A stretch of DNA of 64,000 nt from Marsupella aquatica (taxonomy: Eukaryota; Plantae; Marchantiophyta). Under the pieces are notes generated by a model, which had not been told where the DNA came from, searched no databases, and saw only the letters and a program-made list of their open reading frames with translations. Below, in pieces: positions 1 through 64,000 of the stretch. Each line of letters starts with the position of its first letter. The first letter of the stretch is position 1. The stretch covers positions 7,635,278 through 7,699,277 of the forward strand of contig OZ316896.1 of NCBI GenBank assembly GCA_973895155.1, given 5' to 3'. The translations under genes and the position numbers were made by a program.

Positions 1-851
1 ATCCGATCCATTCCTGCAAATGGAGTTTTCTGGAAATGCTCGCCTGTCTGTCGAGTTTATGCAATTTGTCATCGAGCTTGTCACTCGACCTCGTGATATT
101 TTTATGGATTGGACCGCTGGGGATGGAAGCTCCTTCATTGCTAGAGACTTCTCCGGGAGGTTTGTGCTTGGGATAGAACATAGAAAATTTATTGAAACCG
201 CTTTGAAGGTTTTTCATGGATTTGTTGTCTCCCAACGAGATTGCGGTTTTACCTCCACCTGTTCCTACTGCCGACAGAAAGAAGCAAGATAAGCTTCAGT
301 CAGTATTCAATTTTGACTCTGATGATGAGTCCAGTGAAGGTGGAGATGGCGAGGAACAAGGTACAGGGGACTCGGAGGAGGAAAAGGAAGAACCTTGTGG
401 ATCTCCAGATGAAACCGATAGTGATGACTCTTCCGAGTAATGTTCATAACTCGTAAACTTCTTTCTCCATTCCTGTCAATTTATAACATTTCTGTGTTGT
501 TTTGGAGAAGGCACCTAACCTACTGGATTTCGTTTCATCAGGTCAGAGTGGAATGCGAGGAGACATTTCAAACTGCGAAGGAGGGTTGCTAGACACAACA
601 TAGAAACACCAGAAAAACCTTTTGTTCTTCCCTCCTATGCAGAGAAAGCCGCAAGGAAAGCCGAGAGTACCAGGATGCATTGCTGGGAAAATAAAGGTCT
701 TCGGTTACAAAGGGGTGTTGACAGGAAGTTCATTAAACATCCTTATGTTGATGACTTCTCCCGCAGCCAGTACGTAGATGATGAGGTTGTGTCCATGGAC
801 AAATCCGAGAGTACAGATTCTGGTTCTAAATCAGAATCTACAGAATCGTGA
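1..851 (+). pseudogene. 3' exons of ParB/DNA-methyltransferase-like gene (SAM-binding motif I region plus acidic tail), frameshifted
   Basis: IELVTRPRDIFMDWTAGDGSSFIARDFSGRFVLGIE resembles the beta-class N4/N6 MTase motif X-I-II pattern (..PGD.VLDPFAGSGTT..A....R..IGIE). There is a frameshift near 210 and a GT..AG intron at ~437-541. Confidence 0.7.
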
Positions 852-1189
852 CACGTATTGAGGAATTTAGGGAGAAATGTTTTACCAACGCCTAGCGCTA
901 GTACCAACTTGTATTCGATTCCTCTCATTGGGTCCTTATAAATTAATGTCTCATTACTTGTGTTTTTTACAAGCGCCAGGCGCTCGCCAAATGGTGATTC
1001 ATAAAGCAAATATTTCCAGCTCTTATTTGTGTAACACGGCCGTTTGGTCTTTGTCGTGTCCTACCAACGGTCATCATAATGAGACAAATAGTAGGCAATA
1101 CATAGTATAATATACGTTTCGGATACCAACGGCCATTTCATTTAGGTCCGTTAGTTTGCCAAGGAAACCCACATGGACTGTATTTGGAT

Positions 1190-1470
1190 GATATTTTTGG
1201 ATCTCTCGGATTACATTTCCGTATCTCTTGTTGACAACATTTCTCTAAGACATTTTTGGATCTCTTGTTGACGGCATCTCTCTCGGACGACATTTTTGGA
1301 TCTCTTGTTGACGACAATTTTCAAGGATGACACTTGTCGCGGATGGCAAGTTTTCGGACCGACGACTGTTTTGGGACCGACGACCGTCTTCTCTGACGAC
1401 ACTTTTCGCGCACTTCAATTCTTGTAGTCGACAGTTTTTGGGCCCACGACCGTTTGCGGACCTTTTGCGG
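1190..1470. repeat. Subterminal tandem repeats (TTTTGGATCTCTTGTTGAC and GGACCGACGAC units)
   Basis: Repeated units are visible directly and are mirrored at ~13560-13830. Confidence 0.75.
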
Positions 1471-1614
1471 AAGATATAGTTCGGGCATTGTCGTGATTTT
1501 CTCTTAAGTTATAAAAACATTGTTTGTTTTAATATGTTATAGATTATATAAGTAGTTTAGTAGTTAGATTATTAAATTTAGACTTTATTAACTTCTTTAG
1601 CTATATTAACGGAC

Positions 1615-1875
1615 TACAGTAGTTTCACCAATACATATGAGTAGTTCTACCAACGCACAATAGTTCTGCCAACGCACAGTAGGTCCACTAACGCATACTA
1701 GTTCCACCAACGCATACTAGTTCCACCAACGCATAGTAGTTCCACCAACGCATAGTAGGACCACCAAAGCACAGTAGTTCCACCAACGCATAGTAGGTCC
1801 ACCAATGCACAGTAGTTCCACCAACGCATGGTAGTTCCACCTACTAAAAGTAGTTTCACCAACTATGAACAGTAC
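1615..1875. repeat. Minisatellite, ~19-21 bp unit TAGTTCCACCAACGCA(T/C)AG
   Basis: About a dozen head-to-tail degenerate copies with no unique spacers. Confidence 0.9.
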
Positions 1876-2720
1876 TAGCACACTCTTAGGTATTTGATGC
1901 TTGCCACTTGGCCTTCATCCAAGTGCTTGGGCTTGATCCATGCCCTCTTGGTGTGCACTATAAATAATTAAAGTGGTGAGGGGCACTCTCCCCTCATTTC
2001 GCAGTGTTTATCATTCAAGATTGTGAAGCTTTTTGCGCCTTAACATAGTAGTGGGGCATCCTTTGGCCTGGATAGCAAAGAAATAGGAGAGTCATCATGA
2101 ATCTAGGAGAGAGAGTTATCCCTGATCTTCCCCTTCGTAATCCGTTTTTAATTAGAGTCCATCTTTTAGACAAACGATCCATGAGGCAACACTTAACCTA
2201 TTATTTTGGAACTCAGTTTGCAACTGTTGTTATGGCTTTAAATGAGCCAATAGTATACCCAGTAGTGTCGTACCGAGAAGAGTGAGAGTGCATTATCTTT
2301 GTCCTTTATTGAAGTCATGGATCTAAATAGGAGTCCAGATGATATTCCTGTTTCATTTTCTCTTGAAGATATTAGGATCATATGTTGTAAGAAAACTAAT
2401 TTTTGTGATGTGTTGGTCCGCAAGTATGGTGAAGTAGGGTTTAACAGTATTTTAGTTTCACTTGAACCTTTCTTAATACCCACTACCCTTGTTACTAGAA
2501 TTATCATTTTGGTTTTAGTGTAGAACTTATGGGCATGCAAAGTTAACTTTATAAGAGCCAACATGCTCTTACCAAAAAACACGGTCACCCGGACAGCGTT
2601 TTGCGAGAGACATTTTTTGCGGACCTCTTCTTTCGGACCCACGACCGTTTGCGAACCTTTTGCAGACAATTTTTGCGTTCTTTCAATGGGAAAGTTGATC
2701 TTGATTGGGCTCTATTCAAC

Positions 2721-3133
2721 ATGGAGAGAAACGGTGAGCTCATGGATTGGGAGGCAACGTTCCTCCGTTCTTGTGTGCGTCCGGAAGAGAGCCATTTCAA
2801 TTCTTTTGAGTCACGGATGGAGACTGAAGAGACTGAAACCTCTACTTTCCAGAACCGTCACGCTCTACCATATGATGAGGCTATTAGTCCTAGAGAAAAG
2901 AACATCTTGTGGATCGTCAATTCTCCTTTGCTCCCATTCGCAAGCAGGTTCTCGTCTCATCAGGCTGTTTCTGTTGATGATGTACTGCCAATCAATAGGA
3001 GAGTTCAAGAAATGTTTGGGCGAGTTGCCAATCAATAGGAGAGTTCAAGAAATGTGGACAGTAATATTCCCAATGAAGGTTTTACAAGGGCAGTGCGTTG
3101 GGGTCCTTCTGAGAGATACATTTGATTGCGTGG
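2721..3133 (+). pseudogene. Disrupted copy of the small MULE cargo ORF (homologue of 12998..13459)
   Basis: MERNGELMDWEA... matches 12998..13459. It has a ~30 bp internal duplication at 2986-3056 and is truncated by the insertion at 3134. Confidence 0.7.
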
Positions 3134-6100
3134 TGTGATGCCTAGCCAGGAATCACTAGCCCAGTATAAATGGTAAAAATCAGGAGTGTACCCTGGAAAC
3201 ACATTAGTATAGTAACAAAAAACAAGAAAAATATAAACAATTGAGGGTAACTATGCAACCCGAGCCGAGGCCGGAAGTAAGGACATCGGGGGAGGGAACA
3301 CGATTAAGGTTAGGGCGCGCTAAGTACCGGCGGCTATGGGTAACTAACGGGCAGGAAGACCAGGCAGGAGGGGGGTAAGGATCGATCGCAAGGAATGGTG
3401 GCTCATTTGCAAGCACGAACTAAGCAGACGACTACGTGAAGCCAACTACTGTCAGCTACTTAGGCAAGCACTTGGGGCGGGAGCAAATACCGACTATCAA
3501 TTCAAAGAAGGGAATGAGCAACGTCAATCAAGCTGCTCATTTTTGGGGATGCTTGTTAGAACGGGCAACTGAGTACATTGGGACCTACGAGGACAAAGAA
3601 TCGGAAAAAGCCACTCGAGAAGGGCAAGAGCTCGCTCGATTGTGGGAGCTGCAGAAGTCTACCTTCTTAGGAGGAGAACTCATCATGGCTGAATTCCTGT
3701 GGACACCTACTGGCGACAAACTCGACGACCTTCTATTTTGTGAGAACATAATAGTCGACATTCGGGAAGCCATCAACCGCTTCAACAACACACACTGGGA
3801 GTTGAAGGGTAGCACGGAGGGGTGGACGAAGGCAACCGTCCTTGGAGAAACATCCACGGCAGCAGCTATGAAGAGGAAAGGGAACGCCAGCAAAGAGACC
3901 ACCCCTACAAAGAGAACGAGGTCGGCGGCACCCAGGAAGCCAGGGAAGCAGGAGGCAAGGAGAAGCCGAAGAAGAGGAGGTCAACCCATCAATGTTGTTC
4001 CAACAAGGGCTGACATCTGGAAAGGCTAGGAGGTGACCCTCCCCGAGGGAGTGCAATTACACTTTGCACAAGAAGAGGATGCATGCTTTACGGCTATGCA
4101 GACTCGGAAGTACCACGGCTTCATGGCCGGATCCGGCTTGGAAGCCTTCGTGAAATTACCATGGCTGAAGCCGGAGGTGACGGATTCAGACTTATTAGAA
4201 TTTGTGGGATCTTGGGAGCCCGAGACCAATTCCACAAGGGTGTATGGGAAGGAATTCTATCTCACTCCCTGGGTGATTGCCGAAGTGTTTGGCTTGCCAA
4301 TGGGCAATAAGACCAAAGTAGATACCCGGAAGACCTTGCCAAACAAGGAATTCTGGTCGTTTCCAGGGCCATCAACAAAGAATGGCTTCTTCCGAAACAC
4401 CTGCACCAACCCGCACATCGGAGAAATGATTGATTTCTTGCAGGTAACCATGCACTGCAACTTGCCAAGGGCAGAGATTGGCAAGGCACAGGTCTACCTG
4501 GCGGAGAGGCCAGACCCAAGCCGGGACTACAACGGGTACCTCCTCACCCAACTAAAGAAGATCTTGAAGGAGGAACAGTAGGCGATCGGCATGGGAAGCA
4601 TGTCTTGGCTTGGCTATCACATGCCACTGTTGTGCCGATATGCCCGAAGTAAGATCTTTGCCCTGGTACTTCCACTGCAAGCAAGGGTACCAGAGGAGGT
4701 TCCACAACAGAGGCCGGCAACAGAGAAACCAAACCAGCCCGACAGTCCTACAATCAAGCAAGTGTTTAGGCCGAGGACGGAAGACTTGCCGATGCAACAA
4801 CCAGGCATGCAGAATCTGCTGAAATTGCTGGAGAAGGAAAAGAGAACGGCAATGGCAATGGCACAAGTATAAGACACTCCTTCAAAGGTTAGCCTAAGCC
4901 AACTCATGAAGGAAAACCCCTTTATTGGAGCCAAGGAAAGAAGGAGGCCGAAACACAAGCCGGGGGTTTGAATGTATGTAGGAGCCTCGAGTCCAGAAGC
5001 CGAGGGAAGGCAGCCTAAGGCTCTTGTTCACGGGAAACAGAGGGAGAAGACAGCCTGGAAGCCAAAGGAGGAACTAGGACCTGTGAGCTATGATCGGCAG
5101 GAAGCCGTGTTCACAACAAGACCAGGAGAGCAACGAGGGGAGTTGTTAGTCCAAGTTGGGGAGGAGGTGGTAGAGGACTACGGCAATGATGACTCTGGCT
5201 ACGGGTCGGACCATCATGTCCTAGGAATAAGGACCTGTGGCTACTTCATCCCCACGCTTTCAAGAGTAGTTTGAGTGGACCCCACCCAGCAGAGCAGCCC
5301 CGAGTCTCCCCCACCAGATGTCGCTCCCCCAAGCTTTGACAAAATAAAGCAGGCGGCACAGGAATTTCAAGAGCAACTCAAGGAGGAAGAGAAGGCAGCC
5401 CTAGCTAGGGAGAAAGATTTACTAGGAGGAGAATGGCCAGAGGACATCAGGCGGCTTGCAGAAAAACAAAGCAGCCCTCCAGCCACGATAGAAGAAATCC
5501 GCAAGGCGGCTTGGGAACAAAGGCCACGGTGGTTGATGCCGATGACTTCTACTCACTCCACCTATGCTAAAGAAAGAGCCATGGAGTACAAAGAGATGTG
5601 TGGGGAACTTGCACTCAGCATCTTTGGGGAGGAGTTGGAGCAAGGACCCTTTTTCCAGAGGGAGATGTTGGAGAAACGCCGATTGGAAGAAGCGGTGGCT
5701 TTGGAGAGAAGAAAGAAGGACGAGGTTATCTGTCGGCTTAGGGCAAGGGAAGCCAAGGTGGAAGACCTGAAGGCGGAAAGGAAAGCCCAAGATGAGCTGC
5801 GGATTAAGCGGCATGAGCTAAACATCATGCAGGGGCAATTGGATACCGCTCAGTCTGATAATCAGATTATCAAGGATAAACTGACTCGAATCCAGGGGAG
5901 TTGGCCAATGCGGTCAAGGAGAGGGAGAAGGGGAAGCGGGAGCTAAGGGATGCAGAGGAGGCCCACATAGCAGCCAACAATCGGGCCATGGCGGAAACCC
6001 AAAGAAGGGAGAGGGCATTGAAGGGGGAGCTCGAGGATATCCGTGGAGTCCTTGAGCAAAAGGAGGCCAAGTTAGGGAAATCCTATCAAGGGATTATTGT

Positions 6101-7350
6101 GCTGCAGGAGGAGCTTGCATCCCTGACGGCCAGCTTCAAGGCTGACTTGCGTGAGAAAGATGACCAGCTCGATCAGACTTATGCCAAGATGAATAAAATG
6201 GAGTCTGAGGTCGTAGCGGAGCTTGAGAAGGAGCTAAGAGCAACCCAAGAGGAGAGGGCTACCTTAAAGAAGGATTGGAGGAAGCCCAGAAGGAGCTGGA
6301 AGAGGCACGCAAGGACCTGGACGAAGTGCAGGAGGAGTTGGAGGAAAGCATGAGGAAGATGGAGAACTTACAGCGGCAAGCCGACAACCAAACGGAGCGG
6401 CTAAAGAAACAAGCCACAATATTTAAGTGTTTGGCTTCATCAAGTCCAACTCCAATTGGGGCAACCAAGTTGCCAGGCGTAGTACTGGCCAAAGGTCAAG
6501 CCACATCACTCGCACCAGTGCCGGAGATAAGTGGCAAGGGGAAGGGACCAGCTGCCAAAACAGGGAAGAAGAAGAAGCGGAAACCTTCTGGGTCAGGGAG
6601 TAATGCGGCTTCTCAAGCCATCATGACCAAGGAGGTAAACCCGGCACCAACCGCAGGCAGGGTCACGACAGAGGATCCAACTGCCCTAGAAGGCGGGGAT
6701 GGCAAAGCCGAGGCCAAGACACTCAGTGATGAAGCCGGGGTACTGGATCCGCCACTAGAGCATGTCAGGGAGGCCGTGGCTGATGCTGAGGCCAAAGCCG
6801 AGGGTGGACCGGTCAGGCCGCGGGTGAGTTGACTGGGTCTGGGGCAGGTAATTTGTCAGTGGATGGACCTACGGCAGTGGTTGCGGAGGAAGCATTGGGG
6901 GCGTCCATTGAGGATCAGCCACCGCTACCATGACGGTGGTGGAGGGCCACTCCTTTTAAGGAGGGCGGACGTGGAGGGAGGAGGCGTGAGTGGGCAGGGC
7001 GGGCTTAGATCTCCAAGTTTAGAATTAGGATCAGGACCAGGAGGTGACCCTGACACTTAGATTAGTGGGATTGCGGATCCATTGGTAAGAGCAACACTTG
7101 TGCTCCTGCCTCGCTGTACATTGGTAGATTATAGTTAGGATAGATTAGGCTTACATTGCAGAGAATTAGGCGGATCCACTGCTAGGATAAGTACTTGGGC
7201 AGTGGGGAGTTCAGGGCCTTCTTTCTTAGCAAGTTTTTAGTGCACCAGCAGGGCTGGGATCAAGTAGTAAAAGAAGCTCTCGGTTAGTTATATTGTGACC
7301 CTTGTGTATATTCATGTTTCCTCATGCCTAAGAGATGAATAGAGTTGGCC
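3134..7350 (+). mobile_element. Long ORF-bearing LTR-like unit (Gypsy-type), 3'-truncated; right boundary approximate
   Basis: Starts TGTGATGCC exactly where MULE copy A homology stops. The same start occurs at 11667, and a similar start, ORF content and TTTAGTGCACC motif occur in the TSD-flanked unit at 40201-44176. Confidence 0.6.
3436..6832 (+). pseudogene. Retrotransposon accessory ORF: plant-transposon-protein/Athila-ORF-like domain followed by long coiled coil; several stops and frameshifts
   Basis: GLEAFVKLPW...LLEFVGSW...RVYGKEFYLTPWVIAEVFGLP (4033..4581) parallels 41324..42028. ORFs 5275-6832 are E/K/R-rich heptads. Confidence 0.6.
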
Positions 7351-7430
7351 TCACGGCTTAGTTCGCAAATCTTGTGTATGAGAAGTACTGTTTGTATGGC
7401 AAGTGCATGGTATAATTCAGTCAGAATGAG

Positions 7431-9899
7431 TCATTTTGCTATTCGATCCACCTTCACTACAGGATTTGACTGCCCTGAACTTCCAATAGACTGTTTCCTT
7501 CGCCCAGGTTGTTTCTTCAATGGACTTTCCTCTCCACATGGTAGATCCAGAAATCTAGATCTATTACATATTTAGCTGTGGAAGACAATTGAATCAACTG
7601 TGCCTTTCGCTTGATGTCTTCAAATGCAACTTGACTATCCCCCTCCTCCTACAAACAACACACAGAAAACCACCCGATCGCAACAATAGCAATGGTGATG
7701 ACGGCCAAGAGTTAGATATACCTTGATGCTATACATGTGGCACACTAGCAAGCCAAGAATACAAAGTAAAAGCATACCACACTAGCTAAAATACCTTGGA
7801 ATATTTTACAGTCAAAGTCTTTTGCCGGTCTCTCTCCTTATCTTGCCTGGCCTTCAGCTTTCACCCCCCTCTCTGTACAAGTACTCCTACAATTGTTTCT
7901 CAAAAGACTTTGTCCGACCTCCCAACCCCAACGTTACCTCCAATCAATCAATTTTGGAGATGAATGCGCCAAGCCCCAACTTTGCAACCAATGAGGGTGA
8001 AAACTTTCATCACAAGCTACACATCGTGGAGTTTCACAGTCAGATTTTGATACTAAAGGCACAAGACACACTGGATGGTAACAATGCCCACATGAGGTGG
8101 GAATAAAATTTTGGCAGTGAAATCCCAAGAAACACACGGCACATGGAGACATCTTGAATGGATGTTGTCATAATTGCAGAGCCGTTGGAATGAATTGAGG
8201 TTTCAAGGAATGAAACTCCCCCTGAAAATGGTCTATAAACTGTGATTTCTTCTCAGCCTCGCAACATTCCAAACTCTGATCATAGACCTATTGCCTAGTT
8301 GTCAGATCCTTGAGTCTTTGCACTCCTTTCTCCTTCTCTATACTTGCCCAACTTGCCAAAACTCCCAAGGCCTCAACTTCTGAGTTAGCATAGCGAAGCC
8401 TTTTTGCAGCATTTCAACCTGTGCCAAAATTAATCATCATAGTTTAGAACAAATCATGGTAATATTCACAGCTAACCTTGATGGCAATGTGGGAGTAAAG
8501 ACTCCTAAATACGATATCATTCCGGCAAAAATCAGGACATCTCCTCAACTGTGACTTACATACACAGAAATACCTACTACCAGAATGTAAGGAATGGTAC
8601 CTCAGACTCAAGTTTGACCAGTTCTTCTATGAGATCATTGTCCTGTTGCTCTAATTCCTGCACCTGCTCCTGAGCATCATGGTCCTACACATCCCCGAAA
8701 TCAAGTTGTTAGTATTTGCTGTAATTACAACAAGAACAAATTGTAACAGTTGTGAAAGAAATTCATAATGCAACACTGTTATCTACCTGTTCATCCATGT
8801 TTGCTTTGCAGTCATCAAGCTCCATTGCAACGGCCTCCTTCTTGTCCAAAACAATTTGCAGCTCTCTTTCCCTCGCATCGAATTTGGCCTGCTAAGTAGG
8901 AATATGAGCTTCAACCTGCTCGATATTCTTCTGATTTTCTTCCACCAACTGTGCATTCTTCTCAACCACCCGGGTGACCTCTTTGATACTTTCCAAAACT
9001 TTCAGACAATGAACTTTCAGGGATTCGATTTCACTATCCAAGCAATCCAACATGACACAAACAAAAGTTCCTTGCTGAAGTTCATACAGTTTCTCAGTAG
9101 TTTCTGTAGGGACCTTGGCGGTACATACAGATGAGAAAATAGTACTTCTCAGGGATGCGATAGATGTGGTTGCTGGAGCAGATGGGGGCTCCTCTGTTGT
9201 CATTGCAGGAGCAATCTTCTCGTTGTCCTGCCCAGCTGTAGCTTCAACCCGTTCTAGACTACATTGACTTGGCTGCTTGTAAACAATATCTGGCCTTACA
9301 ATCGGCGGACCAAATGGTCTTGGTTTCTTGTCCGTGAAGGCTTTGTGAATATGATTCTTATGCTTGATATCAGCAAAAGAAGCCCAATTCACAGGTTTTT
9401 GGAGAACAAAATGAGCATACAGACCCTTTATTAAAGTCTTGCCCAACATCCCATTCAAAGGGCTGCTTTCATGCCCAATTAAAACATGCGTCAAATGCAC
9501 TATTTCCTCTTGCGGAATGCCTGGGCAAGTACTCAGGTGAGCGCCGTTATGGGATAACGCTCCAAAACACTTCTATAGCATAGCCTTGGAGATGAGAGAA
9601 TCTGGGATTGCACCAGGTTTCAGCCCGTGGTCAGGAAGAGAACATACTTTGGTCCAAAAATCTTTAGGTTTCCTGAAGTCTTCCTCCCGCCAAGGAATCC
9701 ACTCGTCATTGGAGGATCATCAATGACCTTTCCTTTCTAGAGTGGTACAAGCTTTGCAGATTTCTTGCTCTCTACTGCTGCTCATAGAGCACTTCCGTGA
9801 CCAGGCTGCCTTGCCGCTATTGCTGCTCACCTTAACTTGAGCCTCCCCTGCCTCTTCTGCCACTACTACCTCTATCAGTTCCTGCCCTTGGGATGCCAT
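7431..9899 (-). pseudogene. Multi-exon pseudogene: N-terminal domain of unknown function, coiled coil and RING finger
   Basis: CAVC...SCGHCYHPVC...RCVAC RING spacing in 7934..8152. The frame from ATG 9899 runs through in-frame stops into 8892..9500, and short exons lie between. Confidence 0.6.
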
Positions 9900-10719
9900 C
9901 GCTCCCACCTTCCCACCTCCAATGCCCCTGACCTCAACGAGCGACCTCTTCTACCAATGTTGAAGCAAAAAATTCAGCCTCAAACTTTTGAGAACATTTG
10001 AGCAAGCAATGAAAGAATGAGCCAAAAGCAAGCCTCAAGCTTCCGCAACCTCAAATGTCCGTAGCCTTGAACGTCCACAGCCCCATAGTCTCAGACTTCC
10101 GTAGCCTTGCACTTCCGCATCCCTATAGCTTGCAGCCTCAAACGCCTCAAACAAACGGCTTCGACAAAATCTTCTCGTCGTCTCATTTCCTTCACAAATT
10201 CAGGCCTCGGGGCATTTCCTTCACATTGCGCCTCAAGCATTTCCTTTCACATTGCATTCTACTTCACATCGCCACATCGCACTCTGTTCAAAGTTGAGCA
10301 TTTGATTCTCCTGCACTTTTGCAATGGCGTACCTCATACATGATCACCGTTAGATCTCATCTAACGGTTGCAATTTATTTTCTAACTCAAGGTACAAGTT
10401 TGGAAAGGCTGCCCACACCTGAACTGATGGATGAGTAAATAAACATCAACGGTGCTTGCATTATTTTGATTATCCTTTAACCTTACTTATGAGGGTTGGT
10501 AACCAGAGTTTATTACTCGGAGACCCATAAACACTTACTTATTGGTGCATTGCAAGATTGAGGACTACCAAAGGAGGCAAAAAGTCTCCAATCCTTTCAC
10601 TAATCCAAAGGACTGTCAATGGCCAAGATTAGCACATCTAAAGTCAAAAAGGACTTAAACAAATCAAATGCGTATAAGACGCATTCATTAGTATTTCAGC
10701 TCCCGAGGTAACCCCTTTC

Positions 10720-10949
10720 TTGTCGCAACTATAATTTATGAGTGAAGGACAACCGGTTCTCTAGGAGAGTGCTGGCGCTATTAGTTCTGCGTGGAGGACT
10801 TTTCAAAAACAAGGAGTCAAAGTCCTTTGGGGAAACTCATTTTTTGTCCCGACATGTAATTTATAGTTGGACAACTAGTTCTATGGGAGAATGTTGTCGG
10901 CGCTACTAGTTCCGCAGGGAATTTTCAAAATCTAGGAATGAGAGTCCTT
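10720..10949. repeat. Two degenerate ~105-110 bp direct repeats
   Basis: ...TAATTTAT..GGACAAC..GTTCT..GGAGA..GGCGCTA.TAGTTC..TTTTCAAAA..AGTCCTT occurs at ~10720-10828 and ~10844-10949. Confidence 0.7.
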
Positions 10950-11666
10950 CTCACTTAGGCGCGAGCTACAATTTGTTTAGAAAGTATCAAAGCCAAGCGC
11001 AAGGGTCCATACTTAGCCTCGTGAAGCACAAGATGGATGCCTCTATGAGAATTCATTCAAGAGCAGTCGTGCGATGATGTGAGATTCAAGATGTTCTAAT
11101 TTGTGTTGCCTTCAAAGCATGGGGAATGAGCTCATGCAACAAGGAGGGTAGGGTTTACTTGAAGCTCTGCCAAACAGCCAATCAAGCTGCATATTTAATT
11201 TGCGTCTGAAGCTTTGCGGATGACATTCAAATCCAAGCATGAGCAAGGGGAATGAGCGCAAAAAGGAGGGCAATGAAGCTGCAAGTTTTATTAGGGTTTG
11301 AAGCATTGCTGATGATGATGGGAACTTTGGGAAAGAGTGCAAAGGAGGTCTGAAGAGGATCAAAGGGTTGAACATTGACTCAAATCACTCACTAGCAGCC
11401 ATCATTGGCAGAATTGAGGTAAATATATGCCTCAATGCTTTTGTTTTTGAAGAGGAGATTTTTCTTTGCACTGAAGAAGCAAGGACGTTGGACAGAGTAT
11501 GTGATGATTGACAGAATCAGAGTAGCTTAAATTTTGAAAGGCTTTGTTTGATAACAAGAGTTCAAGTTGCGTTAAAGTTTGGAATGACCAACAGTGGCCT
11601 TTAAAATACCTAGCCTTGTGGAACGCAAAATAGGTAGCAACTCTGGAAAGTTCTATGATTGGGTTA

Positions 11667-12339
11667 TGTGATGCCTAGCCAGGAATCATTAGGCCAGTTT
11701 AAATAAAAAATCAGGAGTATACCTTAGGAAACACCTTAGTATAGTAACAAAGATAGGGAAATATAAACAATTAAGGATGACTATGGAACCCGAGCCGAAG
11801 TAAGGACGCCAGGGAAACATGATTAGGGTTAGGGCGCGCTAAGTACCGGCGGCTACCAACGGGAAGGAAGACCAGCCAAGGGGGGGTAAGGACCGAGCGC
11901 AAGGACTGGTGGCTCATTTGCAAACACAACCCAAGCGAACGACTACGAGAGGCCAATTGCTGTCCGCTGCTCAGGCAAGCACTCGGGGTGGAAGCAGATA
12001 CCAACTCATTACGGCTGAATTCTTGTGGACGCCTACTGCCAACAAACTCGACGATCTTCTATTTTGTGAGAACAAGATAGTTGGCATCCGGGAGGCCATC
12101 AACCGCTGCAACAACATACACTGGGAGTTGAAGGGTAGCACAGAGGGGTGGACGAAGGCAACCATGCTAGGAGAAACATCCACGGCAGCCGCTATGAAGA
12201 GGAAAGGGAACAACAACAAAGAAGCCACCCCTGCCAAAGAACGAGGTCAGCGACACCCAGGAAACCAGTAGAGCAGGGAAGTAGGAGGCAGACGGAAGCC
12301 GAAGAGGAGGAGGTCGACCCTGTCAATGCCATTCCAACG
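11667..12339 (+). mobile_element. Second, truncated copy of the LTR-like unit starting at 3134
   Basis: TGTGATGCCTAGCCAGGAATCA start. ORF 11909..12271 matches 3436..4029 with an internal deletion, and homology stops at ~12339. Confidence 0.8.
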
Positions 12340-12997
12340 GGGAATTTACAAACGACAGCAAACAGATAACAATAATAGCAAACAGTTACTGTTATCAGCT
12401 AGAAGAAACTGTTACCAATGAACAGTGTTTTGGGTAGCAATGAACAGTGATCATGAAAAAAGTGGACGAAAGATGCGTTTCAAACTACTAGTATAGAAAT
12501 CAATACGATCAAATTCGCGTGAAAGGAAATTGGACTAGACGGAATCATGTAATTTACAACAAATAAAACCGTCTCACAATTGAGATAAACAAAATCCGAG
12601 ACCAATATATGTCAAAATGCTCAGGGAAAAAATAAAATTGCCATATATAATCGCAAAGTACATAACGCGTTCGGCGCAGGTCCAAAAAACGCACATATAA
12701 GTTCAAACCTGCATGCCTAGAAATCTGATATACAGAAGCCACGGTCGCCCCCGGCTGAGGATTTCCAGTAAAACAAAAGCAGTGTTGGGCGCTAGCCAAC
12801 AACTTCAGGAAAAACTATGGAATTCTTGAAGACAACATCCGGGAAAAACCCTAACAACTAAGCCGAGGACGACTCCATCCTGAAACATCGAAAGAGCTTA
12901 AGCAGCGCTCGGCGCTAGCTTAAAGTGATCACCAAACTAAACAATGCGATGCCGTTCTTCGTGAAAAACCGGAGGAACAAGCAATAAGTGATTGCAT

Positions 12998-13459
12998 CTA
13001 GCTTTCAGAGTTGCAATCATCCTCCACTCCTGCCGCTTCTCTCCTTCGATTTTTCTTGAATCCAAGACCACGCAATCGAATGTATCTCTCAGAAGGACCC
13101 CGACGCACTGCCCTCGTATAACCTTCATTGGGAATGTTACTGTCCTTAAAGTCAACTTGCCCAAACATTTCTTGAACTCTCCTATCGATTGGCAATCCAC
13201 CATCAACAGGAACAGCCTGATGAGACGAGAACCTGCTTGCGAATGGGAGCGGAGGAGAATCGACGATCCACGGGATGTTTTTTTCTCCAGGACTAATAGC
13301 CTCATCATACGGTAGAGCGTGACGGTTCCGGAAAGTTGAGGTTTCACTATCCTCAGTCTCCATCCGTGACTCAAAAGAACTGAAATGGCTCTCTTTCGGA
13401 TGCACACGAGAAAGGAGGAACGCTGCCTCCCAATCCATGAGCTCACCGTTTCTCTCCAT
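12998..13459 (-). CDS. Small MULE cargo protein of unknown function (153 aa)
   Basis: Open ATG-started frame, conserved in copy A (2721-3133). Confidence 0.45.
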   Translation of the reverse strand: MERNGELMDWEAAFLLSRVHPKESHFSSFESRMETEDSETSTFRNRHALPYDEAISPGEKNIPWIVDSPPLPFASRFSSHQAVPVDGGLPIDRRVQEMFGQVDFKDSNIPNEGYTRAVRRGPSERYIRLRGLGFKKNRRREAAGVEDDCNSES

Positions 13460-13559
13460 GTTTAATAAATCCGATCAAGTGGAAACTTCCCCTCCGAAAA
13501 AATGTGAAAACTTCCCGCAAAAGGCCCTCAAAGGTCCGAAAATGCTCGTGGGTCAGAAA

Positions 13560-13830
13560 GATCTCGTCCGGGAGGAAAGTCTCCCACGAAATACCCGAAA
13601 TGTATCTCCCAAAAAGGGGCCGCAAACGGGCGTCGGTCCCAAAATAGTCGCCTGTCCAAAAACTTGTCGTCCGCGACAAGTGTCGTCCTTGAAAACTGTT
13701 GTCAAAAAGAGATCCTAAAATATCGTCCGAGAGAGATGCCGTCAACAAGAGATCCTAAAATGTCGTGCGAAAAAGCTGTCAACAAGAGATCCGAATGTCA
13801 TCCAAGAGATCCGAAAATGTCATCCGAATA
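13560..13830. repeat. Subterminal tandem repeats (GTCAACAAGAGATCC units)
   Basis: Reverse complement of the array at 1190-1470. Confidence 0.75.
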
Positions 13831-14158
13831 TAGCCGATGTGGGTTTCTTTGGAAAACTAACGGACCTAAATGAAATGGCCGTTGGTATCCAAAACGTATA
13901 TTATACTCTGTATTGACTACTATTTGTCTCATTCTGATGACCGTTGGTAGGACACGACAAAGACCAAACGACCGTGTTACACAAATAAGAGCTAGAAATA
14001 TTCACTTTATGAATCACCATTTGGCGAGCACCTGGCGCTTGTAAAAACACAAGGAATCAGACATTAATTGATTAGGACTCAATGAGAGGATTTTAATACA
14101 AGTTGGTACTAGCGCCAGGCACTGGTAAAAAATTTCTCCATAAATTCCTCAATACGTG

Positions 14159-17100
14159 TCACAATTCTGCAGATTCTGATTCGGAACCAGAATCTGAACT
14201 CTCGGATTTGTCCGTGGACACAGCCTCATCATCTACGTACTGGCTGCGGGAGAAGTCATCAACATAAGGATGTTTAATGAACTTCCTGTCAACACCCCTT
14301 CGTAACCGAAGACCTTTGTTTTCCCAGAAAAGCGTCCTTGTACTCTCGGCTTTCCTTGCGGCTTTCTCTGCATAGGAGGGGAGAACAAAAGGTTTTTCTG
14401 GTGTTTCTATGTTGTGTCTAGCAACCCTCCTTCGCAGTTTGAAACGTCTCCTCGCATTCCACTCTGACCTGATCAAACAAAATCCAGCAAGTTAGGTGCC
14501 TTTCTCCAAAACAACACAGAAATGTTATAAATTGACGGGAATGGAGAAAGAAGCTTACGAGTTTATGAACATTACTCGGAAGAGTCATCACTATCGGTTT
14601 CATCTGGAGATCCACGAGGTTCTTCCTTTTCCTCCTCCGAGTCCCCTGTACCTTGTTCCTCTCCACCTCCACCTTCACTGGACTCATCATCAGAATCAAA
14701 ATTGCGTACCGACCGAAGCTTATCCCGCTTCTTTCTGTCGGCAATAGGAACATGTGGAGGCAAAACCGCAATCTCTTTGGGAGACAACAAATCCATGAAA
14801 ACCTTTGAAGTGGTTTCAATAAATTCTTTTTCTATGTTCTATCCCGAGCACAAACCTCCCGGAGAAGACTCCAGCAACGAAGGAGCTTCCAGCCCCAGCG
14901 GTCCAATCCATAAAAATATCATGAGGTCGGGTGACAAGCTCAATGACAGATTGCATAAACCCAAGAGATAGGCGAGCATTTCCAGAAAATTCCATTTGCG
15001 GGAATGGATCGGATTTGAGAGAAGGGAGTCCGATCAAATTGGTGACCGAGGGGTCCTCACTGATGGAGAGTGGACGGAATTTAGGGTCTTTGGGAATTTT
15101 GCATTTCCCATTAATTCGACCAAATATGTCTAGCCTGAGGGTAAACATCTGCAGAAAGCAATCCCAAGTGTCAGTTGGCAACTCCAGGTTAAACGAGTTA
15201 TATTTCAAAATGCGACATAGTTAAGAGTACATAATTACCTGACGGTCTGTCTTTGCTGCGTACATCAGGATAGACATTACAACATTATGCGTGCATATGC
15301 ACTGAAATTTTCTCGATTCCTGACAGGCAGCAATGACTTGAGACATGGGATCATACTCCCCATTGTGTAGAATTGCAAGGAATCCATCATCTGATAGAAA
15401 TGGATCCATGGACTTGAAAAAAGATCTAGCCATGGAGTGATCTGAAGTGTTCCATTTAGGAACCTTCTTATCTATGATCGTTGGTTTGAACCCGGTCGGT
15501 AGGTAAATGAAACCCACATCCACTCCAAACGATCTTTCTTTTCCTCCCCGCACAACACCCTTCTCTTTATATCCCGACTTAACGAGATCCTTCCCCCACT
15601 TCTCCACATTACTAACCCATTCAGGTTTTTCCCCCTTGTTGAAAGTCCAGTCAAAAAATTCGGATATGCTTGTCTCAACCATGGCATGACGAGACACTCT
15701 AGTTTTGAAGTTTCCAACTTCACGTTGGACACCAGATGCTGCAACTCTCCCTTGAAGAAGGTCCACCTTCGATAGCTCTCTTTTGTTTCTTCCTGGTACT
15801 TGTGGCGTCGACCGGAACTATTACCTTCCCCTTGTCGATAGGAGTAATGGGGTCCGATCGAGCTCCGGTGTTTGCCTCAGAAACTTCAGGTGTAGCATCC
15901 ACTTTAGTATCTCCTGTTCCCGCTGTATTAGACTTCCTCCCTCCTAAATTACCAATAGGTCCTAGTTAGAACAAGTAAATCCTGAGTATTCAAACAAGCT
16001 AGCGCCAGGCGCTAGCCAAATGAAAATCACTTAGGTTTCAACAAAAGGCCTAAGAATCTAGAAAGAAATTTGAATTCGCATGACATTTCTAGCCAGCGCC
16101 AGGCGCTGGCCAAACCACGGAACATTATACTCACTTTTCCTCCCAGATTTTGTTGACTCGCTTGGTGCTGCTAACTCCGCTTTTGCTTTCGCTCGAGGTT
16201 TTCGACTTCGGTCCACATGAACAATAGTCGTTTCACAGATACTTTGCAAGTCTGTGGCAGACTTGTCTACATCGTCTATTAGGCCCTGCTTCATGTCAGA
16301 CACAATTTTTGCTGGTATGTGGGACTTTGAAAGCTTATGGAATGCATCTTTCTCCCTTTGATCAAAAGGAGAATCCCATCTATCTGTATCTAGATACCAG
16401 GGGCAATGAGTTCTCTCCCATTCTGTCATAGGTCTCGGAGGAAATATGCCCTCCGCTTGGTACATGGAGTACAAATCAGCTATGGCGTCATCCTCACTTA
16501 TTCTAATCCACTTCATGAAAGCTGCAGGATATGCCCAGAAGTAATCAGGTTTGGTTACCTCCATGTGCATGTAGAACCTGTAAAGATACCTTTTAGCCCG
16601 CTTCTGGTTTTTCTGGGTGTAGTCTTCTTTGTCTGGATACTTTGAAGGCCACATAGTGTGAAAGAACTTACTCTTCACAGAATCACCATATCTCTTGAAT
16701 TCATTTGTAACAAACTGAACGAGATCATCAAACGAACCACAATTCCACTCTTCTAATCTAGTCGCGGGCATCGTCTGCTCTACTTCACGCAGACATGAAT
16801 GTAACATGCCGACAGCAATTCCCTCTACACTATTCCAAGTGATCCAAGTATGACACCATTGTTTGACTGGGTCGTCGTTAACACTTGTTGGGTGGAAAAA
16901 CTGTCTCCGTAGCTCAGGATTGCAATGTGCCACAAGTAGGGTGCTTTGCAACTTTGGGTCTAGGGCAGAAACAGCAGTGAACAATCGGGCGCGGTCCATT
17001 GTACATACGACGGCGTTTGGCTTCTTCTCTCTCTTGTTTCTCTCTGTGACAGCATACATTTCTGCACATGTACTAAGAAAATCTTCAAATTCAGGACTTA

Positions 17101-18342
17101 ACAAGGGCATAATTTTTGAGGACTTCACTGCCCAGTCTTTGGTTGCATCCTTCATCATGGCTGCATGGCATTTGGAAATCTCGTCCACCGACCAGGGACT
17201 CCCTTGAGCCTTGGCTGCCTCCATGTCAAGCTTGAATTGGTGAGAATAGGACTTTATCTTATTCTCACATAGAATGTAAACAAGAGCTTCCTGTGGCATC
17301 TTCTTCGTATACCATGACCCCTTCCGAGTCTTTAGCCGAATGCTCTCAAACTTCTTGAAATTAGCCGGGTCAATCAGTTTACTGTAATACTCAAGGTCAT
17401 GCGCCAGAATTCGTTTGATTCTATCTGCATCGAGAATCCATGATGGCTCAACAACGGCTTGGCCAAGCCTACACGAAGAGATGCAGCGAGTTAGACTCGA
17501 AGTACAATTTATGTATAACCAGCGCCGAGCACTCTTAAATAGAACACTCGCAAGATTCAAAGAAGGTACCAGAAAAAAATGAGAACTTACTGATTCACTG
17601 TGTGCATAGCTGCCTCGATTTCAATAAGAGATCCCTTGTCTCCCTTAAATATTGTGCAGAGCACTCGAGGATGGTATTTTGGATTGTCAGGGTTCTCCTC
17701 TGTAACAAGCGTCCATGAGTACAGCCTGTGATTTCCATCGAAGACAGAGAACATCTTATCCTTCAACATGAGAAAATCTGGATCGGCCTCGCATTCAGCC
17801 TCAAACTTCTCGTTCTCCAATTGCCAAATTGGATCCCATGACTCACGAATTTCCTGGGTATAGGTCAGAACAATTCCATTCTCATCCGTTGGCTGGACAT
17901 AGAAACGCATTCCTATGGATGAATTGTAACCCATACTGCGAAACGAGTCTTTCAGCTTCTCGATGGAAGAGCTATCTTTCTGCAAAGTATGAACCACCTC
18001 CATGTGAACCAATCGGCATAGAGGGATTCGAGGCGGCTCCTTGTTGAATCCACGAGAATCCTTTCCAAAACACATGACATGTTTTGAGATGAGATCAGTC
18101 TCCGCGAGTGCGCAGTCTGAAACATCTTGGATCGCAATCGTGTCGAGGTTCTCCATCTTTCTACGCAGAGATTTAGGAACCAAAATAGAGCTAACAGAAG
18201 TAGGAGGCAGCAACTTTGTGGAACGAGTTACACGACGTGTATAAACTGAACCAGTAAACGAAGACTACGAGGATTCAGAATAAGCTCGCTCTTGGTCAGG
18301 AACAGAACTATACGCTCTGGATGAAGAGGGGAATACCTCCAT
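14159..18342 (-). pseudogene. ParB/Srx-like domain plus beta-class N4/N6 DNA methyltransferase-like fusion gene (~1200 aa, 5 exons; one early stop and two frameshifts)
   Basis: Exon 1 (18342-17591) has IEKLKDSFRSMGY...FSVFDGNHRLYSW (ParB/Srx signature). In-frame GT-AG introns lie at 17590-17469, 16134-15962, 15238-15149 and ~14576-14471. Exon 3 has VDVGFIYLPTGF (motif IV position, degenerate) and FLSDDGFLAI (motif VI-like). Exon 4 has RPHDIFMDWTAGAGSSFVAGVFSGRFVLGIE (motif I/II). Confidence 0.75.
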
Positions 18343-18614
18343 CGTCTTCCTTCCAGAAGCGTACGAACTATCATACAATGAAATTATGGAACTCTAATCA
18401 AATCTCAACGTGTAATATATTCTAGAAGGAGGGTCGAGTTCAGCGGAACTCTTCGATTAAAGCGAGAAGCTCGTAAGTTTGGCAGATTTGAATGTATGTA
18501 TGTGGAGAACTTAATTAGCTAAATCAAGCGGTAGAAGAAGCATAACACACACGGAACTCACAAGTTACCGTTAAATGTTACCGTTATGACCATTTCCTCC
18601 CTCAATCGGAATAC

Positions 18615-19037
18615 TAGCGCCGGGCGCTATTATAAACAACTTCCCGTGAAGTAGATAATTGGGATGATTGTCATGGCAGCGCCCGGCGCTAGTAAAAACA
18701 ACAGCTATACAATAGGTCTGAAATGGTGTCTAGAATACATAAATTTCGCCGGGTGGGAATACAAAAAACCCATATTTGAAGAAATGTCTATTGTTTTAAT
18801 GGTTTTTGGAGAAAATTGCTTGCATCCCATACTAGCGCCCGACGCTAGTGATAACGAGTATTTTTCATCCATAGTTTTAAAAGAATTCACATTTTCATTC
18901 ATCATTTAAATCCAATTATTTCATAGTATTGATGGATATCTAGAGGGTTTTTCGTATACTAGCGCCAGGCGCTAGTATGGAATATCGAGATTTGGGGTAT
19001 ATTGTGTTTGAGATATTTTAGTTAGGGCCAGGCGCTA
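18615..19037. promoter_or_regulatory. Cluster of five TAGCGCCNGGCGCTA palindromes in the divergent promoter region between the ParB-MTase gene and the transposase fragment
   Basis: Copies at 18615, 18677, 18833, 18960 and 19023. 18956-18978 extends to a 23-bp palindrome. Function is inferred only. Confidence 0.65.
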
Positions 19038-19314
19038 CTCAAAATGTTCCAACTATACAATATCTTAGAGTCTGTTAAAGATTTTTGTGGTGTCTTTTTT
19101 GGCATTATTTATGCGTCTGACATCCGGACTTATCGGGGAAAAACGACAAAATTCATTTATGGCACCAACGGATCCTATGTCGACTTTGTTTTATGTCTTC
19201 TACAAACGGATATGTTCACGTGAAGTTCCCATGTTCGACTGATATAAGCTCCATATTACCATAGACTTTTCTTCCTCGAAACATTACAGCCCTCGTTATT
19301 TGTTTTTGATTGCA

Positions 19315-19910
19315 ATGTCTCGGTCCATCGTTCTATCCCGATTCGGGACTGGGGATATTGTGACCATCCCCGTCCCTGTGGAAGACACGTACAAGCAGGT
19401 CCGGGAGAGATACCTTTGCGGGAGATTTGATTTGAAGATGAATGATATTGAGGCCATTCTTCGAGAGCTCAAAACCAGTGATGACATCGAAGATGCAGCA
19501 ACATTCAATGTGGATGATGGTGAATGGTTTTGGCATCTATACGCGGGGATTTCGTACTCACTTCGAGTAAGACACCATGAAGGACCGTCCACTGTCCCCC
19601 AAGTTCCATTTGATGTTGTCGAGATTTCTTCTAGTGAAGATGGGGATCACACTCCAAGTCCTACGTTGAAAATGGAAGTCCCGCAATGTGCTGTCGTTAA
19701 AGGTGAGACTCTAGGAAGCTCCAACCAGTTGGAGGTCGTGTATCGGCAAAGTGCGATGGATACATTACTCAAATCCACTGGTCATAGTGAGTTATCGAGG
19801 TTCATATCAGCAGGTGATTTCAGACATGAGCAGGTCTCCTGTCTGCCAACTAAGTATAATGGGAACGTCGTGTTTGAATTGCCACCCATTGACAAGATGC
19901 TCTCTAAAGG
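19315..19910 (+). pseudogene. 5' fragment of a second (paralogous) MULE transposase
   Basis: VYRQSAMDTLLKSTGHSELSRFI...SCLPTKYNGNVVFELPP matches VYRQSAMDTILKSKGHSELSHFI...SSLPMTYNGNVVFELPP in 24404..25270. Homology ends at ~19910. Confidence 0.8.
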
Positions 19911-20615
19911 CTCTAGGCTTAGGGACAATCTATTCCTGAATAGGCTTAAAACGATTTCTCTCCTCTCCAAATCTATGTCCTCTCCTGTGAAATCAAAAGG
20001 AAGGTCCAAACTACGGTAGTTCGCAAACTTCATAACGAACACACCACAATTATAGTAATCAGTTTGTCTTGGGATGTCCTTGGGACTATGTTTTGGCCAT
20101 AGAGTAGCTAAGACTTGCTTGTGACTTCTGCTTTGAATTTCATCCTTGACATATCTGGCTAAGTTTTCAAGAACCTCTGGCCTATTGTTATGCAGAGAAT
20201 TGAGATATTCTAAATACTTGTGTTCCATGTCAATCACAACTAACGCCCAATGATCGCCACCTTCGTGAATGGGGATGAATATTCGATGACAATCAATTAA
20301 GAAATATTTCAGTCGTGAAGTCCAAGCCTCCATGGATCGGTAAGAGTAGCCATTCGACGTCAATGCAGTATAGAACCAAGTGTCAAACACATGGCACTTC
20401 AGAAGCTCCCTGTCGGAATGTTCATTCCTCTCCACTATGAGACTTAAGTAGGCATTTAGAATATCGGAACTTATCCAATTTCTAGGACTCAGGCACCTCA
20501 TTTGTCCACGAGTTATTAGGCACCCATTAGTCCTGGCTAGAACCGCATCCTGATCCAACAGATCATTGAGGCAATTGTCAATCCTCGTTTTGTTTCCGGA
20601 GATGGGAGAGGACAT
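19782..20615 (-). pseudogene. Ulp1/SENP-type SUMO protease (peptidase C48) domain; C-terminus reads through into the antisense of the transposase fragment
   Basis: WISSDILNAYL, FDTWFYTAL, IFIPIHEGGDHWALVVID, PRQTDYYNCGVFV. The expected YLDSL reads YLNSL, so the catalytic Asp appears changed to Asn. Frameshifted upstream sequence lies in 20537..21489. Confidence 0.9.
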
Positions 20616-21664
20616 TTGTTTATGTTTAGAACTTTATGACTTGAGACAAGAGAGAGGAAATTGGCACCTGCCTCATTGGTTGCCTCCACACGATCGACTC
20701 GCCTCTCTGACACCTCAGGAAGATTCGCTGTGAGAGAAAATGAGTTATCATTCTCTCCTGTTACTTCAGTGCTACGAGAGTCAACATTGTCATTGCATTG
20801 AAATTCAATCAGAGTGTGATATTTTTCCACAATCCCAACCTCCTCCACAACAATCTCTTTTAAGGGTCCACAATCCACCACCCCCTTCTCGACATCCTCG
20901 AGTGTAGTTTTTGCCTCACAATCATCAAAAACTGGGCCACTTCGAAGAACTAAAGCATCAACCAGAAGAGATTGCTCAACACCTCTGTTGCACTCTAACC
21001 CTGGAGGGTCAAACAAATTTTGAGGATCTACACGATACGTGTGTAGGGAGACATCATCCACAACATCTTCCAGAGTTTCGTTGAACGCAATCAACCCCTG
21101 CCTGCCTGTAAGTTTTCAGAATTATCTGCCAAACCATAACCTCCTTCAGCCATTAGAAGAGGAAATCCTTCGCGACTTGCAATTGGAACGACTGATGGAC
21201 CAATTCTCATCTCCCCAATGGAACTTAGAAACTTTTCCTCCGCTTCCACCCCGGTGTAATGTAAAACTGTACCGGCAATCTGATAATGCTGGCCCTCTTT
21301 TGCTCCACTAGCATTGGAGTTTTGAGTCAAACTCCCTTCAAGGCCAGGAGGTTTCCACAATGATTTGGCAAACTGTGCAACTGGAACTAACAATTTAAGA
21401 TTCTTTGCATAAGCCGTGAGGTCAGAGACATCCTCACGGTCAGAGCAGAATGAAAAACACTCACGCTCAAGCATCAATGCATTCTTCAATACCTGCCCTC
21501 CTGTGAAAAAATCCAGGACAATTTCCTCCGCAATACAGTGATTTCTGCACGAGACGCGTGTAGAGGGTGACAGACGGGGTATTTGATTTCAAGGATTGAC
21601 TTGACTTCAAATGGTCTTTGGTCAAGACTATTCCAATGACTAACCATCCAGATTCGATATTTTT

Positions 21665-22723
21665 ATGTTTGTAGAGTTTGTTCCCAAACTCCACTCAGAG
21701 ATCAAGCGAAAGCTCTTGATTTTTGACCTTAATAAGGTTTGTTTTGATTCCGTAAAGAGTAAAAGCTCCGGACCATTTCGGAGACTCACATCTGTGAGGG
21801 GCGTTCACTGGGGAAGACAGGGCGGGAACACATTTATGTATGTGGAGCGTCCAGGACTTCACGAATTTTTACAAGTGATTTTCAGGTATTACGATGTCGC
21901 GATTTGGACTTGTGCGGGAAGGCCGAGAACAAATGAAATGATGGATCTTGTTTTCAACGATGCTGAACAAAAGCAGTTCAAGTTTGTATTCACCCAAGAA
22001 GAAACGTTTGACACTGGCTTTTTGAGGTCAGATATTACGGATGGGAAGGCAAACATACTTCTCAAGGAAATCCAAACTGTTTGGGATCGTTTTGGCAATA
22101 GATATGGTCCGACAAATACTGTTCTCATTGATGACTCTCCTCTGAAGTGTTTCGCGAATCCAAATGTTAACTCATTGTTTCCAGTTCCATTTGTTCACAA
22201 CATGGGAGGCGACACTTTTATGATGGAGATATTGCTTCCACTTCTTCAAAGAATGCACAATGCTTTTGATGTAAGACACTTTCTGAATGTTAACTACCCA
22301 AAATGGTCCGCCTACAATAAGGGTGAAGCCCAAAGGAGGCATTGTGATATCTTTGCAGGACTCACTCAAGCCTGGGGGCACCGTGTTGCTGGCATCATCA
22401 ATAATTTCACTGTCCTTGACCACTCGGCAGACGAGATTTCCTGGGAAGTGAAGCATACCGTGCAAAGTTTGCCACCGGTGCAGGATATGAGTGACCGTGA
22501 CATCAATTCAATTGCTAAAGGTCTACTTGGAGATGGTTATTCCGGCCCATATTTGCAAAATAAGCGGCAATTTGTTTGGGAAGTCCTAAAAACTAGGGAC
22601 CTTACTTCTAAGTTTAGAAACTTGTATCCTAAAGACGCTTGCAACCGAGATAGAAAGTTTGATAAGTCAAGAAAAGTAGACTTACTTGCTCAAATATGTT
22701 TTGTAGCAACACACATTCAATGA
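21665..22723 (+). CDS. FCP1/NIF-family HAD phosphatase domain protein (352 aa, intronless)
   Basis: KLLIFDLNKV (motif I variant), YVERPGLHEFL, YDVAIWTCA, LLKEI, NTVLIDDSPLK. Confidence 0.85.
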   Translation: MFVEFVPKLHSEIKRKLLIFDLNKVCFDSVKSKSSGPFRRLTSVRGVHWGRQGGNTFMYVERPGLHEFLQVIFRYYDVAIWTCAGRPRTNEMMDLVFNDAEQKQFKFVFTQEETFDTGFLRSDITDGKANILLKEIQTVWDRFGNRYGPTNTVLIDDSPLKCFANPNVNSLFPVPFVHNMGGDTFMMEILLPLLQRMHNAFDVRHFLNVNYPKWSAYNKGEAQRRHCDIFAGLTQAWGHRVAGIINNFTVLDHSADEISWEVKHTVQSLPPVQDMSDRDINSIAKGLLGDGYSGPYLQNKRQFVWEVLKTRDLTSKFRNLYPKDACNRDRKFDKSRKVDLLAQICFVATHIQ

Positions 22724-23149
22724 TCGTTATTTAAAAATTTGGAGACTTGTAATATTGAGGGGAGGCCTATTACAAGTAAACAATTGTTATGGACTTCTGT
22801 ATGGTTCCCGTTAGTGGGTGACAATGAAAATGTGACATTACTCATGTGACTATTCTCCACCAAATTCGTACGCCAAAAATGTATTTTACATGGATTTGGA
22901 ATTTTCAACTGGTGTTTAGGAAACTTGAAAGAGTGTTCTAGAAATTCCAATTCCAAGTTTTGGAAACTTCATTTAAGGTTGTTGGATAATGTATTTATTT
23001 AATTTGGAAATTTTACCAAGCCACTTTAGAAAAAAGAATTTCCAGAATTAGTGAAATCACTGATATTTTTAAAAAACTGAGGAGTAACCTCCAGCTAGAT
23101 TCCGAGACTACCATGCTGGCAAAAGATTGACTACCATTACTACCATTAT

Positions 23150-23704
23150 TGCAACAACTGGTCGTGGCTGTCAACAATGGACTCCACCAAATGGAGTTGG
23201 CCATCTACTTAGGACTACTTTGTTCTCCAGGATCAGATGATCGATGCGTAGCCAGGGTAAGTTAATCTTCCCACCAGCTTGGCTTGTACGCGTCCGAATC
23301 GTCGTTGGAATCACTAGAGAACCAACGCTCCAGCGAAACCCACCCCAACTACAAGAGGAGTCGTCGTTGGACCCCGAGTCGTTGTGGGTCCCTGCGTTGT
23401 TGTCTGTATCCTCGCCTTCACTAGAAGAACTTGTGCCATGCCCAGGTGGCTGGTGCAAAGAAGAGAACTCCGCCTTTGACACCCAAGATTTCTGCACGGA
23501 GGGTTGAACTTATGCCTTAGCCAGAGGAGCACCATCTGGTGCGGATACAGTTACCCAAGTCTTCACGATCACTTTCCCCTTTGCTGAGATTGGGACGGTC
23601 GAATGAGCTAGAGGCTTCGGGAGAGACTTCTCCAGAGCACCCTCTCCATCGTTGTCGCTTTGAAATGTAACCTTCACCTTCCCCTTCGCTCGTGGTGGAG
23701 CCAT
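23150..23704 (-). pseudogene. Probable first exon of a cargo gene (possibly the Ulp1 gene), with in-frame stops
   Basis: MAPPRAKGK... (23510..23704) continues past a stop into 23171..23497. It is divergent from the transposase. Confidence 0.45.
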
Positions 23705-24041
23705 GGAAACTTAAACAAACAACTCTGCAAGATCAAGACTGAACGAAAGTTTCTCGAATGAAATTGAACGCAGGAGCGCAAAAAAGTTTATGAGAACAAA
23801 GAACTCCAAATGATGAGAGGCAGACTCGCCGGCCAGGTTTTGGGGACAAAGGTGAGAACGTTTGGACCCCGGATGGACATCTCAGATGTAAGGGTTTCCA
23901 ATCGTGCAATAGATGACCGAGATGCGTCGGTAGATTTTTGAGATCTCTCGATTGTGAAAACTTTAATGCACATGTGCGTATTTGGACCGCGTCATGGATT
24001 TCCTGTCTGTTGTTAGAGTTATAACGTACGAGCTTTGATGA

Positions 24042-24169
24042 TAGCACCGAGCGCTATTATTACTATCGGAGTTTTCCCTCCCTCCTCGCCATGCGGTATT
24101 GTCTTTGGTCCAGAGTCATTCTTCCATTGTGAAGTTGTTTTTCGTTCACAAAAGTAGCGCCCGGCGCTA
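24042..24169. promoter_or_regulatory. Two TAGCGCCNGGCGCTA palindromes upstream of the transposase
   Basis: TAGCACCGAGCGCTA at 24042 and perfect TAGCGCCCGGCGCTA at 24155. Confidence 0.6.
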
Positions 24170-26481
24170 TTAAACCAATCAGTTGGTTCAATATAGCCGT
24201 TGAATAACAACAAAAATCAATTGATTTACATCGTCCAAACGCTTAATGTATCTTTGTTTATCATTATTCAACGTTTGTTTATACTGTCGTTACTAACCTC
24301 GTACATCAAACAAGCCTTAAACCGATTGGCAAAGTGAGACAACAATTATTCTTTTCAGCTGAAATGGGACGATCGATCATAGTTAGACACAAGGACACGC
24401 AGGATGTCATCACAGTTATCGTATCCCCTGAATCTCAGTCAAGGAGAGTTTTGGATGAATACTTGGGTAAGATTTGATGTTTCAAAAGAGTGTATTCTCT
24501 CGGTGTCCCTCCTCCCTAAGGATTCAAAGGAAAATACCATCTTCTACAATGTCGTTGATGGGCTCAGGTTTTGGACGATGTATCCGGATAAAGTATATGA
24601 GGTCTTTGTTTTGGAAGATTCTGTAGTATCGGAAGATCTATGTCCTGTTCTCGGTGGTGTTGATGTTGTCAATCTCTCTGACACTTTGGAAGATGAGGGG
24701 AAAAATTCTCCCCTTTCCTTTCATGTCCCAAAAAGGATCCCAGTGGATCCCTTGGTTGTGAAGATGGAGGTTCGAGATGTTCCAATTGTATATCGGCAAA
24801 GTGCAATGGATACTATCCTAAAATCAAAGGGGCATAGCGAGTTATCTCATTTCATTAGGGAGAAGGATTTCACGCATCAAATAGTTTCCAGCCTCCCGAT
24901 GACATACAATGGGAATGTTGTGTTTGAGTTGCCTCCAGTCAATTGCGTGAATTCAAAAGGGGAACGACTGAAGGACATGGACCGCGGGAAGGATTGCTAT
25001 TACTGGACGCGCATCGTCAAAACATCTTTGAATGTTTTACCGAAGAAGATGTGTGGGATTTTGGTAAGGTGCAGTGTACCGGTTCTCTTGAATGTCGGAA
25101 TAATTCCTGCCAATTCTGGAGAGACAAAAAGACTAGGAACAACCAAGTCTGGGCAAGATCACCAAAACTCTCAGGAACCTTTTGAGTTGGAGAACTCATC
25201 CCGCAAGGTGGTATTGTCTGTCACCACTGCTCTGAACCTCCAATGTGTACGAGATCGTGTCCGGCCATGATGTTCTATATGTATCCTTCGGCCAAAGTGG
25301 ATTCAACACATTTGGCGTATATGTCCCAGCTGGCTGTGCACATGGGATTTCACAATCATCCCAATCGTCGGGTGTTGGTCGAGAGAGGTTGAAAAGGTTG
25401 CTAAGACTCACCTCGCAAAGGAGTTCCATGCTAATCCACGAGCTACGCCCGCTAGGATAAAAAATATGGCTACAGACACTCTCACCAATGCCCTCTGTGA
25501 GGAATCCGTGGAGGAAATGTCATCGGAAGAGGAGAAGGAGACATGGGAGTCCCTCATGGTTGTTGCTACACCACAAAAGTTTGCTTCTGTTCTGTGAAGT
25601 GTGAGGCAAGACCAGAACGGTAAAGGTGAGCTTGAATATTTGGTGTGGATGCAAAAGTGTGTGAGACTTCCCTTTCTTCATAGGTATTTGCTTCCAGGCC
25701 AAGGATGTCGAGACGAAAGTGCTCACATTTTCAAGATGACTGTGAAAGGCGAAGGATCTGGGATTGACCTGCTCTGGAAATGCAGCCTAGTGGTTCATTA
25801 GAGGGGTCATGGGTGAGTTTTGACGTCATGCATAGAATTACATCACACTGACTAACTTTTAGTGTTCATGTATATGATCATCACTATCGGGCACTTTGTA
25901 CAATTTTCACTTGTGAGTTAAAGGCTGAAGACACCAAGTCCTTAGAGAGAGCGTGGCGATTGATGATAGAAGTTGCGAGTGAAAATGGCCTAGAGAACAT
26001 TCAAATTTGAGGATTCATGGCGGACAATGCCCAGGCTGGTTGGAATGCGGTGCAAAATGTTTTCTTCAATGGGGTACCTGATCCTGACCGAGAGCGATCA
26101 GATGCGTTTCATTTTTATCAGTCATTTCGTCGGCATTCACGCAAAGGTGTTCCAGAAGGAAATCTCAAAGAACACAAGAAGATGTGGGATGGTCTTCGTA
26201 ACGCAAAAACATTTTTGGACGCATATTGTATGTCAAGAGAGATCAACAATTGGTGGCGAGCTGGAAATTGCCATCAGGGGAAGCTTCGAATGTTGCAAGG
26301 ATGGCTCTCATGGTGGGTCGTCCGTTGGAGACAGTGGGGAAACTTCATAAGACTGGTAAGTCTTTTCTTATATTCACGATAGTCCGTTACCAATGTTTTG
26401 TAATAGCGCCCGACGCTAATATGGAAAATGAGTACTCGGAGTCCAATGCCTTGTTACAGTATAGTAGCGGCCAAGTGCTAG

Positions 26482-26955
<474 letters not shown>

Positions 26956-27038
26956 AAGTTAATAGCGAATGAAAAATAAGTGAAAAAGATATTATATTTT
27001 TAATATCTTTCTTACTTGAAGATGTACTTTCAATAAAA

Positions 27039-27124
27039 GGAAAGAGAGGGATTCGAACCCTTGATATTTTTAAAACTATATCGGTTTTCAAGACCGACGC
27101 CATGAACCACTCGGCCATCTTTCC
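27039..27124 (-). tRNA. trnS-UGA: Plastid-derived tRNA-Ser(UGA), probably a non-functional NUPT copy
   Basis: Reverse complement GGAAAGATGGCCGAGTGGTT...GTCTTGAAAACCG...GGGTTCGAATCCCTCTCTTTCC. Long variable arm, and the canonical position between psbC and psbZ. Confidence 0.9.
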
Positions 27125-27250
27125 AAAAGAAATGAGAACAAATTTAAGTTATTAAGTTCATCAAGATGTTATTCCATAATATGAACTTTTATATATATTA
27201 TTATTATCGTAAATATTAATTACTATAATAAAACTTGGAGAATTACAAGT

Positions 27251-27325
27251 ATGACTATAGCTTTCTAGTTGGTTGTATTTGCATTAATTGCTATTTCTTT
27301 CCTATTAGTTATTGGTGTACCCGTT
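27251..27325 (+). pseudogene. psbZ: psbZ 5' fragment with premature stop
   Basis: MTIAF*LVVFALIAISFLLVIGVPV; codon 6 reads TAG where Gln is expected. Confidence 0.9.
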
Positions 27326-29323
27326 ACTGTAGTTGCTAAATATATTTATTTGTTTCCGATGACAGAGCAAGAGTGTTGAGGAGGCAGGTATGATTCCGAA
27401 TTGTACTGGTTTGAAATCGGTCCATGCAAGCATGAAGGCGTGGCCAATGAAGAAGCGGGTTGGCCTCATGGAGGGATGCAAAACTGACCAAAACCGAGCC
27501 GTATGTCAGATCGCAGCTTATACTGCATACGGTCAAGGATTACATCAGGGAACTGGACCCACTATCTTTGAGTTGGCTTTCAGATCTGCGGACATGACAG
27601 GGTCTCCACGTCTATTTGAAGAAGCGACTAATCTCCTTCTTTCCAACGCAGCTGAATTTGATTTGGAAAGAACTGTTCCGTTGAATGGAGACGTCATCAC
27701 TCGATCGGTGAAACGAAAAGGTAATGCAAGTGGGAATGTCTCGGCACAAGACTCTCACAGGCATGATACTATCCTTGTGACTTCACCAAATACAAGGGGT
27801 TTGAAGAGGAGAAACCTCCATTCCATAGACTTTGAGAAGATGTCTTCCACACCTTCTGTTGGTGGAAGTAGTGTCGTTAATTTGTCTCAAACTGAGAGTG
27901 AAGATTCTGAGGAAGTCGTCATCCTTGAGACACCCTCACGTTGAACGACAAGATCTTCTGTTCCTCCCGTCAGACATGAAGCTGGGGCCGCGCCTGAGGA
28001 ATCTCTTCTCCCGATGGAAATTGACATAGCTCCAGGTCTCTGGCAGCTCCGACAAACTGCAAAACGTGGTGTTGGTCTAGCTTGTAATGGGACCCTCGGT
28101 TGGAGAGGAAGCCGCGATGAATGTCACAATCGAGTAAAGAAGGTTGGGTTTCCAAATCCATAAGGAGTTGTCGCAACATCTGTAAGAGGATGTAGACTTT
28201 TTAGAGGAGAACCTCATCCGGACCAGATATGGTTTTTCCCAAACAACAAATGTCACAAAAATCGGCCAAGAAGAGGTGTTTCAAACATTCCCAATATACC
28301 ACCCGTTCTTCCCATTGTGAGAGGGACCAATCTCCAGGAGGGCGAGATCCAATTCTTGAGAGAACAAGGTCTAATTGGTACAAGAGAGGTAAGGGAATGT
28401 CAGGAGCCATCCCCGTCTGAGTTGCGCATCGATGTGAATTTGTTCCAAGAGAGGATCAATTTAGCGGACCCAGCTTTTAGATGTGGCTCCAGGAATGGAA
28501 GAAAGTGCTTGCAGGGAGTGAATCTAACTCAAACACATTACAACAAGATCGAAGCATCCGAAACAGAAGTAATGAGACTCGTATGCGAGAGAGATGTCAC
28601 AAGTGGGAATGCGTGGGGGAAGCAGTATTGTATCAGAACACATGAACATGAGAGGACTATTGCCTCTTATTGGGTGCAGATTTGTTGTTTCCCTTGCTGT
28701 TCATGTGAGGATTTCTATCGGAGGCACATTTATAGGAAACCTTACATGCCTTGCAAACATCTACATTGGGTATTCAGGACTGTGTTGAAGTTAAGTCTTC
28801 ACGATTCGACACTATCTAGTCAACCAGTTCTGACATTGGGCGAAGTCCGTTACCTACTTGATCGACAAAATGGAACGGACATGTAGTCAATTTGGTGTCG
28901 TTCAACAACTTTAAGTGGCATTTGTCTTTTCTAACGGGCAAAAGATGTACCCGTTTCTTATCCAAAAATATGTGTTGTCTGTTGCTAGCGCCTGGCACTA
29001 GCCAAAATTTGCAACAGATAGCAAATATATTGACAGTTAAATAAAGCGCGTCTTCTTATAATGACCTCTATATTGCCCGTTATTTATCATTGAATGGTGG
29101 GCCCCATTATGTTAGCATTTCAGAGAGCGCTTATATGGTTGTTGTTTTTTAAAATGGAGCCCTTTTTGTCAACTTTGAATAACCTATAAAACTCATACAA
29201 GTAAATAGTTTCTCGTATGAGTAAACAGATTTTCTGCTATGAGTAATTGAATTACTCGTATGAGTAAATTTTTGCTCGTAACAGCAAATCTATTTACTAT
29301 TTGCTGTCACGGTGGTTATACCC

Positions 29324-30536
29324 GTTACGTACCATTATAAACTACATTTTAGAAACCTCAGTATGTCACCTCTCTCTTCACCTACAGTGATTTACGAGGA
29401 TAACCGGCCATGCGTCAAACAAATTGCAGCAGGATATATCAAAGGTGATAAGATAAAACACATTGCACCAAAAAATTTCTTTACATACGAGCTGCAACAA
29501 CATAAACAGATCGAAGTACAATGGATCCCCAACACTCAAAACACTGCCGACATCTTCACAAAGGCATTACCTCCGATCATTCATACAGAATTGACTAAAT
29601 CCTTAGGATTGCGCAGTCTTTCTTCACTTTTACAGGAATAAAGAAACAACAAAGAAGATTACCGACTTCAGGGGGAGCACACATGTTGACGAAACATTTG
29701 ACGAGACAAACGACATGCGCCATCACTCTTCTCTAGACTCCAGACTGGAGATGCGCAGAATTAAGCCATAGCATCACCGCCAAATGAAGAAGATTGAGCA
29801 GCACTTCAACAGTCACAAGAAATGACAATGCCGATGACCGATCACTGATGCTGCCTTTGAATAGCGGAAAACTCCTCAGGGGGAGCCCCTGATACATTCT
29901 ACCACTAACGCACACTACACAACTGACATCTCTCAGTCAGCTCTGAAAACTCGAACCATCACCAAGCGTTGGTGACATCAAGAACGTGAAGAAACGAAAA
30001 AACAAACGATCCAATACCTATCAAACCAAGCTTGAAATACTACTCAACCAAACCCTACATTTTTTGACAGTCAAAAGCAAACACACAAAACGACACGACC
30101 ACCTTGACTTACGATACACCGACAAATAGAACAAATTTAAATATAGGCTCAATCTGACCTATGAATAAAAATACAATAGAACAAATAGTTTAGACTCCAA
30201 TAACATTACAAGACGGTAATACTCTTTCCCCTCTAGGCCAGTAGAGGGGTTTTAATGAGGTTACGTCCATAATGATACAACCTTTTTATAGAAATACCCA
30301 TTAGAAGAAGCAAACATGATCTCCAACTTAAACTTCAACTAGTTGCAACTCCTATGTTATAAAGTTGCAAAGGGGGAGTGTTATGATACATAGGATAGGA
30401 TAGTTTAAGTCTAAGTTAAGGTTACTCCTTAACCTTAGGTAACTACCACAACTACCTAGGATAACTACCTTGTACATATACCTTTGAGATCATGAATGAA
30501 GGGATTGATTTTCTGGCTGAGCATTGTGATAAAACA
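29324..30536 (+). mobile_element. 3' remnant of a Ty1/Copia retrotransposon (Bianca-like): RNase H end, 3' UTR, PPT and short LTR (~30379-30536)
   Basis: PTVIYEDN...GYIKGDKIKHIAPK...NTADIFTKALP ends at 29641. CAGGGGGAG tracts at ~29669 and ~29877. PPT AAAGGGGGAG is followed by TGTTAT at 30379, with a likely end AAAACA at 30536. Confidence 0.85.
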
Positions 30537-31360
30537 TATTGCAATTAATCGATCAAGTGATTGATATTGTAGTAAGTAGCGGATGAACGATGAACAAAGA
30601 GGCCTTGCTTCTTTGATGTGTGTCACGCCGAGTCTTTATATCCGCTGAAGCTTTGGAGGCAGGCAAGTGGCTGGAATGTAGGTTCTACTGATGAATTGAA
30701 ATGTCTTTCTGTGCATGTCTGAACCCCTTGCAATGACGAGCTAAGTACGTAGCTCGGCACTCTATCATCATTACACTGACTGAGATCGGCTCAATTCAGT
30801 TTACTAGATTCCGTTTCCACCTGCCCTGCAGATCATCTATACGCGGAGCGACGGAAGTATTGAAAACTTCAACGCAGATTGGGAAACTGCAGAGTACAGT
30901 GATTATCCATAGGACTGTAGCTATTCGTCGGTTGTATGGCCGCAGTCAATGACCCCATATCTGGACGGTTATGCTCATCGGAATAGTTCCTTTCATAGGG
31001 GGTCCTCAATTCTCGGATGTATTCCAGTCATTAAAGAAATAAACACTTTTCACTTTCCAGTCCTTTGAGACCAAATCGAAATTGTGATCCCTGTCGTAAA
31101 AAATCTCCTTTGACGTATGCAATGATCTAAATCTACGGACGGAAGCTGAATACGCTTATTGTCGAATGACTTCATTGGCAAAGTAATAAATTGATCTATC
31201 CGTTTACGACAGCGGAATGATTAACGACGAGAGCCAATCTTGAGGGTAATTAATGCTAATTCGCATTGATTACCCTGTACGTGCTGCCCGCTGCCCGCTT
31301 GTGCTGGATCTAATTTTAGGTTATATGCCTGGTGCGAATGCATGTTGACACGAATTGGGG

Positions 31361-31425
31361 AAAGGCTCACTGGTAGCTCACCTCAGTTGGGGAGTGGGAG
31401 GTGCCAGGTTCGAGTCCTGCAATCA
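31361..31425 (+). other. tRNA-like relic (tRNA-derived SINE head or tRNA pseudogene)
   Basis: GCTCACTGGTAGC D-arm/A-box-like sequence and CAGG-TTCGAGT-CCTG T-arm/B-box (31407-31417). The acceptor stem does not close. Confidence 0.45.
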
Positions 31426-32147
31426 ACAAGAATGCTTTTTAACATTCACCCCACCCAAAAAGTGGGGATCATTCATGCTAAGTAAAATTCAAAAAACTTG
31501 TGAGGGGGCGGGCAGTAGGCGCGGGCAGGCGTACCCGAGGCCCGAGGCTCTTAATGAGCCTCGAGATTGCCTTTCGTCGTGAATGCGGAATGGGTCCAAT
31601 TAATTTCTATGGAAAGTATCTTATCGATTTATCATGAATAAACGTGGACGCCAGCAATAGCAGCGTAGGTAGAAAGTGTGAACGGAACCCTAAGTCGTCC
31701 TTCGTAATGAAACATAACTGTTTCAAAGTACTTTATCTGTTTTCACGCGGTTACGTATTTCTCGAAAGCATCCGATGACTCGATCATGATTCCATGTCGA
31801 TCGAGTTAACACCGTCCAATCTCATACATAACTGTCCCCGATCTGGGCCTGCCTAGCTTGCTTACACGCTATGTAAGCTCCGACCTGCCGGACCGAACTA
31901 AACGACTGTGAGTCGATGTAAAAGACTTGTCCACAGGAAATTGAATGACGAGTACATACCTACCTGATCACGATCCGTGCCCGTGCTCGCGTTAGACGTA
32001 CTACGATTCATATCGAAATCCCGTGCAGGAGGCCTCACAATGCAACGCGGCTGGCGCCCCTAAAACCCAGTGGCAGCCTAGGCCCGAAGGAGTGCACACA
32101 TTTACGTCAGGCAGATCGATTAAATAATTATTAAGAGCTTTCAAATG

Positions 32148-32232
32148 AATTGGTTCCGCATAAATAAGGGGATTAGTATAATGTTACAAATTAATTGGTT
32201 CCGCATAAATAAGGGGATTAGTTTAATGTTAC
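32148..32232. repeat. Direct duplication of ~40 bp
   Basis: AATTGGTTCCGCATAAATAAGGGGATTAGT(A/T)TAATGTTAC occurs twice. Confidence 0.9.
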
Positions 32233-33023
32233 GAAGAACATGGAAGAATGATCTACAAACCTAAAATACCTCCCTCTTCTTCTAGAAAGCCTTCAGCTTA
32301 TCAGATAATTGTACTTGATATCGGTAGATGTACCAGGTAGAGTGCCTCTTCTTTGTTGTTGAAAGTAAAAACAATAAAGACTAACAAGCCTGACCCCAGA
32401 AAGGCCACAAACCAGTATGTGGGTCCAACTATTCACCATGTTTAGTTTGGTTTCGTATGATATACATGAGCACCTCATAACTTGGGGTTCATGGTACCCA
32501 CTGATCTTGGGTGGTTGGAATAGTGTTGGCTTGGTGGTTAAGCAATATAATTATGGGTTACATTTGAAGTTTAATTATTGTAGTTAACTTTGGAAGTGTA
32601 TCAAGGATATCAGAGCAAAACTATAATTATAGTTTTGCTGAACATTGTACTGAATCTCTAGAAGGGTCTAAATCTAGTCTGGCTTCAACCAAAATTGCTC
32701 AATTGAGGAAACAACTCTAGTAAATTGTTTTTCAATTGTGAAATCATAAATTGATTCCATTGTTTTGCATGATCAAAGATGATCCCACAAGGAGAAATGG
32801 ACTCACTCCTACTTGGGGAAAGGTCCTACATAGAAGTCCCTTTTCCCTACTTTAACAACAAAGAAGTGGGGAAACACGCCCTATCCGGGGAAATGGAACA
32901 AACCCCACAACCCAAGGTTGGACTTTGCATGTATGTGGGAATCTTGAACTTTCACACAACCTCAAATTCCCCAACATGGAACTGGTAGGCAAACTCGGGG
33001 GGTTAACTTAGTGTATATTTTGG

Positions 33024-33252
33024 GGTACCACGTGCGATCCTAGCCTAATATAAACACACCTATTTTATAATGGGAATATTCCAAAAACATTCTCTATTTT
33101 CAATATTAATGACCTATTTTACTTTATAAAAGGTATATATTAGAGAATATTCTATAAATATTGGTCTATAATACCTTCTTTTGCTTCCTACGCTTTTTAA
33201 AAATTTAGCTGATTTCTATGAAAAATACCTATTTTGGATCGCACGTGGTTCC
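33024..33252. mobile_element. MITE-like AT-rich unit with terminal inverted repeats
   Basis: ACCACGTGCGATCC (33027-33040) and GGATCGCACGTGGT (33236-33249) form a perfect 14-bp inverted repeat. No clear TSD. Confidence 0.45.
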
Positions 33253-33672
33253 TAAGAGTTTTGATAGTCAACCCCCCGAGTAGGCAAATGAAGTTTTCAC
33301 ACCTTACATGCCCCCTACACAAGGAGGATATGCACGGTCGAGGAGTTGGGGATTTCCCCACCTGACTTCGTGAATCAGTGTACCATAACAAAGAAGTGGG
33401 GATTCCGGACATCTTAGGGAATTTGGTTGAAAATACCCATGCTTTCCCATACATAACAAGGGATTTGATACTTCTAGCAGTTCGACGTTGCCCTAGGGTA
33501 ATTTGCCTATGTGTCCCTCGGGCATGATATTTGGGGCGTTTCCCGTAATATATATACCCAGCTACATAAGGGTTTAGCGCCTCCGCATTTCCCCACATTT
33601 GCGTGTTTATTTGTATAAGCCGGAGGCAGTTGACATAATCCAGGTCCTTGGATGGTCGCACTCTTCGCAACA

Positions 33673-34195
33673 TCCGTGTGCATATTACCCGCATACCGTG
33701 GGGTATCACTGGGGTATTTGGGATGTCAGCGTCCAATTGCCGCTCTCCAAGTGGCTTTGCTGGCAGCCCTGGAGGTGTGCAGGATGATATGCATCTCCAC
33801 CATCCAATTTTGCTGTGGCAAAGTGGGGATTCCGTGTGCATATTACCCGCATACATTTGGGTATCTCTAGGGTATTTGGGTTGTCAGCGTCCAATTGCCG
33901 CTGTCCAAGAGGCTTCGCTGGCAGTCCTGGAGGTGTGCAGGATGATATGCATCTCCACCATCCAAATTTCCTGTGGTAAAGTGGGGATTCTGTGTGCATA
34001 TTACCCGCATACCGTGGGGTATCGTTGGGGTATTTGGTATGCCACTTCCAATTGCCACTCTCCAAGTGGCTTCGCTAACATCCCTGGAGGTTTGCAGGAT
34101 GATATGCATCTTCACCGTCCAGATTTCCTATGTCAAAGCAGGGATTCCTTGTGCATTTTACCTGCATACCGTGGGGTATTTCTAGGGTATTTTTG
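33673..34195. repeat. Tandem repeat, 158-bp unit, ~3.3 copies
   Basis: GTGTGCATATTACCCGCATAC recurs at 33676, 33834, 33992 and ~34150. Confidence 0.9.
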
Positions 34196-34656
34196 ATTCC
34201 AGGCTTCTTGCTGCGTCAAATTGCATCCGCATCGTCCGAATTGCCTACGATGAAGTGGGGATTCACGATGTAACGCTTATGTATTGTGGGGTATTGGGGG
34301 ATCCTCACGTATTACCAATGTATTGATGGGGTATTAAAAATGTCTGGCGTCCCCAAATGAATTGCATCAAAAACCATCCAATCATATTGCCAATGAATAC
34401 CATCAAATGTCGATGGGTATCGTGAATGTAAGGTTCTTTGTTGGGCCCAACTTACGCAAATCAAATTTCTAATATGGTTTTGAATCATTTCCTCATAGCG
34501 TTGTAAATAAGATCACAGTGAGTAACTAAGTAGCATTCATTTGTACATTAGAAACTAAGTACATTAGCATCTCCCATCTCTATATATATGTGAAACACGA
34601 AGCAACTAGTGGTGGCCCTTGATCAATATATAATGCAATCATATTCATAACCTGTC

Positions 34657-36806
34657 TAGCTTGTGCCATTCATATCTGAGCGATGTAGGTATGCTATCTA
34701 TGTAGTGAGTACCTCTTCCCTGGCTTTCTTCATAGCATTTTCAGGGAAGATCCTTTGTTGGCCATCGGCATTTAAAGCCGGAAGATGTGTAACGATCACT
34801 ACATTCTGCTCTACAATCCACCTGGCCACCATGTCCAATAACTCAGATGCATTCTTCTGAGCGTGTTTGGTGAATGGCTTGGGGGTAGTCTTTGACCGCT
34901 TGTTTGTATCTGCTACAAATGTGCGCAATTTGGCCTCCACTTTGCAGATCTTCATCAAACCCATGGCTCTCATGCACAATACTAGTTTAGCGTCTTTGGT
35001 GAGCTTTTTAAAATTCTGCAAAAGTTACAGTCTTTGGTGAGATTTTAAAATATGGTAGTACACCAATGACAAGCTATAAATGATTATTTACAGAATCGTG
35101 CAAAACTTCTTAGTACATGCTTACTATATTGGAGTCTCCAGAAGCCTGGGAATTGTTACTTCTCATCAACCGGGTTCCTTGAGCACACAAAACTTCTTCC
35201 TGGTTTGCCTGTACATATATAATGACCACATAATGAGACCACAAGAGTACATTCCACACATACAATTTTTGTCTACACATTGTACACAATGATCATTGCA
35301 ACCTAATAAAGACTGCTGGCTTATAATGGATGCAAATAAGAAATCATACCATGTTTTTGCCAGTCAACAACCGTTCCCTTGCATCCTCATGTACCGTTGT
35401 TGAAATAGCTCTAAATGAAGGTACATTTTCTTTGCCTGGGTTTGGATCCTTGCCTCTTTGTGCTCTACTCAATGGTTGATTTAGGTCCCGAATGCTTGCA
35501 AGGACTCCACCTTGTTCCTTCTCGGTCTTAACCTGCCATGCATATGTGGATGTGCAAATCATTGTATATATTGGTCAACCTAGGCTCAAAGTAGAGTGAA
35601 TTGCAAAGTCATATACATCACTTACAATAGAACTTTTAGGCCATTATAATAATTGCAATATACAGAACTATACAATGATTGATGATATATACCTTGGACA
35701 GTAGCGGGTTGTTTCCCACTACAGGACTGCTCTCAATCTTTTGTCTTTATACCTGAAAAATAAATATAAAGAAAACTCGGTGTCTTAATTTTAATTACGT
35801 ACGTATGATATATAAGAACGCAACTAGCATGACAATACACTCGTACCTCCGGTTCCGGTTGATCGTTAGGCCTTAAATTAGTGTCTTCATCATCCTCGTC
35901 AGATTCAATGTAAAGTTGGGTGGATGTAGTGAAGCAATCAACTTGCAAGTTGATAGTTGACGTTGACGATGTTTTCTCGTGGCTGCATGTAGTGGTATCC
36001 AGTACTTCAGTATCCTCGCTTTGTTCTCCATTGCTAGACCTGACCGCATCATCTACTTTGCTTTCCTCTCTATGCTCTACTTCCGCCCCTCCCTCTACAT
36101 CTTCTTCATGGCCAGCTAATGCCAACACTCGCTTCTTCGGTTTTGAAAGAGGGTTTTCCTCAACGTCAGGCATCTTCGGTAACCCCGCTCCATTGGAGGC
36201 CTTCCCTGAGACAGCAAAACCCTCAGGAGAGGGACCTATCTCCGGTAACCCCGCTCTCTTGGAGGTCTTTCTTGAGATAGCAGAACCCTGAGGAGAGGGA
36301 CCTGAATACAATTGGCATACTTTATGAGCCAGATTGGGACTCATGGAACAATATGCTCTCGGAACAAAAATGGACATGTCCTGCAATATGTACATGCACA
36401 TCAATAGTGACGGTGCATGAGTGCCAGGGAATCTTGCAATATAAATATATTTTAGAAAACCACATTCATTCAACATCTCTACCTCTCGATACATATCAAT
36501 TGGGCAACATGAAAAAACCTGCAGAACCCTAAGAAGCAGATTCATTCCGATGCAATGAACCTAGGGTTGGTAAATGCATATATATATATTTATATATGTA
36601 TATGGCACCATACTTAGTGGTTTTAAGTGCCCAAACTGTACCATCTGCAGACCCTTTGAAGGTGTCATTAATGGCACCTAGTAAGGCGCCAGCAATGACA
36701 GATTACCATCAGACAAGGCCTTCATGAACTTAATCTTCCACCATCTCACTTTCTTAATAACATGGACGCTCTATGGTATTCCACGACCAATGACCTCTCC
36801 ACTATA
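34657..36806 (-). pseudogene. 3' exons of a multi-exon gene interrupted by the Copia insertion
   Basis: Exon-like blocks at ~34660-35020, 35350-35530, 35850-36300 and 36700-36806 with GT/AG borders. The reading frame continues across the CTGCC TSD from 46755. Confidence 0.45.
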
Positions 36807-36811
36807 CTGCC

Positions 36812-37155
36812 TGTTAGATATTGCTCTAGTCTTGTGACTCATGAGCTAACCACAGTTAGGCTAACTTGGGTTAGGACCTAGCTAATGTTAGCGGTAGTGC
36901 TGTTGTGTATTAACCCAGGGCTGATGCAAGACCCTGGTGGAACTTAGGCTCATTATTACAGAGCTAGTTGAGAGATAGGGAGAGCTTGTGTTGTGGATGC
37001 TTGGTATGGCATGTCGGCCTAGAGTGCAGTAAAGCTCTTGTGTGTTCCTGTGGACATAGCCTCATATGGAGGTGCACCACGTATCTCTCTACATCAACTC
37101 TTGTACGTTGGATGGTTCATGGGCTTGCCGTTGCAAATGTTGTCTATGCTCAACA
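36812..37155 (+). repeat. 5' LTR of Copia element
   Basis: TGTTAGATA...CTCAACA. Differs from the 3' LTR by roughly 20 substitutions and a 4-bp indel, counted by eye. Confidence 0.95.
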
Positions 37156-39052
37156 AGTGGTATCAGAGCATGCCTAGGAGGTGACAAGGTTTTTTTGTGA
37201 CGGATTTTTTCCAGCGTTCATTGTCGATGGTACATTCAGAGTTTTGTCGCATGAAACTTGAATGTGTGTGGCTGTGCGGATAGGTTAGTGAGAGGGCTTT
37301 CTAACGGTGGTTGAACTCGCTAATCGGTATCCGTGGTGTGAAGAAATCAAAGTTTGCATCGTTCAAGGTTTATTCGTGTTCGACGGTATTTTTGGGGGAG
37401 AGACCAGGGTTTGCATTTTTCAATGGTGTGAGCTGTGCGGTGTGAGAGGGATTGCACATTATAGCTCAAGTTGAAGGTTGAAGCGAGCTGGTCGTTTCGG
37501 TAGCTGGATTGTTACCGAGTTGTTACCGAGTGCGACATGACGAGTGAATGAGGCATTCAGGTTTTTTCACAAGCTATGGAGCTTGTTCCCATCTGAACCT
37601 GGTTTCTCTTCGTGATGTCCAACTCGGTGGAAGAAACGCGAAGTGCTATGGCTCAACGGTTGATCGCGGCAAGGCGGTCGTTTTGAGCCCGGGATTGGCA
37701 CTTGACGCGGAGTGAAGGTGACACGGCGGAAGCTTTTATAGTGCTGGAGTTGCAGACTATGCCGGTGCAATTCGACAACTTTTCCCGTCGGCGGCAATCA
37801 CTTTACTCATGAGAAACGATGGCATTTAGGTGAGTTAAGCATTCACTTTTCCCGGGGGGAGTTTTTTGCCTTTAAGGGGGTCTTTTTGGGCCTTGTGTGT
37901 GGGTCCCTAGCAAGGATCCCTTTTTGGGTTTATCCTGGCCAAGGACCCACACCCTAAACCCTAAACCCAAAAGTCCCTACCCTCCTGATACTCCCCCTCC
38001 CCCGTGTATTCGCCCTTTCCCCCTGACTCCCATCACTTCAGGCGCAGCGGCGCCTCTCAGAGTGCCGGCCGGCACTAAAGGCGCTGCCTCGCGCCCTCCC
38101 ATTCTGGCCCCCCCCTTTAACCCTGCCTCGCGACCGGGCAGTCGCTGATCGCCCTACCCTTGTAATCCCGTGACCCTTGCCACTTGCCGGCGCCACTCCT
38201 CGGTACCCGGCGTCCTTTGAACCCCGGACCCTGTCTTTGGCTGCATACGCAGCCTTCGCCCCTCATACACCCACCCCTTACGCCGCCCCATGTACCCCCG
38301 CCCGAATACGGGGTTTTTTCTTGGGTTTTTTGTTTTAAGGGGCTTTACACTCCCTTAAGGGCCCTATTTTTTCTCTTTTTCCCTTCCCGCTTTTGTTCTC
38401 CTTGTGCTGGGACCTGCCGCCCTCCATTTTAACCACTCCGACAGGGGGAACGGCCCCCTGTGAGACCTGTTGGACTATGCGGGAATATTCCCAAAAAAGA
38501 GAGAGCTGTTTTTTGGCCGTCCGACAAAGATTCCATCCGCCGAACGGTAACTTTTTTGGTTCTTTTTTGGCGAGGTCGTAGCCACTGGACTTAGCAAATT
38601 GGCGGACTGATCACATCGCGATTCTGACAACGGGTTGTACTTGGTATTTTGGTTATTCCCTAAGGTGGTCAATACGGGGGAGTTTCCCAAGGTTTTACCC
38701 ACCCTGACCAAAATTTGAATAACTTTTCCGTCGAATTTTAATTTTGATTTTGGCTTTCAGTATTGGACTCCTAGCTTTGTGGGCTATGCGGCGGTGTTGA
38801 GTTTTGAGTCTTATGAGAAGTTTCAAAAAAAAAAATGTTTTTTTGTGATTGTTTCATATGAGTGACTCGAAGGATACTGGAAGAATTGGCGTCAAAGAAG
38901 CTTCAGGATCATGACGATCAGACGGAGAGTCTGAGGAGGAGTTGCTACCTTTTGAGGAGAAACTAGTATCACCGGTACGATCACCGGTGCGGCGTGCAGT
39001 GGAGGAAGCTGTACTACTACCAGAGCTGTCGATAGTGGGGAAGAAGAGGGAG

Positions 39053-40200
39053 ATGGCTAGATTTGGAGGAGTGAAGTTTGAGGTGGAGAAGTACGATGGT
39101 CATATTGATTACTTGCTCTGGGAGAAGCAAGTGAAGGGTGTTCTTGGAGCCATGGGTTTAGCTCATCTGCTTTCTTCACGAGAGTAGTATGATGGAGAAG
39201 AGGAGATTTCAGAGAAGCAGTGGAGACAAGAGCAGGTGATTGCTATCAATGCAGTGATGCTTTATCTCAAGCCGCACATCATCAACAAGTTGGATGATTA
39301 TGCGGATTGCGCATCACTATTCAAGGCTCGAAGAGAGAAGTACTACCGGGAAGATGCGTCAGACCGGCTGTACAAGAAGTCTCTCTTGATGAGCCTCAGG
39401 CTCAAGGAAGGGAGCAAGCTACAGGATCACCTGGATGAGTTTGACAATCTAGCGATGGATCTGTCAAACCTAGGTAAGGGAGTTGAAGATGAGGATAAGG
39501 CCTTGCTTCTGTTAAGCTCCTTACCGCCATCTTATCAGGGCTTGAAATAGGTGCTCTTGTACAAAGATCTTAAGTCCATTTTGTATAATGAGGTGGTGAG
39601 CTCTTTATTGTCTGATGATGCTCAAAAGAAGCTGGGTCAATCACAGACAGCATCTTCTTCTGGCACTGCGCTGAACATGAACCATGGGAGAGCAGCGCAA
39701 TGCTCAAATGGGCAGAACAGGTTTAGATCTATATCACAGGGGAGATCTAAATCCAGAGGGAAATCGCAAGAGAGAAAGCCTCTTGCATGCTGGAATTGTG
39801 GCAAGCCTGGCCACATAAAAAGGGATTGTCGAGTAAAGAACCCTACTACATCTGCTAACGCGGCATTGAGCTCGCATGAGGTAGATTTGCTCAATGATGA
39901 TGACATATTGTGATGCCAAGGTTATGCTCTCAACGTAGTGTCAAATCCAAGTAGTGATGACTTGATTCTAGATAGTGCATGTACTTTTCACATTTGCGCT
40001 AGGAGAGATTTTTTCAGTTCTTACACGGTTTCCAACGGATCAGTGTTGATGGGAAATGGAATCCCATGTCAATTAGTTGGACTTGGATCTGTTAGATTTC
40101 AGATGTTTGATGGTGCTGTGAAAACGTTGAGGAATGTGAGACATATTCCCAGCATGATGAAAAATCTTATTTCACCTAGAGTTTTAGAAGCAAATGGCCA
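39053..40200 (+). pseudogene. Copia gag (CCHC knuckle) and aspartic protease, with premature stops
   Basis: KFEVEKYDG..DYLLW, CWNCGKPGHIKRDC, ILDSACTFHIC. Confidence 0.92.
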
Positions 40201-43200
40201 TGTGACGCCGCCGGTATGGCGGTTAATGAGTGATTTGGTCTAAATGTGCTTAGCATGCGCGTTAGGAGTATCTTAGGCCGCTATTATTAGCATAACGACA
40301 GTATTTAGGTAATCATTATGGGTAGGACATCATTAGGCAATAAGGGGGAATTCAGGTTCGGACTGGCGGCGGGTCGCTATTCGCACACCCGGGTTACGAG
40401 CGTGGAGGGGCCCCTCCCTCGGGTCCATATAACGAACTTAAGGAAGCTGCCACTGACACGCGCTGACTCAGACCGGCGGAGTGGCCGGTACACCACAAGC
40501 GTGAGCGGTTCAGCCTATGGGCGTCGAGGAGACGTCGGGGGATCGACAAGCCCTCAAGGTATAAAAGGGGAGCCAACCCTTTGTAGTGCACCAGTCCATC
40601 AGTCCACGCGCCAGCTTCGACCCCAGCTCGCTTGTTCACTCTTAGTAGCTGTTGCTATCTCCTCTGAATGTCGCACACGATCCTCTCCAGTTCGGCCGTT
40701 CGATTCTGGACGCAGTTCCTATCTACCAGGAGACACTTGGCCGACTCCTTGAAATACGCCAACCCGCGCCGATTCGAAATCGAACGCGAGTACGAGAGAG
40801 CTATCCGCCTAGCCGGACGTCACCACTATATCCTTAACTTTGACTACCCATCTTAGAGCAAGCTTTACCGACCAGCAGAGGTATCTGGGTACTTCTTCGA
40901 CGGAGACAAATACATCGGTTTCTGGGAGGCATTGCTGCGGCTTCCGGACGAGGTCTTCAATATCCCGGGTATGATTGACCTACAACGACATCACTTCGAC
41001 CACATCCCCGCTCAGGTTCGGGCTATCATCAACGGCGAGTCCGGCACTACTCGTTCGACAAGGACATCTGCACTCGCTTCGGAGAACTTCTACCAGCACC
41101 TATAGAGCTTCATGGGAACTCGGCCATCAACCAACATGACCAACTCAGTCAAACCCGTACCTGTACCCGTACCCATGCAACCTCAGGCTCAACCTCAGGC
41201 TCAGCTTCAGCTTCAGCCTTAGCCGCAGCCTAGCCAAACCCCACCACCGATCGCCCAGCCAGCACAAGTATGCCCCATCATCAACGCTGTGGATCTTAGC
41301 GATGACGATGAGGCTACCCCACCTTGACCAGGCGGCCCAGAGGAACAAGCGCTCAGGGGGCCGACACTACATCGTCCCCACCCCCTGCTCTGACCCCAGG
41401 AGCGGCCCCAGCAGACAACATGGTGACCGTGGCCACCCCGGGCCCGTTACTAATGGCAGTGGCACTACCCAGGCCCGATCGGGAGGATGGGGAAGTGTCA
41501 CCTTCCCCGAGCCAGTCACGGGGGAAGAAGAGGAAGGAATCCGCCACTGCATCCGGGTTACCGTTGGCCACGGTAGCCGTAGCCAAGGTGACGATGCACC
41601 GCATGGGGGAAAACGTTCACAAAAACATCCTCCATCCCAAGCATGCGGTGTACCTCAAGACTCAGGGATTCGAGCACCTCGCCTCCCTCCCCTGGAACAC
41701 TTGCAGGTACTACGGGGAGGACATGACGGAGTTCGTCAGGAATTATGACGATGCACGTCAACATACTCGGCTGCGGGGAAGGAGTATGTCCCTCACGGAA
41801 GAACGGCTCAGGATGATCTTCGGGTTACCCGAAGGTGACCATCGAGTCGAATCACGGGCTCCCGGGGGCAAGGGAGCCAAGTACCAATCTTCAAGTTTTC
41901 CCTCAGAGGGAGCAGTGGACAACGGGTTTGTGATGAGGTCCTGCCTCATCCCCGAGATAACTGAGCGACTGGAGTTCCAGAGGTACGCCCAGGTTATCCA
42001 GGTCGAGAACTATCGACCTAGGAGGTGAGCATCGTACTTCGCCAAGAAGTTCCATGAAGAGATGGAGCGGCGAAGAAAGACGCTATACATAGGCGGGAAG
42101 GCGTATTTCGCTAGCCACATCGAGATCATCCTCGAGTGGTATGCTCGGTTTGATCGGCGAACCCTTCCCCGTGTCAACGTTACAAAGCTGGTCCCGGCTC
42201 GATGGGTTTTTCCGGCCTTGGAGCGACGACCTCAACCCGAGGCCCGAAGTCCAGCAGACACGCAGGCTTCACCCACCCCACCTCCACAGGTAGCGGTGGT
42301 CGTGGCCGAGGAAGTACTGGAAGGGTCGGTAACCGCACCCGAAGCTGCGATCCAACCGACCCGGCCAAATATTAGAAGTCGGTACCGCGGAGGCCATAGT
42401 CGAGCCCGGGTCTCCCAAAGACCCACCGGCGGCTGATCCGGAGAACCAGACGCTGCTGCAGGAGGACACTCCAACCCCTTCCAACACTACTTCCCCAGGG
42501 TTGGATGTCACTGCCCCGGCCCCCGCACGTGTTGACGTCTGCCCGTGCCCAACTCCGGACAGGCATAACCTGGATCATCCGGAACTCTTCGTGCCGGGTA
42601 CGTTTCTGAACGGGCTTCTGGGGGATTTCTCCCATCAAATTTCCCGGGATACCGGGGAGTTCATGGCCCGGAAGGTAGCCTGTTTCTTCAATCAGGAGTT
42701 GGTTGCCGCAGTAAAGGCAGGTCGGGCCCAGTCAGAGGCCCTTCAGAGGATAGAGCGGTACCGGGTGGAGTCCGTGTACCTAAAGAACAAAGTTGCAGCT
42801 CAAGAGGCTGAGCTTCTGCAACTACGACCCAAGGTTGTAGCCGCCGATGAGTTGTTAGCAAAGGCGCACGCTCTTACCGCCCTAGCCGAACAGGCCAAAG
42901 CTAGGAATGAGGCCGAGATTACACGACTCCGGAACCAGATTGATAGTTTGAAGAATCAAACTGTCACCTGGCAGAAAGACCTGGAGGAGGCCGAGGAACG
43001 GGCCCAACAGGACACGGCGGAGATAGCCATGCTGCAAGCCAAGGTGGCGTGGCTCCAAACCGAGGCCGAGAAGCAAGACCAGCTGGCGGGTAAACTGACG
43101 AGCGACGCCCAGCAGCTGGAGGAGGCATGTCAGGAGGTAGCAGAGGAGACGGACACGGCGAGGCGAGAGAACAAATCTCTGCTGGACCAGGTCCAGCTCC

Positions 43201-44176
43201 TCAAGGCGGACAATGATAGGCTTCGAAGGTAGCGGGATGGCCGCTCCCATTCGGGCGGCTCTGGCAAGCGTGCCAGGCATTAGCAGCGGAGTAGGAATAG
43301 ATTAGGATTAGGACTAGCTTAGTCAAGCTCTTGGGACAGGCACCTGCCTTAGGTACAGCAATGCTGCCATGCTGTCCAGCCTACGTAGATTAGGATCTTC
43401 TAATAAGACACAGCCGTTTTCCGGCCTGACTGTCAGCTTAGTTAGGACCTTAGTCAGCGAATCTTCGGCGAGAGGACACCCCGTCCCTCGTCCCTTAGTA
43501 TTTAGTGCACCCCTCGGTAGAGGCAGGGGGTTTTTAGTTTCAGAGTTGGACGTCCGCGGTATGTACGGGGAGTCCCAACCTCTGGGAATGAAAGAGTACT
43601 AAGGGGGGGGTAGGACTAAGCTCGTCGGGCGAGTGCGGAGCCGGGCTCCGTTGTAGTGTGCACCCTCGGCCTTGAACCTGTTCATTCCGGGGCTGTCGGG
43701 TCAACTAAGTGTACGCATATGTTCCCTTTGTAGTAAAATCCTTTCCCATCATTTTCCTTCATGTAAATCGAGATTGTATGCATGTGCACGTGTATGTGTG
43801 TGGGTTTCTCGTATATGGGTGGCAGCGCCAGGCCGAACGCACTACCCGAGACGTGCACAGGGTGCAGCCTATGGGTAAGTGGTTGCGAGCACGGGTTGAG
43901 GACCTGTATCATCGAATCCGGATCGAAGGCGGACAGCACGAAGGCTTAGAAGCCCTTAAGCCGGGGTCGGTCCTGCTATCGACTAAGGTACGTTCCGGCA
44001 CCGGAACACAAACCATACCTAGGAGGTGTCCGTATTTAGCAGTATGCACACTTAGCGCTAGTTTACGAGAATAAGGTGCATTACGTGCTTCCCTTCCTGC
44101 CCGAACCCTCAGATTTACGAGGGATGTGCCCGTCTAAGCTGAAGTCTGAGTTAAGGCAGAAGCCGACGACGTGACA
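40201..44176 (+). mobile_element. 3976-bp solo-LTR-like insertion carrying an ORF
   Basis: Ends TGTGACG...CGTGACA with 5-bp TSD GGCCA (40196-40200 and 44177-44181). Copia pol resumes after it. TATAAAAGGGG at ~40560. No internal terminal repeat and no gag/pol. Confidence 0.85.
40668..43232 (+). pseudogene. Accessory ORF within the LTR-like unit: Q/P-rich region, plant-transposon-protein-like domain, coiled coil
   Basis: GFEHLASLPW...MTEFVRNY...RLRGRSMSLTEERLRMIFGLP; heptad-rich 42501..43232; broken by frameshifts. Confidence 0.6.
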
Positions 44177-46210
44177 GGCCATCAGTAGAATCTTGCTAAT
44201 GGTGTCCTTCAGGTTTCAACTGGTACTAAAGTTGTATTGAAGGGAAAGAGACATAAAAATCTATACGTTTTGGAAGGCAGTGAAGTTTGTGATGAAGCCA
44301 ATGTAACCTTATCTCATGAGGAGATGGCCCAGCTCTGGCACTTCTGTTGGGCCACATGAGTGAAAAAGGTTTGGTTATTCTTCAGAAGAAAGGATTACTT
44401 TCTAATTTGCAATCTTATAAGTTGGAATTTTGTGAGCATTGTGTGCTTGGAAAGCAACACAGGAAACCCTTCAGAGTTGGAACTCACACCAGCAAGGAGG
44501 TACTTGAGTATGTACATAGTCATGTGTGGGGTCCAGCCCCTACTCCCTCACATTCTGGACGGTTATACTATGTCACGTTCATTGACGATTACTCAAGGTA
44601 TGTGTGGATATACTCAAGGTATGTGTGGTAATAAGGTGAGATATCTTCGATCGGATAACGGCGGTGAATACAGTTCCGGGGAATTTGGAACGTATTGTAA
44701 GGAGCGGGGGATTACCCGCCATCTCACAACAAGTTATATTCCTCAGCAGAATGGTGTTTCTGAGAGACTCAACTGAACACTATTGGACCGCTCGAGGAGT
44801 ATGTTGAGTCAATCATGCTTACCACATGAGTTTTGGGCTGAAGCTGCCAACACTGTAGCTTATTTGGTAAATTTTTCTCCATCCAATTCTATTGGATTCA
44901 AGACACCATTTGAAATGAGGTACGGGCGTCCAACAGATTACTCACATCTAAGGATTTTTGGATGTGATGCATATGTGCTTACACCTTCCCAGCTTCAATC
45001 CAAGCTGGAGTCCAAGTCAAAGAAGTGCATTTTCCTTGGCTATCAGAAAGGTGTGAAGGGTTATAGGTTATGGGATCTAGTAACCTATAAACCAATTGTC
45101 AGTAGAGATGTGTCCTTTAATGAATCCAGATCATCAAAGGAGGGGGAGAGTTCTCAGGACTCCAATACTGACAAGGGGAAATCTCCCATCCCGGACCGGG
45201 TTGAGGGGGAGATTAGTCATGATGATGTTCATGATAGGAGAGATGGAGAAGCTATGGGCTTGGAGTTGGTTCCTGTGATGGAACAAGAGAAGCAGATTGT
45301 TGTTGGGGTACCTCAAATTCAACCAGTAGTAGCAGCAGATCAGCTTGAGTCATCTACTAGAAGAACTTCCAGTTGTTCTACTAGAGCTCCTACCAGGTAT
45401 GGTCAATGGGCAGACTCATCTAAGTTAGATGATATTGACATTGCACCTGATGAAGATAATATGGCTTTGATCTTGGAAGAAGGAGAGCCTTCTTTGTACA
45501 GTGAGGCTTGTGCTTCAGAGCAGAAGCATGAATGGAATGTAGCAATACAGAGGGAGTTACAATCTTTGAGTGACAACAAGACATGGGAGCTAGTGGAGCT
45601 TCCAAGAGGTCAACAAGTGATGGACAGCAAGTGGGATTACAAGTGGAAGGATAGTCCTTCAGAGGGTGGAGATAAGATCGACAAGGCAAGGCTTGTTGCC
45701 AAGGGATTCACTCAGGAGAAAGGAATGGATTACAATGAGGTCTTTCACCGGTGGCTAAGTATTCTACAATACGGATCTTGTGTCAGCTTGTTGTGTTTTT
45801 TGGTCTAGTGATGGATCAAATGGATGTTGTTACTACTTTTCTCTATGGCAACTTGGAAGAGATGATCTTCATGAGACAGCCAGTAGGCTTTATGAAGAAG
45901 GGCCAAGAGAACTTAGTTTGCAGATTGCTCAAGTCCTTGTATGGATTGAAGCAATAGTGGAACAAGCGGTTTGATGATTTCATGTTTGCTCAAGGTTTTA
46001 CAAGGATGGTGTATGATCCTTGTGTGTATACAAAATCAGTCAAGAATGATATATATGGTTTCATCATTTTGGTTATCTATGTGGATGATATGCTGATTGT
46101 GGCTAAAGATCAATTTTAGGTTGACAAACTCAAGGCAAAATTGAGTTTTGAATTCAGGATGAAGGATCTTGGTAAGGCCAAGAGGATGTTAGGGATGAAG
46201 ATTTTTAGGC
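44177..46210 (+). pseudogene. Copia pol: GAG-pre-integrase, integrase, partial reverse transcriptase; RNase H deleted
   Basis: LGHMSEKG...[49 protein letters not shown] and YVDDML. The sequence jumps to the 3' UTR near 46210. Confidence 0.92.
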
Positions 46211-46401
46211 ACTCTGATACTCTGATTTAACAATGTGTGACTATATGGATTACTCATTCCTGTTTGGCTACGGTTTAGTTCTAGTTAACCCTTGTGGTTT
46301 TTAGGGGGAGACCTGGTTTGGTGATTGTCTAGAACTTCCCGCTAAGGATTCCATATGGTTGCATTTAGTCCAGTCCTTGAGATAAGAGTCAAGGGGGAGT
46401 T

Positions 46402-46749
46402 TGTTAGATATTGCTCTAGTCTTGTGACTCATGAGCTAACCATAGTTAGGCTAACTTGGATTAGGACCTAGCTAATGTTAGCGGTAGTGCTGTTGTGTAT
46501 TAACCCAGGGCTGATGCAAGACCCTGGTGGAACTTAGGCTCATTGTTACAGAGCTAGTTGAGAGATAGGGAGAGCTAGCTTGTGCTATGGATGCTTGGTA
46601 TGGCCTGTCGGCCTAGAGTGCAGTAAAGCTCTTGTGTGTTCCCGTGGACGTAGCCTCATGTGGAGGTAAACCACGTATCTTTCTGTGTTGACTCTTGTAC
46701 GTTAGATGGTTCATGGGCTTGTCGTTGCAAATGTCGTCTATGCTCAACA
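46402..46749 (+). repeat. 3' LTR of Copia element
   Basis: Follows the PPT, ends CTCAACA and is followed by TSD CTGCC. Confidence 0.95.
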
Positions 46750-46754
46750 CTGCC

Positions 46755-48167
46755 CCCGATACCTTACAGACTTATCGGCGTCTCTCATTTGCAGTTCTAC
46801 CAAGGTCACCTTGAATGCATACGCACGTAGTTCCACAAAAACCTCTGGGTATGATTGTCCATGTCCAATGGCGATTGCTTCATCTGCATCTGGTTCTACC
46901 TTCATATCTGCAAAATCAGTCAGGTCCTTTTTTTGGGCCGTAGGGATGGCACCTGCAATGAAATTTAGTGCAAGTACTTGAGGTTAATTCCAGGTTATTT
47001 CCAAGGTATTTCCAGGTTATTTCCAAGTTGCGAAAGATAGAACATAGTTCATTGTCAAAATCAATGGCACTGCGCTAACTAATGAATGGGAATCTGTCAG
47101 TACATACCTTCCTTGATTTTTGCATTTGCTTTCCTTCATTCATGCTTTCTGTTCTTGACAAACTCAAATAGAAAGCTTTCTGGCCAAGGCATCTCATGTT
47201 TAGATCCGGTTTCTGGACACTCAAATTTGAGAGGTGAAATTTTGTGCATTCTACTCTGAACATACAATCGACAATTCTCTTTCATCTTTCTGTCAGACTT
47301 GAAATCTGCACTGAGGTATTTGTATATCTCCTTGTCGGCGGCAAAATTTGCAAACCAATTCCTCACCGTTCTATAATTTGCCTTGTGAGCTTGGTGCACT
47401 TCTACATGCTTAGAAGCCAGAATGGACCGTCCTCCAGATTTGTTGGTCACATTGAAGATGTCCTTTGCCGAAGGATAGAACTGTGCACAACAGTGTCAAA
47501 ACACACATCAGCGTGTATTCAATCAAACAAAGAAACTACCATTGTGCATTGCATTAGATGCCTTCGTGTGATTATCAAAAGAGGTCCTTGCCGTGGTCGC
47601 AATGGATTTCAATAGGCTAATTTAATGTCACGGGAGACAAACAACTCACTTGATGATGCTTGGTAGAACCAATCATAGACATCTCTCTCTCCGGTGCATC
47701 AGGAGAGCGGGTATTTTCAGCAAGCCTGATGGACTTGTGCTCTTCTTCACCAGAGCTCTCCTTTCGATTCGTATCACGTTTAGATAGTGTCTTCATTGGC
47801 GGCAACGGTGTGGCTACAATGGTGATGGCTATAGCGGTGATGGCTATGTGACTCCGGTATTGCTGCTGCCGTTGCATTCATTCACCCATCTCCTTAACTT
47901 CATCCTGTGCACCCATGTCTTCATCCCCACACTATCAAAGAAAAGTTGCCAATCATCCCCATCCATACAGAAGAAGCTTTCCCCAGTAAGATCCAACTCC
48001 TCAATTTTGGGAGTGTACATTGTTGATTCTAAACATTGATCAATGTTTTCGATCACACAATTCCTTACACGTAAGCCTGCTCCATTCAGGCATTGCAACT
48101 CTATTTCAATCCACGTCGATCAAGTGTAGGAAACTCTGAAGATTGACTTCCCTCCAGGCGTACGCAT
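46755..48167 (-). pseudogene. 5' exons of the interrupted gene; N-terminal SAM (sterile alpha motif)-like domain
   Basis: ELDLTGESFFCMDGDDWQLFFDSVGMKTWVHRMKLRRWV resembles the SAM pattern (EIDG..LL.L...DL..LG....GHR.KI). Further exons at 47136..47450 and ~46755-46950. Confidence 0.45.
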
Positions 48168-50762
48168 AGCAGAATTACTTCCAATAGAGAGGAGGACTTA
48201 AAACAAAAAGGGAGTATTACACCAAGCACACTCACTGCCTCTCTCGTTCATTGTTCATTTGAATCGCCCGTCCACGCGTGTTGAAGGTAAAGGCTACAGG
48301 TTCATCGTCTGTTTAAATCGCCCCCCGCGCGTGTTCAAGGTAAAGGTTGCAAGGCAAGTAGTGCATGCCTTGCCCGCCTCAAAGCCGGTCCTTGTCAGTT
48401 TTGAACTGACCGCCCTGGTCCAAATTAATAATGTCGCTCTTCAAAATGCGATATATTCTGTAGTCCATTGCGTCAACCGCATCACTGATTTTGTTTCTAT
48501 CCAGCCAATTTAGGCCGGGGATTTAGGAGTTGCGGTCATGATTATACAACTAGGAAGTTTTCCCTCACTCTAGGCCTAACTCAAAAGTCCACGCAGTTTG
48601 GATTACTATGACAAGTTAGGACAAGATACAAACTATTCCCATGGAGACTAGCGCAGCCTGCACTTCGGGAAAGTAAAGCCGCCAATTGCGATGACCTTCG
48701 GATCGATCAGAAGCCTATGTGGCAAATACCCTACATAGGATACCAAGAAGATAAGGCTGGCCTCAGTTTCCCACCAGTTTTAGAGGGATCATTTCCACGG
48801 GAACGATTCCAAAGGTACTAAAGAGTGGAGGTCATTGACCGTAGCTCACACCTCCCACTCTAAGTGTTCGATCCTCCTCTATGCGAGAGACAACTTCAGA
48901 ATAAGTTTTACACATTCACGCCCGACAACATCATCCAAAATGTGAAAGTTCATAGGCCACCTACGGATCTATGTACTATGTGAAAGAATTCTCTATCAAA
49001 TCTGATGCCACCTTGTGCGATCTCTCGTAAAGTGTTTTGGATTTGGTAGAAATTATTGGCAGCACTTGGAGTCAATTCTTTTGATTGCAGTAGTTGATTT
49101 GAGTTTGAAATGTGCTCGTAGGTCAAATACATGGTTCTTGTATGCTTCAAAGTGAAAGCAGATCTTACCCAACCCTTTACCACCCACTTCTTCCTTAGCC
49201 CGGGCTTACTAGTAAATATCCTACATTACCATTTACGCATCCTTGAAACTCATCATCGATTTCACCGATCCCAAGGCTGGCCAGCCCCTGTACACCGATC
49301 CTTAGAAACCAACTAAACCATATATCTTCTTTGTGTCCGAGTGCTCTGATTGATGGAACAAGTATGAATCTGGATGTTCAATGATATAGACTCTGCGATC
49401 TATTTCATGCATTATGCATCATGCATCATGAATTATGGTATGTGGAATGTTTTGCAGGCTACGCAGGTCATGAAACAGGTAGAGCATTAATATAAGAGGA
49501 TGTGAAGAAGCGGATGTGACGTAGTTTGTTCTGCCGGTGCGAGGTATGTGCAAGGTATGTGAAGGGTATGTTTGGGGTATTTGTGGTTATGCTCGTTCCA
49601 ACACTAATGTTACAAGGTTAGACCTACATTTGAAGATGCAATGTACAGTATGAGAATGAACTCGGATATTTAGAACAGACCACACTTTTTGAGTATTTGA
49701 GATTACAGTTGAAGCAATATACATCATGAGCGCCATGCTAACAAAGGTGTTGTGGCATCGTCCGAGGCCGATGCCTATTTTGTGGCAACCGCCCGGGTTG
49801 CCTTGACAGGTAACCGGGTTGCCAGTATGCTGTCCACCCCCCCCTTGCCATCCGGTATGCCGTGGTAAGTTGTCGCAAAAGATAATTCAACCTTGTGCCC
49901 TATTTTATGCATATGGAAGTTGTCGTCTCTTTTTTCATGATTACTTACTTCTTCATTGAGTTGCAGGCGTTGCCCCGGCCTTCAAAGTGCAAACTCCATT
50001 ATTCATTTACATACTTACCCATCAATGCTCTATAAATATAATGAACACCTATTGGAACAAGAACACATCTGCCATAAATGTATTGTTTGGGGTCACATTG
50101 TTTTTACGGTTGTCTGTATATATGCTTGTGTTTTTTTCCCTTCCTGGTCGTTGGGATCGATGGAGCCGCGGATCCGCCCAATGAGTTTCAGGTGTTTCTC
50201 TATTTTTTTGGTTTGTTGATGTTTGGAGATTGGGGAGGGGCCCTTACCCAATTCTTTGTGAACTATGATGACCCACTACATGGTGTCGCTGCAATCCGCA
50301 AAAGCGCTATAGTGGTTGAGTTCTATTTGCTATCCTGTATCAGAGTTTGAAGTTGGAAGTTTTCCTTGAGATATTGCGCACAAATTGTGAAATGAAAAAT
50401 TGTCGAGACCCATTCATTGATTAAACACTAGCCGAGACCCATTCATCGATTAAACACCAGCCGAGGCCCATTCATCGATTAACACCCAATTACTTTTTGT
50501 TACGTTTTAACAAACGCATCATGGACATCACAACCTTAATTTAACAGATGCAGGTCCAGCCCCCCTTTACTGCACATTCAAAATAAGTCGACCATTTACA
50601 TACATACATTCTGCTCCCACTTGCCCCACAAACCAAGCATACACGTTATGCCATATCAAACCAAAATGGCAGGTCATTACATGGCCTGTAGGAACCTTAC
50701 AAACTAAAAGACTCTTGCCCAAAATGCCAAACCGTCGTACGTCGTGCTTGCATCTGGTCACA

Positions 50763-51521
50763 TCAGATATGAGTTGCATCCAAACTATCAAGCAGGTCCT
50801 GCAATCTACATCTAAGAGAACTAAGCTGCGATGTCGTGGCCGGGTCTAAAGCATGAAAAGATGATCTTGAAGATTCTATTGTATGCCTCCCTCGTGCAGT
50901 ATGATAACTTGAAGGTATATTGTCCGTCTTCAACTTTGTCTTCCGTGGAGTGACAGAAGTAGGCACCACAGAATGCAAGATCCCATAGTCGTCATCGCTT
51001 ATAGGTGACAAGGAATTAATAATGGCCTCACCGTCTTTGCAGCGGATCACTACGTCCACACATTCCATCTTTGCTGTAGCTCTATGGACAGTAGCAAACT
51101 AGACAAAGTCTTCCCTCTTGCTAAAATCCTATGGAGGCATCCCTATGAGATCAGTCGGTGCATCAAAAATCTTAGCTTGCACTGGAGGGAAGTGTGGCCC
51201 GATAGTAGAGTCAACTAGGAACACCTCAAAATGATACCTTTCTATCCAGGTCCCAGCAGCAACCAAATTATGGGGACATCGACTTGACCCTTCAACAGTG
51301 CAATTACACATCCACCCAGGTGTCACGAAGCGAGTGCATCCATGGTACAGAAACTTCCGCGGAAAATTGATTGGAGCATCAAAATTGACCACAAGAACCC
51401 TCATCGATGGGAAGGTCCTCATTTCTCCAGCATTGCAGCAGCCAACAACATCTTTAAGTGTGGCCATGTCTCTGAAAAGAGCCCAGAAAAAATCCAAACA
51501 ATAGTGGTGAAGGGCAGGCAC
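50763..51521 (-). pseudogene. RPA70 C-terminal-like OB-fold/zinc-ribbon gene (a type often carried by plant Helitrons)
   Basis: FLYHGC...CNC......RCPH...ERYHFEVFLVDSTIG...AKIFDAPTDLIGMP matches the Y.AC..C...RY.L...L.D.TG....F....L.G pattern. An in-frame stop lies at 51129. Confidence 0.6.
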
Positions 51522-51899
51522 TCAGCCGGGCGCAAGCACTACTCAGGAAGGGACGAATACCGATCTGCAATGGTTGCAAATCAAATGACAAGCCGGACTG
51601 CAGAACACTCGACAAATTGTGCAAAGTTGTCACTAGAGAAGGACATTATCATGGGGCGCAAAGTGAATGCAAGTAGAGGATCCAGAAGGGAGACCCGGAG
51701 TTTAGGGCCGAGTTTTGGGAGACATTGACTTTATGGGGACGTTGACTTTAGGGAGGCGGAGCTTTGGGAGACGTTGATTTTAGAGAGACGTGGAGTTTTT
51801 CTCTTGGGAGACATGGCGGACACTTCGTGTGCTTGGCCATGTTTTAATGGAGTAAATATGCGGCAAAATAAATCAAATAACACTAGTAGAAAACAATGT

Positions 51900-52520
51900 A
51901 TTTTATGACCGAAACAATGACTATTAATCAGGTCTTTTTAACAAAACAATCACGCAATTGTTCTCGTCTTTCCAGACGCGTCACAACGGACATTTTGGTC
52001 ACGGTCCTTTTGGACAAATGACGCTAAAAACATGTGGTCATTTCATACTATCCTAAATGACCGTTTTTATGATATGGTCATAAATGTTGAACGGTCCAAA
52101 ATGACGACACAAATCACCATCGACGGTCAATTGCCGTTGACCGTCGATGGTCCCCGTACCCAAACACACAACGACACGTGACAATAAAAAAACAAATAAC
52201 ATTGGTCATTTTGGACTTGTCCAAAATGACGTACATTATATAACAAGTCATATTGAGACACGTGGTTCAATTGGGAGAAGACACGTAAAGATACACATTA
52301 GTCATTAATGACATGTCTTGAATGACATAAAGTGAGTCATAGTGGACTTGTTTATAATGACCATGAGAAAGGTCATTGTATATGTCATTCTTTGAATCAT
52401 TTAGTCTATGTCTTTAATGACCAGAGTTGAGTCATATTGGTCACAAAGATAGTTGTGAATAATGACCATTACATCAGTCATTCTAGCTAGTCATTTAGTC
52501 ATTCAAGCCAGTCATTTAGA
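51900..52520. repeat. CACTA subterminal repeats (AATGAC/GTCATT in both orientations)
   Basis: Dense short motif array next to the CACTA terminus. Confidence 0.8.
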
Positions 52521-52870
52521 CGAAGTATTCAATGATTTGGAGAAATTCAAATTTAAGTGATCATGATAGATAAAACTTGATGTCAATCAAAAATCATACA
52601 TTACAAAGCCATTCAATAGATTTGCTGAATGAAAACTTAAAGAAACATTCGATATATATCACAAATCCAATTGATATTCATACAAGATACCTTCATAAGT
52701 CTCACGGTAAATATTGAACTCAATGCAAATTTATGAAACAAAATTACATTGACATCAATAATATTAGATTGTCAATTGTTACAACCTGACATACCAATCA
52801 CTCTGCATGTTTATAGAAAAACAGAGTTGTCATTCTATCATGTCTATTGTTTCTTGATAGAGTGCTATTT

Positions 52871-55800
52871 CTATTGCTTCTTAAGCAATCTAGAGTTCCA
52901 TAGGGCATTCATCCCTTTCACATCAGATAATTTAGACTGGTTCTCCCCTGAATTGGCAAATGGCAATGCCACATCTACAAACACTTCAATCACACGCACT
53001 CGCAAGAAAGGGCTTTCAAAATCTGCACAATGAAACTTATCTTCTCCTAGCAGCCCTGTCACCTCACCTTCTGCCACTATCATGGAATTGTCCACAACGC
53101 TCTTCATCTTCACCAAATCTCCTCTTGCAAACTGTGAACAACACATTTTGTTAAAAATGCAATAAACAGAAATTGAAAGATAGAAGAACACTCAAATCAA
53201 ACACACATTTACCTTTGCAACGGGGTTAGGAGACTGCATTGGTTTCTTCTGTGCAGGTGATGCATTTGCTGAGGATCCTTTCTTCCTTTTCTTCTTTCCC
53301 TTTCTAGTTGATGGAGTGTCATCCTGTTCACTTGGAATGGGAGTTTCTTTTGGCAACTCAGATGATTCTGGGGTTACATCTGGTGTCAACTGAGTCGACT
53401 TATCCTCTGGCAACTGAAAGGCATCTGAAATGGCTTCTTTGGGCAACTTAGATGGCAAAAGGTTCACTTCCAATTCAGTTTGCTTTAGAGTACTGTTAGC
53501 TGTGTCAGTTGGTCTTCCCTGCGACACAGGAGGCTCCCCTAAAGATGCTGTCATAAAACACACACAAAAGAAATGCATAAACAAACATGTATACACCAGC
53601 AACATATAATCACACTAAAAACATGCAAGTGTTGTAACTCATACTTGAGTTAAGTCTACCTTTGGGATAACTACCTATGTAACTACCCTAACTACTTAGG
53701 CCGTAGCCACATGTACATATTCTACCAAGAGTAAAGATGGAACCAACTCTTTGTCTCATTTCTCCCACAACACGTTATCAGCACGTAGCTCTCCACGAGC
53801 AATCTTTTCTTTGAGAGAAAGGCCAGATTTTCATTGAGTGTTTATAGATTTGACATAATTGCCCCTCCCAAGAAGCTATGGATGAGAACTTCTCGATCAC
53901 ATTTCTAATTTTAGGTTTAACAAGGACGTTTGTGATTCCTCCAAATGTCATTGCGGAAGCCATGGACTACCTATGCCAAACCATGACGGACCGATCTCAT
54001 AAGGACATTGAAGATCACTTAAGGAGGCACGAGAGAGAGCGAGAGAAAACGATTAAGCAAGAATCGAGAAAGAGTCGGTGTGAGAGAAAGCACTGGCAAT
54101 GAACATTGGTAAGGCGCTGACAAAGAGAATCGAAAGTATTAAGGATTGAGGCGAGAAACAATAAGGATTGAAGGTGAAGAAACCCCTCTGGAAACGACCT
54201 TTAAATCTGAGAAGAAACGAAACAAATTCTGATAAGGATAGCAGATAAGGAAAATTACAGAGGATCGAGGCATAAATCGATCGAGAGAGGAGGAAAGGCA
54301 CGAACAAAACAGAGGATCGAATGCAACCATTCAAAGACTGAGAGCGCATTCCATAAGGACAGCATTGAACAGAGACAAGAATTGAAAAGCAGTACCGCAG
54401 AACAGAATCCATAAGAAAAGACTGAACCTCACCCCACTGATCGAAGGCGAAAAAAAAAATTCAAGCAGCAGAAGCATCGGGAGGCACTGGCGAAGAAGCA
54501 TAAGAGAAATGAATCGATCTAAAGCGAAGAAAATCGAAGCGCCAGCGCGAAACTGAAGGCAAACAGAAACCCATAAGGACAATCGAATCAAGATTGGAAG
54601 ATTGAAAACTCGGGAGAAATACAAGAGCAGAAAGAGAAAGGAAAAACAAATACTCAGGGGGAGTGGGCTATTCGCACATCCCCTGGTCTACAACTTGAGA
54701 CAACAAGAACTTGAATTGAGAGAGAAAATTCGATGATGATGAAACAAGAATAGCATAAAGAAGCCACGCAACCGATGCAAGCGAGGGAGCGATAAGACAC
54801 GTCACGGAAGGAGAAAAGAGGGAATTTCCGTGCTGCCGAAGTTGCGACTGCACCAAAGAGAATCAGAGGAAAAGCAACTAGGAAAGAAACTACCGAGCGA
54901 TCGAGGGGCGCAAGAGCGCTAACAGCACAGATCAGCCCAAAGTAGAAGGAGTCTTTACGAAAAGGCGAACACAAGGATGAGGAAAGTAAGGAGGACAGCG
55001 ATGACCAATGGAAGTCCCAAAGTTACGGCACCTATAGCACAGAAGGACAAAGAATGCCAGTTTCGGTAAATAGTTCTCGTGAGATTGGCAGTATGCATGG
55101 ACGACATGGAACAATCCACGACCAGGGGTAGGGGCATTGGTGTTATGAACTTACGAGTTGACCATTGGGAGCCAGTGCCTGCAGGGTTCGCTTCCTGAGG
55201 ATCACACAATGACTTCCCGGGATTCAAATCGGAGAGATGATCTACCCACAATACACCGAATAAATCACTGGAGATAGCGTAGGCAGGTCCAGCAAATTAC
55301 CCTCAGTCGCCATTGCCCCTTCTGGAGAGCAACGATGGGTCTGTTCGAGAGCAACTAGTACCCTGGAGGAAGATGCTAAAGAAGAACGATTGGACCCAGA
55401 TACGATTCGGCACACAATAATAAGGACAGGGGAACAAACATCAAGGAGGCCCAAGTCATTCGAGTAAGATAGCGCACCCAAAATGATACAAGTGCCGTAT
55501 CAATTTAGACAAACAAGGATAACAAGGCACTGACGTCGATGGCATTCAACATGAAATATCGAGGAGGGCCTAGAGATAAGAACCCAAAATGTCGAAAGAA
55601 GACGGCACAATTCACGGGACACAAACAGACCACCACAGACCAAAATAGTGATGCAATGTGGAGGCGTCAAAATTTGGAAAGGAATGCAGCAAGAAGTGAA
55701 GTAGAGGGACGGAATGAAGGAAGGAACCATGCCACAATAAGCGAGTGAAGCAAAAAAACAAAAAAAAGGAGTACAACAAAAAGAAGCCATCAAACCAAAG

Positions 55801-58800
55801 GAAAGTCCTCCACCTTTTCTTCTAAGCAGACCATTTTACACTAAGGAATGGAGAACTAAAGAACAAAGAGACTTTCTCTTCAAAAGGCAAGAAAAACCAA
55901 ACAACAAGGCATGAAGTAAGGACATAAAGAAAGAAACTAAATTACAGAACCTACATGGCGACAAATGATGATTACTTCCACCAATTAATTTCATAAATTC
56001 AGGGGGAGAATTGTTTTTCCCAACGTGCCTACTGCACTTAAAAGTTAAGCTCTGTGCCTACTACACATGGAAGCCAATGAGTGCCTACTGCACATGGAAG
56101 TAAATGACAAATTGAGGGGGAGACCTCAAGTAAGACTTGACATCAAGCAATGTAACCCATGGGATGTGCCTATTGCACAAGTGCCTTTTGCACCAATGAA
56201 TACCTAAAAATGGAACTCTATTCCATGCATATGGCAAATCATGAAATCTAAGGAATTTTTATAAATGATTGAACATGGTGTTAACACAATCACTTACCAA
56301 TACTTGATGAGGTATACTGGATATTAAAGTACCATATGATAATATGAGGTACAGTACCAGGTCATAAGGTACCATAAGGTGAGACATGGCATGGTAAGGC
56401 ACCATAAGAGATGGTGCGCCATACCCCAATATGATAACCCTATGTTGTGGATATGGTACGTGATGTGGTGCAAATAGGTTATGCCCACACCAAATCTAGG
56501 GTTGGACACCCAATCCAATTCCAAGGCCATGGATTACACCATATCATCTTCATTTTGTACTAATACTTTGCTTTGTCATGGCATGTAATCGGTGACCATC
56601 AAGGAGTCTCCATTTCCCGATTGGAAGGAGACACGAGAAACAATCAACCAAGGAAGATCTTCAACAAGCCTATAGTGCACATACACTATATGCTTAAACC
56701 CAATTATGTTACACCCATGGGGATGGTAATACTCTTTCCTCCCACAAAGAAAGTAGGGGAGGTTTTAATGAGGTTACATCCTCCACTTACACTTTACCAT
56801 GCAACATGAATTATAAGACATCCATTAGGAGAAGCTTTACATTCATAGTAGACTTGAGATGGCTGCACCATTTATAAAATAGGCTAGACATAAACAAAAC
56901 CTATTGTATACCACTGAGTATACCCAAAGTAGACTCTTGATTGTAACATTTCAACCCCAATGTTACAAAGGGGGAGTGTTGTAACTCATACTTGAGTTAA
57001 GTCTACCTTTGGGATAACTACCTATGTAACTACCCTAACTACTTAGGCCGTAGCCACATGTACATATTCTACCAAGAGTAAAGATGGAACCAACTCTTTG
57101 TCTCATTTCTCCCACAACAGCAAGAACATTATAAACATGCAATGACATATACACATCACAATAATTACATTGAATGGACAGTGTATACATGATAGAGAAT
57201 TTTACCTTCATTATCGCCTGAAAAAGTAAGAGATCGCTTTCTACTACCTTGTTTGGTAGTTGTAGTCAACTTACTGTGACTAGGCACAACTGTTGGAACT
57301 TGTGCATTACTAGGGTGATGTGCCATCCACGTAGTCATCATGTTTGTCAACTCCCTCACAGTGCCTTTCAACTCAGCGACATCCAATTTCACAGCCCCAA
57401 TGGCAGTGATCTCTTCTTTTGAATGTGGGGTCTGTAAATGAACCACAAACCAACACAACATTCTCACTGTCAAACTAACAAACGACACAACACTCTATCA
57501 AATGGAGAATGATGTACAAATCAAATTGGTATGACAATACTCACAGCTGATCCATGTCTGTTTCCTTGCCCCAGTAAGCTAGCACTTTTACCCTCCCCAC
57601 TTGCCAATGATGGGCTCACCTTTGCTCCCACAAAACTACCAGTCTGACCTTCTGCACTTGCCAATGATGGGCTCATTGTCACCTTTGGCAATGAACCCTG
57701 ACTACCATGGTTTTCTTTAAGGTCAGATATACCTGGGCTTGATCCTCTCTTATGCTTCTGTTCAAACACACAATGAATGAGAAATCACAGAGTTTGTTTT
57801 CATCAAGATTCACAAACAAGACAGAATTGATAGTGAAAATGATAGACAATTTACCATTCTCTTTGCTGCTGCAGCATGCCCTCCCCTTCCAAAGTGAGAG
57901 GTATCTTGCACTCGTGCTCTTTTATCAGTCATCTGTTTACTCAAAGATATCAATGTTGGACTGGTAAAATGAGATACCAAAGCTGCCCATTTCTTTCGAT
58001 CAACACCAGATGGCCCAGGTTTGGTTGGATCGTCATTGCAAACTTTCTTCCAATAAACATGCATTTTATGGCGCTCTCTCTCTCTTCAATATGCCACGAC
58101 AATGACTCTGGAATTTGGTGTTAATAAATTCCCCACCCACATACTCCCACTCAGCTGCCATGTTATTCCACACTGTGGTTGTATGAACTTGTGGATGATC
58201 AGTCCATTTTGGCTTTGATACATCAAAGACTCTGAGTACGTTGCCACGAAGTTCCTCCAGCCAGTATTGTTTGTTGCCATCAGAATCATCAATATCATTG
58301 TCATAAATCTGCATTTCACAGACAATGTTAGATCATAACTCTGGAATTTATGCAGAGTCCAGGTTTTATACACACAACAACAGAGAGGATCAGATTTGTC
58401 TAAATCTACATTCAAAACAAGTACAATACTCACTTTAATGTGTTTGGGCACCTCTCCGCAATCCCTTCGTTGTTTGGCAGTATTATCAAACTGCTTCTTA
58501 GCATGCCTTCGTTCCCTGCGCATCTCAGAGGCCCCTCCTGCAATGCACACACATGCATTCAATCAAAAAATATGTACATGATTGAAAAGTTGAGCAAATG
58601 TACTTGCATATGCATGACGAGCAGATTGTGTATTACCTGAAGATCCTCTGGAATGTAGTACATCAGATTGACCTGATCTGCCTTCAGATGCTGATGGAAC
58701 CACTAAACAAACACACAACACCAAAGCACTTCAATTAATTTCATTTCCAAGTAGAATATCAACTTCCAAACACACCTGAAAAGTAGAACAGTACAATCCA

Positions 58801-59206
58801 CTCACTTTCATATAAGAGTCCAGTGTCTGGGTCTTTCCAACATCTCACTAGCCCACCTCCACCAGGCCCAGTCTTCTTAGGACCACGATTTTGTTTCTGT
58901 ACCTACATCATGGACAACGTAAGCATATCAACATATAATTTGAAAAAGGGACAAGGATCCCTTCCTATTAGGATGATGAAGTTCAAGCATTACCTGTTGT
59001 GCACTCTCTGGTTCTGACCCTCCAATGTCAGAATCCTCAGTGTCATACTCAGAAGGAGAACCATAGCCATCATCACCAAACTTTGCCATGTTCACCTTGG
59101 TAACTTCTGATAGTCTAGAGCTCCTCCTCTTTGGCAATGTTTCAGTTGAAGTACCTTTCACCAAAGCAGGCTTTCCTCTCTCTCGTTGTACATGTGTGGT
59201 TGGGCC
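52871..59206 (-). pseudogene. CACTA TnpA/Ptta-like accessory gene, multi-exon, with an LTR element in an intron
   Basis: KWAALVSHFTSP...SKQMTDKRARVQDTSHFGRGG (Ptta/Transposase_24-like) and a terminal exon IVAEGEVTG...DKFHC...VIEVFVDVALPF. The start position is uncertain. Confidence 0.65.
53630..57119 (+). mobile_element. Non-autonomous Copia-type (Bianca-like) LTR element with identical 143-bp LTRs
   Basis: LTRs 53630-53772 and 56977-57119 are identical by eye. TSD GCAAG, PBS CGTTATCAGCACG, PPT AAAGGGGGAG. No gag/pol motifs. Confidence 0.93.
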
Positions 59207-59636
59207 TCTAAGGAACAAAGCAATCATCAACATACACCAATGCAGATCAAACATACATGCAAAATGAATCTACAACACCGTAACACTAGTACTTATGTAC
59301 AGGATCCATACTAGTATGAGACCAATCTGGAATATGAAAACAGAACATGAACCTGACAACTCCATCTACTGAATCAAATTTGCAATAGACATATCAACAC
59401 ACACATCAGCTTGCAGTCTGGCCCCAGTCCTAGATCACGCATAATTCTGACATTATGCTCTATGTTCCGATTTCGGGCCTCCTCATAAGGATTCACAGAA
59501 TGTGACAACCCTTGCAATCTTCCTTTCACAGGCTGCATTCACCAACTGCACAAATGGGTAAACCATTAGTCTGATTTCATAAATAGTCCATACATGTAGT
59601 CCATCTATGGACTTCACACACCTAGCTAAAACCTAT

Positions 59637-62600
59637 TCACTGCTTAGGCCTGCCCTTTCTTGCAGATCCCTCTGCATCTCTGCCTCGTTTGGGACCAGTA
59701 CTTGGTCCTGGATTTTCTCTGGACCTACAGGCCTTAGCCAATTCGATGTGTAATTTGGCATTGTTTTCCATTGTAGCATGGAAATCAACGTCTATGTAAT
59801 CACCTAACACCCTTGTGGACCTGGATTCTTTGTGGAGGATTGTTCTCCATGCTATCCCCTTCTCATTGCGGTGGAAGAAAACCTGCTCCACTTGCTTTGG
59901 GAAAACGTAATCCATTTTCTTGGACACACCCAGTTCTCTATGGAAATTCACCTGCCAAAGACCAGACTTGGTATACCTCATACTGGCAGAGGATTTAGGA
60001 GTCCATGATGGATCTGCCCATTTCCCTTTGAAAAGAATCACCTCTTTCCTCAAGCTGCCATAATTCAGTACCAAGATATCTGTCAAGGCCCCTACATACT
60101 GTACAGATTCTTCTATGGTTGCACCAGACCTGTCCACTCGCTTCTCAGTGAATGTAGAAGCCATCCCAGAATCAAAAGTGCTGAAAGCACCAGAATCACA
60201 ATCACTCAAACACCCCAAGGATGGAATAGTCCTCCAATGGTGCCCATAGGCTCTACATGCCCTATACAGTCGTGCCTTCAAACTAGGTGGTGTGGAGTAT
60301 GCAGATAGTAATGACCGCTCAGACTCTTTCTCAAAATTATGGGTATTGACTAATGTTTGAAACCATTCCCTGAAAGGTGGCAATTCTTGGTAGTCTACGG
60401 GAAATTCCACTGGTTTTCTTCGATTGGCAGGCTTCCTCATCCACTCCTTCCGGAAATCCACTCTTCGTTTGGTAACAGTCTCATTGGTAGCATCATATAT
60501 CCTGCATGGCAACAACAACACTGAAGACATTAGTGCACGATCCACTATGAATATACAAACACAATGGGGCAACATAATTATGATCCATATGCCTAAGGAT
60601 AGGAGAGTTTCTAGGGTTTATGTACCTGTACCATGGAGCCACTGTCTCTTCATTCTCTAATATATAATGATGCATGGCCATCATTTTAGACCAATCCAAA
60701 GTTATCGCCTTTGCAGCCCCTTCCAAAACAATGCCTGCAACGCCAGCATCCTCCTCCAACTCCCAGGTTCGTTTTCCCTCTCCCTTTGCATCAATCATGT
60801 ATTCAAAAAGAAATCCCAAAGACTCATCTAATACATAGCCTTCAGCCATAGAAGCCTCTGGACGTGCCTTGTTTCGTACATAACCCTTCAATACCTTCAG
60901 GTTCCTCTCTATTGGGTACATCCATCTGCCTGTAACTGGGCCACACAAGTCTAATTCCTCCACTAGGTGAATCATTAAATGGGTCATGACATCAAAGAAG
61001 CTTGGTGGAAAATGGATTTCCAAAATGCAGAGAGTGAATGCAACATCCATCATCAAATTCTCATACATTGAAGGGTCCCACACCTTCGTACAGATCTGGC
61101 GATAGATATTGCTCACCCCAGCTATGGCCAAGCGAACCCCTTCATCAAGTAATCCCATTGTTGCCAGAGGGAGAATCTGTTGCATGAGTTGGTGGAAATC
61201 ATGTGATTTCAACCCAGAGAGTTTCTTGGATTTTGTAACACACTTTGCCAAAGAACTTGAAAAACCAGTGGGCCCTTTCAAGGTCAATAAAACCTCCAAG
61301 AACCTTGTTCTTTCCTTCTTGCTCAGGCAATATGGGGCTGGGGGCATCAACAATTTGTCATCCTTACGCTTGGGAGCTGGATTGGGTACAAGCCATAGGT
61401 GTTGGCGCACCTGTAAGAGCTTCATGTCTTCTCTCACAGAAGGAGTGTCCTTGGTCCCAATGATAGTGTGCACAATGTTGTGTGCAAGATTCTTCTCACA
61501 GTGCATGGGATCTAGACAATGGTTAATGAGTAGTTTCTGCAGTGGACACACAATTCAGAAATTAGGGCATTGAATACAACTTTTGGCATCACTGGGCAGT
61601 AGTTTGTGCAGTGGACACAATTCAGAAATTAGTGCATTGAATACAACAATTACAAAATCTGGGCTACAGGAAGTATATGAAGAGAATATATTTCAAAGTC
61701 ATATGAAGAGATTGCAGAAATTCATTGTAGTAGTATGGAGTCTTACATTCCAATAGGGCAACTTGTACAGACCAGTAGCCCTCTTCACTCCATGCACCTT
61801 TATGGGGCATTTCTCATCCTCAACCTTGGTTCCTCCCTTCTTCAAATATTCTGTTGTCTCGTCTCCCCACTTCTTTCTATCAGAGCTTGTCATTCTACAC
61901 GGTGCAGGTCGACTCTCAATTGCACCATCAAAGTATTGTGCACTATCTGGTCTACGAAAAAGATGCCTTGCTGCTAACCATCGACGGTGGCCACTGTACT
62001 CTAATTTCTGCAAGTGCTTAGAACAACGTGCCACACATTCTGGCCCACAGATGACACATCCTTTGTATCCAGAGTGTTGTTGTCCAGATATTAAACCATA
62101 TGCAGGGTAATCATTGATTGTCCACAATAGCACAGCCCTAAGGTTGAAGTGTTGAGACAATCCTGGGCGTGGCAATTTGTCAAAGTAGGGCACTCCTTTC
62201 TTCCACAACAGCTCCAACTCCTCATAGAATGGGCCCAATATTATGTCTAGCTGTTCCTCTGTTACTGAATCAGGTCCTGGAATCAGCATAGCTAGCATGA
62301 CAAAGAACTTCTTGGTGGTAAGCCAAGGAGGTAAATTGTAATTCAACAACAGTATTGGCCAGGTAGACCAAGCTGTGGAATTATTCCCAAAGGGATTCAC
62401 CCCATCAAGTGCCAACCCAAATCGCACATTCCTTGGTTCAGCTGCAAATTCCCGATCAATATTTGTATCCACATGCTTCCAAGCCTTTGAATCTGCTGCG
62501 TGCCGAACCATGTTGTCTGTGCTTCTATTCTCATGATGCCAAGTCATGAGTTTAGATGTACCAGCAGTGGCATACAATCTCTTCAACCTGGGAATTATAG

Positions 62601-63623
62601 GGAAATACCGCACTACCTTCCTTGCCTATAATGAATTCCCCACTCTCTTCATCTTGGGCTGCTGACACACTGAACAGTTTTCTAACTTGGCATTCTCACC
62701 CCTAAAGAGCATACAACCTTTCTCACAGACAGGGATTCTCTCATAATCCAAGCCAAGCTTTCTCAATAGCTGCTTTGCAGCATATAAGTTCTTGGGCAGA
62801 TTATGCTCTGTAGGCATACCATGCTCCCCCATCAAAGACAACAATGCATTCACTCCTTTGTTTGAGAATCCATGGCCATGACAGATGTTCAGCAGAAGCA
62901 ACATGAATGACACAACATCTATTTTGCTGCCTGGGAACAAAGGTTGCATTGCTGCATCTAAAGATAACTGTGCAGGATCAGTCTCCACAGGAGTTTTGGA
63001 GGTTTCAAGGGGGTTTACAGGATGGGCACCTCCTTCACTCTCATCATCCCCAAGTACAAAATCCAAGTCAAAACGGTCCTGATCATCTAGCTCATGCTCA
63101 GGGGATTCTTCACTGGTTCTCAGCAACGTTTCTTCCAGTAGAGCCCTGATATGTTCTTCGACATCTATAGTTCTTGAACATCCACAGTTGGATACTCTGG
63201 AACATCCACAGTTGGATACTCTGGAACATCTACAAATAAATGTTCTTCAACATCTACAGTTGGCTGTTGTGCACAGGTTGCCTGCTGAAGGTTTGCTACC
63301 CTCAATGCCTCAGGGCCATGTTGTGACATGTAGTCAGCACCCCACTCTTCATCAGAAGAGTCCTGTCCCTCTCCCACCCACACTCGACATGCAGGGTACC
63401 GACCATGTTTAATAAGGTGCAGTCTAGCAGTATTCCGATTAGTCCTATAATTCCCTTTGCAGTTCATACAAGGGCAGTACATCTTATGGTCCCCACTCTT
63501 GTGGCAGGCCTTCTGTTCTCGAACCCACAAAGCATCATCACGATGTTGTACTCTAGCTGGATGGAAGAGCGGCAACTTTGGAGTTCTACCCACACCTAAC
63601 GTATTCTGTGGCAATTGTGCCAT
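59637..63623 (-). pseudogene. CACTA transposase (Tnp2/TnpD: transposase-associated domain, Transposase_21, DUF4218/DUF4216-like); one frameshift and one stop
   Basis: YCPCMNCKG, RNVRFGLALDGVNPF, NLPPWL, WTINDYPAYG, DPMHCEKN, GLKSHDFH, WMYPIER. Introns at 61746-61537 and 60625-60502; stop at 62626; frameshift at ~63170. Confidence 0.95.
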
Positions 63624-64000
63624 GCTAGCTTGATTGAAATTGTATTCAAACTATGATTTTCAAACTGAATCAGAGTGACATGCATACAAAATTGGGCCTA
63701 CCGTCATAGTTGTACAACCGATGCCAACCACAGTCCAATTGCTCAAACCCACAGAGCCCAGTTTCTCAAATCCACTGTAGTAGGGCACCTTCTCCTTGCA
63801 TACAAATAGAGCATCACATACAGTGTCATCAGAATGATACTATGAACGTATTTGTTTGCCTATTAGGAATGTGAGCAGACAGGTCTGGAATAAGTAACGT
63901 TTGTGACACCAGTGACAAATTTACAAGTGAAGTTTAGACATCAATATGGAGGAAAGTCACACTCAAAGTACATGCTTGAAAATCGGAATCCTACCCTGGA

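Follow-up and report, generated by a model that had tools for sequence, protein, structure and literature searches.

What does a gene that appears to join a ParB/sulfiredoxin (Srx)-like domain to a DNA methyltransferase (MTase)-like domain do for the plant transposon that carries it? We addressed this question in the window, by which we mean the whole 64,000-nt stretch of Marsupella aquatica DNA that was analysed. The original prediction had described five exons joined by in-frame GT-AG introns. This anatomy was confirmed: the four introns (122, 173, 90 and 107 nt) are all GT-AG and phase-compatible, and the exons total 1231 codons, allowing for two indels seen in other copies.

18342-17591, minus strand: exon 1, low-complexity N-terminus, then the predicted ParB/Srx-fold domain with DGNHR
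17468-16135, minus strand: exon 2, a 445-aa central region, basic stretch at its end
15961-15239, minus strand: exon 3, basic/low-complexity linker, then the putative catalytic half of a beta-class amino-MTase
about 15494-15505, minus strand: motif IV within exon 3, degenerate (YLPT), with motif VI in the same exon
15149..15238, minus strand: intron 3, 90 nt, precisely missing in a group of related copies
15148-14576, minus strand: exon 4, putative SAM-binding half (motifs X, I and II), then an acidic tract
14468-14159, minus strand: exon 5, C-terminal tail that is first basic and then acidic, with the stop

The motifs on which the prediction was built are present, with DGNHR located in exon 1, VDVGFIYLPTGF and FLSDDGFLAI in exon 3 and DIFMDWTAGAGSS...GRFVLGIE in exon 4, and its central region of about 450 aa corresponds to exon 2. 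The window copy is, as suspected, a pseudogene broken by one stop and two frameshifts: a premature TAG lies at 18267-18265 in exon 1 (a second in-frame ATG follows at 18156) and the frame changes near 15743 in exon 3 and near 14827-14830 in exon 4, two places where contigs of related copies differ by indels. The exon 5 reading frame is open in both this copy and a partial second copy in the window; of the changes that separate them, 16 are synonymous and 30 non-synonymous (ratio about 0.55), a figure that carries little information because both copies are dead.

We examined the N-terminal domain by structure. The AlphaFold model of exon 1, built from 13 sequences, reached a pLDDT of 82.7. Its best Foldseek rows against the PDB were ParB, KorB, sulfiredoxin, Noc and SbnI, nearly all top rows being ParB/Srx members, with 6sdk first (probability 0.99, E 0.049; no row at E≤0.001). 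Six VIA rows reached a Z of at least 5 and all are members of the same fold: SerK (Z 6.2, rmsd 4.3, 99 aligned), KorB (6.1, 3.0, 94), Srx (6.0, 3.7, 89), PadC (5.9), SbnI (5.1) and Atu1540 (5.0). Box II, GxxR, is the nucleotide-binding motif of the ParB/Srx fold. A motif matching Box II is present in the exon 1 family, where DGNH is invariant in the 12 covering rows and the next Arg is found in 11 of them. Taken together, the modelled structure shows that exon 1 folds as ParB/Srx, as had been proposed, the individual matches being weak (best Z 6.2). Sequence profiles of exon 1 found no ParB in the PDB or Pfam and no PDB match of any kind, viral contigs held no relative of exon 1, and an NCBIfam scan gave weak DGQHR-domain matches. 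Canonical ParB of ParABS systems combines HTH and dimerisation domains with a ParA partner and forms a CTP-dependent clamp on parS; family scans recognised neither an HTH nor ParA in exon 2 or in the 17-kb element. Two other assignments for exon 1 were dropped: DUF1015, a weak profile match in only one of nine members, and DUF3723, an Atlas lead (0.95; the family on 31% of cluster members) that was not confirmed and that the Starship paper, in its accessible text, does not call ParB-like.

Do the five exons form one protein? Homologues were found for each gene part (eight for exon 1, one for exon 2 and 75 for the exon 3-4 region), which makes the gene more than a chance observation. At intron 1, six of the eight exon 1 homologues end no more than one residue from the intron position, and the remaining two extend about 25 residues past it. 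In the related locus L003, relatives of exons 1 and 2 lie in order, the start of exon 2 matching right behind the ParB exon (E 1e-17). The protein P0001 is 46% identical to exon 2 over its whole length and ends at the position matching the end of exon 2. For intron 3, contigs from three of four runs contain a form lacking the intron (joint 15150>15243 in X1, X2 and X3, not in X5), whose length and flanks fit exact removal, and eight database proteins cover both exons 3 and 4. The weakest link is the joint between exons 2 and 3, which rests on splice signals and on P0014, an automatic Calypogeia gene model in which an exon-2-like stretch appears to precede the MTase (22% over 69 aa, pairwise E 2e-4). 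Exon 2 itself had no informative match in Pfam, PHROG, NCBIfam or the Atlas, where scores were low, and family scans recognised in it no DNA-binding domain such as the HTH of ParB.

From these joints we infer that all five exons are probably spliced into a single protein. Exons 1-2 and exons 3-5 could instead belong to two adjacent genes, in the manner of PAG3 and PAG2 in red algae, or be functionless passengers. The first idea draws on the finding that none of the homologues found spans ParB to MTase within a single database protein, on the Calypogeia models P0003 and P0017, whose first residues fall in the linker that precedes the MTase, and on red-algal elements described as carrying the domains as separate genes (10.1101/2025.02.11.637652). 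However, the 173-nt gap has GT-AG borders and compatible phase, exon 2 is stop-free up to the donor, P0001 and P0014 respectively end at and bridge the expected position, and the Ectocarpus counterpart is reported as a fused protein of comparable length (1104 aa); conservation down to about 30% identity speaks against neutral passengers. We consider this alternative very improbable.

Turning to exons 3-4, the family profile found five beta-class MTases as its best PDB matches (DpnA at E 5.8e-6, CcrM at 0.0018) and aligned to a profile of eight phage MTases with a probability of 96.9 (E 1.7e-10, 189 columns). The catalytic motifs lie N-terminal to the SAM-binding motifs, as in beta-class amino-MTases; DpnA, CcrM and MboIIA (PF01555) have the same order, IV...VI...X-I-II, and the same SAM-site residues. 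These profile comparisons show exons 3-4 to be a beta-class amino-MTase by ancestry, in agreement with the class and motif order first proposed. The Pfam PF01555 score of the window protein (13 bits) is below the 26.7 cut-off, which one of 18 scanned homologues passes. A single-sequence model of the region reached a pLDDT of 34 and gave no structural confirmation of the MTase half, and longer MTase relatives did not turn up in a word-index search. Matches to TRAPP, RING and Atu1531 were rejected as chance.

The catalytic site is another matter. Profile-profile alignment sets D-P-P-Y against (F/Y/A)-L-P-(T/N). Alignment A1 has 74 rows, of which 34 fall short of motif IV (P0043 and P0072, two of the 75 matches, were excluded); in the 40 covering rows [DNS]PP is missing from 39 and the aromatic fourth residue from all. 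The first position varies (A 12, Y 11, F 8, C 3, S 3 of 40), and the Leu-Pro pair is conserved (33/40 and 37/40). The SAM site is retained across proteins as little as 24-35% identical: in motif I (D-W-x-x-G-x-G) the Asp is kept in 37/45 rows and the two Gly in 32/40 and 37/43, and the motif II Glu in 29/38. With the SAM-site residues retained but motif IV missing from 39 of 40 rows, we judge the family to be a probable pseudo-enzyme, not a 4mC/6mA writer. In the bdelloid N4CMT, changing SPPY to APPA is reported to abolish activity (PMC8885841). The idea of a working non-5mC DNA-modifying enzyme finds no support, and the fallback offered with it, a dead DNA binder, is supported; YLPT is a family-wide state and not decay of the window copy. 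Only one plant protein, P0054 of Riccia sorocarpa, carries DPP, and it too lacks the fourth aromatic residue. It branches as sister to all others (support 97/97) in a tree whose phage outgroup was chosen with P0054 as query and in which two of the eight rows labelled xLPT (P0006 and P0032) fall outside motif IV.

Could the enzyme nevertheless work through a non-canonical site, methylating DNA (4mC/6mA, for instance at a CCnGG core in the palindrome described below), RNA or protein? A conserved Trp after motif IV and a His/Tyr after motif VI would then replace the lost residues. Retention of the SAM site at such low identity, the conserved Leu-Pro pair, the missing aromatic residue even in DPP-bearing P0054 and the description of algal counterparts as predicted methylases are all compatible with this. 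On the other hand, the catalytic D/S/N position varies freely, unlike an active-site residue, and mutation of the same motif kills N4CMT (PMC8885841), leaving activity quite improbable in our view.

Searches for the source of the gene returned no close prokaryotic relative, so that the direct horizontal acquisition by this lineage that had been put forward is not established. The only match in a prokaryote genome (L005), which runs antisense to a membrane-protein gene, was discarded. With P0054 as query, phage and plasmid searches yielded only weak generic methylase matches, at E of at least 7e-3 among the matches listed, and therefore no donor is named.

The location of the gene within a transposon was borne out, the repeated element spanning 17 kb.

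12339..29323, no strand assigned: whole repeated element, ends GGG...CCC
12998..13459, minus strand: small ORF inside the element, no family match; the second copy has it too
19785..21588, minus strand: Ulp1/C48 protease gene, several exons, last ORF Pfam PF02902 at E 7.5e-30
21644..22723, plus strand: NIF/HAD phosphatase-like gene, Pfam PF03031 at E 1e-17, TIGR02245 at E 1.3e-9
24364..28886, plus strand: broken transposase-like gene with a Cys/His-rich N-terminal part and a DDE-like core containing DxxH
1..3134, plus strand: partial second copy in opposite orientation, 91.6% over 1393 nt and 82.8% over 517 nt

At the left end, host-element contigs diverge at 12338/12339 in all four runs; at the right end, a contig of depth 13 that matches the flank identically begins at 29294, and sequence read by eye as copia-like lies beyond. 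Terminal inverted similarity is weak and imperfect over about 120 nt, with a score matched by 2 of 489 random pairs. Long terminal inverted repeats characterise MULEs other than the non-TIR MULEs, and the MULE-type DDE transposase often has a zinc finger. The transposase-like gene has a C-terminal CxC...CxH (SWIM-like) finger and a long intron with a plastid insert. Its D, D, DxxH and CxC...CxH, read by eye, we take to be MULE-type DDE/SWIM-like transposase motifs, and the possible membership of the element among MULEs rests on that reading. The MULE label first given to it is not established: the gene matched neither MULE nor SWIM in Pfam and drew no support from NCBIfam or the PDB, and the window copy has no target-site duplication, which in MULEs measures 8-11 bp (PMC6446971). 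Its two flanks belong to different retroelements, and the original flanks are therefore not both present. The second copy carries the end of exon 4 and exon 5. No SET or 2OG domain was detected in the ParB-MTase gene.

The new observation at this locus is a 13-bp palindrome, AGCGCCnGGCGCT, in the non-coding DNA of the element, where it occurs 14 times (≤1 mismatch) between 12904 and 28999.

12904, 14027, 14111, 16001, 16095, 18616, 18678: first seven AGCGCCnGGCGCT sites
18834, 18961, 19024, 24156, 26405, 26538, 28987: last seven AGCGCCnGGCGCT sites

The window holds 15 matches against 0.01 expected: 14 in the element, one in the second copy (at 972) and none in the other 43.9 kb. All 14 element sites are non-coding (P about 4e-8 with our own coding map), and AGCGCCnGGCGCT was not found in the related loci L001-L004, which are only 1.2-1.8 kb long. 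Among the mismatched palindromes six of seven show C>T or G>A decay, indicating that the window copy was not protected. CpG observed/expected ratios are 0.56-0.81 in the element ORFs and 0.23-0.27 in two neighbouring elements, and fail to single out the element because six other stretches reach 0.43-0.77.

We infer that AGCGCCnGGCGCT is a candidate site of the ParB-MTase protein. Alternatively, the protein may be a real accessory factor with no anti-silencing role, a scaffold for end synapsis, excision or target choice, and the palindromes may be sites of the transposase or of a host factor. Four of them flank the transposase gene or sit in its intron (24156, 26405, 26538 and 28987), a transposase is reported to bind and activate its own copies (10.64898/2026.08.24.746577), and CpG content gives no clear sign of protection. 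However, nine of the 14 sites fall inside the ParB-MTase gene or no more than about 700 nt from it, none is less than 300 nt from either element end, and ParB proteins bind inverted repeats, arrays of which are described next to red-algal ParB-like genes. Assignment of the palindromes to the transposase or a host factor seems to us rather unlikely.

Our preferred reading, to which we give a probability of about 50%, is that this is a broken five-exon accessory gene of a 17-kb plant transposon whose product, of ~1230 aa, would combine a ParB/Srx domain with a likely inactive MTase and bind the palindrome as a self-binding, VANC-like factor. Enzyme chemistry suggests that, lacking the motif IV D/S/N and the aromatic residue, the protein would not methylate an exocyclic amino group; the retained SAM pocket and DNA-facing scaffold would then serve a reader or shield role. 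ParB/parS, red-algal PAG3 and Arabidopsis VANC suggest by analogy that the protein, probably dimeric, would dock on the AGCGCCnGGCGCT copies of introns, spacers and subterminal DNA, and that its nucleotide-binding ParB domain would gate loading or spreading. In this way the promoters and ends of the element may escape host 5mC silencing and stay accessible for transposition. A bolder version, which we hold unlikely, is a bacterial-style parS/ParB anti-silencing system: a nucleotide-gated clamp loaded on AGCGCCnGGCGCT would spread a dead base-flipping MTase along the 17-kb element and mask CG/CCnGG from host methylases. The system would descend from an enzyme that once wrote 4mC/6mA and of which a DPP-bearing sister persists in Riccia.

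How does this gene compare with known systems? Its novelty is limited, the domain pair having been published for Ectocarpus (PMC12477816) and red algae (10.1101/2025.02.11.637652). The Ectocarpus element Sola1-1_Ec32 is described as encoding an accessory protein with ParB and N4C/N6A-methyltransferase domains that is proposed to bind and modify its own element (PMC12477816). Both genes place the two domains in one protein (1104 versus about 1230 aa), on the strand opposite the transposase within a giant DNA transposon. Sola1-1_Ec32, however, belongs to a brown alga and the Sola superfamily, whereas the element here is in a land plant with a MULE-like transposase and Ulp1 and NIF cargo; compared by description only, the Ectocarpus methylase is presented as a predicted writer and the family here lacks motif IV. 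Red-algal Plavaka elements are reported to carry PAG2 (PF01555+SET) and PAG3 (ParB+2OG oxygenase), the latter adjoining inverted-repeat arrays proposed as binding sites, and PAG genes also occur on Chondrus Mutator, Zisupton and Fanzor elements (10.1101/2025.02.11.637652). There, as in Marsupella, DNA transposons of 17-19 kb carry the two domains of prokaryotic type, but PAG2 and PAG3 are described as separate genes with SET/2OG partners and tandem arrays, against one apparently fused gene and single dispersed palindromes here.

VANC21 of the Arabidopsis VANDAL MULEs is reported to bind a motif that lies in the introns, the intergenic stretches and the non-coding termini of its own element (PMC5735166). 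In VANC-type anti-silencing the accessory protein binds such a motif and brings about hypomethylation. Similarly, the element here is large, possibly MULE-type, and has a short motif concentrated in non-coding DNA; the VANC motifs, in contrast, are non-palindromic 8-9-mers in tandem repeats and VANC function is proven (PMC5735166), whereas here function is predicted. No search suggested homology to VANC. Phage ParB-N6N4-MTase fusions are described with the domain order seen here (10.1101/2025.10.10.680097). Unlike these prokaryotic and phage systems, the Marsupella gene has lost the catalytic motif, carries an insert of about 450 aa between the domains and has four spliceosomal introns. Marchantia MpDN4MT1a/b (10.1101/2021.02.12.428880), likewise from a liverwort, and bdelloid N4CMT (PMC8885841) also have the beta-class amino-MTase fold in a eukaryote. 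As far as their descriptions go, however, these are host genes with intact SPPY and shown 4mC activity, and the accessible text of both sources does not mention a ParB domain.

ParB plus methylase accessory genes were thus already known from algal transposons, for which the accessible accounts report no tested activity or binding site. The Marsupella gene adds no new source of 4mC/6mA in plants, and its window copy is dead; loss of the catalytic motif across the family points to binding rather than writing as the retained function, and the 13-bp palindrome marking the non-coding DNA of the element offers a concrete candidate target. If the protein binds the palindrome and lifts silencing, it would represent a second, independent kind of transposon-encoded anti-silencing beside VANC, as well as a rare case of a eukaryote using a ParB-type switch on DNA. 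Should the bolder parS/ParB version hold, land-plant transposons would have an anti-silencing system assembled from prokaryotic parts, convergent with VANC.

Three-frame translation of the minus strand recovered the domains and motifs on which the original prediction was built. The resulting model of the ParB-MTase gene comprises 1231 codons, allowing for two indels, and its four introns are all GT-AG and phase compatible.

Exon model of the ParB-MTase gene
18342-17591, minus strand, exon 1
17468-16135, minus strand, exon 2
15961-15239, minus strand, exon 3
15148-14576, minus strand, exon 4
14468-14159, minus strand, exon 5

As had been proposed, this copy is a pseudogene, with a TAG at 18267-18265 and frame changes near 15743 and 14827-14830. 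Both frameshift sites show indel differences in contigs of related copies, and P0077, a relative with 76% identity, is open across the region of the premature TAG. A partial second copy of the element lies inverted at 1-3134 of the window. It carries a 1.2-kb expansion (1387-2629) with a 19-bp tandem array (1602-1901), absent from the main copy, and ends near 3134 at LTR-like sequence.

At the intron 1 donor position, six of eight exon 1 homologues stop within one residue and the other two continue for about 25 residues. Relatives of exons 1 and 2 follow each other in the same order on a metagenome contig (L003), about 110 nt apart. A more distant member of the exon 1 ParB family (L004, 434-1039; 33% identical) has the same intron position and hints at a wider range of this family among bryophytes. 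Exons 3 and 4 are spanned by eight database proteins. Contigs from three of four sequencing runs contain a form without exactly the 90 nt of intron 3 (15149-15238), with two base differences from this copy. The kind of these runs is unrecorded; since they cover introns and spacers, we read them as DNA. This form would then be an intron-less group of copies, and the exact loss, if in DNA, would point to past reverse transcription of spliced mRNA from the gene. Intron 2, the link from ParB to MTase, is the weakest joint. It is supported by splice signals and the end point of a homologous protein (P0001), and exon 2 resembles the start of a Calypogeia model (P0014; 22% over 69 residues, pairwise E 2e-4). 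None of the homologues found by database searches spans both domains. We consider the two parts probably fused in one gene; that they are two separate genes, or passengers, is quite improbable.

Sequence profiles (Pfam, PDB) did not detect ParB in exon 1. An AlphaFold model from 13 sequences was confident (pLDDT 82.7), and the highest Foldseek ranks went to ParB, KorB, sulfiredoxin, Noc and SbnI, with no row at E<=0.001. VIA gave six rows with Z>=5, all ParB/Srx-fold proteins with 79-99 residues aligned, among them Atu1540, which we take to be a member of this fold. The named top rows from a viral structure library were mostly ParB-like. DGNH is invariant in the 12 rows covering the motif; upstream, at a position that we assign to the Box I region by location, an Arg is conserved in 10 of 11 rows and is His in this copy. 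The predicted ParB/Srx fold is thereby confirmed at the level of a model, in that fold, motif and Atlas features concur, though each score is modest.

The read-through of exons 3-4 has 75 relatives among 1.84 billion proteins; the named species among 25 relatives checked are Calypogeia fissa (five models) and Riccia sorocarpa (one protein), the others being assembly fragments with no name or a generic one. These names point to a host among liverworts or other bryophytes. The family profile matched beta-class methyltransferases in PDB (DpnA, E 5.8e-6; CcrM, 0.0018) and aligned with eight phage methyltransferases over 189 columns (probability 96.9, E 1.7e-10), which bears out the proposed beta-class amino-MTase ancestry. 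In this profile alignment the phage DPPY falls on (F/Y/A)-L-P-(T/N). Of 74 rows in the family alignment, 40 reach this catalytic motif IV: 39 lack [DNS]PP and none has an aromatic fourth residue. SAM motifs I and II are retained in most rows. Loss of the catalytic motif is thus family-wide, in support of the dead-enzyme alternative that had been offered. The exception, reading DPPT, is P0054 (Riccia sorocarpa, KAL3696265.1), sister to the remaining family with support 97/97 in a tree rooted on a small, query-biased outgroup of phage enzymes. Because 39 of 40 rows lack the motif and the DPP-bearing protein is sister to the rest, its loss is, on the alignment, old and common to the family, not decay of this copy. 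We consider the family probably dead as a canonical amino-MTase; an active, non-canonical enzyme appears unlikely. P0054 itself is a beta-class MTase-like plant protein whose alignment covers almost the full PF01555 model (E 3e-5), a candidate active relative with a motif different from that of MpDN4MT1, which reads TSPPY (10.1101/2021.02.12.428880). Mutation of motif IV is reported to inactivate bdelloid N4CMT (PMC8885841).

The left border of the element was placed by contigs of the flanking gypsy-like element, which depart from the window at 12338/12339 in all four runs. On the right, a flank-identical contig of depth 13 begins at 29294, and copia-like RT/RNase H sequence, read by eye, follows 29323. 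The element begins with GGG and finishes with CCC, and its termini show weak inverted similarity. Because no target-site duplication was found at the ends and the flanks belong to two different retroelements, this copy is probably recombinant or rearranged; the differing flanks at 12339 and 29323 suggest recombination between two insertions, adjacent deletion or an assembly join. Summed contig depth over the gene, 850-1300 in the run that gave the depth-13 contig, is not a copy number and is consistent with a family numbering tens of copies. Depth falls to about 170-300 over the Ulp1/NIF middle part, as though many copies lacked this part or had diverged further there.

By eye, D, D, DxxH and a CxC...CxH finger can be made out in the transposase-like gene, which had no MULE or SWIM match in Pfam, NCBIfam or PDB. 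The assignment to MULEs, part of the original prediction, is plausible and somewhat more likely than not, Ulp1 being a known MULE cargo. Here Ulp1 (Pfam E 7.5e-30) is accompanied by a NIF phosphatase (E 1e-17), a small ORF without assignment and a duplicated transposase start. The last, a shortened N-terminal duplicate (19318-19940, plus strand; DNA 70% identical to 24788-24936), extends into the terminal part of the Ulp1 gene. In the Ulp1 domain (19785-20633, minus strand) of this copy, Asn stands where the catalytic Asp is expected; contigs of other copies read Asp there. The phosphatase-like cargo (21644-22723, plus strand) reads DLNK at its first motif, where we take DxD to be usual, and is possibly a second pseudo-enzyme of the element. 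A plastid insert within the transposase intron (26603-27325), presumably the psbC 3' end plus a tRNA-like stretch, is absent from other copies (contig joint 26601>27324). Elsewhere in the window lie transposase pieces that we take to be CACTA/EnSpm-like (59637-63650, minus strand), of very low CpG content (o/e 0.23), and a 158-bp tandem repeat of about 3.7 copies (33673-34264).

A feature absent from the original prediction is the palindrome AGCGCCnGGCGCT. Allowing <=1 mismatch, it occurs 15 times in the window against 0.01 expected: 14 times in the element, once in the second copy and never in the remaining 43.9 kb. All 14 lie in introns or spacers (P ~4e-8 on our coding map), nine of them within or beside the ParB-MTase gene. 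Six of the seven mismatched palindromes differ by C>T or G>A. By its CpG content, the element is not clearly set apart from its neighbours.

Our best reading, to which we give a probability of about 0.5, is that the protein is a self-binding accessory factor. A pseudo-MTase retaining the SAM pocket and a DNA-facing scaffold would no longer write; loading at the palindromes would be under the control of the ParB domain; and the element would be kept open against host methylation. The steps beyond anatomy are drawn by analogy from ParB/parS, from red-algal PAG3, which is accompanied by inverted-repeat arrays (10.1101/2025.02.11.637652), and from VANC, whose binding motif lies in the introns, intergenic stretches and terminal DNA of the MULE that encodes it (PMC5735166). 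Alternatively, the palindromes may serve the transposase and the ParB-MTase protein be a scaffold, which we regard as doubtful.

The architecture is not novel as such, being already in print for algae: Ectocarpus Sola1-1_Ec32 encodes, opposite its transposase, a 1104-aa ParB-like plus N4C/N6A MTase protein, of a possible new class that the authors also place in green and red algae (PMC12477816, citing Iyer 2011 as their ref. 50). PF01555+SET and ParB+2OG genes are described on red-algal Plavaka, Mutator, Zisupton and Fanzor elements (10.1101/2025.02.11.637652), phages commonly carry ParB-N6N4-MTase fusions (10.1101/2025.10.10.680097), and Iyer et al. report inactive MTases on DIRS1 retrotransposons and chlorophyte Dam-type MTases fused to ParB-HTH (PMC4738411). 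For transposons of bryophytes or other land plants we found no description of such a gene in the literature covered; subscription papers, Repbase and the algal-paper supplements, outside that scope, may hold one. The feature is real and its enzyme probably dead, and what makes it worth following is the catalytic loss across the family together with the dispersed palindrome.
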